From a virus, in IMG/VR virus record IMGVR_UViG_3300035698_032311, positions 1 through 64,000 of that record: a stretch of DNA of 64,000 nt; one strand, given 5' to 3'. The translations under genes were made by a program, and so were the position numbers. The notes beneath the pieces were generated by a model that worked only from the letters and a program-made list of their open reading frames with translations, had not been told where the DNA came from and did no database searches. Of the stretch, positions 1 through 64,000 are shown piece after piece (the stretch's first letter is position 1; each line of letters opens with the position of its first letter).

Positions 1-1
1 G

Positions 2-145
2 TTAATAATAAAACCATTATTAAGAAATGAAAGTATTTCTAATTTAAAAGATATAGCAGAAGGATTGCCAGATAAAAAAATGAAAGTTAAATATAAGATA
101 ATTCAACATTTTGCTAAAGAAATTTTAGAAGAAATAAAACCATGA
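2..145 (+). CDS. C-terminal fragment of a gene entering from upstream of the window (hypothetical)
   Basis: Open frame from position 2 to TGA at 143-145 (…DKKMKVKYKIIQHFAKEILEEIKP*); no recognisable domain. Confidence 0.3.
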   Translation, partial: LIIKPLLRNESISNLKDIAEGLPDKKMKVKYKIIQHFAKEILEEIKP

Positions 146-414
146 ACAAAGAAACAACAACAGGTAATCCAGAATATGTAGGAGATTGTCCAATATGTGG
201 TTATCCTTGTTTTAGGGGGGTATGGCACAATTGTTCTACTGCCCCAAAACTTGAAGATAAAATAAAACACAGTTGTATGGGGTGTGAAAAAGAATACGAG
301 CCAGACCAATACTATGCTTGGTGTAATAAATGTGGGAAGAGATTGGAAAAAGAGTTTTGGAGCTCATATTTTAGCTGGTATAAAGGATATATTTTAAAGG
401 TCAAATCTAAATAA
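142..414 (+). CDS. small Cys-rich zinc-ribbon-like protein
   Basis: 90 aa with CPICGYPC…CMGCEK…CNKCGK, i.e. multiple CxxC pairs. Confidence 0.4.
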   Translation: MNKETTTGNPEYVGDCPICGYPCFRGVWHNCSTAPKLEDKIKHSCMGCEKEYEPDQYYAWCNKCGKRLEKEFWSSYFSWYKGYILKVKSK

Positions 415-426
415 AATAACAAAACT

Positions 427-759
427 ATGAAGAAATACTACGGTCACCCCAAATTTTACGAACTATTAGAGGAGATTAAAGAAATTCACAGCTCTAAAAA
501 CCACGATTACGCTAAAACAACAGATCCATTTTCTAATCTAAAAATGTGCGAGGAGATTTATGTCAAGTGTCCACACTGTAAAAAATCACACCCTATTCCG
601 GCTCATATAGGAACTCTTATAAGAATGTCAGATAAATGGTCAAGATTAATTCAGCTCACTAAAAAAGAAGGCAAGAATGAAAGTGTAAGAGATAGCCTTA
701 TGGACTTAGCAGTATATTCGCTATTAAGAATAATACTTTTAGAAGAAGAAAAAAAATGA
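427..759 (+). CDS. small nucleotide-metabolism-associated protein (DUF1599/MazG-like guess)
   Basis: 110 aa; motif HSSKNHDY…DSLMDLAVYSLL recalls DUF1599-type phage proteins; recognised from memory only. Confidence 0.3.
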   Translation: MKKYYGHPKFYELLEEIKEIHSSKNHDYAKTTDPFSNLKMCEEIYVKCPHCKKSHPIPAHIGTLIRMSDKWSRLIQLTKKEGKNESVRDSLMDLAVYSLLRIILLEEEKK

Positions 760-1241
760 AAAAATATTTTAAATATCTTAACTATCTTATAAAGCATAAA
801 TGGTTTGTTTTTCTTGAATGTTGTAAAGAAGGAATTTTCTGGCAAGGTGTTATTCATGATTTATCCAAATTTAAGCCAGATGAATTTTTTCCCTATGCAA
901 ATCATTTTTATGGGGAAAAAAAATATCAAGATGTTAAAGATAGAAATGAAACAGGTTATTATAAACCAATTGATACAGGAGATGATGCATTTGATTTTGC
1001 TTGGTTATTGCACCAAAAAAGAAACAGGCATCATTGGCAATGGTGGATTTTGCCTTACGACAATGGAACTTTTAAGATTTTAGAAATGCCTCTTAAATAT
1101 AAAAAAGAAATGTTCTGTGATTGGAAAGGAGCGGCGAAAGCACAGGGTTATAAAGATAATACAATAGTATGGTATGAAAAACATAAAGATAAAATGCAAC
1201 TAGGTCCAGAAACTAGAGCATGGATAGAAATAAAAATATGA
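756..1241 (+). CDS. conserved phage/bacterial protein with HD-like motif (DUF5662-like)
   Basis: 161 aa; N-terminal HKWFVF.ECCK.GI.W.G..HDLSKF pattern, which I recall from DUF5662. Confidence 0.3.
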   Translation: MKKYFKYLNYLIKHKWFVFLECCKEGIFWQGVIHDLSKFKPDEFFPYANHFYGEKKYQDVKDRNETGYYKPIDTGDDAFDFAWLLHQKRNRHHWQWWILPYDNGTFKILEMPLKYKKEMFCDWKGAAKAQGYKDNTIVWYEKHKDKMQLGPETRAWIEIKI

Positions 1242-1329
1242 AAAAAAAAATCCAAAAAGAAAAAAAAGCAGAAAAAGACTAAAAGACTCAATTATTTCAA
1301 GGGTCCTAAGCAAAAAAATAAGTGAAGTT

Positions 1330-1617
1330 ATGAAAAAAATAAAAATAAAGCGAGTTTGCCATGATTGTGGCAAAGAACTCGTAATCAAAAACAAAAGAAT
1401 AATTGGGGGTAAACTTTTAGTGTATAAAGAAGGAGATAAAGAAATAAACATTTTAAAATGTAATGAATGTTTCAAGAAAAATCCTTCTTTGAATAATTTT
1501 AGAAAATGCGAAGTTTATTCAAGGATTGTCGGTTATCTCAGGCCCGTTAAACAATGGAACATAGGAAAAAAACAAGAGTTTAAGGATCGAAAAAATTTCA
1601 ATATAAAAAATGAATAA
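1330..1617 (+). CDS. stand-alone NrdD C-terminal-like protein (zinc ribbon plus glycyl-radical motif)
   Basis: 95 aa; CHDCGK…(24 aa)…CNEC zinc ribbon, then SRIVGYLRPVKQWNIGKKQEFKDRKNF. This matches the class III RNR glycyl-radical tail pattern R-x-C/V-G-Y-L…(F/W)N-x-G-K-x-x-E…R. Confidence 0.5.
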   Translation: MKKIKIKRVCHDCGKELVIKNKRIIGGKLLVYKEGDKEINILKCNECFKKNPSLNNFRKCEVYSRIVGYLRPVKQWNIGKKQEFKDRKNFNIKNE

Positions 1618-1737
1618 AAATAAACGCAGGCAACGGACCCGCCGAAATAAGAAAAAGAGAAAAAGAGCAAAGAAAAAAATGAATTGCAAAAAAACTGAAT
1701 TTAAAATATCGTAGTAGAAGTAGAAAAAAATTAAAAT

Positions 1738-1808
1738 TCCGAAGTAATGTAATGGTCGCATAGGAGACTTTGATCCTCCTAATCTAGGTTCGAATCCTAG
1801 CTTCGGAG
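1738..1808 (+). tRNA. tRNA-Gln (anticodon TTG)
   Basis: Manual cloverleaf: acceptor tccgaag/cttcgga, T-arm ctagg-ttcgaat-cctag, anticodon loop ctTTGat. Confidence 0.55.
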
Positions 1809-1813
1809 CATAT

Positions 1814-1888
1814 TCCAACGTGGACAAGCAGTATGTCGTCTGTCTCATAAGCAGAAAATCGTAGGTGCAATTCCTACCGTTGGAACCA
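1814..1888 (+). tRNA. tRNA-Met/Ile2-type (anticodon CAT), CCA encoded
   Basis: Acceptor tccaacg/cgttgga plus A plus CCA; anticodon arm tctgt-ctCATaa-gcaga; T-arm gtagg-tgcaatt-cctac. Confidence 0.6.
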
Positions 1889-1889
1889 T

Positions 1890-1975
1890 GGAAGATTGTC
1901 GGGGAAATGGCTATCCCACCTCTCTTGAAAAGAGGAGCTGTAAAAGGCGTGTAGGTTCGAGTCCTACATCTTCCG
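1890..1975 (+). tRNA. tRNA-Ser (anticodon TGA)
   Basis: 86 nt with long variable arm; anticodon arm cctct-ctTGAaa-agagg; T-arm gtagg-ttcgagt-cctac; acceptor ggaagat/atcttcc. Confidence 0.65.
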
Positions 1976-2003
1976 CAGCAAGTAAGTGTGTTGTCTGTTG
2001 TAC

Positions 2004-2089
2004 GGAAGAATATCCAAAATGGACAAGGAAGCGGTTTGCTAAACCGTAAAGGGTAAAAACCTTTGTAGGTTCGAGTCCTACTTCTTCCG
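2004..2089 (+). tRNA. tRNA-Ser (anticodon GCT)
   Basis: 86 nt; anticodon arm gcggt-ttGCTaa-accgt; long variable stem aaaggg/cctttg; T-arm gtagg-ttcgagt-cctac. Confidence 0.6.
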
Positions 2090-2212
2090 CCTATGTTTTT
2101 AATACCAAGTGACATACCTCTATTATTAGAGGCATTAAAGGAAAAAGGATTTATAACTAAAAAAGAATTGATTAGCTATTTAATTAGTTTCTTAATTCGT
2201 TTAATATAAATA

Positions 2213-2286
2213 AGCCAATGTAGCTCAATTTGGCAGAGCAGTTGCTTTGTAAGCATCAGGTTGGGGGTTCGATGCCCTTCATTGGC
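2213..2286 (+). tRNA. tRNA-Thr (anticodon TGT)
   Basis: Acceptor gccaatg/cattggc; D-arm gctc..gagc; anticodon loop ttTGTaa; T-loop ttcgatg. Confidence 0.5.
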
Positions 2287-2292
2287 TCATAT

Positions 2293-2365
2293 ACTACCCT
2301 GTCCTAATTGGCAAAGGAGAAAGTCTTAGACACTTTTTATCTGGGTTCGAGTCCCAGGGGTAGTA
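2293..2365 (+). tRNA. tRNA with Leu-type anticodon TAG but short (4-nt) variable loop
   Basis: Acceptor actaccc/gggtagt, D tcct..agga, anticodon arm aaagt-ctTAGac-acttt, T-arm ctggg-ttcgagt-cccag, discriminator A. Confidence 0.45.
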
Positions 2366-2371
2366 CTATAT

Positions 2372-2444
2372 GTGCCAGTAGCCCAATGGCAGAGGCAACA
2401 GATTTAAGTCCTGTTCAGTGTAGGTTCGAATCCTACTTGGCACA
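2372..2444 (+). tRNA. tRNA with Leu-type anticodon TAA but short variable loop
   Basis: Acceptor gtgccag/ttggcac; anticodon arm acaga-ttTAAgt-cctgt (one A-C closing mismatch); T-arm gtagg-ttcgaat-cctac. Confidence 0.45.
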
Positions 2445-2450
2445 CAAAAT

Positions 2451-2525
2451 GCCACTATGATGCAATTTGGTAGACATATTAGTTTCAAAAACTAAAAATT
2501 GAAGGTTCGAATCCTTCTAGTGGCA
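2451..2525 (+). tRNA. tRNA with Leu-type anticodon CAA but short variable loop
   Basis: Acceptor gccacta/tagtggc; anticodon arm ttagt-ttCAAaa-actaa; T-arm gaagg-ttcgaat-ccttc. Confidence 0.45.
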
Positions 2526-2531
2526 TATAAG

Positions 2532-2602
2532 GGCTTCATCTTCTAGTGGCAGGAAACAAGATTCTCAATCTTGTAACAAGAGTTCAATTCTCTTTGAAGC
2601 CA
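2532..2602 (+). tRNA. tRNA-Glu (anticodon CTC)
   Basis: Acceptor ggcttca/tgaagcc; anticodon arm caaga-ttCTCaa-tcttg; T-arm aagag-ttcaatt-ctctt. Confidence 0.55.
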
Positions 2603-2607
2603 CAAAT

Positions 2608-2678
2608 GACCTTATCAGCTAATGGCAGGCTAGAAGACTTTCATTCTTCCAATGTGGGTTCAACTCCCGCTAGGGTCG
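2608..2678 (+). tRNA. tRNA-Glu (anticodon TTC)
   Basis: Acceptor gacctta/tagggtc; anticodon arm gaaga-ctTTCat-tcttc; T-arm gtggg-ttcaact-cccgc. Confidence 0.55.
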
Positions 2679-2689
2679 CAAATAAAGAT

Positions 2690-2763
2690 GGGAATGTAGC
2701 TTAATAAGGCAGAGCAATTCTCTCTTAAAGAAAAGGTTAAAGGTTCGATTCCTTTCATTCCCA
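2690..2763 (+). tRNA. tRNA-Lys (anticodon CTT)
   Basis: Acceptor gggaatg/cattccc; D gctt..gagc; anticodon loop ctCTTaa; T-arm aaagg-ttcgatt-ccttt. Confidence 0.5.
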
Positions 2764-2773
2764 CTATTGAAGA

Positions 2774-2845
2774 TGGCTTATAGTTCAACGGTAGAACACT
2801 TCTCTGATAAAGAAGAAGTTATAGGTTCAATTCCTATTAAGCCAA
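2774..2845 (+). tRNA. tRNA-Ile (anticodon GAT)
   Basis: Acceptor tggctta/taagcca; D gttc..gaac; anticodon arm cttct-ctGATaa-agaag; T-arm atagg-ttcaatt-cctat. Confidence 0.6.
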
Positions 2846-2959
2846 CAATATTTATTATTAGAATATATAAATAAATGAATTGTAAGAGGTTGCCGATTAA
2901 TAAGGCAAAATAAATTTTCAAAAGAAGATTTAATTGATAACTCTATATAATTCATAAAA

Positions 2960-3031
2960 ACCCCATTAACTCAACAGACAGAGTATTAGCCTTCGAAGCT
3001 AAAAATCTGGGTGCGAATCCTAGATGGGGTA
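2960..3031 (+). tRNA. tRNA-Arg (anticodon TCG)
   Basis: Acceptor accccat/atggggt; D actc..gagt; anticodon arm ttagc-ctTCGaa-gctaa; T-arm ctggg-tgcgaat-cctag. Confidence 0.55.
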
Positions 3032-3032
3032 C

Positions 3033-3104
3033 AGGGATATAGCTTAAAAGTAAAGCTCTATTCTTATAAAATAGAAGATATGGGTGCAAGTCCTATTATC
3101 CCTA
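3033..3104 (+). tRNA. tRNA-Ile (anticodon TAT, reads ATA)
   Basis: Acceptor agggata/tatccct; anticodon arm ctatt-ctTATaa-aatag; T-arm atggg-tgcaagt-cctat. Confidence 0.55.
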
Positions 3105-3110
3105 CTATAC

Positions 3111-3182
3111 TGCAGGGTCATCTAATCGGTAGGATATGAGATTCTGACTCTCATAATTTAGGTTCGAATCCTAATCCTGCAA
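3111..3182 (+). tRNA. tRNA-Gln (anticodon CTG)
   Basis: Acceptor tgcaggg/tcctgca; D atct..ggat; anticodon arm tgaga-ttCTGac-tctca; T-arm ttagg-ttcgaat-cctaa. Confidence 0.5.
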
Positions 3183-3187
3183 CATAA

Positions 3188-3261
3188 GGGAATATAACTC
3201 AATTTGGTAGAGTACCTGTCTTTTAAACAGGAGATTCTAGGTTCGATTCCTAGTATTCCCA
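3188..3261 (+). tRNA. tRNA-Lys (anticodon TTT)
   Basis: Acceptor gggaata/tattccc; anticodon arm cctgt-ctTTTaa-acagg; T-arm ctagg-ttcgatt-cctag. Confidence 0.65.
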
Positions 3262-3264
3262 CAC

Positions 3265-3405
3265 GGAGGCAGAAGACATTGGTCTGAAGCACATTGCAAA
3301 ATCTTATCTCATTCTAGTAGCGGGTAAGTGCGTGAAGTGTATCGATGAAAAAGAGACTTGCTAGAAGTTCTTGAGTAGTTGTTGGTTCAACTCCAACTGC
3401 TTCCA
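3265..3405 (+). tRNA. aberrant 141-nt tRNA-like locus (insertion-disrupted or degenerate tRNA)
   Basis: Perfect T-arm gttgg-ttcaact-ccaac followed by tgcttcc plus A. A 7-nt 5' partner ggaggca (6 WC plus 1 GU) lies 130 nt upstream. No canonical D or anticodon arm could be folded in between. Confidence 0.3.
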
Positions 3406-3454
3406 CAAAAACATGATTATAAAACTAACAATAATAAAGTATTAAAATTCAACA

Positions 3455-3525
3455 AGACCTAGTTACCGAGTAGTCAGGTGGGAGTCTGCAAAACTCTCTA
3501 CATAGGTGCAAATCCTATCTAGGTC
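3455..3525 (+). tRNA. tRNA-Cys (anticodon GCA)
   Basis: Acceptor gacctag/ctaggtc; anticodon arm ggagt-ctGCAaa-actct; T-arm atagg-tgcaaat-cctat. Confidence 0.55.
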
Positions 3526-3526
3526 T

Positions 3527-3817
3527 CATTTAGATATGATTGTGGCAGAATAGACGATAAACCAATATACCAAACGCAATAACTATTAGGCGAAGAAGGT
3601 GGCAAGTCATCTCCAGAGTTCTTGATACGCTTAATGGGAACTGAAGTTTGGTTGATAAGCAAAAAGAACCAGAAGCGATGTTGGTCTAAAAAGTATTGCA
3701 TTATGTTCTACCTGTAGCTGGTAATAAACCAGAAGTAAAAACTGTGAGGGAAGCGGTAGAGATACGCCTCACACTGTAGGGTGGAATATCGAGAATCCCT
3801 ACCAATCATATCTAAAT
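3527..3817. other. 291-bp element bounded by a perfect 15-bp terminal inverted repeat (MITE-like insertion or structured RNA)
   Basis: atttagatatgattg at 3527-3541 is the exact reverse complement of caatcatatctaaat at 3803-3817. The element sits precisely between tRNA-Cys and tRNA-Arg. The interior has an internal hairpin gtaggg…ccctac and no convincing ORF. Confidence 0.45.
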
Positions 3818-3820
3818 AAT

Positions 3821-3893
3821 ACCCCTGTCATCCAATTGGATAGGATACTGGTCTTCTAAACCTGAAATAGTGGTTCGAGTCCACTTGGGGGTA
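3821..3893 (+). tRNA. tRNA-Arg (anticodon TCT)
   Basis: Acceptor acccctg/tgggggt (two GU); D atcc..ggat; anticodon loop ctTCTaa; T-arm agtgg-ttcgagt-ccact. Confidence 0.5.
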
Positions 3894-3899
3894 CATTTT

Positions 3900-3971
3900 G
3901 CCAACGTAGCTCAATGGTAGAGCATTCGCTTGAAAAGCGAGGGGTAATAGGTCCAATTCCTATCGGTGGCA
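3900..3971 (+). tRNA. tRNA-Phe (anticodon GAA)
   Basis: Acceptor gccaacg/cggtggc; D gctc..gagc; anticodon arm ttcgc-ttGAAaa-gcgag; T-arm atagg-tccaatt-cctat. Confidence 0.55.
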
Positions 3972-4009
3972 CTGACAAAAATATTTAATTAGTATAAATA
4001 AACGATAAT

Positions 4010-4097
4010 GGCAAGGTGTGCCGAATGGTGAAGGCACTAGTCTGTAAAACTAGCACCCTAGTGGTAAACATTACAGGTTCGATTCCTGTCCTTGTCA
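4010..4097 (+). tRNA. tRNA-Tyr (anticodon GTA), class II
   Basis: 88 nt; acceptor ggcaagg/ccttgtc; D tgcc..ggca; anticodon arm ctagt-ctGTAaa-actag; long variable arm; T-arm acagg-ttcgatt-cctgt. Confidence 0.6.
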
Positions 4098-4102
4098 CAT
4101 AT

Positions 4103-4174
4103 TTCCGTGTAGTTTAACGGCAAAACAGCTGTGTTACATACAGAAGAGTGTAGGTTCAACTCCTATCACGGAAA
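4103..4174 (+). tRNA. tRNA-Val (anticodon TAC)
   Basis: Acceptor ttccgtg/cacggaa; D gttt..aaac; anticodon loop gtTACat; T-arm gtagg-ttcaact-cctat. Confidence 0.5.
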
Positions 4175-4193
4175 CAGTTGAATTAATTTTTAT

Positions 4194-4264
4194 TCCTCCG
4201 TAGTATAATGGTAATACACTTCTCTGTTAAAGAAGAATTAGCGGTTCGAATCCACTCGGAGGAG
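4194..4264 (+). tRNA. tRNA-Asn (anticodon GTT)
   Basis: Acceptor tcctccg/cggagga; D gtat..atac; anticodon arm cttct-ctGTTaa-agaag; T-loop ttcgaat. Confidence 0.6.
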
Positions 4265-4391
4265 CTAAATAGTATATCTTTCATTTTAATAGTAGTACCT
4301 ATGTACAAAAACGTCTAAATATGATATAATATACTTATAAAGGTCAAAAATATCAATAAAGGTCAATTTAATATAAAAATAAAATAAGACA

Positions 4392-4748
4392 ATGACTAAC
4401 AATACAACAAAAGAAGAAAAATGGGAAGAAGTTAAACCTGGAATTTGGGATTATGTAAATGAGCCAATCTTAATTGGAAATCTCATTGAAATAAAAACTA
4501 ACGTAGGTCCAAATTCATCAAAATTATATACTATTCAGAAAGATGATGACACTTTACTTTCAGTTTGGGGCACTACAATATTAGATGCAAGACTTCAATT
4601 TGTTACTGTTGGAGAGAGAGTTAAAGTTGAATTTACAGGAAAGGGTACACCTAAACCAGGTCGAAAGCCAACATTACTTTTTACAGTATATCATTCTTTA
4701 GCAAAACACGAAGAAAATTTATTAGAAGAAGACGTTCAACTTGATTAG
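4392..4748 (+). CDS. hypothetical protein
   Basis: 118-aa ORF immediately after the tRNA array; no recognisable motif. Confidence 0.35.
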   Translation: MTNNTTKEEKWEEVKPGIWDYVNEPILIGNLIEIKTNVGPNSSKLYTIQKDDDTLLSVWGTTILDARLQFVTVGERVKVEFTGKGTPKPGRKPTLLFTVYHSLAKHEENLLEEDVQLD

Positions 4749-4977
4749 TATGAAGAAACAAATTAATGAAAGAATATTAAAAACATATGGAAGTGTAATA
4801 ATTTCAAGACGTCAGGGGATACTTTTAGCAAAAAAGTTGAAAGATGAAGGTGATATTCGATTAATATTAATTGGAGGTGTAGAAGGAATTGAAGACAAGC
4901 CGACTCATACTGATGGAATGTTAGATTGTTATTTTAAAGTAAAAATGGTCAGAGTTGAAAGTATTAAACCGTGTTAA
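4741..4977 (+). CDS. hypothetical protein
   Basis: 78-aa ORF, overlaps neighbours by a few nt (operon-like). Confidence 0.3.
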   Translation: MISMKKQINERILKTYGSVIISRRQGILLAKKLKDEGDIRLILIGGVEGIEDKPTHTDGMLDCYFKVKMVRVESIKPC

Positions 4978-5182
4978 TAAAATGAAAAATAATTTAAAAC
5001 AAAATTCTCAGCAATTATTGAAACTTTCAGAAGTTGCAAAATATCTTCGTGTTAGTATGAGAACAGTATATAGATATATTTTATCTGGTAAATTAAAAGC
5101 TCATAAAATGCCTGCATGGAGAGTAAAAAAAGCAGATTTAAATACTTTTTTAGATAAATGTGCTAACTATGAAACCAAATAA
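4955..5182 (+). CDS. HTH DNA-binding protein, excisionase/AlpA/MerR-like
   Basis: LLKLSEVAKYLRVSMRTVYRYILSGKLKAHKM..WRV.KADL is a typical helix-turn-helix of the excisionase (HTH_17-type) family. Confidence 0.5.
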   Translation: MKVLNRVNKMKNNLKQNSQQLLKLSEVAKYLRVSMRTVYRYILSGKLKAHKMPAWRVKKADLNTFLDKCANYETK

Positions 5183-5354
5183 AGAAGTGATTAAAACACA
5201 AATTTCAAATCAATTAAAACTTCATTGGTTTTGGCTTAAAAAATTAGAAGATAAAGATATTATTGTTTTTATAAATTGGACTATTGATACATGGTGGAAT
5301 GGAGAACCCAAGATAAAAGCAAGAACTTTAAGAGAAAATATTAGCATTAAATGA
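5160..5354 (+). CDS. hypothetical protein
   Basis: 64-aa ORF. Confidence 0.25.
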   Translation: MLTMKPNKEVIKTQISNQLKLHWFWLKKLEDKDIIVFINWTIDTWWNGEPKIKARTLRENISIK

Positions 5355-5412
5355 AATCTAAAAGATTAAAATATATTCTATTGAGTAAAAAGAATATTAC
5401 TCTTAACAAAAT

Positions 5413-5604
5413 ATGCCAACAAGTAATTCAATATATAAAGGTAAAGGAGTTCGAATAGAATCAGATAAATATGAAAGTTGGTATGGTTGGAGAAAAGATA
5501 AAAAATCTGAAAGGTCGAAAAGTTGGCGTAAAAGACAAAGTCAAAGTGCTTATAAATACCATAAAAAAATACGAAAACAAAAAGTAATAGATCATGACAT
5601 ATAA
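5413..5604 (+). CDS. small highly basic protein
   Basis: 63 aa, K/R-rich (…RKDKKSERSKSWRKRQSQSAYKYHKKIRKQ…). Confidence 0.3.
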   Translation: MPTSNSIYKGKGVRIESDKYESWYGWRKDKKSERSKSWRKRQSQSAYKYHKKIRKQKVIDHDI

Positions 5605-5812
5605 ACAACGACTTAGACAAATAAAAATTACATTGAAAAGACCATATCATGTATTTACTCTTGCTCCAAGAGCACGCAGTGTTAAAGAAAGGATTTTAAT
5701 ATTAGAAGCAGCAAACAAAGAAGTTTTATCTTTTTCAGGTGAAAGCAGGTTCAGTTGTATAAAAGAAGCAGAAAAATATATCAAACAACTTAAAGACACT
5801 GGAAATCTATAA
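5594..5812 (+). CDS. hypothetical protein
   Basis: 72-aa ORF. Confidence 0.3.
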   Translation: MTYKQRLRQIKITLKRPYHVFTLAPRARSVKERILILEAANKEVLSFSGESRFSCIKEAEKYIKQLKDTGNL

Positions 5813-6031
5813 TTGTACTAACGACTTTCTGGCTTCGGCGAGAAAATACGTAGAAGGAGAAGGTTTAATTACTTTTTACGAAGTAAGGAACCATACATTC
5901 TTTTGGAAGGTTGAAATTTCTTTTAAGGAGGAATTTCCCTTCGGATAATTTTCTAACCGAGAGGTAGTATGGACTAGCTTTCTCCTTTAAATTTAAAAGT
6001 CGAAAAATATTAATTAACTTGTTATATTAGT

Positions 6032-6340
6032 ATGGAAGAAGAAAATAAAGTAGAAGAAGAAACTGAAGAATCTTTAGAAAATAAACCTGTTGATGAAGAA
6101 AAAGAAGAAGAATTAGAAGATGATGTTAAAGAAGGCACTGAAGACAAAGAAGAGGACGAAGAAGAGGATGATGAAGAAGAAGATGATGAAGAAGAAGACG
6201 AAAAAGAGGATGATGAAGAAGATGATGAAGAAGATGAAGAAGAGGATGAAGAAGAAGATGAAGAAGAAAGTGATGAAAAAGATGAAGAAGAAAGTGATGA
6301 AAAAGATGAAGAAGGGGATAAAAAAGAAGATGAAGAATAA
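6032..6340 (+). CDS. extremely acidic E/D-rich low-complexity protein
   Basis: 102 aa, >70% Glu/Asp (GAA/GAT repeats). Overlapping ORFs in other frames are repeat artefacts. Confidence 0.5.
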   Translation: MEEENKVEEETEESLENKPVDEEKEEELEDDVKEGTEDKEEDEEEDDEEEDDEEEDEKEDDEEDDEEDEEEDEEEDEEESDEKDEEESDEKDEEGDKKEDEE

Positions 6341-6345
6341 ATAGC

Positions 6346-6564
6346 ATGACACGAAAATATTGTGACATTTGTGGAAAAGAGATTGTGGCTGATTCTTTAT
6401 TTGGGTTATTAGTCAGGTTTGTAAAAACACCGTTTTTTGACAAGAAAACCCAAGTAATGGAAATGAAAGTGAAAGAAGAACATCTTGAGTTGTGTGAAAA
6501 ATGCACTGAGCAAATTTCACAAAAACTTTCTGAAATGAGTAAGAAAGTTAAAAAGGTCAAATAA
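6346..6564 (+). CDS. zinc-ribbon protein
   Basis: 72 aa with CDICGK…CEKC. Confidence 0.4.
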   Translation: MTRKYCDICGKEIVADSLFGLLVRFVKTPFFDKKTQVMEMKVKEEHLELCEKCTEQISQKLSEMSKKVKKVK

Positions 6565-6588
6565 AATTAATTAGAGTCATTAAAGACC

Positions 6589-6819
6589 ATGAAAAAAGTA
6601 AATAGGATTACTGTCGTTATCGGACGGTTTGGAATTGAACCCGAAAGTATTGAAATACCCAAAGGTTCTACTGTCAAAGAAGCATTAGAAGAAGCAGGCA
6701 TTGCTTTAGCCACTGGTGAAAAGGTTTATGTTGGAGGAGACAAAGCTACTTCTAAAGACATTTTAGACGATGGCGATGTAATTAATGTAGTCGGAAGTAA
6801 AGAAGGCGGGGTTCTTTAG
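6589..6819 (+). CDS. ubiquitin-like β-grasp protein (ThiS/MoaD-like) with C-terminal GG-VL
   Basis: 76 aa; ITVVIGRFG…EIPKGSTVKEALEEAGI…ILDDGDVINVVGSKEGGVL parallels ThiS/MoaD …DGDxI……GG. The diglycine is followed by a 2-residue tail. Confidence 0.5.
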   Translation: MKKVNRITVVIGRFGIEPESIEIPKGSTVKEALEEAGIALATGEKVYVGGDKATSKDILDDGDVINVVGSKEGGVL

Positions 6820-6869
6820 AGAATCGCGCCTTTTTTAAAGGTCGTTTAAGTTAAAACAGAAAAAAGATT

Positions 6870-7661
6870 ATGAATCCAAGAGATTTAAAAAAACTCGTTA
6901 TAGGAGTCGTTATCTTAGTATTGTTTTTACTTCTTAACCCCTTTGGTACAATTGGTGCAGGAGAAAGAGGTATTCGATTAAGGTTTGGTGCTGTAGTTGA
7001 TGAGATACTAAACGAAGGTTTATATTTTAGAATACCTTTTGTTGAAGTAGTTAAAAGAATAGATGTAAAGATTCAAAAAGAACAAGTAAAAGCAACTGCT
7101 GCATCTAAAGATTTACAGGAAGTTACTTCTGTTGTGGCTTTGAATTTTCATCTTGATCCAAATAAAGTAACAACAATATATCAAGAAGTCGGAATTGACT
7201 ACGATGATAGAATTATTGCACCTGCTATCCAAGAATCAGTTAAAGCTTCTACTGCTCAATTCACAGCAGAAGAATTGATTACTAAAAGAGCTGAAGTCAG
7301 AGAAAAAATTAGAATTATATTAATAGGAAAAATTGAAAAAAGAGGAATAATAGTTGATGACTTCAATATTATTGATTTAGACTTCTCGGCAGCATTTAAT
7401 AGAGCTATTGAAGCTAAAGTAACTGCAGAACAAGATGCATTAGCTGCTCAAAATAAGTTAGCACAAGTAGAATTTGAAGCAACACAAAAAGTGACCAAAG
7501 CTACTGCAGATGCAGAAGCAATTAGAATTCAGGCTCAAGCTATTACTCAGCAGGGTGGTAAAGATTATGTCCAATTACAAGCAATTGATAAATGGAATGG
7601 AATACTACCAGTAAATTGGTATGGTGGTTCAGTGCTTCCTTTTATAGATATCGGACACTAA
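6870..7661 (+). CDS. SPFH/band-7 (prohibitin/HflKC-like) membrane protein
   Basis: N-terminal TM segment, then GERGIRLRFGAVVDEILNEGLYFRIPFVEVVKRIDVKIQ and a long Ala/Gln-rich coiled coil, classic for the SPFH domain. Confidence 0.75.
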   Translation: MNPRDLKKLVIGVVILVLFLLLNPFGTIGAGERGIRLRFGAVVDEILNEGLYFRIPFVEVVKRIDVKIQKEQVKATAASKDLQEVTSVVALNFHLDPNKVTTIYQEVGIDYDDRIIAPAIQESVKASTAQFTAEELITKRAEVREKIRIILIGKIEKRGIIVDDFNIIDLDFSAAFNRAIEAKVTAEQDALAAQNKLAQVEFEATQKVTKATADAEAIRIQAQAITQQGGKDYVQLQAIDKWNGILPVNWYGGSVLPFIDIGH

Positions 7662-7662
7662 T

Positions 7663-7905
7663 ATGAAAAAAGGTTTTACAGTAATAGAACTTCTAGTAAC
7701 AATAGCAATTATCGGTACTTTGTTAGGAATTTTTATGGTTTCTTTACAAAATGCTAGAGAAAAAATAACAAATCCTGCTTATAAAGAATGTCAAGAAGAA
7801 GAAAACGAGTGTCGAAATGATTGCGCCAATTTTGCTGTAGATTTAAGTGATTGTCTTTTAAGATGCAATATTTTAAAAGAAAGTTGTTTAAACGTAATTG
7901 ATTAA
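7663..7905 (+). CDS. type IV pilin-like protein (prepilin-type N-terminal cleavage/methylation domain)
   Basis: MKKGFTVIELLVTIAIIGTLLGIFMV matches the G|FT(L/V)IEL prepilin peptidase site plus hydrophobic helix. Short Cys-rich C-terminus. Confidence 0.65.
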   Translation: MKKGFTVIELLVTIAIIGTLLGIFMVSLQNAREKITNPAYKECQEEENECRNDCANFAVDLSDCLLRCNILKESCLNVID

Positions 7906-7912
7906 TTATAGA

Positions 7913-8141
7913 GGCATAAGTAGTTCCTATTATATTTGCGATTTCAGGATCAAAAGTCTTGAAATTGCAAGCAACCTTATTACTACTCGCCTCTTAATAA
8001 AAAATAAAAGTGGCATAGGCAGTTCCTATTACAATTACATTTTGGATTTAAATACTGCCCGCCACCAACAGGAAAGTAGTTCAATGGTAGAACACAGGCT
8101 TAATTTACTTTTCGCTTTTAGCAAAAAAAGTTCCTATTATA
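7913..8141. repeat. three direct copies of an agttcctatta-containing repeat at about 100-bp spacing
   Basis: ggcataagtagttcctattata at 7913-7934 and ggcataggcagttcctattaca at 8012-8033 match 19/22; the agttcctattata core recurs at 8129-8141. Confidence 0.6.
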
Positions 8142-8183
8142 AACTGGGTGCCTGTGATGTAGGTTCGATTCCTACCTTTCCTA
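8070..8183 (+). tRNA. tRNA gene interrupted by a ~43-nt insertion in the anticodon loop (possible anticodon TGG, Pro, if spliced)
   Basis: Perfect acceptor aggaaag/ctttcct (7 WC), D-arm gttc-aatggta-gaac, T-arm gtagg-ttcgatt-cctac. The anticodon stem halves caggc (8095-8099) and gcctg (8150-8154) are separated by 50 nt instead of 7. The insert carries the third copy of the agttcctattata repeat. Confidence 0.45.
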
Positions 8184-8225
8184 CAAATATAAAAAGGTCA
8201 TATATTAATTTAACAAAGTAAATAC

Positions 8226-10190
8226 ATGAACACTTCAATTCTTAGGCTTTTTAAAGCTTTACCCATAAAAACTAAAAGAAAAAAAACCAACAAAGATTTG
8301 TTGATGAAAACCATCAAGAAAGGTTTTATATTTTCTCCAGAAGTTATTTATACTTATCCAAACTATATCAAGCTAATAGAAATGGTAGAAAAACTCTTTG
8401 GAATAACTGCTGAAAAATTAAATAGTTCTTTTCACAAATCTTGGGTTAAGGTAAAAAATGCTGATATAGAACAATTGGTAGTGGAACAAATAGCACACTA
8501 TTTGACAACATATGGTAAAGAGCAACCAAAAGAATATTTGATAGAAAAGGAAGTACAATGGGGTGTTAATCATTTAGCTGAAAAGATACTTGAATTGAAA
8601 GATTTTGAATCAAATAAAATTCAAGATGAAAATTATATTTATATTCCCAAAGAAAAGTTAGATATTCCTGAACTTGATATTGATGGAATAAAATTAGTAG
8701 TTATTAAAGGATATACTAAAAAAGAATTGAAAGAGAAGTTATTGAAACTGCTTGGTTTAGGAATAGCGTTAGGTGAAGATACAATAAAAGATGTGTTAAA
8801 TGTAGCTACTTTTGTTGAATTAAATGAAAAAGATTTAGAAAATATTAAAAATAAAGAAGTAAGAGTCACGCTTTATGATAATTTGAATTTGTTGCCGGAA
8901 AGCCCTATTGAATTTTTGAGATTTGTTATTTATAAAGCAACAGATAAAACTCTTCTGATTAAAAGTTCTGTATTAATAAAAGAGATAAAAGAACATAAAA
9001 ATACCGGTATTACTAAACTTTTTACTGAATATAAACAAAAGTATGGATTAGAAAAACTAGCAGAAATATTTTATCGTTTTAAACCCCTTTTTCTAGCGTT
9101 CAGAATAAACAAAACATCAAAAAAGACAATAAATAAAATAAGAAGATTAGCTGTAAAGTACCACAAACCACTACCAGAAGATTATCTTAACAACATTACA
9201 TCCAAGTTGAAGAAAGGAGAAAAAGTAGGCAGTAATAAACTAAAAGAAGAACTGGACAAAGTTAACGTGTTTCGCAAGATTAGATTGGCTTATGCTTTGA
9301 AATTTAGAACAAAAGATGTTAAATCAATTTTGTACAAGATAAGGAATGGAAAAGGATATGCTACATCTTTCGATTTTATAAAGAAAGCAGGTGCCAAGAG
9401 AATATTAGACATTGTATTAGATTCAATTGTTAAAGATATTAGCAAAAATGTAAAGAACAAAAAAATCTATATTCCTGAACATATAACATATAGTTTGCCT
9501 GCAACTGAAAAACAATTTACAGGAAATTTTCCCTCAGGAACATTTGTATCAATTCCCAAAGATATGATTGTTGGTATTAGTTGGGCAAACGTAAACGGTG
9601 ATATGATTGACTTAGACTTATCTATGATTTCACCAACAACTGGTAAAATAGGTTGGGATGTGGGTTATAGAACAAAAAGTAAAAATATATTGTTCTCGGG
9701 AGATATAACAAATGCTCCTAATGGTGCTACAGAGTTGTTTTACATACAAAGACAAACTAAAAAAGCACTTATACTTCTTGTTAATTATTATAATTTTAAT
9801 GAAGACATAGAAGTTCCATTTAAAATAATTGTAGCTAAAGAAAAAACAGATGATTTTAAAGAAAATTATATGGTAAATCCTAACAATGTTATGTCTGTTG
9901 CTGAATCAAAAATCAATCAAAGAGAAAAAATATTAGGTTTATTGGTTACAACTTCTGATGAATGCAGATTTTATTTTACTGAAACATATATAGGTAAATC
10001 AATAACTTCTACTGGCTCAGATTTTGTAGAACACAGTAGAAAATATCTCTTTGATTTCTATGAAAATACTATTAGATTAGAAGATGTTTTGATAAAAGCG
10101 GGTGCTAAAATAGTTGATAAAGATAAAGCTGATATTGATTTATCACCAGAAAACTTAGAAAAAGATACTATATTAAATTTGCTAGTTTAA
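8226..10190 (+). CDS. large protein with C-terminal TerD-like (tellurite-resistance/Ca-binding) domain
   Basis: 654 aa; residues ~440-580 read GISWANVNGDMIDLDLSMIS…GKIGWDVGY…ILFSGDITNAPNGATELFYI…ILLVNYYN. This follows the TerD pattern GWDV…DLDLSa…SGDNLTG…E.I.I…A.vTIhd. Confidence 0.45.
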   Translation: MNTSILRLFKALPIKTKRKKTNKDLLMKTIKKGFIFSPEVIYTYPNYIKLIEMVEKLFGITAEKLNSSFHKSWVKVKNADIEQLVVEQIAHYLTTYGKEQPKEYLIEKEVQWGVNHLAEKILELKDFESNKIQDENYIYIPKEKLDIPELDIDGIKLVVIKGYTKKELKEKLLKLLGLGIALGEDTIKDVLNVATFVELNEKDLENIKNKEVRVTLYDNLNLLPESPIEFLRFVIYKATDKTLLIKSSVLIKEIKEHKNTGITKLFTEYKQKYGLEKLAEIFYRFKPLFLAFRINKTSKKTINKIRRLAVKYHKPLPEDYLNNITSKLKKGEKVGSNKLKEELDKVNVFRKIRLAYALKFRTKDVKSILYKIRNGKGYATSFDFIKKAGAKRILDIVLDSIVKDISKNVKNKKIYIPEHITYSLPATEKQFTGNFPSGTFVSIPKDMIVGISWANVNGDMIDLDLSMISPTTGKIGWDVGYRTKSKNILFSGDITNAPNGATELFYIQRQTKKALILLVNYYNFNEDIEVPFKIIVAKEKTDDFKENYMVNPNNVMSVAESKINQREKILGLLVTTSDECRFYFTETYIGKSITSTGSDFVEHSRKYLFDFYENTIRLEDVLIKAGAKIVDKDKADIDLSPENLEKDTILNLLV

Positions 10191-10212
10191 AGATTTAAAA
10201 GGATCAAGTAAG

Positions 10213-11109
10213 ATGAACAGTTGGTTTAAACAATATTATAATAAATGCATTCAAATTTTAGATGAAATGAGATCTAAAATTGAAAAAAAAGTTTCAAGAT
10301 TAAAAGAAGATATCGCATTTTATCTCGAAAGATCGACTAAAGCAACATTACGTTTGAGAGAACAACAAAAAATGGAAATGTTGTTTGAACAATTAAAAGT
10401 AGAAAAAGCTGCATTAGAAAAACTTAAAAAATACAGAAAAGAACTTGATACTAATGTTTTCATAAAAGAACAGTTTCTAAAATTGAAATCGCATCATAAA
10501 ATTGAAAAAGTATTATTCAGATTCGATAATAAAATTATTGATATTTACACAGAAGAATTAAAAGTTTCAGGATCAAGAATTGGAAAATTCAGAATATCTA
10601 TTGAATTAAATAATAGTACACCATTTAAAATTAAAAATTTAACATATAAAGTTAATGATAAGTTTGATCATTGGTTTGTTAAAAATGAAAAACCATGCTT
10701 TGGAAGCTGGCAACCTGTTGTTGATAAATATTTACAAACAGGACATGTCTTTTTATGTATTGACACATTAATTCATTTTTTATTATCAATAAAAGGCGAA
10801 CACGGTTTTTTAAAATCTAAAGATTGGCTTAAAAGTTTTACTGAACAAAAACATTATAAAAGTAACACAAATTCAGGTTATCTAACAGTTGATATGGAAA
10901 CTACTGTAAATGCGGGCGATTCATACTATCTTAATCATATTATGAGTAGAACAAGAGTTGGTCCTAGCATTTATGCTTCTGTGCCCGAAATAGCAACTAG
11001 TCCAAGAAATGTATACATGGCAGTATCTCCAGGATTTATAAATGAGTCACCTTCAACAACTAATATGCCTATAACAACATGGTTATATGACAATAATGCA
11101 GCTAGTTAA
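10213..11109 (+). CDS. hypothetical protein, coiled-coil N-terminus; weak E2/UBC-like patch
   Basis: 298 aa; HWFVKNEKPCFGSWQPVV…GHVFLCIDTLIHFLLSI loosely resembles the UBC HPN…C…W.P…LLSI order. Confidence 0.3.
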   Translation: MNSWFKQYYNKCIQILDEMRSKIEKKVSRLKEDIAFYLERSTKATLRLREQQKMEMLFEQLKVEKAALEKLKKYRKELDTNVFIKEQFLKLKSHHKIEKVLFRFDNKIIDIYTEELKVSGSRIGKFRISIELNNSTPFKIKNLTYKVNDKFDHWFVKNEKPCFGSWQPVVDKYLQTGHVFLCIDTLIHFLLSIKGEHGFLKSKDWLKSFTEQKHYKSNTNSGYLTVDMETTVNAGDSYYLNHIMSRTRVGPSIYASVPEIATSPRNVYMAVSPGFINESPSTTNMPITTWLYDNNAAS

Positions 11110-11111
11110 AT

Positions 11112-11777
11112 ATGAAATTAATATTTAATAAAAAAAGTTATCTCAAATTAAAATATTTCACTCGGAATGTAAATACAGAAATATCAGGATTGGGTGAAAG
11201 TGTGCTTGTTACACCCTCAATAATACGAGTTGATAATATAGAAATTTTTCCCCAAACATGTTCTTACGCAAGTACTCAATTAGACGAAGATATGTTAGCT
11301 AAGTTCTTACACAAGAGAACTGTAAATAATGAAGATGTTTCAAAATACAATATTTGGTGGCACTCACACAATGATTTTTCAACATTTTGGAGTGGTATAG
11401 ATGAAAATACCATTGAAACAACCACAAGCAATCCTTATTTAATTTCAATAGTTGTCAATAAAAAATTAGATTTTTTAGCTCGAATTGATATTTTCAAACC
11501 GATTAGATTAACCTTTTCATTAGACGTCTTATCACCCCTCAAAATTCGCAATAACCAAAAAATAAAAGAGTATTGCCTTCGAAGAATTAAAAAACATGTT
11601 AAAAGACCGAAAATATTTATTCCTCAAAATATTAAAAAACTTTCTCGATATCCAATATTTAAAGATTTTTTAGAAGAAAATAATATCCTTCAATTAAAAC
11701 CATATTCAAAATCAACTTTAGATGAAATAGATCGTTTTTTAGAAAGTGTGGGTATATATTATAAACATACTCTGTAA
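11112..11777 (+). CDS. JAB/MPN (JAMM) metallopeptidase
   Basis: Complete JAMM signature H-S-H-NDFSTFW-S-GI-D (HxHx7Sx2D) with upstream EISGLGES. Confidence 0.65.
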   Translation: MKLIFNKKSYLKLKYFTRNVNTEISGLGESVLVTPSIIRVDNIEIFPQTCSYASTQLDEDMLAKFLHKRTVNNEDVSKYNIWWHSHNDFSTFWSGIDENTIETTTSNPYLISIVVNKKLDFLARIDIFKPIRLTFSLDVLSPLKIRNNQKIKEYCLRRIKKHVKRPKIFIPQNIKKLSRYPIFKDFLEENNILQLKPYSKSTLDEIDRFLESVGIYYKHTL

Positions 11778-12452
11778 ATGTCTAAAAAAAATACTAAAAT
11801 AGATTATTCAAGGCAGAAAGACCTTTTTAATCCGATTCTTTTTCCAGAGGGTGTAAGTATTATAGGCTTAGGCACAATAGGCTCTAATGTTGCTTATTGT
11901 TTGGCACGATTAGGAATACACCATCTAAGCATTTGGGATCACGATATTGTCAATTTTGTAAATCTTCCGAGCCAAGCATATTCATATAGCGATGTTGGTA
12001 AATCTAAGACATTATCATTGGCAAAATCTTTAAAAAACTTTTTGAAGACAATTATTTTATATAATAATATTAAACCCAAGACAAAATTTACTTCAAAAGT
12101 AGATGTACATTTTATAGATCCAATTATTGTAATTGCAGTAGACAGTATGAAAGAAAGAGAAAAGCTCTGCAAAATACTAATAAAAAAGCAGAAAAAAAGC
12201 AATAAAAGGTTTGTCATTATTGATGGAAGAATTGGAGGTTCTCAAATTGAAATATATACAAGAACTAATCTTGAAAAATGGAAAAAAACCTTTTCTAAAT
12301 ATCCAGATCAAGATCCGTGCGGTGCTCGAAATATTTCTTATATTGGAACTATAATTGCAGGGCTTATTAGTAATCAAGTTAAAAGAATTCTTAAACATGA
12401 AGGAATCAAGCTTGATATTCTTTTTAATATAGATTCTTTACAACTTTTGTAA
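11778..12452 (+). CDS. E1-like ThiF/MoeB-family adenylyltransferase (Ubl-activating)
   Basis: DYSRQ…VSIIGLGTIGSNVAYCLARLGIHHLSIWDHDIVNFVNLPSQ…DVGKSKTLSLAKSLK is the diagnostic ThiF/MoeB/E1 Rossmann region; compact 224-aa form. Confidence 0.75.
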   Translation: MSKKNTKIDYSRQKDLFNPILFPEGVSIIGLGTIGSNVAYCLARLGIHHLSIWDHDIVNFVNLPSQAYSYSDVGKSKTLSLAKSLKNFLKTIILYNNIKPKTKFTSKVDVHFIDPIIVIAVDSMKEREKLCKILIKKQKKSNKRFVIIDGRIGGSQIEIYTRTNLEKWKKTFSKYPDQDPCGARNISYIGTIIAGLISNQVKRILKHEGIKLDILFNIDSLQLL

Positions 12453-12709
12453 TGCCTAATACTATTTTAAATTCTCAAGAACATAAAAAAAGACTTCTTA
12501 CTATAGCAGGTTATCTGCCTTCTCGTTCTGAATATAGAGAATTTTCTAATGTTCTTCATGTCGGTTCTCGTATCACTGAAACACATATTAGATATATGAC
12601 AATAGAAGAATTAAAATTTATGTTAATAGGAATTAAAAGGCGTCAAATTCAAGAACTAATTAATAAATTAGAAGAAGATATTCGTAAAATAGAAAACTAT
12701 GAAAGTTAA
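12452..12709 (+). CDS. hypothetical protein
   Basis: 85-aa ORF abutting the E1 stop. Confidence 0.3.
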   Translation: MPNTILNSQEHKKRLLTIAGYLPSRSEYREFSNVLHVGSRITETHIRYMTIEELKFMLIGIKRRQIQELINKLEEDIRKIENYES

Positions 12710-12989
12710 TGAAGTTTTAAAATTCAATAAAAATACATGGTTATCTGTCGATAAACACTGTTATTCAATTAGATATCCTTCTACTCAAACATATTATTAT
12801 GCATCGTTAAAAGATGCTCTTGAAGATCTTTATGAAGAAAGAAAAAAAGCTAGATTATCTGAAAAAAAATGTCAATGTCTTAAAGAAATAATTGAAAAAA
12901 TTGAAGAAATAAACATCGAAACAACAGAAGAAATTAATAAAGCTTTAAAAATATACCAGAAAAATGAAAAAAAGAAAAATAAAAAATAA
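12699..12989 (+). CDS. hypothetical protein
   Basis: 96-aa ORF, K/E-rich C-terminus. Confidence 0.3.
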   Translation: MKVNEVLKFNKNTWLSVDKHCYSIRYPSTQTYYYASLKDALEDLYEERKKARLSEKKCQCLKEIIEKIEEINIETTEEINKALKIYQKNEKKKNKK

Positions 12990-13161
12990 AAGAAAAAAAA
13001 TCAATACACTGCCAATTTTTCTAATCAGCGACATAAGATCTATTTTTACTAGAAATGCTGCTGTTTTTCCTCATGTCATTTTGACAGAAGAGGGTGCTAT
13101 CACGTTATTAAATAAAATTAATGAAATAATTAATTATTTAAATGAAAAAAACCAAACTTGA
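12964..13161 (+). CDS. hypothetical protein
   Basis: 65-aa ORF. Confidence 0.25.
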   Translation: MKKRKIKNKRKKINTLPIFLISDIRSIFTRNAAVFPHVILTEEGAITLLNKINEIINYLNEKNQT

Positions 13162-13981
13162 AGATTTAATTATCGGCTACGGCGAAATAGGTCGTGCACT
13201 TTATAAATTATTTAAGAGAAATGTAGAAGTTAATAATAAAATACCACAAGATTTACTTAAAAGTAATATTATACATCTTCCACACATATATGATAAATAT
13301 AACGACAAATATTCTGATTATTCAAAAATTAAGAAAGCCAGATTTATGCATGTTTGTTATCCATATAATCAGTATTTTGAAATAACATTAGTTAATTATA
13401 TTGCTAAAATTAATCCGTATGCTGTTATCATTCATAGCACAATACCAATTGGAACAACAAGAAGACTTAACACTAGTTTAATAAGAAACAGAATAATATT
13501 TCATTCGCCTGTTAGGGGTGTTCACCCCCATCTTAAAATAGCTTTTACAACTTTCATTAAATATTTAGGTGTAGATCCACGAACATCTAAAAATGTTATT
13601 AAAAATGTCAAAAAACATTTAAAACAATTAGGTATGAAAGTTAAAGTATTAAAGAGCGAAGAAACAGAGCTGGGAAAATTATTATCTACTTTTCAATATG
13701 GTCGTGACATATTATTAGCAGACGAACTATTTAAAATCTGCCGAAAATTTAAAGTAGATTATAATAATGTTATATTACATTTCAATAAAACTTACAATGA
13801 AGGTTATGCTAATCTCAATCTAAGTAAGTATTCACGGTCTTTATTGTTTCCTGATATTAAAAAAGGATTTGGAGGTCATTGTATTGTTCCTAATGCTGAT
13901 TTGTTAAAAAAAGCAGGTGTTTCTAACTATTATGTTAACAAAATAATAAAAACTGGCCAGAAATCTAAGAAAAGACATTAA
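13142..13981 (+). CDS. NAD-binding dehydrogenase, UDP-glucose/GDP-mannose-dehydrogenase-like (short form)
   Basis: N-terminal IIGYGEIGRALYKLF Rossmann motif; C-terminal GFGGHCIVPNADLL resembles the UDPGDH catalytic GxGGxC(F/L)xKD motif. Confidence 0.4.
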   Translation: MKKTKLEDLIIGYGEIGRALYKLFKRNVEVNNKIPQDLLKSNIIHLPHIYDKYNDKYSDYSKIKKARFMHVCYPYNQYFEITLVNYIAKINPYAVIIHSTIPIGTTRRLNTSLIRNRIIFHSPVRGVHPHLKIAFTTFIKYLGVDPRTSKNVIKNVKKHLKQLGMKVKVLKSEETELGKLLSTFQYGRDILLADELFKICRKFKVDYNNVILHFNKTYNEGYANLNLSKYSRSLLFPDIKKGFGGHCIVPNADLLKKAGVSNYYVNKIIKTGQKSKKRH

Positions 13982-13992
13982 AAGTATTGTTT

Positions 13993-14040
13993 AAAATGCC
14001 CAGAAGCATATCTAGAATGAGCCCTGAGGCATTTTTTATT
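13993..14040 (+). terminator. putative intrinsic terminator of the plus-strand operon
   Basis: aaaatgcc (13993-14000) pairs with ggcatttt (14028-14035), followed by TTTTTTATT. Confidence 0.35.
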
Positions 14041-14067
14041 AAAAGATAAGGAATTATACCCTTCAAT

Positions 14068-14110
14068 CAAAAAAAGAGAGAGAAAGCAGTTATGTTATCT
14101 CTCTTTTTAT
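14068..14110. terminator. bidirectional intrinsic terminator between convergent gene blocks
   Basis: aagagaga (14074-14081) pairs with tctctctt (14098-14105), with A-run upstream and T-run downstream. Confidence 0.45.
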
Positions 14111-14129
14111 ATACAAATATTTATTTTTA

Positions 14130-14624
14130 TTAGTAGTATTGATTCCAACAGTTTTCACTTTGCTTCCAAGGTAATCTGCCTCTTCGTTTATGCAGTTCAA
14201 TACAACAGTCTATATTATCAGTAGGATTAAATGGGTCTAATTTTCTACCCAACCATTTTTCACAATCTTGAAGTGTGCTTGGAATAATTTGGCCGAGACC
14301 CATCCCTGCCTTACATCCAAATTCTTTATTGCAAACATTTGGATCAAATTTACTTTCACAATTAAAAATTCTGTAAAAAATTGGTATTTCTTCAAATAAT
14401 TGCTCTAATCTTAAAATAATTTCAATATCAAGGAAATTATTATATTTCTCTCTATCAACTGTATATGGGGATGCAATTCCTTTAATACTATTATTTTGAA
14501 TAGTAATAAAAGATTTTGTTTCAAACTGAGGAATATTTGAATAAAGAGTATGCTCTGACATTTCATTTACCACACAAGGTGTTAATAATAATAAAATAAT
14601 CAAGAGCATACTTGCTCTATACAT
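14130..14624 (-). CDS. lytic transglycosylase (SLT-domain) with signal peptide
   Basis: From Met17: MYRASMLLIILLLLTPCVV signal; CESKFDPNVCNKEFGCKAGMGLGQIIPST matches the SLT catalytic ES…AGA.GLMQ(I)MP.T motif. Confidence 0.55.
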   Translation of the reverse strand: MYRASMLLIILLLLTPCVVNEMSEHTLYSNIPQFETKSFITIQNNSIKGIASPYTVDREKYNNFLDIEIILRLEQLFEEIPIFYRIFNCESKFDPNVCNKEFGCKAGMGLGQIIPSTLQDCEKWLGRKLDPFNPTDNIDCCIELHKRRGRLPWKQSENCWNQYY

Positions 14625-14628
14625 ATAT

Positions 14629-14919
14629 TTATTTCTCTCCGAATCTTTTACTAAGTCCCACCATACCAACAAGACCTTTCAAAATTGTCTTAAATGTACC
14701 GTAAGATGCTGTTAGTGCTAAAATCAAAATACCCAAGAAATCTTTACCTTCTACATTTTGCCCTAAAAAGTATATCCAAATAAAACCAAATGTAATAACG
14801 AATGATGTTATTTGTTTTCTTAAGTCAGTTTTAGCAAGCCACGGAATGAATTTAAAAATTTCAGTAACAATTGATGAAACGAACCCTATTAGAACTGCAG
14901 GTATAATTATATTTTCCAT
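14629..14919 (-). CDS. holin-like small membrane protein
   Basis: 96 aa with 3 predicted TM segments, adjacent to lysins. Confidence 0.4.
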   Translation of the reverse strand: MENIIIPAVLIGFVSSIVTEIFKFIPWLAKTDLRKQITSFVITFGFIWIYFLGQNVEGKDFLGILILALTASYGTFKTILKGLVGMVGLSKRFGEK

Positions 14920-14951
14920 ATTTATGTTGTGTTAAATATTATTATCGACCT

Positions 14952-16034
14952 TTATCCAAAAAGTTTATTTAATACTTTACGTGTAGCTGGCCCACATCTT
15001 CCATATCCTGAATCTCCTAATTTAGCGATATTTTCAGCAGATTGAAAACTTTGCACTGCTTTTGAAGTTATTGAATAGTAATTGCCCGTTTCAGAAATAT
15101 TAATAGGAAAAACGCCATACCACTTTAAACATTTTTGAAGCCAAACTACTTCAGGATCATTTTTTAATCCATAAAATAAATCACGATTAAACTGATGTTT
15201 TGGTTTTTCTATTGTAGCAGACTCTTTATCTCTCCAATTATCTGGTAAATTTAAAAAATAAAAGTTCCATTTAATCCACGGCAGATATTCTTCAGTAAAA
15301 AATACTTGACCATTATAACATGCAGATGAATTTGCTCCCCACGAATTATCTACAATCAAAGTTTTTTTGCCATTTATCAAACCATAATTCTTCCCTTTCT
15401 TATTTTCAGGAGTAATAACCATCGCATGATACCAAAGTTCATCAAATGAACGGGGGGGTAAAACCCATCCTTTTTTATTTGTCCATGTTGCATTAGTGCC
15501 TGCTACACCCAATACTACAGGAATATCTTGTTGGAGTATTGATGCAATTTTATCAAATGTCATATCACAATACAAAAAGCTTTTAGCCTTATATACTAAA
15601 GCAGTTTGTCTAACATCAGTAATAATATCATCTTCCCTATTCATTTGAGTTTCATTCATTCCTTGAGAAGGCAATAAATGTTCTAATGGACAACCCTGTT
15701 TTATGCCAAATTCCATACCTTCTCGTATATACATTCCGGGTCCTTGATATGTTCTTTGAGCATAAGGAAAACGAGCTGATAAATCTCTATAAACTCCACT
15801 TTCATAATATTCAACAATACCCAATGCCTTAGAAACAGATTGTCCAACACAAGAACTGGAATGATCTTGGTCTTTTATTGGAAACAAAGGATCAGGATGA
15901 GAATCTATTGATTGCCAAGAAATAGAAGATGGAGCACCCAATACTTCTTCATGTCTAAAATCGTGTGAGTCAGCTAAATCAGGAACCCAACCGGGCTCTT
16001 TAGGGATAGGAGTTTTTTTTCTAAACCAAAACAT
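14952..16034 (-). CDS. endolysin: papain-like cysteine peptidase with C-terminal peptidoglycan-binding domain
   Basis: Q…SSCVGQS (Cys), WYHAMVI (His), VDNSWG (Asn) in papain order; C-terminal WLQKCLKWYGVFPI…SKAVQSFQ…GYGRCGPATRKVL resembles PG_binding_1. Confidence 0.5.
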   Translation of the reverse strand: MFWFRKKTPIPKEPGWVPDLADSHDFRHEEVLGAPSSISWQSIDSHPDPLFPIKDQDHSSSCVGQSVSKALGIVEYYESGVYRDLSARFPYAQRTYQGPGMYIREGMEFGIKQGCPLEHLLPSQGMNETQMNREDDIITDVRQTALVYKAKSFLYCDMTFDKIASILQQDIPVVLGVAGTNATWTNKKGWVLPPRSFDELWYHAMVITPENKKGKNYGLINGKKTLIVDNSWGANSSACYNGQVFFTEEYLPWIKWNFYFLNLPDNWRDKESATIEKPKHQFNRDLFYGLKNDPEVVWLQKCLKWYGVFPINISETGNYYSITSKAVQSFQSAENIAKLGDSGYGRCGPATRKVLNKLFG

Positions 16035-16116
16035 ATATTTATTCTGAAAAAATTAACTTAAAAAATAAAATTAGTATTAACAGCCAAAAAACTGGAATAA
16101 ATAAGCTAGTATTCAT

Positions 16117-16380
16117 TTATTTGTGATTATTATTATCAAGCCAATGAATTAGTCGTTGTGTTACAAATGTGTTCTTTTCTATTTGATCGCCCATCTTCTC
16201 AAATTTATCTCCTAATTTTTGGCGACTTTCTAAATCTCCGTGAAAATGATTAGTAATAACATCAATAAATTTATCATCACGTTTTGATAATGATGCCAAA
16301 AACATTTTGACAATCAAATATAAGATTACAATTGATACTATTGCAACACCATATTGTGCAATGTCTATTAACTCTATCAT
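16117..16380 (-). CDS. small membrane protein (holin/spanin-like)
   Basis: 87 aa, one N-terminal TM helix then charged tail; lysis-cassette position. Confidence 0.3.
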   Translation of the reverse strand: MIELIDIAQYGVAIVSIVILYLIVKMFLASLSKRDDKFIDVITNHFHGDLESRQKLGDKFEKMGDQIEKNTFVTQRLIHWLDNNNHK

Positions 16381-16416
16381 ATTATAATTTTAATTGTATT
16401 TGAGTACTTTGTAAAC

Positions 16417-16617
16417 CTATTTTTTAACGACTTTTTTATCTTTTTCTTTAGAATTAGAAGATGCTTCTTGAAGCATTTCATTTAATAATGCTAACTGACC
16501 TCTTAACTCTAATATTTCAGTGACAAGAGTTTGACGTGTAATGTCTAGTTGAGCGACTTGCTTGCTTTTTGTATCTAATAGATTACGTGTGACTTGAAGT
16601 CTTTCTTTGATGTTCAT
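16417..16617 (-). CDS. small coiled-coil protein
   Basis: 66-aa ORF. Confidence 0.25.
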   Translation of the reverse strand: MNIKERLQVTRNLLDTKSKQVAQLDITRQTLVTEILELRGQLALLNEMLQEASSNSKEKDKKVVKK

Positions 16618-16649
16618 ATTATTTATAATTAATTTTTTATTAAAGTAAC

Positions 16650-19600
16650 TTAAGATTTTTCGACTTTTAATAATCGGATTTCTAATTCCTTAATTGCCCC
16701 AATCATAATTGAAACTAAAGCTGATAATTCTGCACCGTCTTCAGCCTTAATCTTTTTTTTCGTCTTTTTATCTATTTTATATGGTATATCATTTTTATCT
16801 CTTGGTAACGGTTTGCCGTTTCGATCAGTTGCAATTGAATAAACAGCTTTTGGCATTGTTCTATAATCAAATCTTGGAACACCATAACTTGTCTTAAAAG
16901 AAGGATGTTTTTTAATATTTTTAAGAGCATCAACATCAGAGACCTTTCTGCCATCTTGAAGTTCAACACCATCATCAAATACCCCTAAACATCCTCTGTC
17001 TTGTAAGTTCTTATAATTTAAATCATTGAAATAATTACTAGAACTACCCAAATCCCAAATTCCTGCACTTTCTGGCATAATATCACCGATATGATCAAAT
17101 CCACAAGCATAATGAGCCCCATAAGATTTTTGGTTTATATTAAGATAGTAAGAAGATGAACCTGCAATAAGTTTAGCTCCTGCAGTGATTGTTAAGCCGC
17201 TTGATCCTGGAGTAATACTTATGCCACCTGATGAGCTACCTGATGTTTCAAATATCATTGAAGTATAAGGTCCATAAATTTTATGAGTTCCATCTGTAAG
17301 ATAAACTGATAACGGAGTTATATTAATTCCATCTGAAGTTGAACTGTGATGAGCATTGGGAATACCTGTTCGAGTACCATGCATTGCATCGTTTATTGTT
17401 CCTGAATGATAAGTAGTAATAGCTCCACCATCATGAGCTGAAATATCAACCCCATCAACAGTTCCAGTAATAGCAAGGTTACCTGAAATTTTATTGCCTG
17501 CATCTGAACAATTTATATTTAAATGATTACCACTTAATACTCCAGCTGTACTAACTGAACTTGGAGTAATATTAAGACCATTTGAAACTGAACTATGATG
17601 CTGACTTGCTGTAACACTTGTTAAGTCTGAATGACTTTTAGTTCCTAACTCTGATAAAGAGCAAGTACTCAAATCACTACAGGTAAAAACACCCCCACTT
17701 GGCCAACTTGTCTTACAATCTCCACTTAAACATATTTCAGTTGCATAAAGATAACGCCAACGATTACTATTTGTACCTAAATCATAATCACTTCCATATG
17801 GTATAAAATCAGCATCACATTCTACGGTAGTTGCTAACAATCGTAAAGTTGCACCAGATATTAACATTACTCCTGAAAAACCCCACTCAATATATGCCTC
17901 TGCTACATTAGAAGAATTAACCCAATATATAGTTGATGACTCTCCAAATGAACTGTTACACATTTCAATTCTATTATTATTACTTGCAGCAGAACTAACA
18001 ACCGATCCAGTAATAGTACCTCCAGTAATAGTTGAAGCAGCAATAGTACCCTTAAAATAAGCATCTCCAGCACTAGAAATATAAAAAGTAGTCGCACTAG
18101 ATTTTCTTCCATAAATACCATTAGAATCAAATCTAATACCGTTAGCCGGAAGAGAAATACTAGTTAAATTAGCTTCAAGAAAACCTTTAGTAATTATAGA
18201 GCTAGCGTCAAGTCCAGTATAGGCCCTGCCGGCTCCTGTTTGTTGATTAGCAGTAAGTCTTTTATATGTACTTCCATCAGCTAAAATATCATCTGCTGTT
18301 GAACCTGTACCATCGGCTTGTTTTATTCCACTATCATATTTAAGTGCATTTCCTGCTGTTACTGTAATATTTCCTGATACAACAACATCACCAGAAGTAT
18401 TAATTGAAAATGTTGTAACACTTGCTTTTCTTCCATAAATACCTGTTCCATGAATAAGAATTCCATCGGCAGGTAAACTAGCAGTAGATATTTGGCTAAC
18501 ATCAATTGCAGCTAATTGATTACCTGTTATAGTATTTCCATAGATTTCATTAGCAGTAATGACATTTGCGGCTATTTGTTCTGCTAAAACTGTCCTAACA
18601 GCAATATTTGCTCCATCAATAACCATTCCTAATCCAGGTTTAACATTAACAACTGAAGCTCCTTTAGGTGCAATAGCGGGTATAGCATAACAAAGCCCAA
18701 TTTTATTCGGACCCATTGCATCAGAAAATGATGTTGATGTTTGTAGTGAATTAGTTGAAGCATCAGCATCAAAATAAATTACAGTTGTTGCTCCCATATT
18801 ACCAGTATCATCTTTAGCAATACTATATATAAGAGGACTACTCGCACTAGATGTTGCTGCTTTTATTGAACCTGCTTCCCAACCAACTGTATTGTGATCA
18901 ATTGAAGAGAAAGCTAAATCAGTAACCCAATCTTTGCTTCCTAATGTAAGATTATCTGGTGAAATCGATTGAAGACTTCGCTGTAATTGGTCAATAGCAG
19001 ATTGAACAACATCTTCTTGTTCTTGGGTTAAATCACTTAAATTAGCATCAAATTCTGTTAGTTCTATTAATGCCTCATCAACTTTATAACTAATTCTGAC
19101 AATAGACATATTAGTGCCAAAAAGAGTCTGAGCTTCATTAATATCCATAACCTTACAAGTATCACCGGGCTTAATTGATGCTAAATCATAATCACTTCCT
19201 ACTACTATTGTAATTCTTCTTTTGACATCTTTATTTTCAGCAATTTTTGGATTTCCTAATAAATTAGCATATGCTGTTGTGTGAACATCACTATCAATCT
19301 TTAAATCAGCAATAGTTCCATAATCAGTAATACTAGTTGCGTCAGAATATGTACTATCAACATAATTTAGACATACACTCCCAACCCCTGACCAGATAAA
19401 GAAACGATTAATGACTGTTTCAATATTTTTATGAGTTTTTAATTCCTTAATATGTTTTCGTAAAATGAACTTATGAGTAGCTGATGTAGATTTTTCCTTT
19501 AAATATAGTTTTCCAGAAGCATCAATAAACCAATACCAATTAGTTGGCAAAAACTCTTCAACTTTTCGAATTGCTTTACGATGCTTAATATCTTTGAATA

Positions 19601-20114
19601 GATAGGTTAAATTCTCACTTGTATCACCAACATTAGCATAATCATTACTAATCAATAAGTCTGTTTCACCATTCGTTCTATAGTTATCAATAATATTCTT
19701 CATTATTTGACCTAATTCAGTATCAGATTCTTGAATTGCAAAGCCAGTCAATACGGTTGTAGAAGATCTCCAGTAATCATTGTTAAGTTTTGAAATATTC
19801 GGTAAAAATGTAATTTCGACTCCTTCATCATTTTCTTTAATATATGGTCGAAAAGCAGATAGATATCCTGTATATATTAAAGTATCAGTATTGTCTGAAT
19901 CATTTAAATAGATTTTCAGACGATAATTAAGATCAAGATCAGTACCTTCTCCATAATCATCTACTTTTCTATTAAGATTTAATACAACTTCACTAAGTCC
20001 TCCATTTACTGAATATTCAAATGTAGGTGTATTCAAAACATCGTCAAGAACTTTGACGAAGACACCGCTTCGATTATAGATTTTAAATGTGAGTTTTCTT
20101 TTTATATCTGACAT
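16650..20114 (-). CDS. tail fibre / tail-associated lysin-like protein with C-terminal intramolecular chaperone
   Basis: 1154 aa; N-terminus resembles prophage-tail/Tal-type proteins; long Gly/Ser/Thr-rich β-repeats; C-terminal …SDVDALKNIK…AELSALVSIMIGAIKELEIRLLKVE resembles S74-type auto-cleaving chaperone. Confidence 0.5.
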   Translation of the reverse strand: MSDIKRKLTFKIYNRSGVFVKVLDDVLNTPTFEYSVNGGLSEVVLNLNRKVDDYGEGTDLDLNYRLKIYLNDSDNTDTLIYTGYLSAFRPYIKENDEGVEITFLPNISKLNNDYWRSSTTVLTGFAIQESDTELGQIMKNIIDNYRTNGETDLLISNDYANVGDTSENLTYLFKDIKHRKAIRKVEEFLPTNWYWFIDASGKLYLKEKSTSATHKFILRKHIKELKTHKNIETVINRFFIWSGVGSVCLNYVDSTYSDATSITDYGTIADLKIDSDVHTTAYANLLGNPKIAENKDVKRRITIVVGSDYDLASIKPGDTCKVMDINEAQTLFGTNMSIVRISYKVDEALIELTEFDANLSDLTQEQEDVVQSAIDQLQRSLQSISPDNLTLGSKDWVTDLAFSSIDHNTVGWEAGSIKAATSSASSPLIYSIAKDDTGNMGATTVIYFDADASTNSLQTSTSFSDAMGPNKIGLCYAIPAIAPKGASVVNVKPGLGMVIDGANIAVRTVLAEQIAANVITANEIYGNTITGNQLAAIDVSQISTASLPADGILIHGTGIYGRKASVTTFSINTSGDVVVSGNITVTAGNALKYDSGIKQADGTGSTADDILADGSTYKRLTANQQTGAGRAYTGLDASSIITKGFLEANLTSISLPANGIRFDSNGIYGRKSSATTFYISSAGDAYFKGTIAASTITGGTITGSVVSSAASNNNRIEMCNSSFGESSTIYWVNSSNVAEAYIEWGFSGVMLISGATLRLLATTVECDADFIPYGSDYDLGTNSNRWRYLYATEICLSGDCKTSWPSGGVFTCSDLSTCSLSELGTKSHSDLTSVTASQHHSSVSNGLNITPSSVSTAGVLSGNHLNINCSDAGNKISGNLAITGTVDGVDISAHDGGAITTYHSGTINDAMHGTRTGIPNAHHSSTSDGINITPLSVYLTDGTHKIYGPYTSMIFETSGSSSGGISITPGSSGLTITAGAKLIAGSSSYYLNINQKSYGAHYACGFDHIGDIMPESAGIWDLGSSSNYFNDLNYKNLQDRGCLGVFDDGVELQDGRKVSDVDALKNIKKHPSFKTSYGVPRFDYRTMPKAVYSIATDRNGKPLPRDKNDIPYKIDKKTKKKIKAEDGAELSALVSIMIGAIKELEIRLLKVEKS

Positions 20115-20115
20115 A

Positions 20116-20304
20116 TTATTTTATACGCTTCCATGCTCGTTCATGAATGTAATATTCAATAGTTGAAACTATCGCAGCAACAATAGTTATTTTTAATGAT
20201 ATAGCAAATTTTTGAGTATAGAAAAAAATAATCAATAATGAAGTTAATACTGCAATAATTCTCCAACTTATAGTTTTTAAAATTGATTTCTTTTTTGAAT
20301 CCAT
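20116..20304 (-). CDS. small membrane protein
   Basis: 62 aa with two hydrophobic helices. Confidence 0.3.
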   Translation of the reverse strand: MDSKKKSILKTISWRIIAVLTSLLIIFFYTQKFAISLKITIVAAIVSTIEYYIHERAWKRIK

Positions 20305-20517
20305 ATTATTATAAAATATCTCATCTCAAAAATAAGCAGTGGGTTCAAGTAAAGAGATATTCACTTTTTCACTACTTCTCCCTTTTATGGTTGAGATGAG
20401 ATATCTTATAACAAAATAATATTTTGCTGTAAAAATCGTAGAGTGTGATTGTGTAATTTTGTTGAACCCTTCTCTAAAAACTGGAGTTAAAATCTTTATT
20501 TAATTATTTAATTAGAT

Positions 20518-20796
20518 TTATAGTTGAACACTATGACCTTGAGATTGTGTTATCCCATCACTTTGTTTAAAAGCATAAAACTGGAAACCATACAAAATCT
20601 CTTGAATCTGATTTTTTATTTGGTCTTTAACGGCTTTGTTTTGTATTTCATTAACTATTGCACCATCAATAATAGTTAGGATTTTACCAGATAAATGTTT
20701 TATATTATTTTCTACATATTCATAAGGTAAATATCCTTCGTATTTTGGTATAGATGATTTTTCTCCTACAACTGACTTAACTTTATCTTTTGACAT
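20518..20796 (-). CDS. hypothetical protein
   Basis: 92-aa ORF flanked by a 10-bp inverted repeat ctggagttaa/ttaactccag (20472-20481, 20809-20818). Confidence 0.3.
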   Translation of the reverse strand: MSKDKVKSVVGEKSSIPKYEGYLPYEYVENNIKHLSGKILTIIDGAIVNEIQNKAVKDQIKNQIQEILYGFQFYAFKQSDGITQSQGHSVQL

Positions 20797-20920
20797 AACA
20801 TTATAACTAAACTTGACTTAACTCCAGATTTTAAAGAACTGTTATTAAAAAGTATAGAGATGTTTAAGCAACGATTTGTTGTCAAAGCCCTTGAACTATG
20901 TTATAGAAAACATCTCTTTA

Positions 20921-21142
20921 TTAGGTTGGGCTTTTTTTATCATCTTCTCCGGCAGTAAGATACAGCGGTTTTCCACAATTGGAGCATTTCTTTTTCAGCC
21001 CTGAGGACTTATAAGTTATCCTACATAGCCGACAATATGCTTCGTAGAATATCAGATACACCAAGGGATAACCACATTTAGGACACTTTGCTTTAATCTT
21101 TTCTCCACAATCAGGACAATAGAAATAAGCTAATCTTCCCAT
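20921..21142 (-). CDS. four-CxxC zinc-ribbon protein (paralog A)
   Basis: 73 aa CPDCG…CPKCG…CRLC…CSNCG; same architecture as 21724-21945. Confidence 0.4.
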   Translation of the reverse strand: MGRLAYFYCPDCGEKIKAKCPKCGYPLVYLIFYEAYCRLCRITYKSSGLKKKCSNCGKPLYLTAGEDDKKSPT

Positions 21143-21369
21143 TATGAATACAACCCGTTCTTTCCGTTTATAATCTTCTTCTTTTTAGACACAAATTCTC
21201 CAACTTCAATCTTTACAAACAGTTTTTTGGCATCAATTGTTTCCCAGCCTTTCTCTTTCCACCTGTAAAGTATCAAGTTAATGGCTTTCATTATGGATAA
21301 ACCTATGTCTTCTGCTGTTTCAAGTTCCTGTAGTTTCTTTTCCAAGATTTCTTCTTTGCTTTCGGTCAT
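21142..21369 (-). CDS. hypothetical protein
   Basis: 75-aa ORF. Confidence 0.3.
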   Translation of the reverse strand: MTESKEEILEKKLQELETAEDIGLSIMKAINLILYRWKEKGWETIDAKKLFVKIEVGEFVSKKKKIINGKNGLYS

Positions 21370-21677
21370 CTGTAAATCTCTCTCTTGTGATTGTTTTGGC
21401 TTCTGAGCAGTTTATACCATTCGTCAAACCTCTCTATAGCTGTCTTATGCCTATATCCAGGTTGCATCATTCCTTCTAAATGATTAAAAGTCAGTGTAGG
21501 GACTAATTCTATTCCATTTTCTACTTTCCTTTTGTATTCTTCATAGATTTTCCTGTAATTGTCGTGTATCTCTTTGTATTCTTTGGCTATTTTTTGGTCT
21601 ATCTCTTTATGATATTTCTCAAAGCTTTCAGCGAATTTAATCATTCTGTCATACATCTCTTTAATTGTTTCAGCCAT
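21366..21677 (-). CDS. hypothetical protein
   Basis: 103-aa ORF. Confidence 0.3.
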   Translation of the reverse strand: MAETIKEMYDRMIKFAESFEKYHKEIDQKIAKEYKEIHDNYRKIYEEYKRKVENGIELVPTLTFNHLEGMMQPGYRHKTAIERFDEWYKLLRSQNNHKREIYR

Positions 21678-21723
21678 TATAGATTCAAACTGTTCATCGG
21701 TTAAGATAAACTCTTCTGGTTCT

Positions 21724-21945
21724 TCATTTATCAGTATTGTCGCCTCCTTTAAATATCAATCCATACTTTCCACACTTGGAACAAATATTTTTTCCAATCT
21801 GATTCATAGAAAAGAACTGCTTGCAATTCCTACAAAGCGCTATAAATGAATCGACATAATCCAATTGTCTTTTACATAAAGGACATCGTGCCATTATTCT
21901 TTCATACTCACAGTATCTATTAGAACATACTTTCCATGCTTTCAT
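21724..21945 (-). CDS. four-CxxC zinc-ribbon protein (paralog B)
   Basis: 73 aa CSNRYC…CPLC…CRNC…CSKCG. Confidence 0.4.
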   Translation of the reverse strand: MKAWKVCSNRYCEYERIMARCPLCKRQLDYVDSFIALCRNCKQFFSMNQIGKNICSKCGKYGLIFKGGDNTDK

Positions 21946-22163
21946 TTACTTCACCTATTAAATTGTTAAAGGAAGTAGTGGATAGACGCTATACGAATCT
22001 CGTATTTTTTTATCTTTGTCCAATCTAATTCCCTCAAAGCTGGATATAAGGGTTTATTGAGATTAAGGAACTCAAAACCTTTATCCCTCTAAACATTATT
22101 CTGTCCACCCAGCTTTCAAGGAACTAAATTCATTGGGGAACGAAGCAAATTACTTCGCCCCCC

Positions 22164-23171
22164 TCATTTTGAGGAAGATTTATTTAAGTCCAATTTTATA
22201 ACGTGGCGAAAAGATACTCCGTAAACAGGATGAATCCCTAAAAGCAATTGTTCAGGAACTGAAGCCACTCCCAGTTGTTCTTCTGCATATTCGTCATCTG
22301 TAATCCAAGAACCATTTACGAAAATAGTTAAATCGTTCCATCTCATACCTGCATTAGCCGAATGAAAATGCGAGAATAAAAAGTTATCCAGTTTAATTCT
22401 ATTCCTGTAAGCTCCTTGCCATCTCTGACATTGGCGGGTCATACCATAATGAGGCAAATTGTAATATCGCCTAATCATATCTCCGTGAGTCGCTAAAAAT
22501 CCGTGTCCTAAAATGGTAAACATAGCTTTCCAGTCTTTCATTTCTACATGCCATTTAAGTCGGGGCTGATTTCTTGTGGTTGCTTCTAATGATTTATAAA
22601 ATACTAGGTCCCAGTTTGTACTTCTTGAAGAAACCCATTTTGCTTGATGCTGTCTTCCGTGATTTCCTTTGATGGCGTGGATTTCCACTTCCTTGAAATT
22701 CTTTAAGCAGAAAAGAATAAACTTCGTAAACTCGGGAACACCTACAGAGAATATTTGCTCCATTATAGGAATAGCCATAAAATCTACTGCTTGAGCCGGA
22801 TAGACTGCCTCACAATCTACCATATCTCCGTTAAAAACTATCACTAATTTTTTTATCTGTCGTTGACTTCTAAGAGCAGAAATAATGCTCATCATTGATT
22901 TTTCAAGAAATCTCAATCTTTTAACAAAGACTTTAGGGTTATAAGAAATAGTCTGCTTTCCTATATGTGTATCCGAAATTAAAATCAATGCTACTTCAGA
23001 GCTGTGTTTTGTTTTGGGTATGAAAAGTGTAGGCGCTTCTATCGCCGGCATTATAGCAATAGAGTCTTTGATAGATTTTACAATCCTATCAGCTATATCC
23101 AGTTTCTTATCTTGAGCTAATATCCTTCTTTTCAAAAGGCGAATCTTCGCTTCAAGTTTTTTATCACTCAA
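22164..23171 (-). CDS. calcineurin-like metallophosphoesterase (TTG start)
   Basis: SDTHIG, NGDMVD, KGNHG, THGD, SHFHS motifs in canonical order. Confidence 0.6.
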   Translation of the reverse strand: MSDKKLEAKIRLLKRRILAQDKKLDIADRIVKSIKDSIAIMPAIEAPTLFIPKTKHSSEVALILISDTHIGKQTISYNPKVFVKRLRFLEKSMMSIISALRSQRQIKKLVIVFNGDMVDCEAVYPAQAVDFMAIPIMEQIFSVGVPEFTKFILFCLKNFKEVEIHAIKGNHGRQHQAKWVSSRSTNWDLVFYKSLEATTRNQPRLKWHVEMKDWKAMFTILGHGFLATHGDMIRRYYNLPHYGMTRQCQRWQGAYRNRIKLDNFLFSHFHSANAGMRWNDLTIFVNGSWITDDEYAEEQLGVASVPEQLLLGIHPVYGVSFRHVIKLDLNKSSSK

Positions 23172-23216
23172 CTAAATCACCTTCCTCCTGCGTTCTATTT
23201 TTCATAGAATCACCTC
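23164..23216 (-). promoter_or_regulatory. conserved leader: GAGGTG RBS plus 14-codon uORF (MKNRTQEEGDLVE) overlapping the main start; palindrome ttctat-N5-atagaa
   Basis: Near-identical element upstream of the paralogous gene at 24363-24424. Confidence 0.45.
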
Positions 23217-23331
23217 AGTTTTTAAAGAGCTATAATTCGCTCAAGATTAAAGACAACTTTCCTTTAATCTTCAAAGAACTATTTAAATCCATCTTCTATA
23301 AAATAATCCTTTAACCAAGAAACATCATTCG

Positions 23332-24366
23332 CTACTTCGCCTCCCTCATTTTTTTAGGAAGAGAGATATAATCATTTTTAACAGGCACATAATATGTCTT
23401 ATTGTAAATTTCTATAGACTCAAGCCCTTTGTTTGACTGGTGTATTGTTAGAATCATACCCCCTATTGCTGGAAAATATCCTTTGGTCTTTAGATAAGTT
23501 GTTTGAGACTGAAAGCATTTAAGCTGAAATCCTTCTACATTTCTATATGCTTCCAAGTAAGCTGGTTGATGATAGTGCCCTAATAACAATATGTGCGGTT
23601 TTTGTTCTGGTGCAAACTGTTCAATTATCTTCTGCATTTTATAGCTTCTCGCATAAGCAATTCCACCAGAGCCGTGCATCAGATAAATTACAATTTTTCC
23701 AAAGGTTATATAAGCTCCAGTATATCCCAGATATTCTATATCGCTTCTTTCGTCTGCAAAATGTTGTAAAATGTCAAAGCCTGATTCCTTGTAAAAAGAG
23801 TAATCGTGGCTTCCACCGATAACATATGTTTTTATGCCCTCAATCTTAGGATAGTTGTTAACAATGTAATCCAGTTGGGTTTCAACTCCAAACATAAACA
23901 TTTCATAGAGTTGCCCCCTATAAAGTTTTCCATTGCCTTCCACCACATCGCCTCCGTGTAAAATAGCATCTACTTTAAAATGTTTGCAAAGCCTGTAAAA
24001 GTCCAGTAAGTGCTGGTGTTGTTGATGTTTAGACCCATAATGAGTATCTGATATTATACCCAACTTATAAGTCTTGACTCTTTTGTCATATTTATATTCT
24101 GCATCTTGTTTTAATTTCTGCTTATAGGCTATATAACCCCTCTTTGATACTTCTTCAAGCAGTTGCCTGTCTTTTACTTTTTCAATATTATATTGAGATT
24201 TAAGATTACTTTGGGGTGTATTTCTTTTAAGACTTATTCGATTGGCTTTAGTTTTGATGGACTCTTTGGTCCTGTTAGGTATAGCTTTTTGAAGCTCTTC
24301 CCAAGTGCCAGACTTCCATAGTTTTTTTAAAGAGTCAGCTTCTTGTTTAGTCCAATATTTAGTCAT
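23332..24366 (-). CDS. calcineurin-like metallophosphoesterase (paralog) with N-terminal SANT/HTH-like region
   Basis: SDTHYG, GGDVVEG, GGSHD, MHGSGG, GHYHQ motifs. Confidence 0.6.
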   Translation of the reverse strand: MTKYWTKQEADSLKKLWKSGTWEELQKAIPNRTKESIKTKANRISLKRNTPQSNLKSQYNIEKVKDRQLLEEVSKRGYIAYKQKLKQDAEYKYDKRVKTYKLGIISDTHYGSKHQQHQHLLDFYRLCKHFKVDAILHGGDVVEGNGKLYRGQLYEMFMFGVETQLDYIVNNYPKIEGIKTYVIGGSHDYSFYKESGFDILQHFADERSDIEYLGYTGAYITFGKIVIYLMHGSGGIAYARSYKMQKIIEQFAPEQKPHILLLGHYHQPAYLEAYRNVEGFQLKCFQSQTTYLKTKGYFPAIGGMILTIHQSNKGLESIEIYNKTYYVPVKNDYISLPKKMREAK

Positions 24367-24424
24367 AGAAATATCACCTTATTTATATCTTCCCATTGTG
24401 TTCTATTTTTCATAGAACCACCTC
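24363..24424 (-). promoter_or_regulatory. conserved leader: GAGGTG RBS plus 17-codon uORF (MKNRTQWEDINKVIFL) ending in ATGA overlap with main ATG; same palindrome
   Basis: Second copy of the element at 23164-23216. Confidence 0.45.
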
Positions 24425-24525
24425 GTAAGTTTTAAAAAAACCATATTTCGTTCTTTGAACTAAGTTCTTTTAAACCCAGAGGCAAAAAACAAAAGTTTAT
24501 TTAAAAATACCCTAGATATTTAATA

Positions 24526-25296
24526 TTACAAGTAAGTTGGGTAATATGAAACTAATGTATCTACCTGATGTGCAGTACTAGTGAAAGTGAGTGTTATACT
24601 ATTTGTACTTGGCTGAAATTCAGGAAAAACACCCGAAAAATCTGAATTTGTTGAACCAATTTTGACTGTTTTTGCATCACAATCTATTATGAGAACATTT
24701 CCTGCATTAAATGACTGAGATACTGATATTGAATTTGTCGTTCCATCTGCTGTTTGATTTTGAAATTGAATTTTAGTTAAAGTAGTTTCTGAATCAACTG
24801 TGAACTGAAGAGTTGGTGAAGGGTTTGCAGAGCCTGTCATAACTATCGAATTTGTATAAGTAGAAGCAGTAACATTATTATATGAAGAAGATACAGAAGC
24901 TGTTGCTTTTCCAAATGGTTGGCAGACAAAAGTAATTCTATATGGACACGAAGATATATGATAAAAATCGTCAGGCATTTCAATTTCTCGAACAGTCGCT
25001 ACATATCTTATAGTTGATCCGCCGTATGCAATATCTAAATTCTTACTTTTTGGTTTAAGAAATTTTTTCATTTCATCAATCTTAGTTCGCAAAGCAGCAT
25101 TTGTGCTGCAAACAAGCATTCCCTCAATCTCAATTGTTTTTTGGGTATGATATATATTTACAATTTTAAAACCATCTGATCTTGCAATATTCTCAAGATC
25201 AATTGTCCGTTCAGGCAAGTTTTTATAATGAATAATTTTTGTTTTCCAATTCGTGTCTTGCAATAAATATGAATTAAATGTTACATTATAAGCCAT
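24526..25296 (-). CDS. distal tail protein (Dit-like)
   Basis: 256 aa, β-rich, immediately downstream of the tape measure as in siphovirus tail modules. Confidence 0.4.
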   Translation of the reverse strand: MAYNVTFNSYLLQDTNWKTKIIHYKNLPERTIDLENIARSDGFKIVNIYHTQKTIEIEGMLVCSTNAALRTKIDEMKKFLKPKSKNLDIAYGGSTIRYVATVREIEMPDDFYHISSCPYRITFVCQPFGKATASVSSSYNNVTASTYTNSIVMTGSANPSPTLQFTVDSETTLTKIQFQNQTADGTTNSISVSQSFNAGNVLIIDCDAKTVKIGSTNSDFSGVFPEFQPSTNSITLTFTSTAHQVDTLVSYYPTYL

Positions 25297-25322
25297 TGTT
25301 ATTATTTTTTATTTATTAAAAG

Positions 25323-27677
25323 TTATCTTGCACCCAATTTTCTAAGCTCATTATTTCGAGCTAATACCTTTTCCAAAACTCTGCCCATTTCTTGTAAATC
25401 TTCAGATTTTCGGATAATTGGATTATTTATATTTATAGTTATTGGTGCTAATTCACCAAGTTGATTTGAAGGAATCACCCGTTCGCCACCATGTAAAATA
25501 GCAGGCACTCTTTCATTAGGAAAGCCGGGTACAATGCCACCGAGTTGATAAGAACGAAAGCCCTTCATAAAATTTTGAAATGCACCATACATCGCATCAG
25601 ATAAAACTTGTATTCCTTCAATTCCTTGCATTCCAAATTTCTGTATGTCTTGTGAACTTAATGGTTTTTCTATTCCCGGAACATAACTAGGACCCGAAAC
25701 AGGACCATACGGTGCACTCATTGCTTCTCCCATAAATTGTCCAATACTTTCCCAAATACCTTTTTGTTTTTTTACTTTTTCTGTATTTTTATCAGATTCT
25801 TCACCAAGTTTTATAAGTTTATCTACCATTTCATCAAGAGTAGTATTTGTACTTTCCAAAGTATCATTAACATTTGCTTGTTGATTGTCTATTCCTGCTA
25901 TTTGTTCTTCAGTTAAACCTAGTTTAGCTACTTGTTCATCTAGTTGAGCAATTCTTTCTTCATGAGTTCTTTTCATTTTTTCAAATTCATCTAAAAACGC
26001 GAAATTTCTCCACTGTTGATATTCTTCTTTATGTTTTTTTCTCAACTCGTATTCAACATTTAACTCGTCAATAATACTATTCTTTTTTTCTTTTGTTGAT
26101 TCTTTGTGATCTGCAACGTCTTCATCGTAATCTCTTTGTTTTCTTTTTTTATCTTTAGCATATTCTTTATTTTCATCTTCAATTGCTTCCCTTAAATCTC
26201 TTAATTTTTCTTGATCTGCTCGTATACCCAGAGATTCTTCACATTCTAAATCTCTAGTCAAATCATCTATTCTATCTTTATGAGCTTCTTCCATGTCTGC
26301 CATTGATTCTGCATAATCTCTAGTTCTTCTATCTAAATATTTCTTTTCATCGGTTTCTAATTTTAATAAGTCAGCTTTAAGTTTATCAATAGTTTGAGAG
26401 TGTTTTCTAGCCAGTTCCATCAAACTTTCTTCATAATCTCTATTTTCTTTAGCTAACTGACTAGTAAACTTAGCATAGCTTTCAAGAGATGCAGCACTTG
26501 CTTTTGCAGCAACATCAGGCAATGTTTTAAATACATCACTTATTAAAGCTATGTTTCTTTTCAAACTATTAGTCCACTTATCCCACTTTCCTGTAATTTT
26601 TAAAATCATAATTGCAAGACCTCCTAATGCTACAACTAATGCAAGAATCACAGCAGTTGCTTTAACACCCGCAATTATCATAGGCAAAAGTGCACTCCAT
26701 TTAAGAGTAGTAAACCCAAGTATTAACATCGGTAACAATGCACCAGCCATTGCTATAGCTGCTGTAAAAGTAGTTAACATAACTAGTCCCACTTGGAGAG
26801 CAGCTGCGACTTCTTTATTTTTTGAAATAAAGTCAGTAAACTTTGTTACTAAATTAGTTATATTTTCTGCTAATGTACCTATTACTGGCAATAATGCTTC
26901 ACCCATCCTTATTTTAAAAATTTCTATGTTAGCAGACAATCTATCTAATGTGCCACTGAAAGTATTCATAGCGAAATTTGCACCACCCGTGAAGCGTTTA
27001 GATTCACTAACTAACTTATTATAAACTGCCATATGACGGTCCAGCTCATTAAATTGATTAGTTGTTTTTCCTATAACAGCTTCATAGTCCTTATAAGTTT
27101 GAGTTAATTTTTGGTTGATACCAACTGCATCAATGTTTCTTTCATTTAAGACTCTAAAACCAAAAGACATTTTTTCCATAGCACTTCCTGTTGTATACAT
27201 TTCTTCATGTAAAAAAACAGCAGTATCTAAAGTACCTTTCATTAAAGTATCCACTTGATCTAAATTTAAACCACTTGCTAATAAATTCTGAACAGTCATT
27301 GCAGCTTCTGAAATTGACATTAACCCTGTTTGAGCATATTTTGTTGCAAGACCAGTAGCATCTTCCATGCTCTGTCCAGTAGTTTTAGCCATTACATTCA
27401 ATCCTAACATTCCTCTTTCATATTCTTTATATGAATCTACAAAACTTTTAGTGGCTAACATCATTGCACCAGATGTTGCACCTACTACTAAACTTAAATA
27501 TCTAAACTGGTTACCCAGTCCTCCAAGTCCATTCACTACTTCTTCATGACCCTCTGTCATTTTTTTGCTAGATTTCTGGGAAGCTGTTCCTAATTCTTCA
27601 GTAGCTTTTTTAGCTTTATCAGTTCCTGCAGAGTTGTAGTCACTACTTACATGTATTGTTATATCGTTACTTGCCAT
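25323..27677 (-). CDS. tape measure protein
   Basis: 784 aa, long coiled-coil segments plus central hydrophobic TM stretch; preceded by chaperone with G-T frameshift. Confidence 0.7.
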   Translation of the reverse strand: MASNDITIHVSSDYNSAGTDKAKKATEELGTASQKSSKKMTEGHEEVVNGLGGLGNQFRYLSLVVGATSGAMMLATKSFVDSYKEYERGMLGLNVMAKTTGQSMEDATGLATKYAQTGLMSISEAAMTVQNLLASGLNLDQVDTLMKGTLDTAVFLHEEMYTTGSAMEKMSFGFRVLNERNIDAVGINQKLTQTYKDYEAVIGKTTNQFNELDRHMAVYNKLVSESKRFTGGANFAMNTFSGTLDRLSANIEIFKIRMGEALLPVIGTLAENITNLVTKFTDFISKNKEVAAALQVGLVMLTTFTAAIAMAGALLPMLILGFTTLKWSALLPMIIAGVKATAVILALVVALGGLAIMILKITGKWDKWTNSLKRNIALISDVFKTLPDVAAKASAASLESYAKFTSQLAKENRDYEESLMELARKHSQTIDKLKADLLKLETDEKKYLDRRTRDYAESMADMEEAHKDRIDDLTRDLECEESLGIRADQEKLRDLREAIEDENKEYAKDKKRKQRDYDEDVADHKESTKEKKNSIIDELNVEYELRKKHKEEYQQWRNFAFLDEFEKMKRTHEERIAQLDEQVAKLGLTEEQIAGIDNQQANVNDTLESTNTTLDEMVDKLIKLGEESDKNTEKVKKQKGIWESIGQFMGEAMSAPYGPVSGPSYVPGIEKPLSSQDIQKFGMQGIEGIQVLSDAMYGAFQNFMKGFRSYQLGGIVPGFPNERVPAILHGGERVIPSNQLGELAPITININNPIIRKSEDLQEMGRVLEKVLARNNELRKLGAR

Positions 27678-27855
27678 ACTTGCTTGACATATTTTTTAAT
27701 TTATTAGAGTTATGGGTTTGAAATTGTTGTTCTATATTCATAATCGCAATAATTTCTTCATATTTTGTTTGGGGCAAAGAATTGACTTCTTCTACTGTCC
27801 ACCCAAATTTTTTACATATTAAATAATCCATCAAAGATTTGGACTTTACTTTTTT
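27667..27855 (-). CDS. T-extension of tail assembly chaperone, reached by -1 programmed frameshift
   Basis: -1 frame from the slippery site is open for 58 codons and stops at TAA inside ATGGCAAGTAA, the tape-measure start. Confidence 0.5.
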   Translation of the reverse strand, partial: KKVKSKSLMDYLICKKFGWTVEEVNSLPQTKYEEIIAIMNIEQQFQTHNSNKLKNMSSKYGK

Positions 27856-28202
27856 CGAGATGAAGGATTCGACAACTTTCTTGAGTTCATTTTTTTTTTA
27901 TTTTGACCTGCTATAATCAACTCTGAAATTTTAGATATTAAAAAAGTCATATCCCCAGAAGGGAAACGACTTAATATTTCTTGAGTTACTTTTACAGGAT
28001 TGTCTTTTTCATCAACAAAATTCCACTCTTTGATTAAATATTTAAGAGTGATTAATCCTGCTTCATATGGGTTTTTAGCATACTGAAGTTCAGCATTTTG
28101 ATATGCTAAAAGTTGGTCCCATAAAATAATTTTGCTTCCTTTATAAGAAGGTAATGAAACTTCAAAAGTTTTTCGAATATCCTTTAATACTGGATTTTTC
28201 AT
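27846..28202 (-). CDS. tail assembly chaperone (gpG-like)
   Basis: 118 aa between major tail protein and TMP; ends in frameshift heptamer. Confidence 0.55.
   Translation of the reverse strand: MKNPVLKDIRKTFEVSLPSYKGSKIILWDQLLAYQNAELQYAKNPYEAGLITLKYLIKEWNFVDEKDNPVKVTQEILSRFPSGDMTFLISKISELIIAGQNKKKMNSRKLSNPSSRKK
27849..27855 (-). other. slippery heptamer A-AAA-AAG for -1 ribosomal frameshift
   Basis: Minus strand reads cgA AAA AAG TAA: canonical X-XXY-YYZ immediately before the chaperone stop. Confidence 0.55.
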
Positions 28203-28241
28203 AGTATTATTAGATGGACATTAAAACTGTCTCTTTAAAAA

Positions 28242-29246
28242 TTATACTGGCTCGTATTTAGTTGAATCAGATTCTTTATTTGTAATTAGAATTTCTAAAG
28301 ACTGTGTTGTATTTGTATCATACTGAGCAACATATGTCGGATTTTCAGTTAAAAATCCTGCAATAGCTGTATCAATCGGTCTTTCTCTTAAATGAATTCG
28401 AGGAAGCCCAATGAAAATTTGTTCAGTTGTACTATCAACTGTCGCACCTTTAAACTGAATAATCATTGCTCTTTTATCCAATCCTTCATAAATATCTCTC
28501 TCAGTCGTATCTTCAAAAAACAAAGTATAATCCCCCTCAATTTCTACTTGTCCCATACTTACTGATTCTACATCTTCATCTCCACTAACATGCTGTATTT
28601 CAGCATTGTTATTGTATCTAAAAGAAAGTGCTGAAAGTTTAGTTGCAGTAGCAGTGTTTGCTAATACAGCAGCTTTAAGAGTTGTATAAGTCGAGTTAGT
28701 TGTAGTAGTAAAATACAAGTTGTAATCTTTAAATCCCAAAATAGTTTCACCAGTAATTGATTTTGTACCTGTTTTAGTAGTAGGAAATTTTGAAAGCACC
28801 GATGCTGAAAGCGTTGCCAATCCATCAGAAACACCTATTTCAAAAGTGTTAATAACTCCATTAGTGAATACTCTACTTGCAATGCCATTGTCATAAATCA
28901 ATGTCATAGTTTTCGGTGCATTAGTAGATTTTACACTAATAGTATGAGTATATGCTTGAGTTGTTGCTGCAGTAGTACTAACAGCTCCTAAAGCAGGAAC
29001 AATAAGATATGGTGCATTCATCGCATCTAAAAGCATTTCAACATCTCCTTCTCCTCTTTTAGGTCCTGCAATTGCACCGCCTACTCTTTCACGAATGCCT
29101 CTTGCGGCTTCATCTTCTAATATTTCCTGAGTTCCATGTAAAGTACATGTCAAAAATGGTATCCATTTACTAGCAGTAACTGAAGTTCCAGGTGTTCTTT
29201 CAATTCCGATACCTAAAGAACCTTCTCTTCCAATTTTAATTGCCAT
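28242..29246 (-). CDS. major tail protein (candidate)
   Basis: 334 aa, Thr/Ser/Ala-rich β protein immediately upstream of chaperone and TMP. Confidence 0.4.
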   Translation of the reverse strand: MAIKIGREGSLGIGIERTPGTSVTASKWIPFLTCTLHGTQEILEDEAARGIRERVGGAIAGPKRGEGDVEMLLDAMNAPYLIVPALGAVSTTAATTQAYTHTISVKSTNAPKTMTLIYDNGIASRVFTNGVINTFEIGVSDGLATLSASVLSKFPTTKTGTKSITGETILGFKDYNLYFTTTTNSTYTTLKAAVLANTATATKLSALSFRYNNNAEIQHVSGDEDVESVSMGQVEIEGDYTLFFEDTTERDIYEGLDKRAMIIQFKGATVDSTTEQIFIGLPRIHLRERPIDTAIAGFLTENPTYVAQYDTNTTQSLEILITNKESDSTKYEPV

Positions 29247-29254
29247 AATTTTGT

Positions 29255-29476
29255 TTACTTTTTGTCATTAATTCGACCTTTGTTATTTTTATTTTTTTGT
29301 GTCCATATTTCAAACAGCGGACGTAATTCAATAATGAGAGTGCTAAATTCATTATCTGCATAGCACTTCGTTTCCAACTCAATATATGTTGGATGAATTT
29401 TGTATTTATATAAGAGAGAATGACATCTTGGACATCTAAACTCTCTCAAATTAGCAGTAGAAGAACGATGATTCAT
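29255..29476 (-). CDS. small zinc-ribbon protein
   Basis: 73 aa with CPRCH…. Confidence 0.3.
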   Translation of the reverse strand: MNHRSSTANLREFRCPRCHSLLYKYKIHPTYIELETKCYADNEFSTLIIELRPLFEIWTQKNKNNKGRINDKK

Positions 29477-29485
29477 AATCTTTTT

Positions 29486-29953
29486 TTATCTTGTAATTAT
29501 TCGAACAACTGTAAGTCGTGCCCACGATTCTAATGTAACTGCTTGTTCAGAACGAACTCTTACACTATAATCAATTGAACTGACATTTTCTACATACCAG
29601 TTCGTGTCAATTTTCATATCGTTTCTTAATGCATATAGTATAGTATTCTCTTTTAAAGCTCCAGTAGTTTTTTTCTCTTCCATTAAAGTAGTTAAAAACT
29701 TCATTCCAACCATTTCTTTCTTAACTTTATTTAATTCAGTCAATGCATTTATAATTAAATAGACATCTATTGTATATCTATATTCATCTCGTGCAGTATC
29801 AGCAACATTAATATCTGTCCTTATCGGTACAATTGATACACAAGGCAATGAACTCATCTGTATCAATTTAGGATCATCTAAAAAATATAATTTAATCTTA
29901 TTGCCCAAAGCAGACTGGACTTTTGCTCTAATTTTTAAAAGTGAGTCATACAT
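29486..29953 (-). CDS. head-tail joining / tail terminator candidate
   Basis: 155 aa; position between virion morphogenesis protein and major tail protein. Confidence 0.25.
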   Translation of the reverse strand: MYDSLLKIRAKVQSALGNKIKLYFLDDPKLIQMSSLPCVSIVPIRTDINVADTARDEYRYTIDVYLIINALTELNKVKKEMVGMKFLTTLMEEKKTTGALKENTILYALRNDMKIDTNWYVENVSSIDYSVRVRSEQAVTLESWARLTVVRIITR

Positions 29954-29955
29954 AG

Positions 29956-30444
29956 TTATTTGATATATGGACGAAGTATTCGTTTAATCCACCCTATATA
30001 TAATGATATTGCAAGATTTTGTCGCACTTCATCAAATCGGAGCATTATTCTTTGAGGTATTCTTGATGTTCCAAGTTGATGAAATTTGAAGTATGGAGTT
30101 GGATTGAAAACTGTGAGCAAACCAGTTGGAATATAACCCGGTGTCATATGAGCTAAACTTCTTGTCCTGACTTGATAGCTAAAACTACCTTTCATTCTTC
30201 CTGTTTTAACTAATGGAATTGGAGGAAACCCCTGTTTAACCTTTTTAACTATTGTTACTGGTCTAAGTTTAGGCCATGCTTTTCCAAATTCACGACCGCC
30301 AGAAGCAAACTGCTCTTGAATATCTGGCATAAAAATTAAAGCATATTCCTTTAAAACCTCACGGGGATTCATCAAAGATGCTTCAATTTTTGAAAAATTT
30401 CTTAATACTTTGTCTATTCCTTCAATTTCAATACTTATATTCAT
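29956..30444 (-). CDS. virion morphogenesis / tail-component protein (HK97 gp10 / Mu G-like)
   Basis: …LVKTGRMKGSF…YFKFHQLGTSRIPQR… resembles the family motifs L.kTG.L..S and y..hQ.G. Confidence 0.4.
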   Translation of the reverse strand: MNISIEIEGIDKVLRNFSKIEASLMNPREVLKEYALIFMPDIQEQFASGGREFGKAWPKLRPVTIVKKVKQGFPPIPLVKTGRMKGSFSYQVRTRSLAHMTPGYIPTGLLTVFNPTPYFKFHQLGTSRIPQRIMLRFDEVRQNLAISLYIGWIKRILRPYIK

Positions 30445-30513
30445 CTATTTATCTTAAAATCAATTCTTGAAATTGTAAACTTTTCTTACAGAATTTTTGA
30501 TCAGTTATACTGT

Positions 30514-31470
30514 TTATGAAGTTGGATTGTCTGGATCTTTCATTTTAAAGTGTTCGTCACCAACGTTGAACATTTCACCTTCATCTTCTTGATTATACAC
30601 ATTTGAACTTGAAGCCTTAATTGTTGATGTTTTAGCCAATAAATCTCCACTGTCATCTCTTAAAGTTATTAATCCATCTCGTATTTTTTTAAGTAAGCTT
30701 TCAGCCCTGTCAATTTTTCTTTGACCTGTTTTGCTAATATTTATATCTGCTTCCATCCCGAATTCTTTAGCTAACAGTAAACCCGCTGCTAACAATCTAG
30801 TTATCTGCTCAAATATTTTTGGAGAAGAACTGAAGGGCAAAGAATACACAGTAGCGACTGAACTTTCAGCCTGATTTTCAGCTTCATTACGGTAATCTGA
30901 AATAATGCCGTCTGGAATATAATAGTTTTCTTCCATTCCTGCTTCTAATTTAATTTTATATAATGAAGTGTAATGTTCTGATTCACCTGCTTTAGTAGCA
31001 ATTGCATCAGTAGTTGCTGTTTCTGTTGATGTTGTTGAATTGTAATATGTCGCTTTATACCATGATGTACTCAGTCCATTTGTATCTTCAAACATCGTTC
31101 CATTCGGGCTATCTGCTTCTATATCAACAGGTGAGCCTTCAGCTAATAAATGACTATATGTACCTGATTCAGATGTTGCTCGATAAAACTTTCTTTGATT
31201 GTAAAGAATCTTAGTAATAGGTTCATTGGTAGAATGAGCATGTTTAGTAGCTGAACTAATAGTAATTGATTTTAAATCAGCCGAAACTGATGAAACTTGT
31301 TTTAATTCTGCTGTTTCATGTCCATTATAACCTAAAACGAGATAATTATTTTCTTCAAATCCTTGATTATTATCTACTGAAAGTTCAGTCTGGTTGATGT
31401 CTTCATCACCAGAAAAATATGTTTTTTCAGTAAGTACGAAGTCTTCAGTTGACGCGATTAAAATTTGCAT
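30514..31470 (-). CDS. virion structural protein (hypothetical)
   Basis: 318 aa, structural-module position. Confidence 0.3.
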   Translation of the reverse strand: MQILIASTEDFVLTEKTYFSGDEDINQTELSVDNNQGFEENNYLVLGYNGHETAELKQVSSVSADLKSITISSATKHAHSTNEPITKILYNQRKFYRATSESGTYSHLLAEGSPVDIEADSPNGTMFEDTNGLSTSWYKATYYNSTTSTETATTDAIATKAGESEHYTSLYKIKLEAGMEENYYIPDGIISDYRNEAENQAESSVATVYSLPFSSSPKIFEQITRLLAAGLLLAKEFGMEADINISKTGQRKIDRAESLLKKIRDGLITLRDDSGDLLAKTSTIKASSSNVYNQEDEGEMFNVGDEHFKMKDPDNPTS

Positions 31471-31485
31471 GTTAATTGAAAATTT

Positions 31486-32229
31486 TTATTTTATTAATGT
31501 TTGTCTTGAACCGATTGTATCTACTTCAAAATGAAAATCAAATTCTAGTATTGTTGGGCTTTGTGCATTTGTTGTTCCTACCCAAGTATCTCCAACAGAA
31601 TCTCTCCATAATCTACATACTAATATTGAAGAAATAGTTTTATCTGTTCCGTCAACAACAACTTCTGGTGTCATTAAATGGGCATCATTTGTAGATTGAC
31701 AAGCGTCTGATAAATCTGCTGTTGCACTAGAAGCAAAAGTTCCATCTATATGTGCCCAAGAATAATCAAGTTTCCAAACAACAATTGCTGTTCCTTCTGC
31801 AATTCCTCTATCACCAGGTGTCCAATGTAAATGGGCTTTAATATCAGTTCCTTCTTTATAAGAATGTGGCATTTGACAAGTAAAGAAAACTTCATCATTC
31901 TCTTTAAACTTATATACTTTAAATTCTGTACCCGAACCACCCGGTTGCCAAGTTTGTATAGAAGGGTCAGAAGTACCAGCAAACTGGAATGCACCTGGAA
32001 CAATTCTTAAATCGTCCCATACTACTGCATTTCCATTAAATTCTAGTGTTCCGTCTAATTCTATTTTAGAATAATTACCTCCGTCGTAGTCGCCTAAAAA
32101 AACGTTCCCATTACTGTCTACAACAATTCTTTTGACAGGGGCAGAGTCATCATTCGCAAAAACTCTATGAGATAATGAATGGTCTGGACTATTTAATGTA
32201 TTTGAACTAGTTGGTTGTTGGATTGCCAT
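31486..32229 (-). CDS. virion structural protein, β-sandwich-like (hypothetical)
   Basis: 247 aa, structural-module position. Confidence 0.3.
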   Translation of the reverse strand: MAIQQPTSSNTLNSPDHSLSHRVFANDDSAPVKRIVVDSNGNVFLGDYDGGNYSKIELDGTLEFNGNAVVWDDLRIVPGAFQFAGTSDPSIQTWQPGGSGTEFKVYKFKENDEVFFTCQMPHSYKEGTDIKAHLHWTPGDRGIAEGTAIVVWKLDYSWAHIDGTFASSATADLSDACQSTNDAHLMTPEVVVDGTDKTISSILVCRLWRDSVGDTWVGTTNAQSPTILEFDFHFEVDTIGSRQTLIK

Positions 32230-32230
32230 A

Positions 32231-35200
32231 TTATTTTGATAAAAGAGTTGTTTTACCTTTTTTAGTTGTTAATAATGTTTTTTGTTTTTTTGTCAATAAC
32301 ATTGCCTTATGACCTTTAGTAAGCAATATTGCTTTATGTGGCAATGGTGTTGTTGCAAATATATTTGAAATTATTTCAGCGAATGATATCGAATCTTTAA
32401 GCGGTAATTCGAATTCTCTGATTAATGTATCAATCAATTCAAAAGTATCACACACTTTAATTCGAATATCTTTAGAAAGTGTTTCAGCTAATGGTAATTT
32501 TTCTGAAATAACTAACTCACTGCTCTTAGCTTTTTTAAAATCTTCAGTCAATACTAAGAAATCTGTTTCTGATAATATATAATGTTTTTGGACAATTTCA
32601 GAAAGTAAAATCAATTCATCCACAGATACTGTCCAAACTTTTCCTAGTTCAATTACTTCATTTAGGGTAACAATATCTGTGAAATGTTTTTTGATTGTTG
32701 AAAATGTATTTAATGAATCTATTAAATCAAATACATCAAATTTTTGAAGTCTAATATTTTTATTTAATGAATCAGCGAAAGTCAAAGAATCAGATGGTTT
32801 CAATTCTAATGTTCTTGTTAATATATCTGAAAAACTTAGAGTGTCAGCAATATTCACGCTTCTCAATCTTTGCATTTGGTCAATAAAAGCAATACTATCA
32901 GTTTTCGACAATTCCACATTTTTAGCCAGAGTTTCTAAAAATTGTAACGAGTCTTGTTTTTTAACTGAAATGTCTTTAACTAAAGATTCAATAAGTCCAA
33001 TCGTATCAGCTAAACTAATTTCCTTAACAGCAATATGAGATAATGTATCAATAAAAGAAATAGCTTCAGTTTTTGAAAATGAGGTTAATTTAGATAAAGA
33101 ATCTGCTAAAGTTATATTATCAGATAATGCTCGCTGAAAAGCAGTAATATTTATTAAAACTTCTGTAAGACTAATTGATTCTGAAATATTCTTGCCAACA
33201 TTAAAAATAGGAATAGGACTATAGTTGTATTGGTCATATGGATATCCATACTCACCCTCTGCTCCACCGTAACTAATTGGGTGTCCTGACAAGAATAATA
33301 AACTTTCAATTTGTTGAATCCCTATTGTTTTTAAAAGTGTTTCAGATAAAACAAAACTATCATCTTTTTTCAAAGTAACTGATTTTTTCAATGCCTCAAA
33401 TAAGGTGAATGAATCTGAAAATGTTCGTTGAATTGATAAAAATGAACTCAAAATATCTGTTAACAAAAGTGTTTCATTCTTTGAAAGACCACTACCAGTT
33501 TTTAGATTTTCAGCCAATGATAAAGTTTCACTTATACTTTCTTCTACACCAGTCCATCTTTGCATTACTTCTGCGAATTGAAAACTGTCAGATAAAGGAA
33601 TATCTACACTTTTAGAAACAGCTTCAGCTATTATCAAAGTATCTGCCAATGCTCTTATATAAGCAGATATTGGCGAAATAGAATCAATCAATGAAAATGT
33701 TTCAGATAATCTTCTTTTAGTTGTAAGAATCTTATCTACAGTTTCTGATAAAGAAATTGTTTCTGTTTTTGTTAACTCAATATTTTTAGTTAAAGATTCT
33801 GTTAGTGCGATTGAATCAGTAATATTTTTACCAAAGTCCAGTAAATTCGATTCTGATATTGGCATTGTAGCAGTTTGGGCGATTAAAATATCTTTTATTA
33901 AACTTTCGGCCAGTGTGATTGAGTCAGATAAAGACTGCCCTCTTACTCTTAAAAGAGATTCTGCCAATGTAATAGCTTCTGATAATGTTCGTTCAGCAGA
34001 TATTAAACGGGCAAATGATTCTGCTAAGTTAAAAGTTTCAAAAACATTTTTGCCCAAAGATTTACTGTAAATAACTGAGAACAGGATTGAAGATGCTAAT
34101 GATTTCTTAATTGTTGATTCAGCAGACAAACTTTCAATAAGAGTTAAACTATCGGTTAACGACAAACCTTCTATGCTTTCTAAAATTGCAGAAAGTGTCA
34201 GTATTTCAGACAAAGAAAGTCCTGTATCTTTTATAATTGATTCTGCTAATGTAAGATTGTCAGTTAAAGATTGAGTAAGAATCCCACCAGTTGAAATTGA
34301 TTCTGCTAATGCAAAACTATCAGTTTTTGAAACATCAATAGCTTTCTTTAAAGCTTCACTAAATGTTAATGTGCTCGGTGTTGTAGATGTCCTGCCAATA
34401 TCTAAATATTTAAGAACTTCAGATACTGACATTGTATCTGTTAATGTTTTTGTATAAGATGTTCCTCCTGATGGTGTATAGGTGGCGTAGATGGAGTATT
34501 TATTACTATTAGTAGAAAAAGAAGCTGTGCTTGGCCAGGAATCATAAGTAGGATTTGTGTCTTTCCCACCTGCTCCACTTGAATTGTAAGCTATTCGGCC
34601 ACCTTGATCATTAAAAAATGCAGTAATATAGTAATTTTGGGCAGTAATAGGGGCATCAGAAATGTCATAATCATTAAATCCCGCAATAGCATCAGCGTTA
34701 TGTTCTGTGGTGCTTTGAGGATTTACTAACGAACTATCAGAAACCACATAAAGCCCCGCTTTACTCCTATGAGTAGACCCAGGTTCATACTTAAGACCAA
34801 CTGAAATAGTTTGAACTGTTCCTGACTCAGAAGCGGAATAATTACCACCCAATAAACCATCCTGTAAAAGAGTATTACTACTTCCAATAGTTTCATATCC
34901 AAAAGTCGTTCCCTTACTACTTAATGGATAAATCGCATTGTTCAAAAAGTCCTGCGGGATAGTAATAGTCATTATTCCCTTTTTCTCATCTATATTTCTT
35001 TCTTCCCAAGTCCAATTTCCCACACTATCAGTCATTCTCGGTCTATAAACTATTCCCATCTGTCCTGTTTTATATTCTTTACCAGTAGAACTATTCATTC
35101 TACCTTTTGTCTGATGATCAACTGCATAACTACCAACTACATTTTCGGGTCTATCTACTAAAATATTTCCCTCTAAATCTTTGACTTGAGTTTCGGTAAC

Positions 35201-35677
35201 CACTATCTCTGTTTTGAATTCTTCTGAATAGCCATTTTGATATTCTTGGGTGAGGGGTGGCTGGTAAAGAAAATCTAATCCTTTTGTTTCTATACTCATT
35301 TCTATCTTATTGGTAGTGGGTTTTTCTTTTAAAATAATTTCAAACTCGTATCCACCTTCTGGGTGAGTTTCTGAAATCGGCAAATCATAAAAATTACTTT
35401 CTATATTTCCCTTTGACCATTTGATTTTGCCTGCTTCTGTAGTAATTTGAGAAATTCCTATTTCATTATCAATCAACCTAACACTAAAATTTACTTCATT
35501 CGACCATCTCATTAATTTCACCTGTGGCAAAAAGTCATTTATCACCTTACTGTCTCCAATTTCAACATTTATTTCATCTTTTGGATCGTCTTTTGGAGTA
35601 AGTAAAAATGTATTATCTTTTATAAGATATTTATCCTTAACTTCTGAATTCAATTTTTTCAAATTTATTATTGACAT
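32231..35677 (-). CDS. large fibre-like protein: globular N-terminus, ~650 aa of Ser/Thr/Leu/Glu-rich degenerate repeats
   Basis: 1148 aa; contains SYTKTLTDTMSVSEVL junction shared with the next two genes, then dozens of x-D/E-S-x-x-L-x-E-S/T-L repeats. Confidence 0.5.
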   Translation of the reverse strand: MSIINLKKLNSEVKDKYLIKDNTFLLTPKDDPKDEINVEIGDSKVINDFLPQVKLMRWSNEVNFSVRLIDNEIGISQITTEAGKIKWSKGNIESNFYDLPISETHPEGGYEFEIILKEKPTTNKIEMSIETKGLDFLYQPPLTQEYQNGYSEEFKTEIVVTETQVKDLEGNILVDRPENVVGSYAVDHQTKGRMNSSTGKEYKTGQMGIVYRPRMTDSVGNWTWEERNIDEKKGIMTITIPQDFLNNAIYPLSSKGTTFGYETIGSSNTLLQDGLLGGNYSASESGTVQTISVGLKYEPGSTHRSKAGLYVVSDSSLVNPQSTTEHNADAIAGFNDYDISDAPITAQNYYITAFFNDQGGRIAYNSSGAGGKDTNPTYDSWPSTASFSTNSNKYSIYATYTPSGGTSYTKTLTDTMSVSEVLKYLDIGRTSTTPSTLTFSEALKKAIDVSKTDSFALAESISTGGILTQSLTDNLTLAESIIKDTGLSLSEILTLSAILESIEGLSLTDSLTLIESLSAESTIKKSLASSILFSVIYSKSLGKNVFETFNLAESFARLISAERTLSEAITLAESLLRVRGQSLSDSITLAESLIKDILIAQTATMPISESNLLDFGKNITDSIALTESLTKNIELTKTETISLSETVDKILTTKRRLSETFSLIDSISPISAYIRALADTLIIAEAVSKSVDIPLSDSFQFAEVMQRWTGVEESISETLSLAENLKTGSGLSKNETLLLTDILSSFLSIQRTFSDSFTLFEALKKSVTLKKDDSFVLSETLLKTIGIQQIESLLFLSGHPISYGGAEGEYGYPYDQYNYSPIPIFNVGKNISESISLTEVLINITAFQRALSDNITLADSLSKLTSFSKTEAISFIDTLSHIAVKEISLADTIGLIESLVKDISVKKQDSLQFLETLAKNVELSKTDSIAFIDQMQRLRSVNIADTLSFSDILTRTLELKPSDSLTFADSLNKNIRLQKFDVFDLIDSLNTFSTIKKHFTDIVTLNEVIELGKVWTVSVDELILLSEIVQKHYILSETDFLVLTEDFKKAKSSELVISEKLPLAETLSKDIRIKVCDTFELIDTLIREFELPLKDSISFAEIISNIFATTPLPHKAILLTKGHKAMLLTKKQKTLLTTKKGKTTLLSK

Positions 35678-35682
35678 ACAAT

Positions 35683-37566
35683 TTAGGGCGATGAAATTCT
35701 CAAGAAATATCTAATAATTGGATAAAGAGAAGGTACTTCATAACTTATTGATTCAGATAAATTCAATGTTTCAGAAAGAATCTTGCCGATTGCAACTCTG
35801 TCAGCTTCAGTTAAAGTAAATGTGTCTGAAAGAGTTTGACTGTGTGTCAATACACTAGTTAGAGCATCTGATAAAGCAACTGCTTCAGTCTGAGGAAGCT
35901 TAAATGTCTTTTTCAAAAGGGATGTTAATAATAAACTTTCTGTTTTTTTAATAATATTGTCTTTCTTTTCTGTTTCAGATATAGTTAAATTTTCAGACTT
36001 TTTGATATCAGTATCTTTCCTTTCTGCTTCAGATATAATCAAACTTTCAGATTTTTTGATATCACTATCTTTCTTTTCTGTTTCAGAGATAGTTAAATTT
36101 TCAGATTTTTTGATATCGCTATCTTTCCTTTCTGTTTCAGAGATAGTTAAATTTTCAGATTTTTTGATATCGCTATCTTTCCTTTCTGTTTCAGAGATAG
36201 TTAAATTTTCAGATTTTTTGATATCGCTATCTTTTCTTAATATACTAACTAAAGTTAAGATTTCAGTAAGTGTTTTTTCGGCACTAATTTCTTCTTTAAT
36301 AGAATCAGTAAGAGTCATAACATGCGGAGAAGTGGGATAATAATCAACATCAATATAATTAAGTTTAGAACTAATATTTAATGAATCCGTTAAAGTCTTT
36401 GTATAAGCAGTGCCAGTCGACGATTCCCATGCTAAATTACCCCCATCCTGAAATCTTCCATCTGTACCCGTCCCATCAATATAAACAAAAGCATAACCAT
36501 CATCAGGCAAATTAGTATGAGCACTAAGTATTATCGGATGTCTTGCAAAAATAAGAGTATTATTTCCCTGATTATTTGTGTCATCATCAGTCAAGCCAGC
36601 TTGAGTTTGCCAACCACCGAGCGGAGTTCTTTCACGATACTGGATATTGTAAATAGCAGTGTTCACCCCCCAACCAAGCCCTGTCCAAACAACGGAAACA
36701 TTATCATCATTATCCAATGCAATAGAGGGATAATCTTGATGATAATCTACATTAGTAACTGCTTCTGGATCATTCCATCCACCACTGTCTTCTGACCTAT
36801 ATCTAATTTGTTGTTTATCTGTATAATCTCCGACACCAATAGTAACCCAAACTATATGAGGATAATTGTTTGAATCAACAGCAATACAACAAGATGACTG
36901 AAACTCTAGATTTCCAGCGTCAGTAATATCTACTGTAACTGCCCAAGTATCCTCACTCACATCCTTAAATCTATACATTATATCTATTGTGAGTAATGCA
37001 CTTCCACCATACCATGCAACATGCACATCATCATTAGAATCAATAGCTATCGAAGGATAATTCTGAACATACTCATTATCAAAAACTGTTTCAGTATCAG
37101 CCCAAGTTCCTTCACTTGTATCTTTAAATCGGTACTTAATATCCGAATCTGACCAAACAACATGTACATCGTCATTCGCATCAACTGCTATTGCCGATTC
37201 TTCTTCCGACCCTGTACCTATGCTTTCTGTATCTCCCCACCCAACCCCTTTTGTCCTTTTACAGTATTGTAAAGTGCCTTGAGCACTTGGGTGATTACTC
37301 CAAGTAGCATGTAAATTATCACTTGAATCAATAGCCAATGCTGGTTTCCAAGCCCCCGCAGGACTCTCATAGGTCGTTACTTGTTCCTCTGTCCAATTCT
37401 CTCCACTATCTATGGAATAAGACACATAAATCTGATAATCATCGCTTCCATCCTGTCTTCTATAAATACACCAAAGTTTTCCATTACTTTCTCGAACCAA
37501 TTTTCTACTAGATACTGGCCAAAACCCATCACCTGATACACTTGCTTTTATTAAATAATCTGACAT
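35683..37566 (-). CDS. fibre-like protein: BNR/Asp-box β-propeller head plus tandem-repeat tail
   Basis: 627 aa; Asp-box SIDSGENW and repeated …D..H..W blades; junction AYTKTLTDSLNIS; 6 copies of KDSDIKKSENLTISETER. Confidence 0.55.
   Translation of the reverse strand: MSDYLIKASVSGDGFWPVSSRKLVRESNGKLWCIYRRQDGSDDYQIYVSYSIDSGENWTEEQVTTYESPAGAWKPALAIDSSDNLHATWSNHPSAQGTLQYCKRTKGVGWGDTESIGTGSEEESAIAVDANDDVHVVWSDSDIKYRFKDTSEGTWADTETVFDNEYVQNYPSIAIDSNDDVHVAWYGGSALLTIDIMYRFKDVSEDTWAVTVDITDAGNLEFQSSCCIAVDSNNYPHIVWVTIGVGDYTDKQQIRYRSEDSGGWNDPEAVTNVDYHQDYPSIALDNDDNVSVVWTGLGWGVNTAIYNIQYRERTPLGGWQTQAGLTDDDTNNQGNNTLIFARHPIILSAHTNLPDDGYAFVYIDGTGTDGRFQDGGNLAWESSTGTAYTKTLTDSLNISSKLNYIDVDYYPTSPHVMTLTDSIKEEISAEKTLTEILTLVSILRKDSDIKKSENLTISETERKDSDIKKSENLTISETERKDSDIKKSENLTISETEKKDSDIKKSESLIISEAERKDTDIKKSENLTISETEKKDNIIKKTESLLLTSLLKKTFKLPQTEAVALSDALTSVLTHSQTLSDTFTLTEADRVAIGKILSETLNLSESISYEVPSLYPIIRYFLRISSP
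35945..36265. repeat. six near-perfect tandem 54-bp repeats inside the BNR-fibre gene
   Basis: tatcgctatctttcctttctgtttcagagatagttaaattttcagattttttga repeated head-to-tail. Confidence 0.8.
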
Positions 37567-37673
37567 AAACTATGTTTTGTTAATCTGATGACTACAACAG
37601 ATAACTTCTATAACTATATTTTTACTAAAAAATCAATTGTTTTTTAATTAATAATAACTTTATTGAATTTTTG

Positions 37674-39188
37674 TTATGGTCCAATATGTAAAATATGCCT
37701 GATTACTACTGGCATTTCATAAGTATGATCTTCTGAAATCGACATTGTATCAGTAAATATTTTAGCAACATGAAGTCTTTGACTTTCAGTTAATGTAAAT
37801 GCATCAGAAAGCGTGGCTTGTCGCCCGACAACACTAGACAAGCTTTCAACAAAAGTCAATGCTTCAGTCGTTTTCAGCCCAAAAAGTTTTACTAAAGATT
37901 CTGTAAATGCTAATGAATCCGAAGACATTTTTCCAAAAATAGAACCAGTAGATTCAGAAACAGACATTGTTTCACTTAATGATTTTGAAAAAGCATTAAC
38001 TTTTTGAACAGATTCAGATATTGATAATGCTTCATTTTTCAAAAGAGTTGGACTTTTTTTCAAACTGTCAGAAACTGATAAAGTTTCTGTTAATGTTTTA
38101 GTGTAAGCAACACCTGCACTATAATCCTCTTCCACCCCCCAAGCTACTAAAGCATCTGTTTCAGAATAATAATTTACCTTTCTCCAATCATTTGAACGAA
38201 CAGTTGTAGATATTCTTGGTTCATCTATTGAGCCAATAAACCATCTTGCTGTGTTGTCGTTTTGGTGTCCTATGCGAGTTACCTGATTTGCGTCATATAT
38301 ATTTCCACTCCCAGTCCCTGCCGAACCTCCGTCGTTATCAAGAACATTGTCAATATATAAGTTTATTGTCGTTCCGTCCCATGTCATTTCTATCTTGTGC
38401 CAATTACCGTCATCTATTACATCGTCTCCTACTTGATATTTATAGGTATCACTTGCTCCTGCATAGATGGCAACATAAATTGTGCCGTCTATATATTTCC
38501 ACATTGTAAAACTACGAGAGCCAATCCCACCATTCCACTCTCCAATAATTCCACCATAGTCTCCCACCATTGTTGTTTTTATCCACACACTTAGGGTTAT
38601 ATGGTTTACATCAATATCTGCAATCTCGTTATAGTCGTCTCCGTCATAATCAACAGATTTGGCTATCTTTCCTGCGGAGTTGTAGGTTGGGTTTCCTGAC
38701 TCACCTGTTACATCATTATTGTTGGAGGTTGCATCATCTAAATCTGTATAAGCTGCACCAGTTAAATGTTGAACCATTTTAAAATTACTATCCCAAACTT
38801 CTGTCCTACTCCCACTATCTGCTACATAAGTTGTATTAGCGTCTTGAGCATCGTCATAATAAAAATAAAGTATATTTTGTTCTCCTGTTGCCGAAGCATA
38901 TAAAACCCAATCTGATTTAGAAATCCATAACTCTGCCGTTTCATTAGCATCATCCCACTTTTCTATCTCTCCATAGATTTGAGTAGTTCCATCTCCTAAA
39001 GTAATAGCAATTTTATTTCTGTTCTCATCACTTTGGAGTTCATCAAAGATACTTGAAATATCTGTGCTTCCAGTTCCAGAAGATGTGCTTATATTTAACC
39101 TAACTGGTAAATGCGTTTGATTAGAATCAATGTTTGTGTCTGATACTGTTATTGACCTTCTGTGTGTATATGTCCCTAACCAAGCCAT
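37674..39188 (-). CDS. fibre-like protein: LamG/concanavalin-like lectin head plus repeat tail
   Basis: 504 aa; …WHKIEMTWDGTTINLYIDNV… is LamG_3-like; junction AYTKTLTETLSVSDSL; C-terminus parallels the 35683 gene. Confidence 0.5.
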   Translation of the reverse strand: MAWLGTYTHRRSITVSDTNIDSNQTHLPVRLNISTSSGTGSTDISSIFDELQSDENRNKIAITLGDGTTQIYGEIEKWDDANETAELWISKSDWVLYASATGEQNILYFYYDDAQDANTTYVADSGSRTEVWDSNFKMVQHLTGAAYTDLDDATSNNNDVTGESGNPTYNSAGKIAKSVDYDGDDYNEIADIDVNHITLSVWIKTTMVGDYGGIIGEWNGGIGSRSFTMWKYIDGTIYVAIYAGASDTYKYQVGDDVIDDGNWHKIEMTWDGTTINLYIDNVLDNDGGSAGTGSGNIYDANQVTRIGHQNDNTARWFIGSIDEPRISTTVRSNDWRKVNYYSETDALVAWGVEEDYSAGVAYTKTLTETLSVSDSLKKSPTLLKNEALSISESVQKVNAFSKSLSETMSVSESTGSIFGKMSSDSLAFTESLVKLFGLKTTEALTFVESLSSVVGRQATLSDAFTLTESQRLHVAKIFTDTMSISEDHTYEMPVVIRHILHIGP

Positions 39189-39288
39189 AGTTATTTATAA
39201 GCAATTTTAATTAGTAAGTATGTTATGAATAATAACCATGGAATAGCTATAATTGCTTCCAGATGTATTGTATCTTGAAATTTTAATT

Positions 39289-39897
39289 TCATATGTTTTT
39301 GAGATTAATAGTTTTAAAATGAGAGCATTGATAATCTGTCGGACAAAAAATTTTAAAGCCCACTTCTTTAGCTTTTTTTGAAAAACTTAAATCTAAACCC
39401 ATTGTTTCAATACCATTTTCATCAAATATTCTTTCAAAGGGTGCTTTTATTTTTTCAAGCACATTTCTTTTTATTAAAATACAACCTGTCCCGCCTGCGT
39501 CAATTTCAATAAGGTCATTTTCAGGCAAATCTTTAATTGGTTGCCAGTAACCATTAGCATCAGTTTTATAAACATTCCAGCCAACTTTGTATTGATAAAT
39601 CAGTGTTGGACAAATAATAACATCTTTATTTAATAAAATGAGCTCAAATGGATTTTGAGAAGGCACAACATCTTCATCAATCATAATCAACCACTCATTA
39701 TTTGATTTTAAGAATTTTTGAACAATATGATTGCGTGCATGAGCACATGGCTTTTCTTCAGTAAAATTGACAAAAATTTTATATGGCGAGTTTTTGCACC
39801 ATTTAATCAGTTTAAGTGCAAGTTCTTTTCTGATACTACCTTGAGTCAAGATAGCTAAATATACCTCTGAATCATTTTTTAACTTGTTTTCTGCCAT
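39289..39897 (-). CDS. GT-A fold glycosyltransferase (DxD)
   Basis: IMIDEDVVP DxD motif; paralog of 40005 and 58675 genes (…GTGCILIK…). Confidence 0.45.
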   Translation of the reverse strand: MAENKLKNDSEVYLAILTQGSIRKELALKLIKWCKNSPYKIFVNFTEEKPCAHARNHIVQKFLKSNNEWLIMIDEDVVPSQNPFELILLNKDVIICPTLIYQYKVGWNVYKTDANGYWQPIKDLPENDLIEIDAGGTGCILIKRNVLEKIKAPFERIFDENGIETMGLDLSFSKKAKEVGFKIFCPTDYQCSHFKTINLKNI

Positions 39898-40004
39898 TTC
39901 TGTGTGATTTTTATAAGTAGTTAATGAATAACACCTCTTTGATATAAAAAACTCCCAGAGCATCATCTAGATATGTCTGAGAGAGCTCTAATAATAACTT
40001 TAGA

Positions 40005-40700
40005 TTAATTTCTTTTATAAAGTTCCTTGTCTCGAGCTCTTTTGTTTAAAAACCCCCTTAAGCCGTTATTCCATTTCTTTTTAGCTTCAGGTGATAAGTG
40101 GGCAATATAATAATTTTCATCAATAACTTGGTTGCTTCCAATATGTCCGATTTTAAGAGACGAATCTACCCAAATTTTATAGCCCAATTTAAGAGCATTT
40201 GAACACCAAGTAAGGTCACTACTGAACAAATGGTCTTTATAATAATAATAAGGCGGCTTCATTTTCTTAAACACGTCCATCTTAATCAGCATACAGGACA
40301 TTCCTGTCGCGTCTACACTCACGAGTCCGTGGTAATAAGCCATTGTATTATAAGATTTTTCTATATCGTTCCATTTGAAAATACAGGGATAATGCGGTTT
40401 TATTCTTCGAAAAGCAAGTGCATTTACAATATTTAATTTATGTTCTAATAATCTTTTTAATGCATCGGGAGGAAAAGTCATGTCAACATCAATAAAAAAC
40501 AGATAGTCACTATGACTTTTCAATGCTTCCGATACTATATAATTTCGAGCAAATGGTAATTGTACACCCAGCGTTGAAATAAACCGGACATCAGTATTTG
40601 GGGGATATTCAAGGGCAATCAGACACTGCACAAATTTTGTATGAAGAAATTCTGATGCACTCGGCATTCCAACTGCTATTTTTAATCTTTTTGACTCCAT
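40005..40700 (-). CDS. GT-A fold glycosyltransferase (DxD), paralog
   Basis: FFIDVDMTFPP…ATGMSCMLIK…IGHIG. Confidence 0.45.
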   Translation of the reverse strand: MESKRLKIAVGMPSASEFLHTKFVQCLIALEYPPNTDVRFISTLGVQLPFARNYIVSEALKSHSDYLFFIDVDMTFPPDALKRLLEHKLNIVNALAFRRIKPHYPCIFKWNDIEKSYNTMAYYHGLVSVDATGMSCMLIKMDVFKKMKPPYYYYKDHLFSSDLTWCSNALKLGYKIWVDSSLKIGHIGSNQVIDENYYIAHLSPEAKKKWNNGLRGFLNKRARDKELYKRN

Positions 40701-40962
40701 AGTCTTAAGACATACTGCCTCTCTACCTGAAGTTCTCGAACTTTCGGAGAGGCCTTGGTTCACGAACTTCAGTATAGCATGTCAAGGATTCATGTTTATT
40801 TTGGTTATCGATATCAACAACCAAATTTAAAGCTAGCTTGATCCGCAGGTCACTGTCCAAGTAATTGTTAGGGTCATTCTGTTACTTTTATAACCTCTTT
40901 GTTGAGGCGAGTAAATATTTCTATTTACTTCTCTATGTCGCCATAGAGTTCAGACTTTCTCA

Positions 40963-41682
40963 TTATCCTATATTTAAAGAATCAACACAGTTAGAAGAAC
41001 TTTCTTTAATCTCATTTTCTTTTAATCGTATTACCTGATATCCATTCTTCTTTAATAGCTGAGTATATTTTTTATCTCTCTCAATCACATTAGGTAAAGA
41101 ATGCCAGTATTTTCCATCACAATATATTGCAAGATTATATTTGGGTACAAAGAAATCAACTATAGTAGAAAATATTAAATATTGTTTTTTATAAACTATC
41201 TTTCGTGTCTTAAGTTCAGCTTCAATTATCCTCTCGATAAGTGTGTCTTTTTTTATCCAACTTTTAGATAAAATTTTCATCATTCGTTCCTTTTCAACAG
41301 GATTACTCCATCTTTTCTGTTGACCTGCTTTCATTCTTTCTACAACTTCTTCTGATATTTTTCTGCCTATTAATTTTTTCTTAATTTTATTAATCGTTTC
41401 TTGAGAATAAATTCCTTTTTTATTCTTATTCCAGGCTACTATTATTCCTTTAAGACCTTTATTCCATGGTATCATTCTTTTTTTAAACTCGCTTTTTGGA
41501 TGATTTCCTTTCTTAAATCCGTAAGTATTACCTTTCATAAATTTTCTCATCTTCTCTTTTCGTTCAGTTGACCAAGGACTATTATAATTTCTTCTCATTT
41601 TTTTGATTGATTCTTTTGTATGATGTGAATCTTTCTTCATATATAGGATACTCTCCGTCAAGTCGTTACACCTTCCGCACAA
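40963..41682 (-). CDS. homing-endonuclease-like protein: NUMOD3 repeats plus C-terminal Vsr/DUF559-like nuclease
   Basis: GNHPKSEFKKRMIPWNKG and IYSQETINKIKKKLIGRKISEE are NUMOD3-like; C-terminal …YCDGKYWHS…RD…LLKKNGYQVIRL is a Vsr-fold PD-(D/E)xK domain. Confidence 0.5.
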   Translation of the reverse strand: MCGRCNDLTESILYMKKDSHHTKESIKKMRRNYNSPWSTERKEKMRKFMKGNTYGFKKGNHPKSEFKKRMIPWNKGLKGIIVAWNKNKKGIYSQETINKIKKKLIGRKISEEVVERMKAGQQKRWSNPVEKERMMKILSKSWIKKDTLIERIIEAELKTRKIVYKKQYLIFSTIVDFFVPKYNLAIYCDGKYWHSLPNVIERDKKYTQLLKKNGYQVIRLKENEIKESSSNCVDSLNIG

Positions 41683-42218
41683 GCGGCTTGGCTCGGGATT
41701 GTCTTGAATATTTTATCAAGGTTTTCCCCGAATTTGAAGAGTTTTTCATTTAGGATTACTCCTAAAGCGGACAAATTTTTATCCGCAGCCCCTTTGTTAA
41801 TTACTGGGAATGTTGCTCCACAGAGCATTGTTCCTGCACCAGAACTATTGAAAACACCCGCTTCAGTTATTGCTCCTGTTCCATCTGCAGCTGCCCATGT
41901 AGCTTTATAAACCACATCATTATCATCTGCACCAGAAAGTTGATCTGGGTAATTAGCAGATAATGCATTTCTATCTAGTTGACTACCCAATGTAGTCGCA
42001 CCAGTAGTAAAAGCAGTAGCAGAAGTTCCAATCGCCATCCATCCCATTCCAGCTTCATCAGGAGAAACATCTAATTGATCTGCAACATGAGCATCTCCTG
42101 TATCCATAAATGTATTTTCCTGTATGTGAAAATCTTTCAATCGACCCTCTTCGTCGTATATTTCCAGCTTAATTTTTCCCTTCAATGGAACTAATTCATG
42201 AACTTTTTTCTTTTTCAT
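41658..42218 (-). CDS. higher-GC Ala/Gly/Thr-rich protein, possible decoration/structural protein
   Basis: 186 aa; composition differs from neighbours. Confidence 0.25.
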   Translation of the reverse strand: MKKKKVHELVPLKGKIKLEIYDEEGRLKDFHIQENTFMDTGDAHVADQLDVSPDEAGMGWMAIGTSATAFTTGATTLGSQLDRNALSANYPDQLSGADDNDVVYKATWAAADGTGAITEAGVFNSSGAGTMLCGATFPVINKGAADKNLSALGVILNEKLFKFGENLDKIFKTIPSQAACAEGVTT

Positions 42219-42236
42219 AATAAGAAAGAAGATTGG

Positions 42237-42452
42237 TTATTTAGGTTTAGCTTCCTTTTTAGGAACATCCTCAAAAGTAACAACATCAATTTCAACTTTT
42301 TTTCTTACAGGTCTCTTTCCAGGAACTTCAAGTACTCCTCTTTCAGCAAGAAGAGCTGCTGCCGGCCCTGGTAATTCCATCATATCACCGGGCTTTCTCA
42401 TTTTGCCAGCTTTCATAATCGGTACAAGAAATTTGACTTTTACCATCTTCAT
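42237..42452 (-). CDS. small basic protein
   Basis: 71-aa ORF, higher GC. Confidence 0.3.
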   Translation of the reverse strand: MKMVKVKFLVPIMKAGKMRKPGDMMELPGPAAALLAERGVLEVPGKRPVRKKVEIDVVTFEDVPKKEAKPK

Positions 42453-42486
42453 TTGTTTTTATTTACTAACATATTCGACCTTTAAT

Positions 42487-42792
42487 TCAATAATGAATTT
42501 CTTTAAAATGTTTTTGTACTTCTTGTTCATTTAAAAATTTCTGTTCACAAAACAAGCAATAAAAATTTCCTTTTTCGATATCTTCAGTGTCATATGGTGT
42601 TACAATCTCTACTTTTGAAACTCTTAAATGCTCTCTTGTTTTATCATAACTCTCAGGCTGTGTTGGCACCTGTTGAATAACTACACGAGGATTATTCTTT
42701 GCCCAGTTCGGTAATCTGTCTCGATATTCAACACTTCCATGCTTGATATTTCTATCAGACGGAAAATTTAATGGTGATGTTATTTTCCACAT
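42487..42792 (-). CDS. hypothetical protein with C-terminal C2H2-like zinc finger
   Basis: YCLFCEQKF…VQKHFKEIH. Confidence 0.3.
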   Translation of the reverse strand: MWKITSPLNFPSDRNIKHGSVEYRDRLPNWAKNNPRVVIQQVPTQPESYDKTREHLRVSKVEIVTPYDTEDIEKGNFYCLFCEQKFLNEQEVQKHFKEIHY

Positions 42793-42828
42793 ATTACAAA
42801 AACTACTTCATTCATTATAATTTTATAA

Positions 42829-43485
42829 TTAAACATCATTTTGTAAACTTTTCTTAATATATTTAATTTTAAATGCTTGGTATATTTTTAATAATACAAA
42901 AGGTACTATTTTTTTATTTAAATGAGTTTTGTCTTTTGAACTTTTGATAGGAAAATTAGAATATTTAGATGACACACTACCATTTTTATTTGAAACCATT
43001 GAAAATATATTGATAAACGGTATATTATTTTCTTTACAAAACATATCAAGTTTCTCATTAAATTCTTTTACTATTTGAACTCGAACAACCAATGGAGCAA
43101 AATATGGCAAATTCCAGAGATCTGGAGTATCCTGAGAGGGAGGAATACTATAAATGCAAATCTTAAAACCCATCTTTTCTATTTCTTTTATCATCTTTCC
43201 GTAATTCGCAATAGTATTGTCAATCAATATGCTAATAGGTATCTTATCTCTTTTATGAATGTTATAAATATGAAGCCCACAATCTATTTCACCAAAACTT
43301 AATAAGACTATATCATTTATTTTATCTATATTTTCTTCTTTTAATATTTTTAACACTCTCAATCTTGAACTGTGTTCACTTTCACCAAGTTTAAAAGCTG
43401 TCGCTGCCCAATTCTTATGAACAATAAAGTTATCATTTTCTTTAAAAGAAAAAATATGACTATCTCCGATTGCATGAATTTTCAT
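42829..43485 (-). CDS. SGNH/GDSL hydrolase (esterase/O-acetyl-modifying)
   Basis: N-terminal IHAIGDSH (GDSx block I). Confidence 0.55.
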   Translation of the reverse strand: MKIHAIGDSHIFSFKENDNFIVHKNWAATAFKLGESEHSSRLRVLKILKEENIDKINDIVLLSFGEIDCGLHIYNIHKRDKIPISILIDNTIANYGKMIKEIEKMGFKICIYSIPPSQDTPDLWNLPYFAPLVVRVQIVKEFNEKLDMFCKENNIPFINIFSMVSNKNGSVSSKYSNFPIKSSKDKTHLNKKIVPFVLLKIYQAFKIKYIKKSLQNDV

Positions 43486-44189
43486 TGTTTTTGAAAAACT
43501 AAAAGAGGATTTATATCTGAAAGTCTAATCATTTTTAATAATTTTAACTTCGCTAACCGTGCATGCAAATGAAGAAAAGCAAGATAAAATGTTTCTTTTT
43601 GATGTGTTTCTTGAAAAATTTCAAAATTTGGCAAAACTAAAAATCTCCATTTTATTACAGCTTGGCTTCTTTTAAAACTTGAAGTAGTCAATCTTATAAT
43701 TATTTTTTCTTGTGCTTTAAAACTTTTAATAATTACTTTTGTAAGACCATGAAGAATAACATCATCAGTGTCCCAATAATCAACAATAAACAATCCATCT
43801 TTTCGTAAATGTCGTGAAACTATTTTAAAAAATTGTGGAATATCACGTTTTTTTAGATATCCAAGTACATCAAAAAGACAAACACATGCGTCAAATTTTT
43901 GGGAACTCTTAAAGTTTAAAATATCATCACATTTAAATTTTAAATTGCTATTTTTTATTTTCTTTTGTGCAATTTTAATCATGTCAGGAGATTTATCAAT
44001 TCCAAACACAGTATATCCTTGTTGAGCTAAAATTGACGAATGTCGCCCTGTTCCACAACCAATATCAAGAACTTTTTTTATATTATGTTCTTTAAAAATT
44101 GTATCTAAAAAATCAACTTCAGCTTTATAGTCTTTTCTTTGGTATGTAATATCATAGATATTAGCATACTTTTCTTTAAAAACACTCAT
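43482..44189 (-). CDS. class I SAM-dependent methyltransferase
   Basis: VLDIGCGTGRHS motif I. Confidence 0.7.
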   Translation of the reverse strand: MSVFKEKYANIYDITYQRKDYKAEVDFLDTIFKEHNIKKVLDIGCGTGRHSSILAQQGYTVFGIDKSPDMIKIAQKKIKNSNLKFKCDDILNFKSSQKFDACVCLFDVLGYLKKRDIPQFFKIVSRHLRKDGLFIVDYWDTDDVILHGLTKVIIKSFKAQEKIIIRLTTSSFKRSQAVIKWRFLVLPNFEIFQETHQKETFYLAFLHLHARLAKLKLLKMIRLSDINPLLVFQKQ

Positions 44190-45262
44190 AATGTTTCTTT
44201 TATTACTTTAATAATTTCATCTTGTTCCTTTTCTGTTAAATCAGGAAATGTTGGCAAATATATTCCTTCATTCATTAATCGTTCAGAAACTGGAAAATTA
44301 CCGTCTTGTTTCAAATATGGCTGTAAATGCATCGGAATAAACCCCCTGCGAGTTTCAATTCCATTTTCTTTTAATGCTTTTTCAATCTCATTCCTTTTTG
44401 GTGTTTTAATAAAGTAATACCAGCTAACGTTTTTAGCAAACTTTTTTTCTACTGGAATTTCAACTAATCCTTCTAAATATTTATCGTAGTATTTAGCAAT
44501 TTTATTTCTTTTTTCATGCAATTCATCCCATCTTTCAAGTTGTCCAAGTCCAATTGCTGCATTCAACGAAGACAATCTTAAATTCCACCCAATTTTTTCG
44601 TGCCAGAAATGACCTACTTTGGGAAAATAATAAGCTCGAATCCCCCTTAATTCTGATGCTAAAGCATCATCATTCGTTGTAATTGCTCCACCTTCACCAC
44701 ATGTGATAATTTTGTTAGCATAAAACGAAAAACAATTACAAATACCAAAAGAACCGACTGTTTTCCCACCATACTCAGCACCATGAGCTTCAGCTGCATC
44801 TTCAACTACTTTTATATTTTTTCCTTTAATTGCTTCAAATATTTTGCTCATATTTACTGGCTGACCGTAAATATGTACAGGTATTATCACTTTAGTTCTT
44901 TCAGTGATTTTTTCTTTTATTAAATCAGGGTTAATATTACAAGTATCCCATTCTGCATCTACAAAAATAGGTTTAGCCCCACATTCAATAACTGCATTTG
45001 CAGTTGCGACCATAGTAAAATCAGGAACAATAACTTCATTATCACTTCTAATATTCAATGCCCATAAAGCTAAAAATAAAGCAGAACTTCCACTATTTAC
45101 TGCAATACAGTGTTTTACACCAATTCTCTCAGCGAATTTTTCTTCAAAAAGTTTCGTAAACCCTGCTATTGAAGAAATTTTACATTCATCAAGAGCTTTA
45201 TTGACCCATTTTTTCTCAACTTCTGTAATACTTGGACGAGATACGGGTATTTTATATTTCAT
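44186..45262 (-). CDS. DegT/DnrJ/EryC1/StrS-family sugar aminotransferase (PLP)
   Basis: …AVNSGSSALFLAL…GDEVIVPDFTMVATANAVIECGAKPIFVD… full-length match to the family. Confidence 0.8.
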   Translation of the reverse strand: MKYKIPVSRPSITEVEKKWVNKALDECKISSIAGFTKLFEEKFAERIGVKHCIAVNSGSSALFLALWALNIRSDNEVIVPDFTMVATANAVIECGAKPIFVDAEWDTCNINPDLIKEKITERTKVIIPVHIYGQPVNMSKIFEAIKGKNIKVVEDAAEAHGAEYGGKTVGSFGICNCFSFYANKIITCGEGGAITTNDDALASELRGIRAYYFPKVGHFWHEKIGWNLRLSSLNAAIGLGQLERWDELHEKRNKIAKYYDKYLEGLVEIPVEKKFAKNVSWYYFIKTPKRNEIEKALKENGIETRRGFIPMHLQPYLKQDGNFPVSERLMNEGIYLPTFPDLTEKEQDEIIKVIKETL

Positions 45263-45288
45263 ATATTTAAATATTTATATTAATAAGT

Positions 45289-46062
45289 TCATTCGACGTA
45301 AAATTCTAATTTTAGAATATTTTTAAGCATCGGATATCGCCACTGAGAAACTGCTCTTGGACCTATTCCAAGAAGAAAGTCCCAAAATGCTCCCATGTCT
45401 AATAGAAAAGATTTCTTTAATTTATTATGAAGATTACTTATAATAATATTAGAAGTAATTCCTGCAGTAAAACAATAAACTGCTGGTTTTCCATATCTTA
45501 AAATTTCATTTTCAACTCTATCATTTTCAAGATATGCCCCAAGTGTTGGAATTTCTATTAGTTTAAACTCTTTAAATAGACCTTTCTCTTTTAAAACTTT
45601 TAAATAACGACCACCTATTAATACTAATTCTTTTTTTCTTAAAGTTTCTATAAACTCTCTTGTTAAGGGCGGATATCTTATATCTCCTAAAGAAGTCCAT
45701 CTTAAAAGTTCATAAAATAATCTAGCATCATGTCGTTTCTGAATTCCAATCTTTTCTATCAATTTTTTTGCCTGTTTAATTAAGTTAGGGTAATCCTTAC
45801 CCCCCACTCCTTCTATTATTGTAGATAAATAAAGACCCGGAGATTTACAGTTATATAATGTTTCTATTAATTCTTTTCTACAATTTGGATAATAAATCTC
45901 TCTGTTAGAAATTGATGTTTTATCAAATATGAAACTAAATTCTCCGTCTCCATAACTTAACCAAGAAAAGTACTCATTATTTTTTAACTTATTGACAAAA
46001 AAATAAAATTTTGTTTTAAAGTCTTCAAATTTTTCATCATTTAGTTCTTTAGGCATATCCAA
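45289..46062 (-). CDS. GT-D (DUF1792)-like glycosyltransferase candidate
   Basis: N-terminal SYGDGEFSFIF (GDGE = DxE metal motif); paralog of next gene. Confidence 0.35.
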   Translation of the reverse strand: MDMPKELNDEKFEDFKTKFYFFVNKLKNNEYFSWLSYGDGEFSFIFDKTSISNREIYYPNCRKELIETLYNCKSPGLYLSTIIEGVGGKDYPNLIKQAKKLIEKIGIQKRHDARLFYELLRWTSLGDIRYPPLTREFIETLRKKELVLIGGRYLKVLKEKGLFKEFKLIEIPTLGAYLENDRVENEILRYGKPAVYCFTAGITSNIIISNLHNKLKKSFLLDMGAFWDFLLGIGPRAVSQWRYPMLKNILKLEFYVE

Positions 46063-46783
46063 TGTTTCGTTTCATCATTTTACGATCTAATTTAGGTAGC
46101 GTTTTAATTCTCCAATTCCTCTTAACAAAAGGGTCCCATGTATAACCAAAATCAATAAGAGAAGCATTTAATTTCGAATGAAGTCGCCCTATTAAAATAT
46201 TACTAGCGATACCAGCTGAAAAACAATATACATTACTTTTTGGTGCATTTAATATCTGTTGCTCAATCTCATCAATATGAAGAGTCGCACCTCTTTTTGG
46301 TACTTGAATAAATGCTTTATAATGAATCATATCATAAATCTTTTTTAGATGAATCGCACCAATCATTACAATTTTTCTTTTTCTTAACAATTCTATTAGT
46401 GGAAACAGTTCACCGTATTCAAGAGCATAATAATACATCATACAATGAAATCTTCGTTTATTGTAACTAATATCATCTAAATATTTTAAAGATTCCTTAG
46501 CGATTTTTATAAATTTACCGTATTCTTGCATCGTTGCTAAAAAACAATTGTCTTGTTGGACAGAAACATCTAATGCTTGCAATAAGCCGAGACGACTTTC
46601 TTCATTATAAATTTCTCTTTGTGTTGAACGCTCTCTTTTTCGAAGAATAAAATTCCATTCACCGTCTCCAAAATTCAACAAAGAGAAAGGTTTATTTTCA
46701 TCAAGTTTCTTTAAAAGTAACAGATAATCTTCTTTTATTTTATCTATGGGAATATTTTGACCAATGTTTAATATATCAGACAT
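46049..46783 (-). CDS. GT-D (DUF1792)-like glycosyltransferase candidate, paralog
   Basis: NFGDGEWNFIL; about 30% identity to the 45289 gene across its length. Confidence 0.35.
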   Translation of the reverse strand: MSDILNIGQNIPIDKIKEDYLLLLKKLDENKPFSLLNFGDGEWNFILRKRERSTQREIYNEESRLGLLQALDVSVQQDNCFLATMQEYGKFIKIAKESLKYLDDISYNKRRFHCMMYYYALEYGELFPLIELLRKRKIVMIGAIHLKKIYDMIHYKAFIQVPKRGATLHIDEIEQQILNAPKSNVYCFSAGIASNILIGRLHSKLNASLIDFGYTWDPFVKRNWRIKTLPKLDRKMMKRNIGYA

Positions 46784-46787
46784 TTTT

Positions 46788-47144
46788 TTATATTTTTTTT
46801 ACAAGAAAAATAGCATTTTGATTTTTACCATAAAGATCATCAACTTTAAAGGCTCTTTCAAAACCAATATCTAAATAAAAATGAATTGCCTCGATATTTG
46901 TAGCAATCGTATGAAGGTACACACTTTTATAACTCGGATATTTTTTTAACATTTCATAAAATAGTTTTGTTCCATAACCTTTTCTTTGAAATTTTACTGT
47001 TACATAAATATTATGAACTTCTAAGACTTTCCCTCCCGGAAAAGTATGCCAAGATATGAGTCCAATTTCTTCCTCTTCTTCTGTTTTAAAACTGATATTA
47101 TTGCCGTTCTGTTTGATTATTATTTCTTGATCAGGAACACTCAT
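46788..47144 (-). CDS. GNAT N-acetyltransferase
   Basis: QRKGYGTKLFYEML … FYLDIGFE acetyl-CoA binding motifs. Confidence 0.6.
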   Translation of the reverse strand: MSVPDQEIIIKQNGNNISFKTEEEEEIGLISWHTFPGGKVLEVHNIYVTVKFQRKGYGTKLFYEMLKKYPSYKSVYLHTIATNIEAIHFYLDIGFERAFKVDDLYGKNQNAIFLVKKI

Positions 47145-47148
47145 ATTT

Positions 47149-48081
47149 TTATTTTCTGTTTAAAAACCATTGATATGTTTCTTTAAGTCCTTCCTCGAAT
47201 GTATATTCTGGACGACTTTTGATAACTTTATAAACTTTAGTATTATCAGATAACAAATACTGTACATCGTCTGGTCTCATTCGTTCTTCCCTTACTTCAA
47301 TTTGTAGTACCTTACCCATGATTTTAGCAATAAGTACTGCTATTTCTTTAACACTATAACTTTTACCTAAACCAAGATTATAAACTTCTCCAACTTTACC
47401 TTTCTCAATTAGTTCCGAAACAATTCTAACTTGATCTTTTACATAAAGAAAGTCTCTGCAAGCACGAATATTTCCTAACTTGATAGTTTCTCGTATCGAA
47501 AGCTGTTTCATAATTACTGGAATAACATAGGGTTGAGTCCACTTTGGACCGAAACTATTAAACTGTCTTAGAATAATAACAGGAACACCGTGTTCGTTGA
47601 AAAAATTATAACATATTCTATCAGCTGCTAATTTTGTTGTTGCGTATAAAGAACGAGGAAAAACTGGAAAATCTTCAGAAATAGTTTGATGTCGATTTGA
47701 TGCACCACCATATACTTCAGATGAAGAATATACAAGCACCCGATATATATCAGCTTCTTGGCATGCTTTAAGCACATTTAAAGTACCTCTTATATTAATA
47801 TCAACAAACTCTTCAGGATTCTCATACGAATCAGGTATAAAAGGACATGCTGCTAAATGAAAAACATAATCGGTTTTAAAATCTCTTAAAATCTTAGACA
47901 GCCTGACAACAGAATATCGAATGTCTATTTTTCGAAAATTAACATTAGAATCTAAATATTCTCTTTTTCCCGATAAAAGATTGTCTAAAACTAAAACATT
48001 ATTTTCTTGGACTAAATAATTTGAAAGATGGTTGCCAAGAAAACCTGCTCCCCCAATTATAACAATATTTTTATTCTTCAT
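47149..48081 (-). CDS. NAD-dependent sugar epimerase/dehydratase (extended SDR)
   Basis: IIGGAGFLGNHL (GxxGxxG) and YATTKLAADRI (YxxxK). Confidence 0.8.
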   Translation of the reverse strand: MKNKNIVIIGGAGFLGNHLSNYLVQENNVLVLDNLLSGKREYLDSNVNFRKIDIRYSVVRLSKILRDFKTDYVFHLAACPFIPDSYENPEEFVDINIRGTLNVLKACQEADIYRVLVYSSSEVYGGASNRHQTISEDFPVFPRSLYATTKLAADRICYNFFNEHGVPVIILRQFNSFGPKWTQPYVIPVIMKQLSIRETIKLGNIRACRDFLYVKDQVRIVSELIEKGKVGEVYNLGLGKSYSVKEIAVLIAKIMGKVLQIEVREERMRPDDVQYLLSDNTKVYKVIKSRPEYTFEEGLKETYQWFLNRK

Positions 48082-48754
48082 GATTTTTAAATTTTATATT
48101 ATTAATAAAAAGCATCATAGCCCCCGTGGGAACTATTTTATCATTAGTTGTTACTTCAAATCCTTTCTTTTCAAAAAAATCTACTAGTGTTTTATAGGGT
48201 TTCATGAAATGAGCTTCCATAACAATTTTTTTTATTTTAGAAAGAATTGCATCTGGTGTGTTGGGAAAAATTTCATATTCTCCACCTTCGCAGTCTGATT
48301 TAATAAAATCACATATTTCAATTTTTTCTTTTTTAAAAATGCTTTCTAATGTATCACATTGAACAACTTCTGATTTTCTATCTTCTCTACTATAATAAAA
48401 ACCCAACATTCCAGTATTGATATGAGGACTCGGTAAATAAAGTTTTTTCAATTCTTTTTTTGAACTTAATGCAATTTTGTATGGAAAAACCACATCTTCT
48501 AGACAATTCAATTTGATGTTTTTTACTAACAAGTCAAAATTAAATTTAGTGGGTTCAAAACTATAAACCTTTTCAGCTCCATTTCTTGCAGCAAAACAGC
48601 TAAAACCCCCAATATGAGCACCTATCACAATAACAGTTCCTTGAAATTTTTTACCATATAACTTAGCATTTGATATAATGCCCATGTCGTTTGTACCACG
48701 TCTGATATAAAATTGGAGATTGCTTTTTGGAAATTTTACAAGCCGTTCTTCCAT
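48071..48754 (-). CDS. FkbM-family methyltransferase
   Basis: VIVIGAHIGGFSCFAARNGAEKVYSFEPTKFNFDLL resembles the FkbM core. Confidence 0.5.
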   Translation of the reverse strand: MEERLVKFPKSNLQFYIRRGTNDMGIISNAKLYGKKFQGTVIVIGAHIGGFSCFAARNGAEKVYSFEPTKFNFDLLVKNIKLNCLEDVVFPYKIALSSKKELKKLYLPSPHINTGMLGFYYSREDRKSEVVQCDTLESIFKKEKIEICDFIKSDCEGGEYEIFPNTPDAILSKIKKIVMEAHFMKPYKTLVDFFEKKGFEVTTNDKIVPTGAMMLFINNIKFKNHEE

Positions 48755-48784
48755 ATTAAAAGTGTTTCATATGATTTAAAATTG

Positions 48785-49177
48785 TTAGTTTTTTAATCTT
48801 TTTATGAAAAAAATAGCATTTTGATTTTTACCATAAAAATCTTTAACTTCAAAGACTTTTTCAAATCCAAGATGTAAATAAAAAGAAAGTGCCTTAGTAT
48901 TCGTTGATCGTGAATGACAATAAACATTTACATATTCTGGATATAATTTTATCATTTCTTGTACTAAATATGTTCCATAACCCTTTCTTTGAAACTCAGT
49001 TTCAGTATGAATATTATGAATTTCTAAAACCTTTCCCCCAGGAGACGCATGCCATTTAATAAAACCAATTTCTTGACCTCCTTTAGTCTGAAAACTTAAG
49101 TTATTCTTATCTCTTTTAATTATTATTCCTTGTTTTAAACCCGTTCTTCTAACAATAGCAATGTTTCTGTTTTTCAT
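48785..49177 (-). CDS. GNAT N-acetyltransferase (paralog)
   Basis: QRKGYGTYLVQEMI … FYLHLGFE. Confidence 0.6.
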   Translation of the reverse strand: MKNRNIAIVRRTGLKQGIIIKRDKNNLSFQTKGGQEIGFIKWHASPGGKVLEIHNIHTETEFQRKGYGTYLVQEMIKLYPEYVNVYCHSRSTNTKALSFYLHLGFEKVFEVKDFYGKNQNAIFFIKRLKN

Positions 49178-49179
49178 AT

Positions 49180-50316
49180 TTAAAAATGTTTCATGTTTAA
49201 TTTGACAAAATCCTTTGCTTCAGAATTATAAGAGATATCTAAAAATGTAGATATTTTTTTGACTTCATTTTCAGGATCTGTAAAAAAATCTTCAAAATAT
49301 ACATCTAATCTTAAAACTTCAGTTTCTTTTAAATGTTTCTCAATATTTTCTTCATTTTCTTTAATAGAATTTCTACACCACTCAATCTCCTTTTTTCCTC
49401 GCCATAATCCTTCACGAATACTCAATGCTTGAGCTTCTTTGTCTCTTCGATAACAAACAATACAATAGACTTTATCATAAACTTTAATAAGCCAAGGAAG
49501 TAGATAAAATCCGTCATTACTTTTCCACCCTTGAAGATTCCCTCTTTTTTTAGCGATGCCTTTTAATTCTTTTTCAAATCTGAGACTTGACTGTTCTAAA
49601 TTATCTTCTTTTGCTTTTTTTGTAGCATGGCCTAAGAAATCTAATTCTCTATCAAAAGATCTTTCTCCGTACCCCTCAACAATATCTGTTCCTTTTATTA
49701 ATACAATATCATCTTCATTCACTTTACCCCTAATATCTACTCCCAATTTATTTAAAATACCCGCAATCATGCTAGTGCCACAACGACCTCGACCCAATAT
49801 AATAACTAATTTTTTGGTCGTTAAATATTTTAATTCTATTTTTTTTAAGATTTTTTGAATAGATTCTTCAACTGTTTCTTTATCAGTTTCAACTATTACT
49901 TCGGGATTTTGAGGCTCTTCATAAGGTATGTCTATTCCATTTACATTTTTAATCTCTCCTCTATTAAATCTTTCATAAACTTTATTAACATCTCTTTCTT
50001 TACAAACTTTTAAAGAACACTTAACAAAAACTTCTATAAAATCTTTACTTTGACTTCTTGCTTCATTTCGAACTTTTTTATACGGGGACATCAATGCAAC
50101 GATGACTATATACCTCTGATTTTCATATTCTTTAGCTAATTTAATCGCCCGTCTCATATTCTCTTCCCTATCTTCTCTTGAATAACCCAACTCTTTGGAA
50201 GTTGTCTTTCGTAATTCATCGCCATCGATAATTTTCACTTTTTCAAAATGTTTAGCTATCTCTTTAGCTATTGTTGATTTTCCAGATGACGAAAGTCCAG
50301 TAAGCCAGATAATCAT
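49180..50316 (-). CDS. cysC: adenylylsulfate (APS) kinase fused to sulfotransferase-like domain
   Basis: N-terminus IWLTGLSSSGKSTIAKEI…DGDELR…LGYSREDREENMRR…IVIVALMSPY is canonical CysC. Residues ~170-378 begin LVIILGRGRCGTSMIAG, a PAPS-binding 5'-PSB-like P-loop as in sulfotransferases. Confidence 0.7.
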   Translation of the reverse strand: MIIWLTGLSSSGKSTIAKEIAKHFEKVKIIDGDELRKTTSKELGYSREDREENMRRAIKLAKEYENQRYIVIVALMSPYKKVRNEARSQSKDFIEVFVKCSLKVCKERDVNKVYERFNRGEIKNVNGIDIPYEEPQNPEVIVETDKETVEESIQKILKKIELKYLTTKKLVIILGRGRCGTSMIAGILNKLGVDIRGKVNEDDIVLIKGTDIVEGYGERSFDRELDFLGHATKKAKEDNLEQSSLRFEKELKGIAKKRGNLQGWKSNDGFYLLPWLIKVYDKVYCIVCYRRDKEAQALSIREGLWRGKKEIEWCRNSIKENEENIEKHLKETEVLRLDVYFEDFFTDPENEVKKISTFLDISYNSEAKDFVKLNMKHF

Positions 50317-50317
50317 A

Positions 50318-50638
50318 TTATTTTTTTGTTGAACTATAAAATAAATTTAAAATATCTTTCCAGTTTGTGAATCTAATACCTCTGTCATCTATATAAGCTT
50401 GTGCTGGAATTTTCTTATTAGTTATTTCAATCTCTTTATCAAAATCATATTTCTTCAACCAACTTCTAATAGCTTTTCTATCTTCTCTTGCTGTCAGTAT
50501 AACAACTTTATATTGCTCACTTAATTTTTTCAAAGCATCAATTGCTCCCTTCATTGGTTCATCGTAAATAGTTCCATCATGATAATGTTTACTGTATTTA
50601 TGAATTACTCCATCAAAATCTATTGCTAATATTTTCAT
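50318..50638 (-). CDS. small HAD-superfamily phosphatase
   Basis: LAIDFDGVI (DxDGx nucleophile motif). Confidence 0.45.
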   Translation of the reverse strand: MKILAIDFDGVIHKYSKHYHDGTIYDEPMKGAIDALKKLSEQYKVVILTAREDRKAIRSWLKKYDFDKEIEITNKKIPAQAYIDDRGIRFTNWKDILNLFYSSTKK

Positions 50639-50682
50639 TTTATAATAAATAAGTTTTTAATTGCAAGTATTATTAAAAACAT

Positions 50683-51672
50683 TTATTTAGGTTTTTTAAG
50701 TTTTCTCTCAATTTCATCTTTCATTGTTGCTCTTATTTTAGTGGCACTAATTTTTTCAATTTCTTCGGAAAGATGTATCTGACGCATTCTCCAACCCACA
50801 CCTCGACCATAACAAACTTCAGTAATATCTGGAACGGGAATAACTACTAAACGACCTTCTTCTATTTCTTTTTTAAATTCTTTATTGAACATGTTAATTC
50901 GTTCTTTGATGGTGAAAGGATTTTTTTCTGTAAGAGTAGTATTTCTTAATGCAACACATACATTTTTATCTTCTTTTAATGCTGTTCGTATAAGTTCAAT
51001 ATGCCCTCGGTGAAGCGGCATATATCTTCCTAAAAATAAAGACCAAACTTTACTTTTCTTTTTTTGTTCTAAAGATTTCTTAAGATATGCTATAAAAACT
51101 TTAACATTTGAACATATTTTATCCTCAAAAATTTTAATTTCTACTTGTCCATATTTACCTAATAAATGTTCAATATCTTTTTTGTTAAAACTCCAAAGAT
51201 GTTCTGTTGAAATAGTACCCTGACTAACTTCTTCTTCAATTGGAGTAGAAAGAGCAAAAATTCCACCTGGTTTTAAAACTCTAACTGCTTCTTTTATGAA
51301 TGATTTAGGATCTTCTAAATGCTCGATTAACTCACCCGCAACTAAATAATCAAAATAACCGTCACCAAACGGTAAATTCATCACATCTCCTACAATATAT
51401 TTCACTTCAGGAAATTGAGCTTTTAAATGATTAATAACTCTTTCTGCATAATCTATTCCCCAGACTTCTGCATCTGGATGTCGTCTTTTAAGCTCAACAG
51501 GCAGTGGTGAGTTAAAAACACCCAAGTCTAAATATTTACCATGTTCGAAATATTTTGCTAATAGGGCATACCGGCGGAAATCAATATAGTGCAGTTGTTT
51601 TTTCCATCTTTCAACAAAAATTTCATATGAAAGTTCAGGTGTATTAATATTAGATGTTCTTAATCTTTTCAT
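50683..51672 (-). CDS. bifunctional SAM-methyltransferase / HxGH nucleotidyltransferase (cytidylyltransferase-like)
   Basis: N-terminal …VGDVMNLPFGDGYFDYLVAGELIEHLEDP…LKPGGIF (type-11 MTase); C-terminal LFLGRYMPLHRGHIELI (HxGH). Confidence 0.5.
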   Translation of the reverse strand: MKRLRTSNINTPELSYEIFVERWKKQLHYIDFRRYALLAKYFEHGKYLDLGVFNSPLPVELKRRHPDAEVWGIDYAERVINHLKAQFPEVKYIVGDVMNLPFGDGYFDYLVAGELIEHLEDPKSFIKEAVRVLKPGGIFALSTPIEEEVSQGTISTEHLWSFNKKDIEHLLGKYGQVEIKIFEDKICSNVKVFIAYLKKSLEQKKKSKVWSLFLGRYMPLHRGHIELIRTALKEDKNVCVALRNTTLTEKNPFTIKERINMFNKEFKKEIEEGRLVVIPVPDITEVCYGRGVGWRMRQIHLSEEIEKISATKIRATMKDEIERKLKKPK

Positions 51673-51673
51673 A

Positions 51674-52324
51674 TTAAAAATGTTTAAGTTTCTTATCTAT
51701 GATTAATAATGCTTCGTCTTTATATGGTATCTCTAAAAATTGACAAACTTTTCGAACTTGAGATTCTTTTTCTTCATTAAAATATTTTTCATAATATACA
51801 TTTAATCTTGGATATCGATATTTTTTAAAAAACTTTTCTACTAATCTGTAATATTCTTTACTTAAAGACAGCCCCATTTCAACAGATAATCTGTCTCTAA
51901 AATTTAATGAATTAGCAATTGATGTAACATCTCTGTAATTTACTATAAAATATGGATTTTTTATAAATTCAGAAAAGAGTGGAAATGTCCATAATATTCG
52001 GGGGTCTTTCCAACCCCAAATAGTCTCTTTTTTATTCTTTTCAAAAAGTTCTTTAGTTTCTTTTCTATATTGCTTTTTAAGGGATATAAGACAATCTAAT
52101 TTTGGCAATGGCACTTTATTAATATAAAAACTATTATCTTCTAGTACTTTTATATTGAAGGCTAATATGTCTATGTTCTCAAAAAAACCTTTTTCATTAG
52201 CTTTGCCTGCTTTTTTTAACGTATCTCCTAAATGTACTCCTAATTGATATAAAATACCCGCAGTAAGAGAAGTTCCTGAACGTGCTTTTCCTATTACAAT
52301 TACAGTTTTTGCTATTTTATTCAT
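51674..52324 (-). CDS. sulfotransferase-like protein (start at internal Met)
   Basis: KTVIVIGKARSGTSLTAGIL P-loop, paralogous to the C-terminal domain of 49180-50316. Confidence 0.45.
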   Translation of the reverse strand: MNKIAKTVIVIGKARSGTSLTAGILYQLGVHLGDTLKKAGKANEKGFFENIDILAFNIKVLEDNSFYINKVPLPKLDCLISLKKQYRKETKELFEKNKKETIWGWKDPRILWTFPLFSEFIKNPYFIVNYRDVTSIANSLNFRDRLSVEMGLSLSKEYYRLVEKFFKKYRYPRLNVYYEKYFNEEKESQVRKVCQFLEIPYKDEALLIIDKKLKHF

Positions 52325-53306
52325 GAATTTTATAAGAAGTCCTCGGCTCAAAAGCATATACTTTTTTTGCAAAGGGCTTACATAATTCAAAAAATCCATC
52401 AGGCGAAAGTCTAAAAGCGTAGAGACATTGTATCTCAAATACAATATCAAATTTTTCTGAAGATTCAAAATCAAATATATTATCAACTCTAAAATCAGCA
52501 TTTGGAAATCTTTCTTTTGCAAGTTCTATCATCTCTTTACACCAATCTATTCCCACATAATTAGGTGTAATTTCTTTAATAATAGAAAACCATTTTCCAT
52601 GACCACAACCTATCTCTAAAACGCTATCACTTGGTTTGACTATTTCTTTTAATACTTTAATAAAATTTTTTTCTAAGTTATTAAAAATTAAGGGACCTTT
52701 ATACCAATCGATAGCTTCACTAACTCGTTTAGGCCAATACTCTTTTTCATGAGGATATAATTGTCGAATTTCTTCATTTATTAAAGCAAACTCATTTTTA
52801 AAATTCCAAGAAGAAAAAGAGTTCGGTTTATTAATATGACTTGTTTTTACTTGCCCCTGCTTAAAAGTTTTACTCTTTAGAGGAATAATAGTATTACCAA
52901 CAGCAAAATAAGAAAACTTTAAATCTTCTAAAACTTTTTGAGTATGTTCATTGTAATGATTTCCGGGTGCTTTGAATCCATATTTTTTTGGAAGAAATTT
53001 TTTTAAAATTTGAATTGATTTTGAAAACATTTCTTTTTGTTCTTCGTAACTTCTTTTGCACTCAACTGGTCTATTATAAATTTCACCAGTATGAGTATAC
53101 CCATGAATGGCAATCTCAACCCATTCCTTATTTTTTTCAAACCATTTACAAAACTCGCTGTCCTCATTGAGTGGTTTTATAAAATTCCAAAAGGGTACGG
53201 TGAATAAAGTTATTTTCATTGCGGGCATCCTTTTTTTTAATTTATCTATTCGAGAAAGTTCCTTCGAAGAAACCATTCCAATATCATCCATTGTTAAATA
53301 TATCAT
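52317..53306 (-). CDS. bifunctional polysaccharide deacetylase (CE4/NodB-like) / SAM-methyltransferase
   Basis: LTMDDIG (TFDD-like) and HGYTH (HxxH) motifs N-terminally; VLEIGCGHGKW motif I C-terminally. Confidence 0.5.
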   Translation of the reverse strand: MIYLTMDDIGMVSSKELSRIDKLKKRMPAMKITLFTVPFWNFIKPLNEDSEFCKWFEKNKEWVEIAIHGYTHTGEIYNRPVECKRSYEEQKEMFSKSIQILKKFLPKKYGFKAPGNHYNEHTQKVLEDLKFSYFAVGNTIIPLKSKTFKQGQVKTSHINKPNSFSSWNFKNEFALINEEIRQLYPHEKEYWPKRVSEAIDWYKGPLIFNNLEKNFIKVLKEIVKPSDSVLEIGCGHGKWFSIIKEITPNYVGIDWCKEMIELAKERFPNADFRVDNIFDFESSEKFDIVFEIQCLYAFRLSPDGFFELCKPFAKKVYAFEPRTSYKIHE

Positions 53307-54172
53307 AAAACTTTTCTTAATCGATGTAACATTGCCTTAGCCATCGCACTAGCAGTATATTTAGATATCGCCAAAGCATATGCACCTTCTACATCTAACT
53401 TTATTTTTTTATTATATAACTTTTTTAATTTAACTTTGAAATCCTCCAAATCGTCAGTCTTGAAATAAAGAGCATATTCACCCCAACATTCTTTATGTGG
53501 TTCAATATCTGACAGTAATAACGGTTTTTTAAAATAAGCTGCTTCAATAGAACTAAGAGCAGCATTCGCGTCTTCAGATGTTGCAACAACTAATAAGCGA
53601 CAATCTCTTAATACTTCAATATACTTTTTTCTGCTAAATTTGTATGGGTGACATGAAATAAATGGAATATCTAAGTCACGACAAGCGTCTTCAAAAAAAT
53701 CAAATCTTTTATATCTTTTGTCTCTTCTTGATGCTTGAACAACATAGCCAAGATCTTTTGTTTCGCCTATGCATTCTTCAACGACAGAGCATGTTTCAAT
53801 AACATGATGTTTTAAATTTAACTTTTTTTGCATTAACTTAACCATATATTTTGAAGGCGTCCAAATATCAATACTTTCTTTCATCAAGTCAGTAAATGCA
53901 GGCCAATATCCAGTAGTTTTATCTACAAAAGAAAGCCAGTCCCAGTTATATGTAATGATTGGAACTTTTGGATATAATAAATGAAATTTTTGAAGTCTGG
54001 AAGTTTGAGATATGCTCATACAAATAATCACATCACAATCTTCAGAACATTCGTTAAGAAGAACTTTTGCCCTTTTCGATAATTCGTTATACACCCACCA
54101 CAACCAATTTTTATTATCTGTATATACTCCAATTGATGGGATTAAAAATGAAATTTTAAATTTTTTCTTCAT
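53303..54172 (-). CDS. GT-B (GT4-like) glycosyltransferase, short
   Basis: C-terminal …SIEAAYFKKPLLLSDIEPHKE… resembles the GT1/GT4 sugar-donor domain. Confidence 0.4.
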   Translation of the reverse strand: MKKKFKISFLIPSIGVYTDNKNWLWWVYNELSKRAKVLLNECSEDCDVIICMSISQTSRLQKFHLLYPKVPIITYNWDWLSFVDKTTGYWPAFTDLMKESIDIWTPSKYMVKLMQKKLNLKHHVIETCSVVEECIGETKDLGYVVQASRRDKRYKRFDFFEDACRDLDIPFISCHPYKFSRKKYIEVLRDCRLLVVATSEDANAALSSIEAAYFKKPLLLSDIEPHKECWGEYALYFKTDDLEDFKVKLKKLYNKKIKLDVEGAYALAISKYTASAMAKAMLHRLRKVL

Positions 54173-54173
54173 A

Positions 54174-56456
54174 TTAATAATTTAAAAATAAATGTAAATC
54201 GACATTTTTATTTTGAACTACTCTTTTAAAAAGTTCAGCATATTTTGGGCCTAGCTCTTCCCAACTTAATTCATTTGCAATTTTATCTGAAAGTTTTGAA
54301 AAATTTGAAATTTTTGAAGGGCTCATTTTAGCAACTTCATCAATTTTTTTAGCAATTATTTCTGGCGAATGAATAGCAGCATAAAAAGTCCTACGACCAG
54401 CCGGCTCATCTCTCTCAAACGTAAGAGTAGTTGGACGGGTTTTCTTTTCTACTCCGATTGGTTTAATTAACATTTCTTTGGGCAGCCAACTATTAAAAGG
54501 TGGAAAGTCTGTCGCCATTATTAACATTCCTGTTGATAATGCTTCTTGAATTGGTAAACAAAGACCATTATATCTAAGAGGAAAAAGAAAAACATCTCCT
54601 TTCTTAAAAAGTTCCCAATAGTTGTCGATGTCTTCGACATTTAAAATTACACGTTTATCATCAATTTTAATATCAGTTTCATCTTGTACTTTTATTAAGA
54701 AAGTAACTTTTTTATTTTTAACTAATGGAATAGCTTTTAAAAGAGATGTTGTGCCATTTCTATTAAATGCTGTTTTACGACCCGCAGTATGAAGAAAAAT
54801 TTTAGCTTTTTTTCTACACTTAAATGGTAAAACTTTTCTTTCAACTGGCATGGGCAAAAAGATTTTTTTGTTGGATATACTTTGATAATCAACTAAAGAA
54901 GGACAGATAAAAAGATCTGCGAACTTATAATATGGAGAATCTTCAGGCATACACTCATACATCGGTATCCAAATTATTTTCTTTCTTTTTGCTTTTGCCT
55001 TTTCAAGAACTCGTAAAATAAATGGATGCTGAAGAACTACAAGAACATCGATTTGGTCTAAGAAATTGTCTAATATTTGATCAGTCACATCTTCTTCCGT
55101 TTCAAAAATTTTACAGCCAGGAAAACGTTCAGGGAAAATTCTTCTGGAAGTATTTTTGATAATTAACGCTTTCATATTGAAATGATTAAAAAATTCTTGA
55201 GCCAATGTTCCTAATCCTGTGTTATCTGCACGAATAATACTTCCTATTTTAATTTCAGGAATATATTTTCCCTTTAAATCTATATTAATTTGTTGTTCAG
55301 AGTTAAATTTTTCTGGAATAAAAACATTTTTTGTATTTTTTTCTTTTTTTTGAATGAAAAAAGAACTTCTTTCGTCTTCATTTTGTTTAATTCTTTCACC
55401 ATTAACTAGTTTTTCAAAAATATTTAAATACTTAGATTTAAGTTGTTTCCAACTCCATTTTTCAGCTAACATATTATTATAATTAGAATATTTTTTGATT
55501 GATTTATCTGCAATTTCGTCTATTTTTCCAGCTATTGTTCTTGGCGATATCGAAGAATGTAGAGTATTTCTTCTAATAAAAATATTCTCTTGTTTTATTG
55601 GAGTAAGTAATAATTCTTTGGGTAAAAAACTGTTTTCTGGAAATTTATTAATACTAATAACAGGCATTCCTAATGACATCGCTTCTTGAACTGGAAGAGA
55701 AAGACTTCCATATTTTTGAGGGTGTAATAAAATATCTTCTCCGTTGTAAAGATCTTCGTATTTAGAAAAATCTTTTTCTTGTATTTTAAGAGTTACTTTG
55801 TTATATCTAAACTCTTCTCCTGATATATATTTTTTTCCTGCAATTTCTTGTATTTTTCCAGATACACTTTTATTTATCCAAAATAATGCAGGTTGAAAAT
55901 TCATTACAAGTTTAATGGGGTTCTTAATTAATGGAAGAGATTCTAAAATTTCCATAGTTCCATTTCTACCTCGCACCCCTCCCTTTCCAATATTATGAAG
56001 AAAAATATTCGCTTTTTCTCTTAATTTAAATGGAAGAATTTTTCGATTTATTGGAATGGGTAGAAAAATCTTGGGTTCATTCATTTCTTGATAATCTAAC
56101 AATGTAGGACAAATACATAAATCAGGTAAAGAGGGCAGTTCAAGCGGCATCCATTCAAAATTAGGGATAAGAACTGTTTTCACTCCCATTTCTCTTGCAA
56201 TATTAAAAATTTCCCAGTTATACGGCGTCTCAAATGTCAATAAAAGATCTAAATCTTTAAGAAAGTCTCTAATGAAAGAAGCGTTTAAACTACCAACCCA
56301 ATAAGCATCAGGAAATTTCCACCTATACTCAACTCTATATGGTGATATTGCAACTACTTTTGAAAATGGCAAATGACGGTAGAATTCTAATGAAAGAGTT
56401 CCAAGTCCACACGAATCACTACGAGCAATAAGTCCATAACGCATTTTTTTTGCCAT
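54174..56456 (-). CDS. tandem double GT-B glycosyltransferase
   Basis: Two repeats each with …PVQEAMSLGMPVISI / …PIQEALSTGMLIMAT (E-x7-E-like GT4 motif). Confidence 0.55.
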   Translation of the reverse strand: MAKKMRYGLIARSDSCGLGTLSLEFYRHLPFSKVVAISPYRVEYRWKFPDAYWVGSLNASFIRDFLKDLDLLLTFETPYNWEIFNIAREMGVKTVLIPNFEWMPLELPSLPDLCICPTLLDYQEMNEPKIFLPIPINRKILPFKLREKANIFLHNIGKGGVRGRNGTMEILESLPLIKNPIKLVMNFQPALFWINKSVSGKIQEIAGKKYISGEEFRYNKVTLKIQEKDFSKYEDLYNGEDILLHPQKYGSLSLPVQEAMSLGMPVISINKFPENSFLPKELLLTPIKQENIFIRRNTLHSSISPRTIAGKIDEIADKSIKKYSNYNNMLAEKWSWKQLKSKYLNIFEKLVNGERIKQNEDERSSFFIQKKEKNTKNVFIPEKFNSEQQINIDLKGKYIPEIKIGSIIRADNTGLGTLAQEFFNHFNMKALIIKNTSRRIFPERFPGCKIFETEEDVTDQILDNFLDQIDVLVVLQHPFILRVLEKAKAKRKKIIWIPMYECMPEDSPYYKFADLFICPSLVDYQSISNKKIFLPMPVERKVLPFKCRKKAKIFLHTAGRKTAFNRNGTTSLLKAIPLVKNKKVTFLIKVQDETDIKIDDKRVILNVEDIDNYWELFKKGDVFLFPLRYNGLCLPIQEALSTGMLIMATDFPPFNSWLPKEMLIKPIGVEKKTRPTTLTFERDEPAGRRTFYAAIHSPEIIAKKIDEVAKMSPSKISNFSKLSDKIANELSWEELGPKYAELFKRVVQNKNVDLHLFLNY

Positions 56457-56468
56457 ATTTTTAATCTG

Positions 56469-57431
56469 TTATTTTTCGTTAATTGTTTCTAATAATTGTG
56501 TACAACGACTTTTAAATGAATGTTGCTTTTTGCAATACTCAAATCCATCTTTTTTAATTTTTTCTCTTTCTTTATTATGTGTTAAATAATAGTTAATTTT
56601 CTTTTTTAAATCAACAAAATTTCTATATTCAAATGGTACAAAATGTTTATAGTATTCAAACTCTTTTTCAAGACCATCAACACTTGGATGAAGCAAAAAT
56701 CCACCTCTTCCTAATACATCATAAATCCGAACTGACCAGTACTGTGGACTTGGTGAAGAATCACCAACTATTATTTTAACAGAAGCATATAAATCATTTA
56801 AATCTGCACCTCGAATTTCATTCGCCCCCATTCGTCCCCACCACTTGAAACTGTTTTTGAATGTACTTTGAAGTTTCCTTATCATTTCTGCTCGCCATGG
56901 GTGTAATATTGATGAAGAAGTACCAACAAATGTAATATCTGATTTTAAATACTTTCTATATCGCCCGATATAAGCATCTTCTTCATAAATACCTTGTCTC
57001 AATACATAATGATTAATTCTTGACCAGAAAAAATAATCTTGATGGCCACCATCTGTTGAAAAAACAAAATCACATTGGTATCGGGGATTAAAAAATAAGT
57101 CTATTGCCCTATCTGTTCCACAATAAAGATCAAATAACCAAAAAACTGTTTTTATTTTGCCCAAAATCTTAGAGAAATCTCCGTTTATTCTTCTATTAAC
57201 AGTTAATAAAAAATTATATTTTTTAGTGTGTATTTCACGAAGAACATCTTCAAGAGATGTTTCTTTTGCTTCAAATCTTTTAACTTCCCAACCTAACTTC
57301 TCAAATGTTCTTGCAATATACTCTTCATCCCATAGATTATAAAATGATCCAATCAATATCATTTTTGGCTTAGAAAAAATATCTAGCAACTTGGATTTTG
57401 ATTTTCTTTCCATAGTCTTGTTGACTCTCAA
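56469..57431 (-). CDS. CgeB-like glycosyltransferase (DUF3880-type)
   Basis: C-terminal …YRNFVDLKKKINYYLTHNKEREKIKKDGFEYCKKQHSF… resembles CgeB family; TTG start. Confidence 0.4.
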   Translation of the reverse strand: MRVNKTMERKSKSKLLDIFSKPKMILIGSFYNLWDEEYIARTFEKLGWEVKRFEAKETSLEDVLREIHTKKYNFLLTVNRRINGDFSKILGKIKTVFWLFDLYCGTDRAIDLFFNPRYQCDFVFSTDGGHQDYFFWSRINHYVLRQGIYEEDAYIGRYRKYLKSDITFVGTSSSILHPWRAEMIRKLQSTFKNSFKWWGRMGANEIRGADLNDLYASVKIIVGDSSPSPQYWSVRIYDVLGRGGFLLHPSVDGLEKEFEYYKHFVPFEYRNFVDLKKKINYYLTHNKEREKIKKDGFEYCKKQHSFKSRCTQLLETINEK

Positions 57432-57442
57432 GTTATGTTTCT

Positions 57443-57625
57443 TTATCTGTGCTTGCCTCCACCGCGTCCACCACCTCTACCACGTCCAGGACCTTTTGAA
57501 GGGCATGGTTTTTTGTTGCGACCACCTCTTTTCCCACCGGGCACACCACTACCTTTACCCCGACCATCTTTGGGTCGTTTTTGTCCTCGTGGATTTTTTG
57601 ATGAATTGAATTTATATAATGGCAT
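57443..57625 (-). CDS. small Gly/Arg-rich (RGG-like) basic protein on a local GC-rich island
   Basis: 60 aa: …GRGKGSGVPGGKRGGRNKK…GPGRGRGGGRGGGKHR; DNA here is >55% GC in a ~30% GC genome. Confidence 0.3.
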   Translation of the reverse strand: MPLYKFNSSKNPRGQKRPKDGRGKGSGVPGGKRGGRNKKPCPSKGPGRGRGGGRGGGKHR

Positions 57626-57629
57626 ATTT

Positions 57630-58382
57630 TTAATTATTATTAAATCTTAATATCTTTTGTTTGACTTTATTCAACTTTTTTAATTCGTTCTCCCAAATAA
57701 TCAATGTATCATAACCAAATTGTTTAAAGTAATTTATTCTATTTTGTTCGTGAACTTTTTTAGATTCGCCTGTTTTCCATTCTCCATGCCAATAATTACT
57801 ATTATATTCGATCAGTTTTTTATTCTTTTCGTCAGTAAAATCAGGATATTTTCCTCCTACACTAAATCCTCCATTACCAGTAAAAATAAACTGATTTGAT
57901 GAAATTGTTTGAAGTAATTCAAGTACTTGAATTTCTTTTTTGTTTGGCGAATTGAAACTTAAACACCTTTTAGCATATTCAGGATTTTTCCATAGTTTCT
58001 TTACCATTTTTCGATTCTTTATTTTAACTTCCTCAGTACGTTTTTTTCCTTTATTTGCTTTACTAACGCCCATACTCACTTTCTTTCGATACTCTGGATT
58101 TGTCCAAAGTTTTAATGTTATTCCTTCACGAGCTTTTTTTACTTTCTTAATATATAATGGATCTTGCCACTTTGTTTTTATTTTTTGTATATAAGTTTCA
58201 CGATATTTTCGATCTTTCCATTTTTCAATCATTCTTAAACGTTGAGCTTTTTTAACCTCAATAGATACTTTCCAATGTTTTCCATAAGTTGGATGTTTTG
58301 TAGGGTCTTTAAATCTCTTTTTTAATGCTTTACTAATATTCTGACAATGCGTTATAGTTCGTTTATAATTTCCTCTAGACAT
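57630..58382 (-). CDS. homing-endonuclease-like protein with Vsr-fold nuclease (I-Bth0305I-like)
   Basis: Repeated W-x-(D/N)-P-(E/L)-Y-(R/A)-x-K motifs, then C-terminal GGKYPDF…IEYNSNYWHGE…N.R..YFKQFGYDTLIIWENEL (DUF559/Vsr-like). Confidence 0.5.
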   Translation of the reverse strand: MSRGNYKRTITHCQNISKALKKRFKDPTKHPTYGKHWKVSIEVKKAQRLRMIEKWKDRKYRETYIQKIKTKWQDPLYIKKVKKAREGITLKLWTNPEYRKKVSMGVSKANKGKKRTEEVKIKNRKMVKKLWKNPEYAKRCLSFNSPNKKEIQVLELLQTISSNQFIFTGNGGFSVGGKYPDFTDEKNKKLIEYNSNYWHGEWKTGESKKVHEQNRINYFKQFGYDTLIIWENELKKLNKVKQKILRFNNN

Positions 58383-58390
58383 AATTAAAA

Positions 58391-58672
58391 TCAGAGTATA
58401 TCAACATACGCTTTCGCTCCCGTTCCAGTAACTGCTGCATAAACTCCATTTCCAAAAGATTTTGAGCCTAAATAACTAGTGCATGAAGTATTCGCAGTTG
58501 CTTTTATAGTAACTAAAATTGTTCCACTTCCCTCTGTGTTATCATAAACTATTACTGTAGAATTACTTGCACTTGCAGTCAGAACTACTGAAGAAATAGC
58601 ACCAATACCAGTAAAAAGTAAACTGTTTGTAGTAACTTCGTAACCTTTAGACATTTTTTTAATCTTTTTCAA
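58391..58672 (-). CDS. small β-rich protein (hypothetical)
   Basis: 93-aa ORF, Thr/Ser/Gly-rich. Confidence 0.3.
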   Translation of the reverse strand: MKKIKKMSKGYEVTTNSLLFTGIGAISSVVLTASASNSTVIVYDNTEGSGTILVTIKATANTSCTSYLGSKSFGNGVYAAVTGTGAKAYVDIL

Positions 58673-58674
58673 CC

Positions 58675-59331
58675 TTACTGCGAAGCTGAAAAAGGTTTAT
58701 TTATATTAGTTCTTTTTTCGACCATTTTTAAGAAATCCCCTTTACCCCTTACAGGAGCGTCACCAATATGTCCAATATTAATATTTGGTTCACAATATAT
58801 TTTAAAACCTGCTTTTTTCGCTTTTTTACAAAACATAAAGTCTACAGACCAATGAGTTTTATTTTTGTCGTAGAGTGTCTCAAAAAAAGGATATTTAACT
58901 TTTTTAAAAACTTCAGTTTTAATTAATAAAATTCCAGTGCCAATTGCATCAACTTCAGTAAACCTATTTACAAGCACAGGATAATATTTATCACCTCTTT
59001 TTGCATAAACACAAGGTTCATACATCTCTCTTCGTTTAAACGCTTGAACACCCACAATTTCTTTATTGTGGGCTAATAGATTATCCAGTGTTTCTGGAGG
59101 AAAAATCATATCATCATCTATAAAAAGAAGATGAGTATAATCAGGTTCCTCAAGAGTTTTTTCTACAATTATATTTCTTGCTGAATCTATCATTACTCTA
59201 GGTACCCATATAATCCTAGTATTATTTGGTGTTTTAAGTGCTGCAATTGAACTTGCAAATCTGTAATCAACAAGTCCAGAACCTGCTGGAATCCCAATTG
59301 ATATTTTATTTATTTGACTTTTTAGATTCAT
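58675..59331 (-). CDS. GT-A fold glycosyltransferase (DxD), third paralog
   Basis: LLFIDDDMIFPP … GTGILLIK … IGHIG. Confidence 0.45.
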   Translation of the reverse strand: MNLKSQINKISIGIPAGSGLVDYRFASSIAALKTPNNTRIIWVPRVMIDSARNIIVEKTLEEPDYTHLLFIDDDMIFPPETLDNLLAHNKEIVGVQAFKRREMYEPCVYAKRGDKYYPVLVNRFTEVDAIGTGILLIKTEVFKKVKYPFFETLYDKNKTHWSVDFMFCKKAKKAGFKIYCEPNINIGHIGDAPVRGKGDFLKMVEKRTNINKPFSASQ

Positions 59332-60068
59332 AATATATTAAAAGCTAAAATTCTCTTTTTTAATTTATTAATATTTAATAATTCATTTCCCCAAATAATT
59401 AAAGTGTCAAAACCAAATTTCTTAAAATATTCAATCCTTTTTCTTTCTTCTTTCTTTTCGTGCCAATGCTCTCCAAATAACTCGATAAGTTTCTTTTTTC
59501 CATTAATATTTAGAAAGTCTGGACATTTTCCTCCAAGAATAAATTGACCGTCTCCAACAAAAAAATATTCTTCAGGTATTGTTACTTGAAGAATAGTATT
59601 AAGAAATTTCTCAGAATAATTAGGACAAACATGACTAGCTTCTAAAATTTTTTGTACAGTTCTTTTTTTATACCCGGGCTCTCTCCATTTTTTCTTCATC
59701 GAACAACTTATTTTATTAGCATAAATAAGGTTTTTCCAAAGGATTCTAGAACTTTTAGCTCTTTTTAATCTAATCTTAGTTGTATTACATACTTGTTTAG
59801 TTTTTAATTGAATTAATTTTTTATGTTTTATTGATAATTTTTTCCCAGCCCAATAACCAATATGGCCCATTAAAGATTGGCTTCTTTTTTTTCTAGTTTT
59901 ACTATTTTGTATAATGCCCGTATGAGCAATAATCTGTTTTTTTCTATATCCAATGTCTTTCCATTTTTCTTTCATCGCTAGACTTAATTTCGGATATTTT
60001 ATTTTTTGGTCTTTTAGACTCATTTTACCTTGAAGCCTCTCCAACTCATTATTTTTTAGTTTATACAA
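59328..60068 (-). CDS. homing-endonuclease-like protein with Vsr-fold nuclease (paralog of 57630)
   Basis: W-x-(D/E)-(I/P)-G-Y-(R/K)-K-K repeats; C-terminal GGKCPDF…IELFGEHWHEK…KR.EYFKKFGFDTLIIWGNEL. Confidence 0.5.
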   Translation of the reverse strand: MYKLKNNELERLQGKMSLKDQKIKYPKLSLAMKEKWKDIGYRKKQIIAHTGIIQNSKTRKKRSQSLMGHIGYWAGKKLSIKHKKLIQLKTKQVCNTTKIRLKRAKSSRILWKNLIYANKISCSMKKKWREPGYKKRTVQKILEASHVCPNYSEKFLNTILQVTIPEEYFFVGDGQFILGGKCPDFLNINGKKKLIELFGEHWHEKKEERKRIEYFKKFGFDTLIIWGNELLNINKLKKRILAFNIL

Positions 60069-60132
60069 GGATAAACTTTACTATAAAATAATGAGTACTC
60101 AAGGATTATTTAATTAAATTATTGACTTGGAA

Positions 60133-61104
60133 CTAAGCTGAAACAAACGCTCCGTAAGCTGTTCTCCAATCGCCAAATGCAGCGAAACCCCTCCAATCTA
60201 CACCATAGTAGAGTTGTTTTCTCATAAATGAGCTTTCAGTACCCTTAATTAAGCTACTGAATATAGGAGTTTTTCTCATCTGGAGGATAATAGGCTTAAC
60301 AGTTCGTGATGTATCAACAAGAAACCAGTTATTCGTATCAGTCAAGTATGGCGATACTAGTAAGTTAACAATACCTCTCAAAACATTGGTAGCCAATTTA
60401 GTAGCACCTCCAACATTTTCACTATCAGCTTCATTTCTAACAGTTGTTGTTTCTGGATAATATGTAGAATTTAATAATTCTCGTGCTGTAAACTCTAAGT
60501 CAGGTGGAATCACTAACAAATTAGGAGAAATATGACAAGGCTTGCCCTGGTCATCTTTAAATTTTCTCATTGCTGTAATTGCTGTTTGCAATGAAGAAAC
60601 ACCTAATGCAGTAGTTCCATAGTTTGACTGAGATCCAGAAGAGCCTTCAGAATGGTCTGTCTTGAAAAATTCTGCACCATCATAACAACTAATACTTTTA
60701 CCAGCAAAATAGCCAGTACCAGTAGTGCTATTACCTTGTGCAATCAAACCAAATGCTAACTCATCATAAAATCTTTTTGCTTCAACTGCTAATTCTCTAA
60801 CTCTAATCATTATTTGGCCGTATTGTTCATCCTCAACTGAATTTCTATCAACTGCGATAGAAGCTTCCCAATCATAGTTAATAATCGAGAAGTTATATTC
60901 AGAAAGGCCTTTAGGCATTCTTTCATCTTTCCATTCTCTCATTTTAGGAGTTGTACCTAACCATGGATATGTTTCTTGGTTTTTACCAGATTTAATAGTG
61001 CTTGCAATAGCAGTATAATCTGCTGTCGCTTTTCCAAAAGCACCCATAAATTCAGTTTTCATTCCAGCTGTCAATAATTTAGGTATATCAGATCTAACTA
61101 ACAT
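60133..61104 (-). CDS. major capsid protein (HK97 fold, Mu gpT-like)
   Basis: 323 aa directly after protease-scaffold and small head protein; composition typical of HK97-fold capsid proteins. Confidence 0.55.
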   Translation of the reverse strand: MLVRSDIPKLLTAGMKTEFMGAFGKATADYTAIASTIKSGKNQETYPWLGTTPKMREWKDERMPKGLSEYNFSIINYDWEASIAVDRNSVEDEQYGQIMIRVRELAVEAKRFYDELAFGLIAQGNSTTGTGYFAGKSISCYDGAEFFKTDHSEGSSGSQSNYGTTALGVSSLQTAITAMRKFKDDQGKPCHISPNLLVIPPDLEFTARELLNSTYYPETTTVRNEADSENVGGATKLATNVLRGIVNLLVSPYLTDTNNWFLVDTSRTVKPIILQMRKTPIFSSLIKGTESSFMRKQLYYGVDWRGFAAFGDWRTAYGAFVSA

Positions 61105-61109
61105 AAAAA

Positions 61110-61520
61110 TTATCTAACAGCAACATCTATTCTCACTCTAAAGTGAGTAGAATCAGGAATTCCAACAATATATCCCGCTAGAATAGAGTTCGTACAAGTA
61201 GTATCTACAGTCTGGTCGTCACGAATATACGCAGCTTGTCCAATATCTGTCTGAGCGGCTGATGGCGTTGAAAATTCAAAACTACCAGTTTTATAAACTC
61301 GAACAGTCTTCGCACCATCTGCACCCGACGTATTATCGGTTTTTTCAACTGCTACACCCAAAAAAGTGTAAGCACCTGCATTAGATCCAGGACTAGCATA
61401 ACCAGTATCAACATCTACTACCAAAGCTCCTTTGTAGATTATATCATCTGCAATCACATCATAATCAACTATTTCAGAATCTTGTCGTTTCGCTTCCAAG
61501 TTATCACTTAATGCTGTCAT
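61110..61520 (-). CDS. small head protein (DUF2190-like, decoration/scaffold-associated)
   Basis: 136 aa between protease-scaffold and MCP. Confidence 0.3.
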   Translation of the reverse strand: MTALSDNLEAKRQDSEIVDYDVIADDIIYKGALVVDVDTGYASPGSNAGAYTFLGVAVEKTDNTSGADGAKTVRVYKTGSFEFSTPSAAQTDIGQAAYIRDDQTVDTTCTNSILAGYIVGIPDSTHFRVRIDVAVR

Positions 61521-61540
61521 TATTTATTTTTTAAATAAAC

Positions 61541-63913
61541 TTAAAATATTGTTGATTTTTTTCTCTCAGTCTCTGCTAATTTCTTAGCATCATGCCATGC
61601 TATATCAGCATTCTCTTCAGAAAGGTTCATCTTTTTAACATAAAAGTCTTTAACATCTTCTGGCATAACTTCCTCTTTTTTAAGAGGCAATTTTGTTTCA
61701 CCAGAAGTTTCAGATGTTCCCTTTTCTTCAAAGTTGATGATTTGAGGCTGATTTTCTAAAAATGTTTCCAAAGCTTTTCTGATATCGACCGCTTTATCTC
61801 CAAGCTCGACTACGTTTTTAGAAGTCAAGAGCGATATAATAGTATCCTTTTGAGCAGGAACTAATTTTCCCGCTTTAAGGAATTTATCATACACCCTTTC
61901 TGCATCAGCAAGCTCAACTTTCTCTTGCTGGGCAGATTCTTCAGACTCTTCTTCAGGCTTTTCTTTAGACTTTTCAGCTTCTTCTTTAGTTTCTTCTTCA
62001 GAAGTTTTTTCTTCAGCCGTTTCTTCAGAAACTTTTTCTTTAGAAACTTCTTCAGTTTCTTCTTCTTTAGAAGATTCTTTTTCAGAAACTTCATCCTCTT
62101 CAGATTTCTCCGAAGTATCCTCTGAAATATCTTTTTTAACTTCTTTCTTAATTTCTTCTTTAACTTCTTCTTTAGTTTCCCCTTCCTTTTCTTCTTTTTT
62201 ATCCGTTTCTTCGTCTCCTTTTTTAACTTTCTTAATACAAAACTTAACTGCATCGTTGAATGACATCCCTTCTTTTAATTTCTTACCTACACATGTTGTA
62301 TATGCAGATTTTTCAATATCAGTTGTAAGTTCTTTTGGTAATTCTAATTCCAAAGTTAGTTTTAATTTTTTCATATCTTTTATTTTATCGTTATCTGCTT
62401 GTATGTCCAACTTCTGAGCAATCTTTTCAACCAATTCTTTAAGAATAAGAAAATTTTGAGCAGGAGTAATTGCTTCATCTTCTAAAACAAAAACTGGTCG
62501 GTTTTTGAAGTCATCAGATAATGGAACAAACCCTTTCATGCCTTTAATGTATGGCTCATGTACTAAAGCAGTATGTAATAATACTGGTCCAGTAAATTTG
62601 CCCGTTTTCTTATCTTGATAATTTGGATCAATACTGGCAGAAATTGATTTAATTAGACCGTCTTTAATTTTTTTAGCAATACTTTTGTCTTTAATTTTGC
62701 ACACTGCGTCTAATCCATCTTTAGTTTCAATCAACTTTACTACTTCACCAGTATTCATTGCTGGATTTGTAGTATGAGTCAATGGAATTGTTACATTGTC
62801 AAGAACATGGTCTTTAAAATTCTTAATAATTTGAGCAATTTTTTCTGCAGTAATATTAAGAATACCACCTTCAGCACTCCAATGATACCATTTACCTTTC
62901 TTCAACACTTGTTTTCGAAAAGTACCCTCATCATCTAATGAAATCTTTCCATATGTGTTAAGTTGAAAAATTGGTCGAGTGTCACTCTCATCTGCAAAAT
63001 CAAACTCGTCACTAGCTTTCTTTGGAGAAAGATATCTATAAGGACTATAGTATTGACCGTAACCTGGTATATACCCGTAATAACCATGAGAGCCATATCC
63101 ACTCTTAGACAATGTGTTAATCACATCTTCAATAACCTCTTTATCGTCATCAGATGCTTTTTTAACTACTTTCTTTAATTTATCAATCAGCTCATTTTTT
63201 GCTTTCTTAATTTTTTCAGGACAAGGATACGATGCAGATATTTTATCTAAAAGATTTTTAATTGTTTTAGACATTCCATTAACGGTTTTTTTAGTTAGTG
63301 CGGTTTTCAGTGTTGATATAATATCTCCCGTTTTCATTATTTTTAAAACTTCTTCAATTTCTGTTTCAGGACTTCCAGAAGCAGGCCTAACTTCTTGAAG
63401 CTTGCTATCTTTCTTTTTTAATTTAGACATATCTTTTAACGATTTCGCAACATACCAGCTAATAGTTTTTGCTTCAGCATTAGCTGGAACAGATACAAGC
63501 GAAACCTCATATAATTCTAATTTATTAATTTTAAGGATTTTTTCTCCATCATGTCCGACAACTTCCTCAAAGTCGGACGCTCGACCTTTAATTGAAAATT
63601 TATTTATAATGCCTTCTTTAACTTTATTCCAAATTTCTTTTTCTTCTTTAGAAATAACAATTTCAACCAATAATCCTGTATGATCAATCGCTGTGTTTAC
63701 TACTTTTCCGATCGGTCTTTCAGTATCATGATTAAATAATACAGTAGAGTACTTTAATAAATCATCTTTAGCATCAGCAATAGCCTTTGGGGTAATAATA
63801 GTTTTATCCGAATCTAAATCATATGTTGTACAATAACCCACAACAACGTGTTCACCTTTTCTGATTAACTTAGATGTTTTTAAAACTTCGAGTTCAAAAA
63901 ATACATTTTTCAT
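61541..63913 (-). CDS. prohead protease (HK97/S78-type) fused to Mu gpI-like scaffold region
   Basis: N-terminus …LFNHDTERPIGKVV…GLLVEIV…GIINKFSIKGRA…EVSLVSVPANAEA… matches prohead protease motifs; then about 600 aa of K/E-rich coiled coil. Confidence 0.6.
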   Translation of the reverse strand: MKNVFFELEVLKTSKLIRKGEHVVVGYCTTYDLDSDKTIITPKAIADAKDDLLKYSTVLFNHDTERPIGKVVNTAIDHTGLLVEIVISKEEKEIWNKVKEGIINKFSIKGRASDFEEVVGHDGEKILKINKLELYEVSLVSVPANAEAKTISWYVAKSLKDMSKLKKKDSKLQEVRPASGSPETEIEEVLKIMKTGDIISTLKTALTKKTVNGMSKTIKNLLDKISASYPCPEKIKKAKNELIDKLKKVVKKASDDDKEVIEDVINTLSKSGYGSHGYYGYIPGYGQYYSPYRYLSPKKASDEFDFADESDTRPIFQLNTYGKISLDDEGTFRKQVLKKGKWYHWSAEGGILNITAEKIAQIIKNFKDHVLDNVTIPLTHTTNPAMNTGEVVKLIETKDGLDAVCKIKDKSIAKKIKDGLIKSISASIDPNYQDKKTGKFTGPVLLHTALVHEPYIKGMKGFVPLSDDFKNRPVFVLEDEAITPAQNFLILKELVEKIAQKLDIQADNDKIKDMKKLKLTLELELPKELTTDIEKSAYTTCVGKKLKEGMSFNDAVKFCIKKVKKGDEETDKKEEKEGETKEEVKEEIKKEVKKDISEDTSEKSEEDEVSEKESSKEEETEEVSKEKVSEETAEEKTSEEETKEEAEKSKEKPEEESEESAQQEKVELADAERVYDKFLKAGKLVPAQKDTIISLLTSKNVVELGDKAVDIRKALETFLENQPQIINFEEKGTSETSGETKLPLKKEEVMPEDVKDFYVKKMNLSEENADIAWHDAKKLAETERKKSTIF

Positions 63914-64000
63914 GTTTCTTATTAATAGTATATTTATAATATTTTTTTGTAAACTATTTCTTTTTTTTAGACATAGTAAGAGTTACAGTGTCATAATCTA

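What the first reader, a model, noticed from the sequence alone, without database searches (positions are those of the whole stretch)
8070..8183. tRNA gene split by a 43-nt anticodon-loop insertion that carries a local direct repeat
The acceptor pairs 7/7, the D-arm and T-arm are perfect, and the anticodon stem halves caggc/gcctg pair perfectly. The halves are 50 nt apart. The inserted segment (about 8102-8144) contains agttcctattata, which also occurs twice immediately upstream (7913-7934, 8012-8033) at about 100-bp spacing. Bacterial tRNA introns are normally group I (>200 nt), so a 43-nt insert is either an archaeal-style BHB-like intron, a small repeat element that inactivated the tRNA, or an iteron array (origin or regulatory site) that happens to overlap. 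If spliced at ttTGGgt the anticodon would be TGG (Pro).
Basis: seen in the sequence. Interest (0 to 1): 0.55.

Follow-up and report, generated by a model that had tools for sequence, protein, structure and literature searches.

The report
Phage tRNA carrying a Y-RNA-like helix
A phage tRNA-Pro gene is interrupted in its anticodon loop by a 43-base hairpin that is an inside-out copy of a conserved RNA helix found in arrays next to a large uncharacterised phage protein, so it most likely marks a new Ro60/Y-RNA-like RNA-protein system built on tRNA shapes, not an ordinary intron.

Summary
Window 8070-8183 is a strong tRNA (Rfam 62.2 bits; tRNA-Pro UGG) with a 43-nt insert (8102-8144) after U33. 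AGTTCCTATTA occurs exactly three times, only at 7922, 8021 and 8129.

The repeat is neither an iteron nor a BHB intron. It is the 5' strand of a conserved, covarying RNA helix: RRC-A(U/A)A-NNNNGU-UCCUN ... UU-ACNNNN-C-GYY.

About 83 distinct copies occur in about 34 phage contigs. They form arrays of 2-7 directly upstream of a ~650-aa protein (helical N-terminus plus TerD-like C-terminus, no Pfam family, more than 1400 clusters). This includes cultured cyanophage S-CRM01, where the gene lies inside the tRNA cluster.

Normally the helix joins the RNA's two ends and encloses a loop, a hairpin, a whole tRNA, or a circularly permuted tRNA-like domain. The permuted ones are hit by Rfam YrlA (Y RNA-like) below threshold. 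In the window the topology is inverted: the helix is capped and sits in the anticodon loop.

Best reading (about 0.5): a Ro60/Y-RNA-type ribonucleoprotein module with a tRNA-shaped partner. Main rival (about 0.2): genuine protein-dependent tRNA splicing and permuted-tRNA maturation in phages. I rate it a new variant of a known kind.

The parts
7913..7991 (+). Helix unit 1. GGC-AUA-AGUAGU-UCCUA, then a 52-nt payload with an 11-16 bp hairpin, then UU-ACUACU-C-GCC.
   Evidence: Sequence; unit scan; MFE fold gives (((...((((((...)))))).))) at -27.6 kcal/mol, z = -5.6.
8012..8063 (+). Helix unit 2. GGC-AUA-GGCAGU-UCCUA, then a 25-nt loop, then AU-ACUGCC-C-GCC. It ends 6 nt before the tRNA.
   Evidence: the MFE fold shows the same motif, z = -2.4. 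Orthologous units with the same GGCAGT/ACTGCC stem are in L001, L003, L248 and L249.
8070..8101 (+). tRNA 5' part: acceptor 5' strand, D arm, anticodon stem 5' strand CAGGC, then U32 and U33.
   Evidence: Rfam tRNA 62.2 bits; ARAGORN -i; covariation of acceptor, D and T stems across 7 insert-bearing tRNAs.
8102..8144 (+). 43-nt insert, which is helix unit 3 in inverted topology. It reads AAUUU, S' ACUUUU (8107-8112), C8113, H1 GCU (8114-8116), loop UUU, H1 AGC (8120-8122), bulge AAA (8123-8125), S AAAAGU (8126-8131), UCCUA (8132-8136), UUAUAAAC.
   Evidence: The MFE fold of the insert and of the whole pre-tRNA forms this hairpin. A near-identical insert sits in a different tRNA body in L001. 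4 of 6 pairs of the inserted helix covary across 7 tRNAs.
8145..8183 (+). tRNA 3' part: U34 G35 G36 G37 U38, anticodon stem 3' strand GCCUG, variable loop, T arm, acceptor 3' strand, discriminator A. No CCA is encoded.
8226..10190 (+). Gene for the 654-aa partner protein: helical N-terminal domain (about residues 1-410) plus a TerD-like beta-sandwich (about 413-590). The family is always preceded by helix-unit arrays.

Best explanation
The 43-nt insert is not a conventional intron. It is the third copy, in inverted topology, of a conserved RNA helix motif that defines a phage family of small structured RNAs.

The motif is a 3-bp outer helix, a 3x1 internal loop A(U/A)A opposite C, a 6-bp covarying helix ending in G-U/A-C, then UCCUN on one strand and UU on the other. 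These RNAs are encoded in arrays directly upstream of a ~650-aa protein with a helical N-terminal domain and a TerD-like C-terminal domain.

In the usual form the helix is made by the RNA's 5' and 3' ends. It encloses a variable module: a short loop, a hairpin, a complete tRNA, or a circularly permuted tRNA-like domain. That is the architecture of bacterial and phage YrlA Y RNAs, which bind Ro60.

In the window the same helix is capped by a UUU loop and projects from between U33 and U34 of a tRNA-Pro-derived gene. The RNA's free ends are therefore the tRNA acceptor ends.

I propose that the helix is the binding site for the downstream protein, as the Y RNA stem is for Ro60. The tRNA-shaped part would be processed by tRNA enzymes such as RNase P, 3' trimming and CCA addition. 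It would serve as the effector or decoy module of a ribonucleoprotein acting on tRNA or RNA metabolism during infection. It would not be a decoding tRNA.

Shown here: the motif, its covariation, its topologies, its linkage to the protein gene, and the YrlA-like similarity. Inferred: protein binding, the absence of splicing, and the biological role.
For: Structure:
- S and S' are exact complements within each copy but differ between copies. H1 covaries as GGC/GCC 51, AGC/GCU 19, GAC/GUC 5.
- Permutation test: 77 of 174 5'-motif sites have their own complement within 170 nt, against 9.4 +/- 3.0 (max 21) when the variable tetranucleotides are permuted. H1 is pairable in 71 of 77, against 50.8 +/- 2.0.
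- There are five G-U pairs and no A-C pair inside S, which points to RNA on this strand.
- Across seven insert-bearing tRNAs, 98.8% of cells pair, 10 pairs change on both sides, 0 of 500 shuffles reach this, and slid controls give 36-53%.

Linkage:
- One protein family is present in 25 of 34 motif loci, always immediately downstream on the same strand.
- All 12 protein-seeded loci have units upstream.
- This includes cultured cyanophage S-CRM01, where g174 sits inside the tRNA cluster.

Y RNA likeness:
- Payloads are permuted tRNA-like domains: T arm, closed acceptor stem, D arm.
- They are matched full-length by Rfam YrlA at 34-48 bits, E 1e-7 to 1e-3.
- Known phage Ro60 genes have Y-like RNA genes directly upstream (PMC12135203; PMC4201824).

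Against a decoding role:
- About 60 of 83 units have payloads too short to be tRNAs.
- Insert-bearing or permuted copies duplicate isoacceptors already present as normal tRNAs in L047 and L022.
- The L001 orthologue has UCA with G37, and the L047a/L048/L114 group carries a conserved G-G mismatch in the anticodon stem (by hand).
- The closest relatives (L248, 80% identity, and L249-L251) lack the tRNA copy altogether.
- No RNA ligase or splicing endonuclease domain was found in the 37 of the window's 47 ORFs of at least 150 aa that were scanned.
Against: The protein is not demonstrably Ro60.
- There is no TROVE or vWA hit in any of 77 family members.
- There is no PDB sequence or profile hit.
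- The C-terminal domain is TerD-like, not vWA.

The RNA lacks the GNCGAA motif of YrlA and stays below Rfam's gathering score.

Some features would be expected of a tRNA that is eventually spliced and used.
- The tRNA part of the window copy is pristine.
- U33 and a purine at position 37 flank the insert in 8 of 8 AT-rich examples examined.
- The window's 22-tRNA array has no tRNA-Pro.

No expression or binding data exist.
Confidence: 0.5

Rival explanations
1. It is a genuine protein-dependent tRNA intron. The helix is a splicing and circularisation signal. An endonuclease, possibly with the 654-aa protein as recognition subunit, cuts on both strands near the base of the helix. A ligase then joins the exons. 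This would yield tRNA-Pro(UGG) here and, in the related phage contigs found here, mature tRNAs from circularly permuted genes, as in Cyanidioschyzon merolae.
For: The same helix occurs in all three topologies known for BHB substrates: as an insert in the anticodon loop, flanking permuted tRNAs, and flanking whole tRNAs. In silico un-permutation gives ARAGORN-valid cloverleafs with 38-47-nt 'introns'. Canonical loop remnants (U33, anticodon, R37) flank the insert in the window, L001, L047, L048, L022 and L062. All tRNA stems are kept by compensatory change. The window's array lacks tRNA-Pro. Lak megaphages were reported to have 'enigmatic' conserved tRNA introns (PMC6784885).
Against: The distances from the helix to the inferred splice sites vary (5/13, 4/12, 3/9, 1/11 nt), and the inferred junction lies anywhere from 28/29 to 37/38. 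Neither a helix-based nor a body-based ruler fits. There is no BHB geometry. No nuclease or ligase domain is recognisable in the protein or in the window's ORFs. Most units carry no tRNA. Copies are redundant with normal tRNAs. S-CRM01 unit 2 has a non-canonical loop remnant with A33 and C37. Close relatives lack the tRNA copy.
Confidence: 0.2
2. The units are cis-acting leader elements of the 654-aa gene's mRNA. They could be autoregulatory operators, stabilisers, or processing sites that separate the mRNA from the upstream tRNA transcript. On this view the copy inside the tRNA is a by-product of duplication or recombination between units and has no function of its own.
For: The last unit ends 10-25 nt before the start codon in L002, L003, L246, L248 and L249. 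Arrays are always promoter-proximal to this gene. The tRNA-embedded copy is lineage-specific.
Against: In the 424-kb phage (L047/L048/L114) units are scattered among tRNA genes with no copy of the protein gene in the fetched stretch. Payloads repeatedly hold well-formed tRNA-like domains matched by YrlA. The inserted helix and its host tRNA are both kept by compensatory changes in independent lineages. S-CRM01 also has a unit downstream of the gene.
Confidence: 0.15
3. It is a DNA-level element. The options are iterons of a replication origin, binding sites for a DNA-binding protein, or a small palindromic mobile element (MITE/REP-like) that happened to insert into a tRNA gene and inactivate it.
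For: Three copies lie about 100 bp apart in an intergenic region. In L246 the neighbourhood holds replication and recombination genes. In L001 a GIY-YIG homing endonuclease gene lies nearby.
Against: Copies are not identical. The stem varies and covaries, with G-U but no A-C pairs, so there is strand asymmetry. All copies share the orientation of transcription of the tRNAs and the gene. The topology is inverted inside tRNAs, which simple insertion of the same element would not produce. The motif was absent from the 120 cellular-genome hits checked.
Confidence: 0.05
4. It is an archaeal-type BHB intron, or a degenerate group I intron.
For: For the window alone, a bulge (UU|A), a 4-bp helix (AUUU/GGGU) and a bulge (AC|U) can be drawn with cleavage after the second bulge nucleotide (hand analysis).
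Against: The central helix would be one A-U plus three G-U pairs, and no inner helix adjoins it. The same drawing fails for L001. No EndA-like gene was seen. The host appears bacterial, given PG_binding_1, SLT and N_methyl domains. At 43 nt the insert is far below group I size, and no Rfam intron family matches.
Confidence: 0.02

Closest known systems
Ro60 (Rsr/TROVE) with YrlA-type Y RNAs in bacteria and phages (Chen et al. 2014, PMC4201824; Thermus phage phiLo Ro60 with Yrl1/Yrl2, PMC12135203)
   Same: One to several small structured RNA genes lie directly upstream of, and on the same strand as, a large RNA-binding protein gene. The RNA has a terminal bulged helix formed by its 5' and 3' ends plus a variable module. 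That module is often a tRNA-like domain with a T arm, a closed acceptor stem and a D arm. Rfam YrlA matches the permuted units full-length. The conserved motif sits on the 5' strand where the helix meets the internal loop.
   Different: The protein has no detectable TROVE or vWA domain; it is helical plus TerD-like. The RNA motif is GU-UCCUN with an A(U/A)A/C internal loop instead of GNCGAA(N)G. Arrays reach 7 units. Anticodon stems and loop remnants are retained. A non-permuted form exists in which the helix is inserted into a standard tRNA gene; this is the window case and has not been described for Y RNAs.
Circularly permuted and intron-containing tRNA genes processed through BHB motifs (Cyanidioschyzon merolae, some Archaea; from my own knowledge, and reviewed in PMC4090602)
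   Same: The same helix appears as an insert in the anticodon region, flanking permuted tRNAs (3' half first, acceptor stem closed by a linker), and flanking whole tRNAs. The insert position is non-canonical and variable.
   Different: There is no 3-4-3 BHB geometry, no splicing endonuclease, and the host is bacterial. Most copies carry no tRNA. Splicing has not been shown.
'Enigmatic' short tRNA introns of Lak megaphages (Devoto et al. 2019, PMC6784885)
   Same: Short, conserved inserts in phage tRNA genes with no known splicing mechanism, found in phages with large tRNA sets.
   Different: No motif, partner protein or structure was described there. I did not test whether the Lak inserts carry this helix.
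Group I introns in bacterial tRNA anticodon loops (cyanobacteria, Patescibacteria; PMC13011429)
   Same: An interruption of a bacterial-type tRNA gene in the anticodon loop.
   Different: Group I introns are over 200 nt and self-splicing with P1-P9 structure. This insert is a 43-nt simple hairpin.

Membership tests
YrlA / bacterial Y RNA (Rfam RF02553) | Reaches the Rfam gathering score (69 bits) | tested here: not met
   Related-locus units score 34-48 bits, full-length alignments, E 1e-7 to 1e-3. There is no YrlA hit in window 7800-8400 at E<=1.
YrlA / bacterial Y RNA (Rfam RF02553) | Terminal helix made by the 5' and 3' ends, enclosing a tRNA-like domain (V, T, closed acceptor stem, D) | tested here: inconclusive
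   Met by units in L058, L062, L072, L103, L119, L022 and S-CRM01. Window units 1 and 2 have only a hairpin or loop. The window tRNA copy has the inverse topology, with the helix capped and the acceptor open.
YrlA / bacterial Y RNA (Rfam RF02553) | GNCGAAN0-1G (Ro-binding) motif near the 5' end | tested here: not met
   The position is occupied by NNNNGU-UCCUN.
YrlA / bacterial Y RNA (Rfam RF02553) | Encoded within about 4 kb of, and on the same strand as, a Ro60/TROVE gene | tested here: inconclusive
   Tight same-strand adjacency to one protein family is met, but that protein is not shown to be TROVE.
Ro60 / TROVE protein | TROVE (HEAT-repeat ring) domain detectable by sequence | tested here: not met
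   No Pfam TROVE hit in any of 77 members at E<=1. No PDB hit by phmmer or by profile at E<=10.
Ro60 / TROVE protein | Ring-shaped alpha-solenoid fold superposable on Ro60 | tested here: inconclusive
Ro60 / TROVE protein | C-terminal vWA domain with MIDAS | tested here: not met
Ro60 / TROVE protein | Binds the Y RNA stem | not testable with these tools
   Needs EMSA, CLIP or a structure.
Archaeal/eukaryal BHB tRNA intron | Two 3-nt bulges separated by a 4-bp helix, flanked by helices, with the splice sites in the bulges | tested here: not met
   It can be drawn for the window only with A-U plus three G-U pairs and no adjoining inner helix. It is impossible for L001 (hand analysis; folds).
Archaeal/eukaryal BHB tRNA intron | Splicing endonuclease (EndA) and RNA ligase available | tested here: inconclusive
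   None was found in 37 of the window's 47 ORFs of at least 150 aa. The rest of the phage genome and the host are unknown.
Group I intron in tRNA | Self-splicing intron of more than about 200 nt with P1-P9 structure | tested here: not met
   The insert is 43 nt, and no Rfam intron family matches.
Circularly permuted tRNA gene | 3' half upstream of 5' half, acceptor strands joined by a linker, cloverleaf restored on re-circularisation | tested here: met
   Met for units in related loci. It does not apply to the window copy, which is in normal order.
Iteron array / replication origin | Near-identical direct repeats that act as double-stranded DNA binding sites, with no strand-specific pairing constraint | tested here: not met
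   The variable part of each copy covaries with a partner, with G-U pairs allowed and A-C pairs absent.

The most novel reading that the evidence does not exclude
The helix is a bona fide RNA excision and ligation signal. Phages of bacteria would then carry protein-spliced tRNA introns and circularly permuted tRNA genes, matured with the help of the ~650-aa protein family. That would be a non-BHB, non-ribozyme tRNA splicing system in the bacterial world. It would also explain the 'enigmatic' phage tRNA introns.
Probability: 0.2. Interest if true: 0.92.

Novelty: new variant of a known kind. Interest (0 to 1): 0.72.

Why it matters
Four points.

1. It links a very large, entirely unannotated phage protein family to a defined RNA partner motif. 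The family has at least 1400 clusters at 50% identity and is present from AT-rich siphovirus-like phages to T4-like cyanophages and 400-500-kb phages. That gives the family its first functional handle.

2. It extends the Ro60/Y-RNA concept of a protein-binding helix plus a tRNA mimic. The extensions are a different protein architecture, arrays of up to seven RNAs, and a new topology in which the helix is grafted into the anticodon loop of an otherwise intact tRNA gene.

3. It offers a concrete, testable explanation for short 'introns' in phage tRNA genes. It also shows that tRNA finders run in bacterial mode miss these genes.

4. A cultured phage, S-CRM01 with gene g174, carries the module, so the RNP hypothesis and the splicing hypothesis can both be tested directly.

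Tried and rejected
- blastn of 6800-10300 against cultured phages found nothing.
- An exact search for the tRNA 5' exon in viral contigs found nothing.
- A sigma-70 promoter and terminator scan of the intergenic region was no better than shuffles. I dropped the idea that the repeat is a promoter once stem covariation appeared.
- BHB drawing by hand works weakly for the window and fails for L001.
- A genome-contig scan with GGCATANNNAGTTCCTA gave 120 hits, all chance matches with no full unit. I therefore have no evidence for a cellular origin or a host assignment.
- Most single hits in the viral scan were also chance matches and were filtered out by requiring the partner strand.
- Pfam, PHROG, NCBIfam and PDB sequence and profile searches of the protein were all empty.
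- Fold searches identified only the TerD-like C-terminal domain. The N-terminal domain gave generic solenoid hits.
- A search for a fixed splice-site ruler, measured from the helix or from the tRNA body, found none.
- A relaxed motif scan of the whole window was too noisy to add copies beyond the three.
- Literature searches for permuted tRNAs or protein-spliced tRNA introns in phages found only the Lak 'enigmatic introns'.
- I could not obtain a TROVE sequence set for a profile-profile comparison.
- I did not finish reading the S-CRM01 annotation for RNA ligases. Only 1-50 kb, the structural genes, was read.

Full report
**1. The observation**

The window is an AT-rich (about 31% GC) tailed-phage fragment. 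It carries a tape-measure protein, a tail tube protein and a prohead protease/capsid fusion. It also has an array of 22 tRNA genes at 1738-4265.

At 8070-8183 the Rfam tRNA model matches end to end at 62.2 bits, with a 48-nt insertion in the anticodon loop. Default ARAGORN misses this gene. With introns allowed it calls tRNA-Pro(UGG) with a 43-nt intron (8102-8144) after U33.

AGTTCCTATTA occurs exactly three times, at 7922, 8021 and 8129, and nowhere else in the 64 kb.

**2. What the repeat is**

A search with the downstream 654-aa ORF found five related phage contigs. All have about three copies of the same motif upstream of the homologous gene.

Reading these copies side by side shows that each is one strand of a helix. 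The unit is G(G)CA(U/A)A-[NNNNGU]-UCCUA-(payload)-(U)U-[ACNNNN]-C-GC(C). The two bracketed hexamers are exact complements within a copy but differ between copies. Examples are AGUAGU/ACUACU, GGCAGU/ACUGCC, GGAUGU/ACAUCC and AACGGU/ACCGUU.

A motif-seeded scan of viral contigs, filtered for the partner strand, gave about 83 distinct units in 34 loci. The outer 3-bp helix also covaries: GGC/GCC 51, AGC/GCU 19, GAC/GUC 5.

- An unbiased permutation test confirms the pairing. Of 174 5'-motif sites, 77 have their own complement within 170 nt. With permuted tetranucleotides the figure is 9.4 +/- 3.0 (max 21).
- The outer helix is pairable in 71 of 77, against 50.8 +/- 2.0.
- Non-Watson-Crick pairs inside the stem are G-U (five) and never A-C. 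This points to an RNA structure on the transcribed strand.
- The three window copies fold into the same motif in MFE predictions: unit 1 z = -5.6, unit 2 z = -2.4, insert z = -1.3.

**3. The insert is the same helix turned inside out**

In units 1 and 2 (7913-7991, 8012-8063) the helix closes a payload loop and its outer end is open.

In the tRNA the order is reversed: UU-ACUUUU-C-GCU-(UUU)-AGC-AAA-AAAAGU-UCCUA. The outer helix is capped by a triloop, and the UCCUA/UU side opens into the anticodon loop between U33 and U34.

A near-identical insert lies in a different tRNA body in L001, with acceptor GGGGAAG and anticodon stem CCAGA/UCUGG. Further insert-bearing tRNAs occur in L047, L048, L114 and L115.

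On an alignment of the seven, the acceptor, D and T stems and the inserted helix are 98.8% paired. Ten pairs change on both sides, and 0 of 500 shuffles reach this. Slid controls give 36-53%. Both the tRNA fold and the inserted helix are therefore under selection.

**4. Payloads and topology**

Most payloads are 13-40 nt. Longer ones hold a hairpin (window unit 1), a complete normal tRNA (L047:3607), or a circularly permuted tRNA-like domain.

The permuted domains run in the order variable region, T arm, acceptor 3' strand, short linker, acceptor 5' strand, D arm. When re-circularised in silico they are called as tRNAs with 38-47-nt 'introns' by ARAGORN.

The helix therefore projects from the anticodon region in both the insert-type and the permuted-type molecules. 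Only the position of the free ends differs.

**5. The partner gene**

All-against-all comparison of ORFs from the motif loci found one family in 25 of 34 loci. These are the homologues of window 8226-10190. The gene is always immediately downstream of the unit array on the same strand.

Conversely, all 12 protein-seeded loci have units upstream.

- The family is large: more than 2105 hits, and 1421 clusters at 50% identity.
- It has no Pfam, PHROG, NCBIfam or PDB sequence match, even across 77 diverse members.

Cultured phages carry homologues: S-CRM01, S-CBWM1 and Phass-1. In S-CRM01 the gene (g174) lies inside the tRNA cluster. It is preceded by five units and followed by one, and one of the five holds a permuted tRNA-like payload.

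In the 424-kb phage (L047/L114) units are interspersed with tRNA genes only a few nucleotides away. They are probably released by tRNA-end processing; this step is an inference.

**6. Comparison with known systems**

Rfam's YrlA (Y RNA-like) model aligns full-length to the permuted units at 34-48 bits, with E 1e-7 to 1e-3. This is below its 69-bit gathering score.

YrlA RNAs are Ro60-bound RNAs. Their 5' and 3' ends form the protein-binding helix, and the rest of the RNA mimics a tRNA with a closed acceptor stem. They are encoded next to Ro60 on the same strand in bacteria and phages (PMC4201824). Thermus phage phiLo has two Y-like RNA genes directly upstream of its Ro60 gene, and that RNP engages host PNPase (PMC12135203).

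The module found here has the same logic. It differs in four ways:
- the RNA motif is different;
- the protein is not recognisably TROVE plus vWA;
- the arrays are larger;
- the helix can be grafted into a normally ordered tRNA, a topology not described for Y RNAs.

The alternative analogy is to BHB introns and permuted tRNAs. It fits the topologies but not the geometry. No 3-4-3 motif can be drawn in general, and the inferred junctions and their distances from the helix vary.

**7. Splicing or not**

In favour of eventual splicing:
- the tRNA body is intact;
- U33 and a purine at 37 flank the insert in all eight AT-rich examples examined;
- the window's array lacks tRNA-Pro.

Against:
- most units have no tRNA;
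- insert-bearing or permuted copies duplicate normal isoacceptors in L047 and L022;
- the L001 orthologue has UCA with G37;
- the Glu-type group shares a G-G mismatch in the anticodon stem;
- S-CRM01 unit 2 has A33 and C37;
- the closest relatives of the window (L248 at 80% identity, and L249-L251) have only plain units and no tRNA there;
- no ligase or endonuclease domain was found in the window.

I therefore favour the ribonucleoprotein reading at about 0.5. Genuine splicing is at about 0.2, a purely cis-regulatory leader at about 0.15, and DNA-level explanations at about 0.05.

**8. Verdict**

The finding is confirmed as an observation and re-interpreted. The 'intron' is an inverted-topology copy of a Y-RNA-like protein-binding helix that belongs to a widespread, undescribed phage RNA-protein module.

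It is a new variant of a known kind (Ro60/Y RNA). There is a non-negligible chance that it is something more unusual, namely protein-dependent tRNA splicing and permuted-tRNA maturation in phages.

Noticed in passing
window 1738-4265: An array of 22 tRNA genes on the + strand. It includes Ile(UAU), both Gln, both Glu and both Lys isoacceptors, and three Leu. Pro, Gly, Ala, Asp, His and Trp are missing. Gaps at 3262-3456 and 3527-3821 hold no detected RNA.
   Followed up: partly
L022:4448-4744: A bacterial-type RNase P RNA (class A, 148.8 bits) is encoded inside a 'viral' contig (IMGVR_UViG_3300037067_006484). It sits amid about 35 tRNA genes, upstream of a unit array and the partner gene. A phage-borne RNase P RNA would be notable.
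   Followed up: no
L001:3315-4004: A GIY-YIG-type homing endonuclease-like ORF (229 aa, with a GIY..YVG motif and repeated basic C-terminal modules) lies between the insert-bearing tRNA and the partner gene. Two small ORFs are also there. This suggests recent insertions at this spot.
   Followed up: no
window 6870-7905 and L248:228-1302: An SPFH/Band_7 gene followed by a small protein with a type IV pilin-like N-terminal methylation motif lies directly upstream of the unit array. This holds in the window and in its closest relative. SPFH/Band-7 scaffolds have been linked to RNA-repair systems with tRNA-like RNAs (my recollection of Burroughs and Aravind 2016; not checked here).
   Followed up: partly
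window 35960-36238: A 54-bp tandem repeat, 5.2 copies at 92% identity (also seen as a 108-bp period), lies inside the minus-strand ORF 35683-37566 (BNR-repeat-like protein). It would encode an 18-residue protein repeat.
   Followed up: partly
window 39289-56456 (- strand): A large sugar and surface-modification gene block inside a phage. It includes two Anp1-like glycosyltransferases, a DegT/DnrJ aminotransferase, an NAD-dependent epimerase/dehydratase (best Pfam match GDP-mannose 4,6-dehydratase), methyltransferases, a fused APS kinase-sulfotransferase (49180-50316) and a 760-aa double glycosyltransferase.
   Followed up: no
L025 (- strand) 12517-12588: ARAGORN calls a tRNA with a CUA anticodon (amber suppressor, 'Pyl') in the 501-kb phage contig that also carries the unit array and partner gene. 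This may indicate stop-codon recoding.
   Followed up: no
L250:1418-1503 and L251:1418-1503: In these relatives a Shine-Dalgarno sequence and an ATG overlap the start of the last unit (AAGGAGGAAATTGATGGCATACGCAGTTCCTA). A short upstream ORF may therefore be translated through the unit.
   Followed up: no
window 8184-8225; L248:1488-1503; L249:1483-1503: The partner gene has no obvious Shine-Dalgarno sequence in the window, L248 or L249 (A-rich leader only). L002, L003, L004 and L246 have strong AGGAGG. Translation initiation may depend on the upstream structure in some lineages.
   Followed up: no

Follow-up and report, generated by a model that had tools for sequence, protein, structure and literature searches.

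In T4-type phages, promoter-early stem-loops (PeSLs) are composite motifs that recur between the genes of the hyperplastic region, where they flank accessory ORFs (Arbiol et al. 2010, PMC2839356; Comeau et al. 2014, PMC4122927). Each PeSL combines a strong sigma-70-like early promoter with a stem-loop terminator, often of the form GGGG…CCCC. Recombination between PeSLs inserts, deletes and swaps genes, with crossovers between the -10 box, the SD and the ATG and with the involvement of mini-circles (PMC2839356; PMC4122927). In Cluster K mycobacteriophages, SAS is a conserved SD-containing sequence located 3-7 bp 5' of the ATG, before unrelated genes; in ESAS an imperfect inverted repeat with a variable spacer lies upstream, and dozens of copies are found per Cluster K genome (Pope et al. 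2011, PMC3203893). We analysed a window of 64 kb (the whole stretch of 64,000 nucleotides) of an uncultured siphovirus, in which two metallophosphoesterase (MPE) genes are preceded by closely similar short leaders. By analogy, these leaders fit cassette-boundary modules such as the PeSLs or ESAS: each is probably the 3' end of a module repeated within an accessory island rather than a dedicated sensory leader. The leaders, MPE genes, hairpins, module copies, flanks and tail genes described below are all on the minus strand.

MPE-A (23332..24366) encodes 344 aa, with an N-terminal SANT/Myb-like region, matched weakly (17.4 bits for a Pfam cut-off of 24.4 bits), and a Metallophos/Metallophos_2 domain. 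MPE-B (22164..23171, 335 aa) starts with TTG, a start supported by an in-frame TAG directly before it and by an N-terminal coiled-coil that is kept in homologs. The two genes had been called paralogs; if so, they are very distant ones (~20% identity, BLASTP E 0.07). Both have distant matches only among GenBank proteins, annotated as 'exonuclease' or 'hypothetical', and a nucleotide search for close GenBank phages gave no match.

Upstream of both genes we read the motif GAGGTG-N5-ATG AAA AAT AGA ACR CAR, so that the description given by the sequence-only reading, a homologous MKNRTQ leader with a GAGGTG and a palindrome before each gene, is confirmed. In leader A, the GAGGTG (SD1-A, 24419..24424) is located 5 nt 5' of the ATG of uORF-A (24363..24413; ATG at 24413, TGA at 24365-24363), which has 16 codons and encodes MKNRTQWEDINKVIFL*. 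Its TGA overlaps the MPE-A ATG at 24366 (ATGA). In leader B, SD1-B (GAGGTG, 23211..23216) serves uORF-B (23164..23205; ATG at 23205, TGA at 23166-23164), with 13 codons encoding MKNRTQEEGDLVE* and a stop located 3 nt within the MPE-B ORF, whose TTG is at 23171 (TTGAGTGA). The uORFs end on or next to the main start, as had been noted. Each main ORF also has its own 7-nt SD at good spacing: SD2-A (AAGGTGAT, 24373..24380) lies 6 nt 5' of the MPE-A ATG and SD2-B (GGAGGAAGGTGAT, 23176..23188) 4 nt 5' of the MPE-B TTG. An assembly artefact is excluded, since L007 and L008, two more independent assemblies, contain the same sequence.

The overlapping signals recall translational coupling as it occurs at ATGA operon junctions, in the MS2 coat/lysis/replicase genes and in trpB-trpA, where an upstream stop overlaps or abuts a downstream start. 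Ribosomes loaded at SD1 would terminate and reinitiate at the main start, and the uORF would set or co-ordinate the output of both MPE genes, helping especially the weak TTG of MPE-B; the MPE-A SD, for its part, is able to pair with upstream RNA. SD1 is a perfect 6-nt SD with 5-nt spacing. An 11-nt indel revealed by the alignment shifts the uORF frame between the leaders, and both uORFs nevertheless finish at the main start; codons 1-7 differ at two positions, both synonymous (ACA/ACG and CAA/CAG). These synonymous-only differences and retained end points may be a sign that a translated, coupled uORF is under weak selection. However, the strong SDs of the main genes themselves go against the idea that they depend on the uORF, and differ from the situation at coupled junctions, as does an upstream ORF reduced to a stub of 13-16 codons with no conserved product. 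The peptide, presented as conserved, is identical over 6 residues only and diverges after 6-8 residues, beyond which the indel changes the frame. As a random ORF at 31% GC is expected to extend over ~13 codons (an estimate made by hand from the base composition), the length and end point of the uORFs are unremarkable. Three further points detailed below also count against coupling: a hairpin partly buries SD1 and its AUG, the core of the leaders shows no excess conservation, and relatives start the gene itself at the same SD-ATG. We consider a functional coupled uORF to be rather unlikely, bearing in mind that the uORF-bearing version of the leader is represented by n=2 copies within one phage, too few for its function to be judged by comparison. 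Two other origins of the uORF were rejected. The first, a tandem duplication of the MPE-A initiation region giving rise to uORF-A (common GGTG..TTCTATGA), was not significant (211/2000 shuffles). The second, homology of the uORF with an in-frame N-terminal extension of the 69% homolog of L005, failed because the 5' regions could not be aligned (309/1000).

The preferred reading, that of a module end, draws first on the extent of the similarity between the two cassettes. When the leaders were aligned they proved homologous (25 nt, 96%, E 2e-6), and each is the sole significant cross-match of the other in the 64 kb. The similarity is far wider than the leader: it covers ~140 nt on the 5' side (local score 84 vs 29±5 for shuffles, 0/1000), stopping at the main SD (AAGGTGAT), and 20 nt on the 3' side. 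A 28-nt core is conserved at 26/28 positions for 74% in the other intergenic sequence, which is no excess over that background (P≈0.24). A duplicated region of 74% identity is expected to hold such a stretch, and the core thus needs no selection on a peptide or a switch, contrary to what its conservation had suggested. The 3' flank motif of copy A (AAAATGAGGGAGGCGAAGTA, 23333..23352, 20 nt) is 95% identical to that of copy B, which is followed by a GC-rich hairpin (22135..22170 altogether; motif 22151-22170, hairpin 22135-22163), and the homology of these flanks was never equalled in 1000 shuffles (0/1000). The hairpin 3' of MPE-B has 13 bp (GGGGGG…CCCC, -21.3 kcal/mol, z -4.0); it has no U tract, and the scan for terminators did not report it. 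It is homologous to the hairpin found after the MPE-A homolog of L005 (1/1000 shuffles), where the counterpart has a T run. Copy A keeps only the 5' arm and does not fold (z -0.16). MPE-A has lost its stop, and its last 11 codons run into this hairpin remnant. Two different MPE genes are therefore placed between the same 5' and 3' flanks, and the homology is interrupted at the SD on one side and the hairpin arm on the other.

The palindrome of the leaders, the 17-mer TTCTATGAAAAATAGAA (TTCTAT-N5-ATAGAA), occurs exactly twice in the window, and looser matches (3 mismatches) are no commoner than expected by chance. A possible third, partial copy (21532-21548, 3 mismatches), which falls within an ORF but not in frame, is consistent with chance. 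The sequence-only reading had placed the uORF start in the loop of a 6-bp palindrome. The palindrome is indeed there, with only the G of the ATG in the loop and its A and T in the stem. As RNA the hairpin is longer: 9 bp interrupted by a single bulge, with the last 3 nt of SD1 included in the pairing. Hairpin A (24398..24421, GUG.UUCUAU[GAAAA]AUAGAACAC) includes the palindrome at 24401-24417 and the uORF-A start codon, and hairpin B (23190..23213, GUG.UUCUAU[GAAAA]AUAGAACGC) the palindrome at 23193-23209 and the uORF-B start codon. They fold at -7.7 kcal/mol (z -4.5) and -7.3 kcal/mol (z -4.7), respectively, and none of 200 shuffles was as stable. Real initiation regions of this phage average -1.1±1.8 kcal/mol, nearly all of them less stable than the small hairpin.

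A hairpin covering an SD and a start codon could be an RNA operator, bound by a phage or host translational repressor or nuclease that would co-regulate both MPE genes, and its two copies differ only at the bulge and by a U-A to U-G change, with the pairing kept. These differences nevertheless weigh little, the copies being related by duplication, and 31-nt genome windows folding at -7.3 kcal/mol or below amount to 2.3% of the total (1.6% at -7.7 or below). Moreover the hairpin controls the stub and not the main SD, it is absent from L019, L021 and L004, and no further copy was found in the window, IMG/VR, the JGI metagenomes or the GTDB genomes apart from chance gene starts. An RNA operator is in our opinion quite improbable. 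Even more so is a DNA operator shared by the two cassettes, as had been proposed for a common regulator, in which a dimeric protein, for example through the SANT/Myb-like MPE-A N-terminus, would bind the palindrome and repress both genes. A perfect 6-bp inverted repeat is present 5' of both genes and MPE-A does have a Myb-like match, albeit under the Pfam threshold. However, with 39 perfect 6-N5-6 palindromes in the window the repeat is unremarkable, duplication accounts for both copies, and the site is positioned at a ribosome-binding site and start rather than at a promoter, with no sigma-70-like or Bacteroidetes-type promoter adjoining. We give this possibility very little credit.

We also compared the leaders with attenuators. 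A ribosome-stalling peptide of the erm/cat or trp type would sense a small molecule or a charged tRNA; like the ermC and cat leaders, the uORFs are short, have their own ribosome-binding site and lie 5' of a gene, and MKNR contains a +x+ pattern, a putative macrolide-arrest motif. Transcription attenuation of the trp type has no room here: the uORF stop and the main start overlap, so there is no space between leader and gene, and the scan for terminators on the minus strand found none. For an erm-type mechanism the leader-coding RNA should sequester the main SD in a conserved way, which it does not: the SD of MPE-A pairs with sequence 5' of the uORF, that of MPE-B is unpaired in the centroid structure, and the two have no common alternative structure. 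Besides, the peptides diverge and change frame, no leader peptide is conserved at the homologous loci fetched, and no Rfam leader or riboswitch was matched at a meaningful score. A stalling leader is thus scarcely credible, in either form.

According to the preferred reading, the leader is the downstream part of a larger unit. On the mRNA this module consists, from 5' to 3', of a long imperfect hairpin, an A/U-rich tract (…AGCUCWUUUAAAAC…), an SD and an ATG. Copy B has the long hairpin at 23232..23282 (covariance-model score 78.9 bits), with a conserved base (AUAGUUC.UU.GAA / UU.AG.GAAUUAU) and a variable yet paired apex, and its 3' part at 23211..23231 (AGCTCTTTAAAAACT, then SD1-B at 23216-23211). 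Copy A, whose upstream part was delimited by alignment to copy B (24430..24500), is degenerate: the conserved hairpin base is partly deleted, and the sequence folds as a shifted long hairpin (-21.6 kcal/mol, z -2.5) whose 3' arm takes in SD1-A. The hairpin of copy C (22022..22130; -42.9 kcal/mol, z -4.2; 119 bits) sits 5' of a gene for a 73-aa zinc-ribbon protein (21724-21945) with an AGGTGA SD and without uORF. A possible fourth, diverged hairpin with 33-nt arms (20303..20417; 20.9 bits, E 0.07) has five non-standard pairs and lies directly 5' of a 62-aa gene (20116-20304). The window therefore contains three clear copies and one weak copy of the module, all in the island between the Dit and Tal genes.

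The structure of the long hairpin, an imperfect duplex of at least 20 bp (21 modelled pairs) in intergenic mRNA, is kept among copies. In the alignment 95% of the cells are paired and 7/21 pairs show double changes; 0/500 shuffles were as good and slid controls gave 33-54% of paired cells. Invariant G·U pairs assign the hairpin to the sense RNA. The best Rfam matches (18-22 bits, E ~1 or more) were all under the gathering thresholds. Phage T7 uses long imperfect hairpins with fixed internal mismatches as RNase III processing sites, placed between genes of a long operon, 5' of the next ribosome-binding site. The conserved hairpin predicted here likewise has fixed internal mismatches and occupies the same kind of position, just 5' of the ribosome-binding site of the next cistron; the likeness is one of predicted structure, with no sequence similarity. 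A consensus scan of the coding strand found no sigma-70-like promoter in the three intergenic regions, and no Bacteroidetes-type promoter motif was seen near the modules. As no promoter was identified, a regulatory nature of the module is suggested by its position and structure only.

All copies belong to an accessory island of 4.4 kb (20115..24525) made of MPE-A, MPE-B and six small ORFs, between the gene of the distal tail protein Dit (24526-25296, Pfam) and a Tal-like tail-tip gene (16650-20114, 1154 aa). In seven relatives (L022, L023 and L026-L030) the Tal homolog directly follows Dit, indicating that the Dit-Tal junction is an insertion hot spot, and in L018 one small gene separates them. 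Initiation signals also distinguish the island. In the window, 67/76 genes have no SD, and SDs of at least 6 nt are restricted to five starts, those of both uORFs, of both MPE genes and of the gene 3' of module copy C, so that each leader consists of two tandem SD-start units of the island type. Similarly, the five AGGTGA-type SDs are all inside the island, and GAGGTGRTTCT-ATG occurs twice. Bacteroidetes-type promoters are not enriched in the window and offer no explanation for the SD-less genome. Morons are reportedly autonomous genes inserted with a promoter and a terminator between phage core genes (Juhala/Hendrix). Like them, the island adds genes between adjacent tail genes, with terminator-like hairpins, their own initiation signals and an SD usage that differs from the remaining genome. 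Unlike in the island, where the flanks are repeated and common to different cargo genes, conserved flanks are not known to define morons, and no promoter was identified here.

The module was then followed in related phages. L019 and L021, whose Dit is 71-72% identical, carry an island that begins with the same module right after Dit, and in L004 the covariance model finds the module (31 bits, E 3e-4, all pairs standard) directly before an MPE-A homolog of 74% identity whose context is unrelated. In these three phages the SD-ATG of the module is the start of the main gene itself, without uORF; the uORF is not a feature common to relatives. SD1-A is in the position homologous to the main-gene SD of L021, where GGAGGTGGTTTTATG starts a B-like MPE gene. 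Neither module nor leader is found around the MPE-B homologs of L009, L013 and L031, and the leader is absent 5' of all homologs fetched. Wider searches gave no additional copy. The motif has only its two copies in the 64-kb window, the leader has 0 matches in IMG/VR, and the module pattern TTGAGYGAATTATAGYTCWTTWAAAAC has 0 matches in IMG/VR and 0 in GTDB genomes. Two matches to GGTGNTTCTATGNNNNATAGAACNC in the JGI metagenome contigs, a collection that does not include this phage, are due to chance, one being in a GC-rich bacterial contig and the other inside an unrelated sequence. Two GTDB matches to the leader, in Bacilli MAGs of 23% GC, are ordinary starts of FtsW/RodA-like genes (MKNRNIE…), again by chance. 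No ancestral gene starting with MKNRTQ was found.

Compared with PeSLs, the module is likewise repeated between the accessory ORFs of a variable region and includes a stem-loop; homology between the A and B cassettes stops at an SD on one side and a GC hairpin on the other, and some relatives have the island while others lack it. It differs from PeSLs in that no sigma-70-like promoter was found in it and its main hairpin is a long AU-rich RNA with G·U pairs, not a terminator; the host and the type of phage are also different (here a siphovirus tail module), and recombination is suggested indirectly, by the shared flanks around different genes. The module resembles SAS in having an SD core a few bases 5' of an ATG before unrelated genes, though in too few copies for a consensus, and shares with ESAS an imperfect inverted repeat with a variable spacer, here the long hairpin with its conserved base and variable apex. 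Both may act on translation initiation. However, the SAS consensus GGGATAGGAGCCC is unrelated to GAGGTGRTTCT, this genome has 3-4 modules and 2 leaders for dozens of ESAS copies, and the real start follows ESAS whereas the module start is here stranded as a uORF.

We infer the following course of events. The SD-ATG of the module would originally have started the cargo gene, as it does in relatives. In this phage the module would have been joined to MPE genes having their own SD and start codon, which would have stranded its ATG and given rise to the uORFs: the stranded ATG opens an ORF of 13 or 16 codons that would reach the main start by chance length. The uORFs thus resemble vestigial start codons and not a sensing switch. 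Module, stub and second SD would then have been duplicated, or have served as homology arms, leaving very different MPE genes between identical types of flanks, with the GC-rich hairpin presumably marking the 3' end of the cassette. Ribosomes loaded at SD1 may translate the stub and finish at the main start, adding some termination-reinitiation to direct initiation at SD2, a route that the small hairpin over SD1 and its AUG may dampen. As to the long hairpin, it would most likely be an RNA-level processing or stability element insulating the cargo cistrons in the late tail operon. A more ambitious proposal joins the SD-start unit with the long and the GC hairpins into a mobile PeSL-like system of an uncultured siphovirus lineage. 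It would carry SD-dependent nuclease and phosphoesterase genes into the Dit-Tal junction of a nearly SD-less genome, the stranded uORF and its hairpin being co-opted as a common translational throttle for two MPE enzymes needed together, by way of coupling, a protein-bound operator or both; we regard this as an unlikely, speculative extension.

An apparent "conserved leader peptide" can therefore arise without selection on the peptide, when a module bearing a start codon is fused to genes that already possess one and is then duplicated, which calls for caution when hunting for uORFs in phage genomes. Two by-products of the analysis concern the island itself: cargo genes at the Dit-Tal hot spot are marked by an intergenic RNA hairpin whose conserved structure has the support of covariation, and SD-type initiation regions are confined to the island in a phage that is SD-less elsewhere. 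Should the flanks truly mediate cassette exchange, PeSL-like shuffling would extend beyond the T4-type myoviruses.

The window covers 64 kb of a phage genome; its GC content is 31% and the majority of its genes lie on the minus strand. The gene of the distal tail protein Dit (24526-25296, minus; Pfam SPP1_Dit) is followed by two metallophosphoesterase genes, MPE-A (23332-24366, minus; 344 aa, Metallophos and Metallophos_2 matches) and MPE-B (22164-23171, minus; 335 aa, TTG start, Metallophos match), whose proteins can hardly be aligned (about 20% identity, E 0.07). Upstream of both genes the sequence is alike, with GAGGTG, 5 nt and then ATG AAA AAT AGA ACR CAR opening a short upstream reading frame (uORF). 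uORF-A (24413-24363, minus) encodes MKNRTQWEDINKVIFL* and its stop overlaps the ATG of MPE-A (ATGA); uORF-B (23205-23164, minus) encodes MKNRTQEEGDLVE* and its stop lies three bases inside the TTG-started MPE-B frame (TTGAGTGA). The 17-mer TTCTATGAAAAATAGAA is present in exactly 2 copies in the window, the only significant cross-match of each leader in the 64 kb is the other leader, and L007 and L008, two further assemblies of this phage, contain identical leaders. The uORF leader noticed before both MPE genes in the sequence-only reading, read on the minus strand, was thus confirmed.

Judged from the alignment, the similarity between the two flanks is wider than first described and does not have the uORF as its centre. 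The whole intergenic regions 5' of MPE-A and MPE-B align over about 140 columns (local score 84 versus 29±5 for shuffled sequences, 0/1000), from TTTAAATA… across the Shine-Dalgarno (SD)/uORF core up to the SD of the main gene (AAGGTGAT), where homology ends. The 28-nt core is identical at 26 of its 28 positions and the alignment elsewhere is 74% identical, an excess that is not significant since such a stretch is expected somewhere with P≈0.24. An 11-nt indel 3' of the core sets uORF-A and uORF-B in different registers, so that their peptides have only MKNRTQ in common. At their 3' ends, both genes also carry AAAATGAGGGRGGCGAAGTA (20 nt, 95% identical).

The leaders had been proposed to form a shared regulatory switch, such as a stalling leader or an operator. 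Transcription attenuation is excluded by the layout, which leaves no room for a terminator, and a scan of the leader strand found none. Erm-type translational attenuation requires the leader-coding RNA to mask the main SD. In leader A the pairing partner of the main SD lies upstream of the uORF, and in the centroid structure of leader B this SD is unpaired; no structure is common to A and B. The leader peptide is conserved for six residues only and is absent from all the relatives fetched, and an Rfam search of the leaders returned no match of note. A DNA operator at the palindrome finds no support: no promoter could be found nearby, perfect 6-N5-6 palindromes are frequent (39 in the window) and MPE-A has a Myb-like match that does not reach the Pfam threshold.

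As RNA, the palindrome is predicted to form a 9-bp bulged hairpin (-7.7 and -7.3 kcal/mol, z about -4.5) pairing the three 3'-most bases of the SD and the AU in the uORF start codon, in which the two A/B differences are structure-neutral. However, about 2% of all 31-nt windows of the genome fold equally well and the two copies are related by duplication; a hairpin operator is an improbable alternative. Both uORFs end at the main start and the two nucleotide differences within codons 1-7 are synonymous, which would fit a mild functional coupling by termination at the uORF and reinitiation at the main gene, perhaps of consequence for MPE-B with its TTG start. Coupling is an unlikely alternative too, and for coupling and operator alike two copies in one phage remain below significance.

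Dit is directly followed by a homolog of the tail-tip (Tal-like) protein in seven related phages (L022, L023, L026-L030), and one small gene separates them in another (L018). In the window, a 4.4 kb accessory island (20115-24525, minus) comprising MPE-A, MPE-B and six small ORFs is inserted between Dit and the Tal-like gene (16650-20114, minus; 1154 aa). Two of its proteins (21724-21945 and 20921-21142, both minus; 73 aa) have four CxxC pairs each with similar spacing, are double zinc-ribbon-like and may be paralogs; PHROG searches with both gave no informative match. Elsewhere in the window, an array of 22 tRNA genes with 15 amino-acid specificities (1738-4265, plus) fills the ORF-free gap 2115-4392.

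The closest Dit relatives, L019 and L021 (71-72% identity), also carry an insertion, in which an MPE-like gene comes after an initial intergenic region of about 150 nt. MPE-A has a SANT/Myb-like N-terminal domain that is 43% identical in L019 (1597-1917); in L019 and in P0140 this domain is joined to B-like MPE bodies and so behaves as an N-terminal module shuffled on its own. Where MPE-B has SDTHIG, the L021 protein (957-1475) reads SDSQIG, which may reflect the loss of a metal-binding His.

The intergenic region of L019 and L021 is homologous to that upstream of MPE-B, and the three share one layout: ATAGTTCTTTGAA, a paired variable apex, TTGAGYGAATTATAGYTCWTTTAAAAC, an A-rich tract, an SD and an ATG. 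A further copy of this module (copy C, 22022-22130, minus) lies downstream of MPE-B in front of a 73-aa zinc-ribbon gene, and the copy 5' of MPE-A is degenerate. Pairing between the two conserved blocks, together with the apex, gives a long hairpin. Over four sequences and 21 modelled pairs, 95% of positions were paired, 7 pairs had changed on both sides and none of 500 shuffles did as well; slid controls reached 33-54%. Invariant G·U pairs place the structure only on the sense strand, i.e. in the mRNA. Outside its training set, a covariance model of the module detected a diverged copy in L004, with all pairs standard (31 bits, E 3e-4); the phage context there is unrelated, and the copy lies upstream of an MPE-A homolog of 74% identity. 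Another island hairpin (20303-20417, minus), with a 49-nt loop and 33-nt arms that are 85% complementary, immediately precedes the 62-aa ORF in front of the Tal-like gene; it overlaps a weak match (20286-20412, 20.9 bits) and may be a diverged fourth copy. In the rest of the window and the other loci scanned, the model found no module. RNase III processing sites are located between T7 genes, and the long hairpin would resemble these.

In L021, GGAGGTGGTTTTATG aligns with CGAGGTGGTTCTATG of leader A and is the start of the main gene, and in L004 the MPE gene comes directly after the SD of the module; the SD and ATG of the uORF thus correspond to the native initiation site of the module. Each leader of the window contains a second SD (AAGGTGAT) and start belonging to the MPE gene, and MPE homologs elsewhere have SDs of the same kind (GGAGGTGATAAAAAGTG in L006, AAAGGTGAGGAATTG in L005). 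In L006 the MPE-A homolog lies upstream of endolysin genes (Peptidase_C1/PG_binding, CHAP), hence in a lysis region and not a tail module; in L004 (1377-1544) and L006 (1864-2112) the MPE-A homolog is preceded by a hairpin and by a small protein, predicted to be a membrane protein, with a FIDFIK… motif. In two uncultured Bacilli MAGs of 23-24% GC (L024 7074-7095, minus; L025 2643-2664, plus), an FtsW/RodA-like gene (MKNRNIE…) likewise has GGTGATTCTATGAAAAATAGAA as its SD and start. These were rejected as further leader copies, being chance matches, and indicate that the motif is an ordinary low-GC initiation region.

Among the 76 predicted genes of the window, 67 lack an SD and have A/T-rich upstream regions. 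SDs of at least 6 nt were found only in the island, before the two uORFs, MPE-A, MPE-B and the gene following module copy C (21724-21945). SD-type initiation regions are therefore a signature of the island, with two in tandem per leader. This suggests either a host initiating largely without SD or cargo acquired from SD-using phages; Bacteroidetes-type promoters were not enriched in the window.

The simplest reading of the uORF origin is that a module was fused to a gene already owning its SD and start, leaving the ATG of the module stranded; a random frame at 31% GC would run for about 13 codons, as estimated from base composition, and so reach the main start. The leader would afterwards have been duplicated, or have served as a homology arm, placing two unrelated MPE bodies within the same flanks, with breakpoints at the second SD on the 5' side and at a hairpin arm on the 3' side. 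Downstream of MPE-B, the 3' motif makes up the 5' arm of a GC hairpin of 13 bp (-21.3 kcal/mol), which recurs (1/1000 shuffles) in L005 3' of an MPE-A homolog of 69% identity. At MPE-A this 5' arm is all that is left and the gene continues through it, with a C-terminal extension of 11 codons (23332-23364, minus; ISLPKKMREAK*) where homologs end in …DY*; the stop of the ancestor and the 3' arm were apparently lost. Altogether, the leader feature is real; it is probably a cassette-boundary module that was duplicated and whose start codon is stranded.

The closest analogues are known from two phage groups. In T4-type phages, the PeSL cassettes are repeated promoter and stem-loop motifs on either side of ORFans in hyperplastic regions, where crossovers of recombination map between the -10 box, SD and ATG (PMC2839356). 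In Cluster K mycobacteriophages, the SAS/ESAS comprise a conserved sequence with an SD, a few bases 5' of the ATG, and upstream of it an imperfect inverted repeat with variable spacer (PMC3203893). Architecture and genomic behaviour seem alike in both cases; no promoter of the PeSL kind was found in the module, and its sequence is unrelated to SAS. By analogy, it would work like both while belonging to neither family. The uORF itself is ordinary; what is modestly interesting is the covarying intergenic hairpin and the restriction of SDs to the island.

Follow-up and report, generated by a model that had tools for sequence, protein, structure and literature searches.

An uncultivated tailed phage carries three consecutive, co-directional minus-strand genes for proteins of 504, 627 and 1148 aa (A504, B627 and C1148), in which different N-terminal domains are joined through a shared junction to a common repeat stalk. 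We give an even chance to the reading that these proteins are late-expressed accessory adhesins on the virion surface, with a shared stalk and recombining heads. What speaks for a role as virion fibres is the position of the genes and their synteny. Within the window (the whole stretch of DNA analysed, 64,000 nucleotides), the fibre genes sit between a Mu-like major capsid gene (60133-61104) and the genes for the adaptor, Neck1, tail tube, tape measure and Dit, all on one strand with gaps of 1-107 nt. The phage has no cultured relative, the sole match in the phage database being one metagenomic podovirus.

A common junction and an 18-residue repeat stalk

The initial annotation took the three proteins for paralogues with differing heads, a common junction and repeat tails, and sequence comparison bears this out. 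The motif YTKTLT occurs once in each protein (at aa 362 of A504, 388 of B627 and 408 of C1148), always in the context (A/S)YTKTLT(D/E)(S/T)(L/M)(S/N)(V/I)S. The junctions, all on the minus strand, are AYTKTLTETLSVS in A504 (aa 361-373; 38070-38108), AYTKTLTDSLNIS in B627 (aa 387-399; 36370-36408) and SYTKTLTDTMSVS in C1148 (aa 407-419; 34421-34459). That of A504 coincides with the first repeat unit, and the junction in general would be a conserved first repeat. By BLASTP the tails are homologous (A504 against B627, 2e-20; B627 against C1148, 6e-20; A504 against C1148, 4e-11), and no head-to-head alignment was found among the three.

All three tails repeat with a period of 18 aa, and the unit has the core (S/T)-(D/E)-(S/T)-h-(S/T)-h-(S/A)-(E/D)-(S/T)-L-x-K, where h is hydrophobic. 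The period-2 signal of Ser/Thr reaches z = 6.4 (A504), 4.9 (B627) and 10.0 (C1148) in the tails, as against 0.3-1.2 in the heads (0.3 in the C1148 head), and at the α-helical angle the tails show a depletion of Ser/Thr. Each 18-residue unit would form one long β-strand plus a turn. Since Ser/Thr occupy every second position, one face of the resulting sheet would be almost purely hydroxyl, and the opposite face would carry Leu, Ile or Phe flanked by Asp/Glu. A first full-length structure prediction run gave low-confidence helices. AlphaFold2 modelling of the A504 tail (aa 362-504; 37677-38105, minus strand) from a 56-sequence alignment gave seven strands of 15-18 residues with a best pLDDT of 75; the five models span pLDDT 43-75 and are only moderately reliable. 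The tails of all three proteins are predicted to be ordered, amphipathic repeats of β type. This kind of 18-residue β-strand shaft has no Pfam family and no solved homologue. The stalk of C1148 (32234-34456, minus strand), with units of 18-20 aa and Ser/Thr at each second position, gave a weak match to phrog_12240. To call the tails Ser/Thr-rich was an overstatement, as Ser+Thr make up 26-29% of them (17-19% of the heads) alongside 17-25% Leu+Ile, and there is no mucin-like tract. In a simple meander, the loss of one unit would reverse strand direction, which counts against the accessory-adhesin reading.

Head domains, head exchange and repeat number

Each protein would begin with a β-domain of carbohydrate-recognition type: DUF2341 plus LamG in A504, a BNR-type propeller in B627 and two β-sandwiches in C1148. 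A504 (37674-39188, minus strand) consists of a DUF2341-like N-domain and a LamG_3 head (together aa 1-361), the junction, 7-8 repeats of 18 aa and a C-terminal HTYEMPVVIRHILHIGP peptide. The LamG_3-like head proposed for one of the proteins is the jelly roll at aa 183-334 (38187-38642, minus strand), which matches Pfam PF13385 (Laminin_G_3) with 53.5 bits, above the cut-off of 27.6 (E = 3.8e-14). DUF2341 and LamG_3 are both present in a relative (P0243), and a homologue with 38% identity over 354 aa is encoded at locus L037.

B627 (35683-37566, minus strand) has a BNR/sialidase-type head (aa 1-387), the junction, ~13 repeat units, among them a tandem 54-bp array, and an A504-like C-terminal peptide. 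The head (36406-37566, minus strand) is a putative BNR-type propeller, possibly six-bladed. This fold assignment follows from its 165 homologues, many of which carry BNR_2, BNR_4 or SBBP domains and some the NCBI name exo-alpha-sialidase; many are stand-alone proteins of ~400 aa from bacterial and archaeal genome bins. The earlier description as an Asp-box β-propeller was overstated: BNR_2 itself scores 27.3 bits, below its cut-off of 31.4, and only one canonical SxDxGxxW Asp-box is present (SIDSGENW, aa 51). A relaxed blade motif, aIDsnDdvHvvW, matches three times (aa 127, 174 and 229), and two more blade-like stretches, AIDSSDNLHATW and ALDNDDNVSVVW, were picked out by eye and are unscored.

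C1148 (32231-35677, minus strand) comprises a two-β-sandwich N-domain (aa 1-407), the junction, ~40 repeat units (aa 408 to ~1110) and a basic K-x-x-L-L-T-K C-terminus. No part of it, head included, matches Pfam, in agreement with its initial description as an unassigned β-domain. The head (34457-35677, minus strand) belongs to an uncharacterised all-β domain family with the conserved motifs RPENVVGSYAVY, GKxxHIYRP and SIYATYT. The two-β-sandwich resembles a carbohydrate-binding module, and its fold matches, the best of them a capsid cement protein, include gp29, the tail spike of Bxb1, and a baseplate protein of phi812; none was to a catalytic fold. The strongly conserved motifs might belong to the active site of an enzyme and not to a lectin site, a point against the adhesin reading. 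Relatives of this domain (the C-head) occur on at least 263 viral contigs.

An exhaustive profile search found the tail repeat in 894 protein clusters. Among the best 149 of these, most have their non-repeat part at the N-terminus, with a length of at least 150 aa in 110, the repeats reach the C-terminus in 101, and the heads include only 11 of A type, 7 of C type and 4 of B type. Heads of the tail family recognised by Pfam are LamG_3, DUF2341, CBM_4_9, H_lectin, Ig_Rha78A_N and 3-keto-disaccharide hydrolase; these matches are of lectin or carbohydrate-binding types. Modular swapping of heads over a common tail had been proposed and is borne out by this diversity and by two close comparisons. 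One protein (P0246) joins a different head to a closely similar A504-type tail, the last 27 residues differing at 3 positions, and a contig near-identical to the window (L087) has a mosaic recombination break within the LamG head. The motif TKTLTETLSIS is likewise present behind different heads in P0244 and P0246. The stalk type is matched inside a genome and different between genomes, as seen in the window, in L084 (69% identity, 118 aa) and, by eye, in L037. Stalk type and C-terminal peptide would be common within a genome, with heads exchanged through recombination.

Repeat number varies as well. Six tandem 54-bp units, encoding (R/K)KDSDIKKSENLTISETE, are present in B627 (aa 445-552; 35911-36234, minus strand; TRF 5.2 copies, 92% matches). 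They had been reported as six exact repeats; the number holds, but exact identity is limited to units 2 and 3, from which unit 1 differs at 1 nt, unit 5 at 4, unit 4 at 7 and unit 6 at 26. The length variation predicted from the DNA repeats was found in the otherwise near-identical contig, where a five-unit allele (L087/P0121) encodes a 609-aa protein with exactly one unit fewer. Gain and loss of units would tune the reach of the stalk.

Neighbouring glycosyltransferases and the predicted hydroxyl face of the stalk

Directly upstream of A504 is a gene for an Anp1-like GT-A glycosyltransferase (39289-39966; phrog_34859, 1.8e-8), preceded by a second GT-A gene of Anp1/GT2-like type (40005-40763; Anp1, 5.1e-6; Glycos_transf_2, 1.4e-3; phrog_12406 glycosyltransferase, 1.1e-10). 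A ~17-kb island (42829-59331) of sugar-nucleotide, glycosyltransferase, methyltransferase and sulfotransferase genes, APS kinase included, separates the major capsid gene from the Gp80-like gene described below; all three features are on the minus strand. The tails are not next to GT-D-like genes, as had been stated: the GT-D-like gene (46049-46783) is ~7 kb upstream of the fibre genes, and the adjoining genes are the two of GT-A type.

With genes for glycosyltransferases and sugar nucleotides placed among or close to the structural genes, surface proteins are plausible substrates, and glycosylation of the stalk is plausible. The upstream GT-A enzymes would O-glycosylate the Ser/Thr face in the cytoplasm with sugars from the island, and the coat would protect, stiffen or mask the fibres; this would add to the adhesin model and not replace it. 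We regard it as possible but on balance doubtful. Homologues of the adjacent glycosyltransferase are encoded upstream of fibre genes in L001 (39% identity) and L066, an Anp1-like gene (a faint match) directly precedes P0246 in L088, and window-type sugar genes occur within 10 kb in 28 of the 65 related loci having at least 5 kb of upstream sequence; nearly all of these genes share the strand, and most lie upstream. However, L037 keeps the upstream glycosyltransferases, yet its stalk is built of basic 13-aa ERDAKVTGK repeats with few hydroxyl residues. The regular display of Ser/Thr on one sheet face would suit such modification, and pure poly-Ser/Thr replaces the stalk in 10 of 72 dereplicated C-head proteins, L084 having five consecutive poly-Ser/Thr-stalk proteins. 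Poly-Ser/Thr stalks are not significantly associated with sugar genes (7/10 versus 18/44 loci, p = 0.16), though, and the window stalks are structured amphipathic β-repeats, unlike a disordered tract of mucin type. Alternatively, the targets of the island might be the capsid or tail tube, which are modified in mycobacteriophages, or glycans of the host envelope.

There are precedents for phage- and virus-encoded glycosylation. The glycosylation of Mimivirus fibrils is encoded by the virus. In mycobacteriophages, phage-encoded glycosyltransferases place glycans at the C-terminal ends of the subunits of capsid and tail tube, according to the citation of Freeman et al. (2023, Cell Host Microbe) in PMC12619734. 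The window is like these systems in having glycosyltransferase and sugar-nucleotide genes within or beside structural genes; it differs from the mycobacteriophages in its far larger island (~17 kb), with APS kinase and sulfotransferase, and in that its modification is putative. The analogy with serine-rich repeat glycoproteins of Gram-positive bacteria, drawn initially, fails on those of their defining features that were checked. An N-terminal binding region followed by Ser/Thr-containing repeats, a GT-D-like gene and, in the relatives L036 and L084, long poly-Ser/Thr tracts are common to both. However, reading of the three sequences found no signal peptide at the N-termini and no LPXTG anchor, the stalk is an ordered β-strand repeat and not Ser-dominated low complexity, and the enzymes adjacent to it are not the GT-D-like one. 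AIDA-I and TibA, which are O-heptosylated autotransporter adhesins, have β-repeats of ~19 residues and, directly upstream, a glycosyltransferase gene of their own. As a functional analogy only, they share with the window β-strand units of ~18-19 residues with Ser/Thr, a glycosyltransferase gene immediately upstream of the adhesin gene and a modification that would be cytoplasmic. The window differs in its glycosyltransferase family, its phage structural block, the lack of an autotransporter β-barrel and the putative status of its glycosylation.

Gene neighbourhood and possible placement on the virion

The gene order around the fibre genes on the minus strand begins with a gene for a Gp80-like small fibre protein (41658-42218; phrog_5417, 1.4e-13; phrog_4176 "tail fiber protein", 1.8e-8; Pfam Gp80, 0.0098). 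An HNH/homing endonuclease gene (40963-41682; PHROG endonuclease matches), reaching by its coordinates into the 3' end of the Gp80-like gene, is the upstream border of a block inserted between the Gp80-like and C-head genes. Downstream of C1148 are a gene for a 247-aa orphan (31486-32229), co-transcribed by position, for which Pfam, PHROG, PDB and the phage database gave no match and 86 loci no relative, and the gene for a Mu gp36-like head-tail adaptor (30514-31470; Phage_Mu_Gp36, 3.4e-5; phrog_195 head-tail adaptor), where the neck and tail genes begin. This neighbourhood is conserved, a Gp80-like gene being the usual direct upstream neighbour of C-head genes in other phages: it precedes the C-head gene by 7-90 nt in 13 loci, the adaptor gene comes 0-5 kb after the C-head gene in 12, and LamG-type heads adjoin or are fused with the C-head in 15.

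A504, B627 and P0246 have a C-terminal peptide in common that C1148 lacks. The shared C-terminal part of A504 and B627 would be the element that attaches them, either to the stalk of C1148, which is long, or to the particle close to where head and neck meet. C1148 itself may be anchored through its conserved N-terminal domain and the Gp80-like protein. The C-head was at or near the N-terminus in 120 of 120 matches inspected and is kept across phages whose stalks differ, and 22 of the 72 dereplicated C-head proteins have no stalk; therefore the stalk cannot be a universal anchor. These features, the tight coupling to the Gp80-like gene and the genome-matched stalk types would also suit a branched fibre in which C1148 is the backbone, docked on the particle by its N-domain along with the Gp80-like protein and extending a 740-aa stalk outward, and A504 and B627 join that stalk through β-sheet pairing of homologous repeats to give one fibre with three heads. 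Single-chain fusions of C-head and LamG, C-head first, occur in several loci and fit this arrangement. We nevertheless think it unlikely, as the peptide missing from C1148 suggests a separate docking site, and that peptide is present in only 11 of the best 149 tail-family members.

Less likely still is that the three proteins are the primary, tail-mounted receptor-binding fibres. The complete podovirus MW202647.1 has its C-head homologue as the final structural gene ahead of the lysis genes (endolysin, holin), the usual tail-fibre slot, and in L001 and L008 the C-head gene comes after an SU10-type adaptor and a Gp80-like gene, Gp80 being named in Pfam for fibre I of podophage GP4; the Bxb1 and phi812 fold matches point the same way. 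The position of the C-head gene varies between phages, before the adaptor, after it or last ahead of the lysis genes, which counts against the accessory-adhesin reading in that head, neck and tail placements are all admissible. In the siphovirus of the window, however, the adaptor comes only after the fibre genes, distal-tail genes form a block of their own behind the tape-measure gene (Dit, 24526-25296; a 1154-aa protein, 16650-20114), and the best C-head fold match is a capsid cement protein. A non-structural role, as enzymes or soluble lectins, for instance a depolymerase of sialidase type that lysis sets free or that works with the sugar island on host glycans inside the cell, is improbable: exo-alpha-sialidase names, stand-alone B-head homologues and near-invariant C-head motifs would suit it, but the genes keep their position within structural blocks of viral contigs, long repeat stalks are unexpected for soluble enzymes and the C-head matched no catalytic fold.

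Among the closest parallels to the accessory-adhesin reading are the modular receptor-binding fibres and tail spikes of phages, in which domains are swapped between a variable binding part and a conserved anchor. Common to both are the late structural block, globular domains of sugar-recognition type on a repetitive shaft and head exchange between close genomes (P0246, the L087 mosaic), and the Bxb1 gp29 and phi812 baseplate matches fit in with this. The differences are a shaft with an all-Ser/Thr face, a gene position between capsid and adaptor genes and outside the distal-tail block, and the polarity of A504 and B627. Their variable head is N-terminal and their shared part C-terminal, the reverse of the usual order, which counts against the adhesin-fibre model. 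T4 Hoc-type Ig-like proteins are capsid decorations of a carbohydrate-binding kind. Cyanophage A4 gp25 is a trimeric auxiliary cement protein of 201 aa that is anchored by its N-terminal part (PDB 9jwb chain Z), for whose carbohydrate-binding module its authors propose a glycan-binding role (PMC12002296). Like the window genes, that of gp25 adjoins head genes, and a glycan-binding role is proposed for both. Sequence identity is 11%, however, gp25 lacks a stalk, and gp25 is capsid-attached, whereas for the window proteins virion presence, attaching end and oligomeric state are inferred.

As accessory adhesins, the three proteins would bind host-envelope or matrix glycans reversibly and so raise adsorption. 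Judged by their sequences, the tail and its heads are a large uncharacterised family of apparently swappable, putative phage surface adhesins, often encoded near sugar-making genes.

Common repeat tail and differing heads

Three co-directional minus-strand genes, separated by intergenic gaps of 107 nt and 5 nt, together occupy 32231-39188 and encode the fibre-like proteins A504 (37674-39188, 504 aa), B627 (35683-37566, 627 aa) and C1148 (32231-35677, 1148 aa). The motif YTKTLT was found once per protein (at aa 362, 388 and 408, respectively), in the sequence context given for it by the initial annotation. From this junction onward the tails are homologous in BLASTP (A504 versus B627, 2e-20; B627 versus C1148, 6e-20; A504 versus C1148, 4e-11), whereas the N-terminal parts gave no BLASTP alignment to one another. 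Thus, the earlier view of a shared tail under differing heads holds. Autocorrelation gave a tail repeat period of 18 residues in all three proteins, and a register table of 42 units yielded the core (S/T)-(D/E)-(S/T)-h-(S/T)-h-(S/A)-(E/D)-(S/T)-L-x-K, where h is hydrophobic. The junction is the first and most conserved repeat unit, nothing more.

The tails are composed of ordered 18-aa units with 14-17% Ser, 11-12% Thr and 12-15% Leu. They had been described as Ser/Thr-rich, but the 26-29% Ser+Thr is accompanied by 17-25% Leu+Ile, and the tails are not mucin-like. Six exact 54-bp repeats had also been reported in B627 (35911-36234). Six units are indeed present, of which just two, units 2 and 3, match exactly; compared with these, there are 1 nt difference in unit 1, 7 in unit 4, 4 in unit 5 and 26 in unit 6. 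TRF described this tandem array as 5.2 copies with 92% matches.

Within the tails, Ser and Thr recur with a period of two (z at 180 degrees of 6.4, 4.9 and 10.0, compared to 0.3-1.2 in the heads). This signal is depleted at the α-helical angle, and the hydrophobic residues likewise show a period of two. The Ser/Thr period therefore indicates strands with almost nothing but Ser/Thr on one face; the pattern on the other face is acid-h-h-acid-L, which is pseudo-palindromic. One β-strand per repeat unit is well supported. A first AlphaFold2 run returned, at low confidence, a helical C1148 tail, which was rejected in favour of β on the basis of the period-2 analysis and a tail-specific model. A Kyte-Doolittle hydrophobic-moment peak at 110-120 degrees could also be read as helix and was attributed to the six-residue spacing of Asp/Glu/Lys.

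The ends of the proteins differ. C1148 terminates in short basic repeats of the form K-x-x-L-L-T-K (32234-32340, minus), and short basic C-terminal repeats, e.g., K-x-T-S-x-W-T, occur in those homologues of its N-terminal all-β domain (aa 1-407; C-head) that have stalks of 18-20-aa repeats (related proteins P0001, P0015 and P0021 and locus L056). A504 and B627 end in YEMP…IRHILHIGP, unlike the basic ends of the C-head proteins.

Of the two shorter proteins, A504 has a secure head assignment: aa 183-334 match Laminin_G_3 (PF13385, concanavalin A-like lectin/glucanase) at 53.5 bits, well above the cut-off of 27.6 (E = 3.8e-14), in agreement with the LamG head proposed for it. For B627, an Asp-box β-propeller had been proposed. 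Repeated canonical Asp-boxes are not what we observed: B627 has a single SxDxGxxW motif, at aa 51, and scores 27.3 bits on Pfam BNR_2, under the gathering cut-off of 31.4. A relaxed blade-like motif, aIDsnDdvHvvW, has three matches in B627, with two similar stretches visible by eye. The B627 head has 165 homologues, which often carry BNR_2, BNR_4 or SBBP domains; those at 30-40% identity have precomputed BNR_2, BNR_4, BNR or SBBP hits, and the name exo-alpha-sialidase has been given to some. Given the BNR_2, BNR_4 and SBBP domains of these homologues, it is therefore reasonable to regard the B627 head as a putative BNR-type propeller.

Exchange of heads and variation of the stalk

With the A504 tail as sole query, a word-indexed search gave no homologue, so an exhaustive HMM search with an A504/B627 tail profile was needed; it returned 894 cluster representatives at E ≤ 1e-3, 168 of them at ≤ 1e-10. 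The core observation is real and reaches well beyond the window. In the best 149 of the 894 members, the non-repeat part is N-terminal (median 244 aa), and in 101 of these 149 the repeats reach to within 60 aa of the C-terminus. Only a few of the best 149 carry heads of the window types (A-type, 11; C-type, 7; B-type, 4). A Pfam scan of 75 tail-family proteins found few with any match, the domains being LamG_3, DUF2341, CBM_4_9, H_lectin, Ig_Rha78A_N, 3-keto-disaccharide hydrolase and Gly_rich_2.

Two members bear on the suggestion that heads are swapped over a common tail. The 297-aa protein P0246 has a head unlike that of A504 on a closely similar A504-type tail, with three differing positions in the final 27 residues (…HTYEMPTVIRHILHIGP), and P0244 has a further different head, joined via AITKTLTETLSISE. 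At the level of sequence, these two proteins are direct evidence of head exchange on a common tail, as had been suggested. The gene preceding P0246 has a faint Anp1-like match.

This arrangement differs from that of phage tail fibres, which have a conserved N-terminal anchor and a variable C-terminal binding domain. In A504 and B627 the order is reversed, with variable N-terminal heads and a common C-terminal part, and only C1148 has a conserved N-terminal domain.

Stalks also vary between genomes. Among 72 dereplicated C-head proteins, 22 are stalkless, 10 have a stalk in which Ser+Thr reaches 70% or more over 60 aa, and the others have different repeats or domains. Within one genome, stalk type is matched. 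All three window proteins have the 18-aa type. In the related locus L084, the poly-Ser/Thr stalk of a C-head protein recurs in a LamG protein, as does a C-terminal domain of ~125 aa (aligned stretch 69% identical over 118 aa), and in L037 13-aa ERDAKVTGK-type repeats were seen by eye in the C-head protein and the LamG protein alike. L084 has a row of five consecutive genes (8686-17191, plus strand; 413, 630, 967, 485 and 312 aa) with differing N-terminal domains on long poly-Ser/Thr stalks; the battery layout is that of the window, but the L084 stalk is mucin-like. In L037 (9980-14232, plus strand), basic repeats ERDAKVTGKxxxN replace the 18-aa type in the C-head and DUF2341/LamG proteins; the latter is 38% identical to the A504 head, and at its end it has PDPKTPTT repeats with a Trp-rich tip.

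Variation on a finer scale is seen in L087, an ENA contig of 5432 bp that is near-identical to window 32975-38460: 3.2 kb on one side contain a single mismatch, and 2.1 kb on the other contain none. Its B627 homologue has 609 aa instead of 627 and is without exactly one of three near-identical 54-bp units; the exact 627-aa form is also recorded from a JGI contig. The length variation predicted from the repeats is thus supported. Assembly collapse is unlikely as the cause of the five-unit L087 allele because k = 141 should suffice to resolve a periodic tract of ~160 bp.

The first 208 nt of L087, within the LamG domain of A504, are only 82% identical to the window. The 38 nucleotide differences are mostly silent, changing the amino acid in 12 of 69 codons. 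The mosaic boundary is sharp (window about 38252/38253, inside the LamG domain), followed by identity for 2.1 kb downstream, and appears to mark a recombination break. A diversity-generating retroelement was considered for this segment and set aside in favour of ordinary recombination, given 12 amino-acid changes in 69 codons for 38 nucleotide changes.

Genomic setting and the C-head family

The window is part of a large siphovirus. On the minus strand, in transcription order, a protease/scaffold gene (61541-63913) is followed by genes for a small head protein (61110-61520) and a Mu-like major capsid protein (60133-61104). A sugar island of ~17 kb (42829-59331) lies between the major capsid and neck genes. 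It is followed by a gene for a Gp80-like small fibre protein (41658-42218), an HNH endonuclease gene and two GT-A/Anp1-like glycosyltransferase genes (39289-39966 and 40005-40763) directly upstream of A504. Downstream of C1148 are a 247-aa ORF (31486-32229, minus), a Mu gp36-like adaptor gene (30514-31470, minus) and then Neck1, tail tube, tape-measure and Dit genes; a 1154-aa protein (16650-20114) is encoded in a separate distal-tail block after Dit. The three fibre genes therefore lie in the late structural block, on the same strand and between the major capsid and the adaptor, tail tube and tape-measure genes, a placement repeated in related contigs. Searches of Pfam, PHROGs, the PDB, the phage collection and the 86 related loci gave nothing for the 247-aa protein. 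A promoter and terminator scan gave nothing beyond chance.

Several other features were noted. Within the tail block, two metallophosphoesterase/exonuclease-like genes (22164-23171 and 23332-24366, minus) stand straight after Dit, an unusual position for such genes. The 360-aa product of 14952-16034 has a PG_binding_1 domain and is probably a lysin; some homologues are found in archaeal bins, but this domain points to a bacterial rather than an archaeal host. The plus strand encodes an SPFH/Band-7 protein (6870-7661), a ThiF-family protein (11778-12452) and 22 tRNAs (1738-4265: Gln x2, Met, Ser x2, Thr, Leu x3, Glu x2, Lys x2, Ile x2, Arg x2, Cys, Phe, Tyr, Val and Asn). Many of these tRNAs serve the predominant residues of the fibre stalks (Ser, Thr, Leu, Ile, Glu and Lys). 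Large tRNA arrays are typical of large AT-rich phages.

The C-head has at least 264 homologues in metagenomes, and a relative is present on at least 263 IMG/VR contigs; groundwater and sediment samples are the source of many related contigs. A phage collection of 50,697 records gave a single match, itself metagenomic. The domain begins at or near the protein N-terminus in 120 of 120 inspected matches and has the near-invariant motifs RPENVVGSYAVY, GKxxHIYRP and SIYATYT. PDB sequence searches with the C-head profile, A504, B627, the Gp80-like protein and the 247-aa protein returned nothing useful.

We compared the C-head neighbourhood in 86 loci. A Gp80-like gene lies 7-90 nt 5' of the C-head gene in 13 of them, a LamG/DUF2341 head adjoins the C-head or shares one chain with it in 15, and downstream there is an adaptor gene at 0-5 kb in 12 and a tail tube gene at 1.7-5.8 kb in 13. 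The Gp80-like protein of the window scores 16.7 bits on Pfam Gp80 (PF23140, podophage GP4 fibre I), below the cut-off of 27, and matches phrog_5417 (1.4e-13) and phrog_4176, "tail fiber protein" (1.8e-8); the neighbour gene in L001 has a weak precomputed Gp80 match.

The Gp80-like and C-head genes of the window are separated by the HNH gene, both GT-A genes, A504 and B627. The HNH/homing endonuclease gene (40963-41682, minus) overlaps the 3' end of the Gp80-like gene and forms the upstream edge of this block. Since the Gp80-like and C-head genes are normally adjacent, an HNH gene at the block edge suggests that the block was inserted, and it looks like an insertion into a normally tight gene pair. 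The C-head gene precedes the adaptor gene in the window and L007 and follows it in L001 and L008. In MW202647.1, a complete podovirus, it closes the structural genes, ahead of the lysis genes. Because this position varies, the proteins may sit on the head, neck or tail.

Possible stalk glycosylation and the probable role of the fibres

The sugar island encodes an APS-kinase/sulfotransferase fusion (49180-50316), a second sulfotransferase (51674-52522), a methyltransferase/cytidylyltransferase fusion (50683-51672), an FkbM methyltransferase, a 760-aa GT1, a GDP-mannose-dehydratase-like epimerase, a DegT aminotransferase, a GT-D-like protein and an SGNH hydrolase. To our knowledge, sulfation genes are rare in phages and unusual in a phage structural region.

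There is a possibility that the stalks are glycosylated by the phage's own enzymes. Glycosyltransferase genes adjoin the fibre genes in the window and in relatives, window-type sugar genes are found in 28 of 65 related loci, and some relatives have poly-Ser/Thr stalks. However, the association between poly-Ser/Thr stalk and sugar genes is not significant (p = 0.16), and the L037 stalk is Ser/Thr-poor despite upstream glycosyltransferases. The initial annotation had GT-D-like genes adjoining the fibres; the adjacent genes are instead GT-A/Anp1-like, and the GT-D-like gene (DUF1792; 34.1 bits against a cut-off of 27, E = 2.2e-8) is 7 kb off, at 46049-46783.

The comparison systems differ in how well they fit. 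Virion glycosylation by phage-encoded enzymes is known from mycobacteriophages (Freeman et al. 2023, as cited in PMC12619734), where glycosyltransferase genes adjoin structural genes as they do in the window. The analogy with serine-rich repeat glycoproteins, by contrast, fails for A504, B627 and C1148 on the export, anchor and low-complexity features checked. Such glycoproteins have an N-terminal signal peptide for accessory-Sec export, a C-terminal LPXTG anchor and dedicated glycosyltransferases that include a GT-D (DUF1792) enzyme; of the last, the window has the GT-D-like gene 7 kb off. Read by eye, none of the three has a signal peptide or LPXTG motif, and their N-termini (MAWLGTYTHRR, MSDYLIKASVS and MSIINLKKLNS) are without a hydrophobic leader. 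Serine-rich repeat glycoproteins have Ser-dominated low-complexity tracts, which are absent here and present in relatives L036 and L084, whereas the window tails are ordered 18-aa units.

In its full form, phage-run surface glyco-engineering, in which an island-made sugar is transferred by GT-A enzymes to Ser/Thr stalks to give glycan-coated, lectin-headed fibres, seems rather unlikely to us. The product of the ~17-kb island would be an unusual sugar, methylated, aminated and possibly sulfated, and the fibre-adjacent GT-A enzymes would link it to the stalks, either on the ordered Ser/Thr face of the β-repeats or, in relatives, on poly-Ser/Thr. If true, this would be a bacteriophage counterpart of the glycosylated fibrils of Mimivirus, with a new β-repeat fold as acceptor.

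Glycosylation aside, A504, B627 and C1148 fit, as far as sequence can tell, a set of putative virion-surface accessory adhesins with exchangeable heads of sugar-recognition type. The shared part of the set would be the β-repeat stalk and C-terminal peptide. Modular phage adhesin fibres are known; new here are two building modules without a Pfam family, solved structure or cultured-phage representative. If these proteins are virion adhesins, they would define two large unstudied modules, the C-head (at least 263 viral contigs) and the 18-residue β-strand stalk (894 clusters), that let uncultivated phages display exchangeable sugar-binding heads. The stalk may be a new fibre fold, and the heads are candidates for new glycan-binding reagents. 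The fibres would then provide a concrete case of host or matrix recognition diversifying through head swapping, repeat-unit gain and loss and within-genome stalk matching, in fibres linked to large phage-encoded glycan pathways with sulfation genes.
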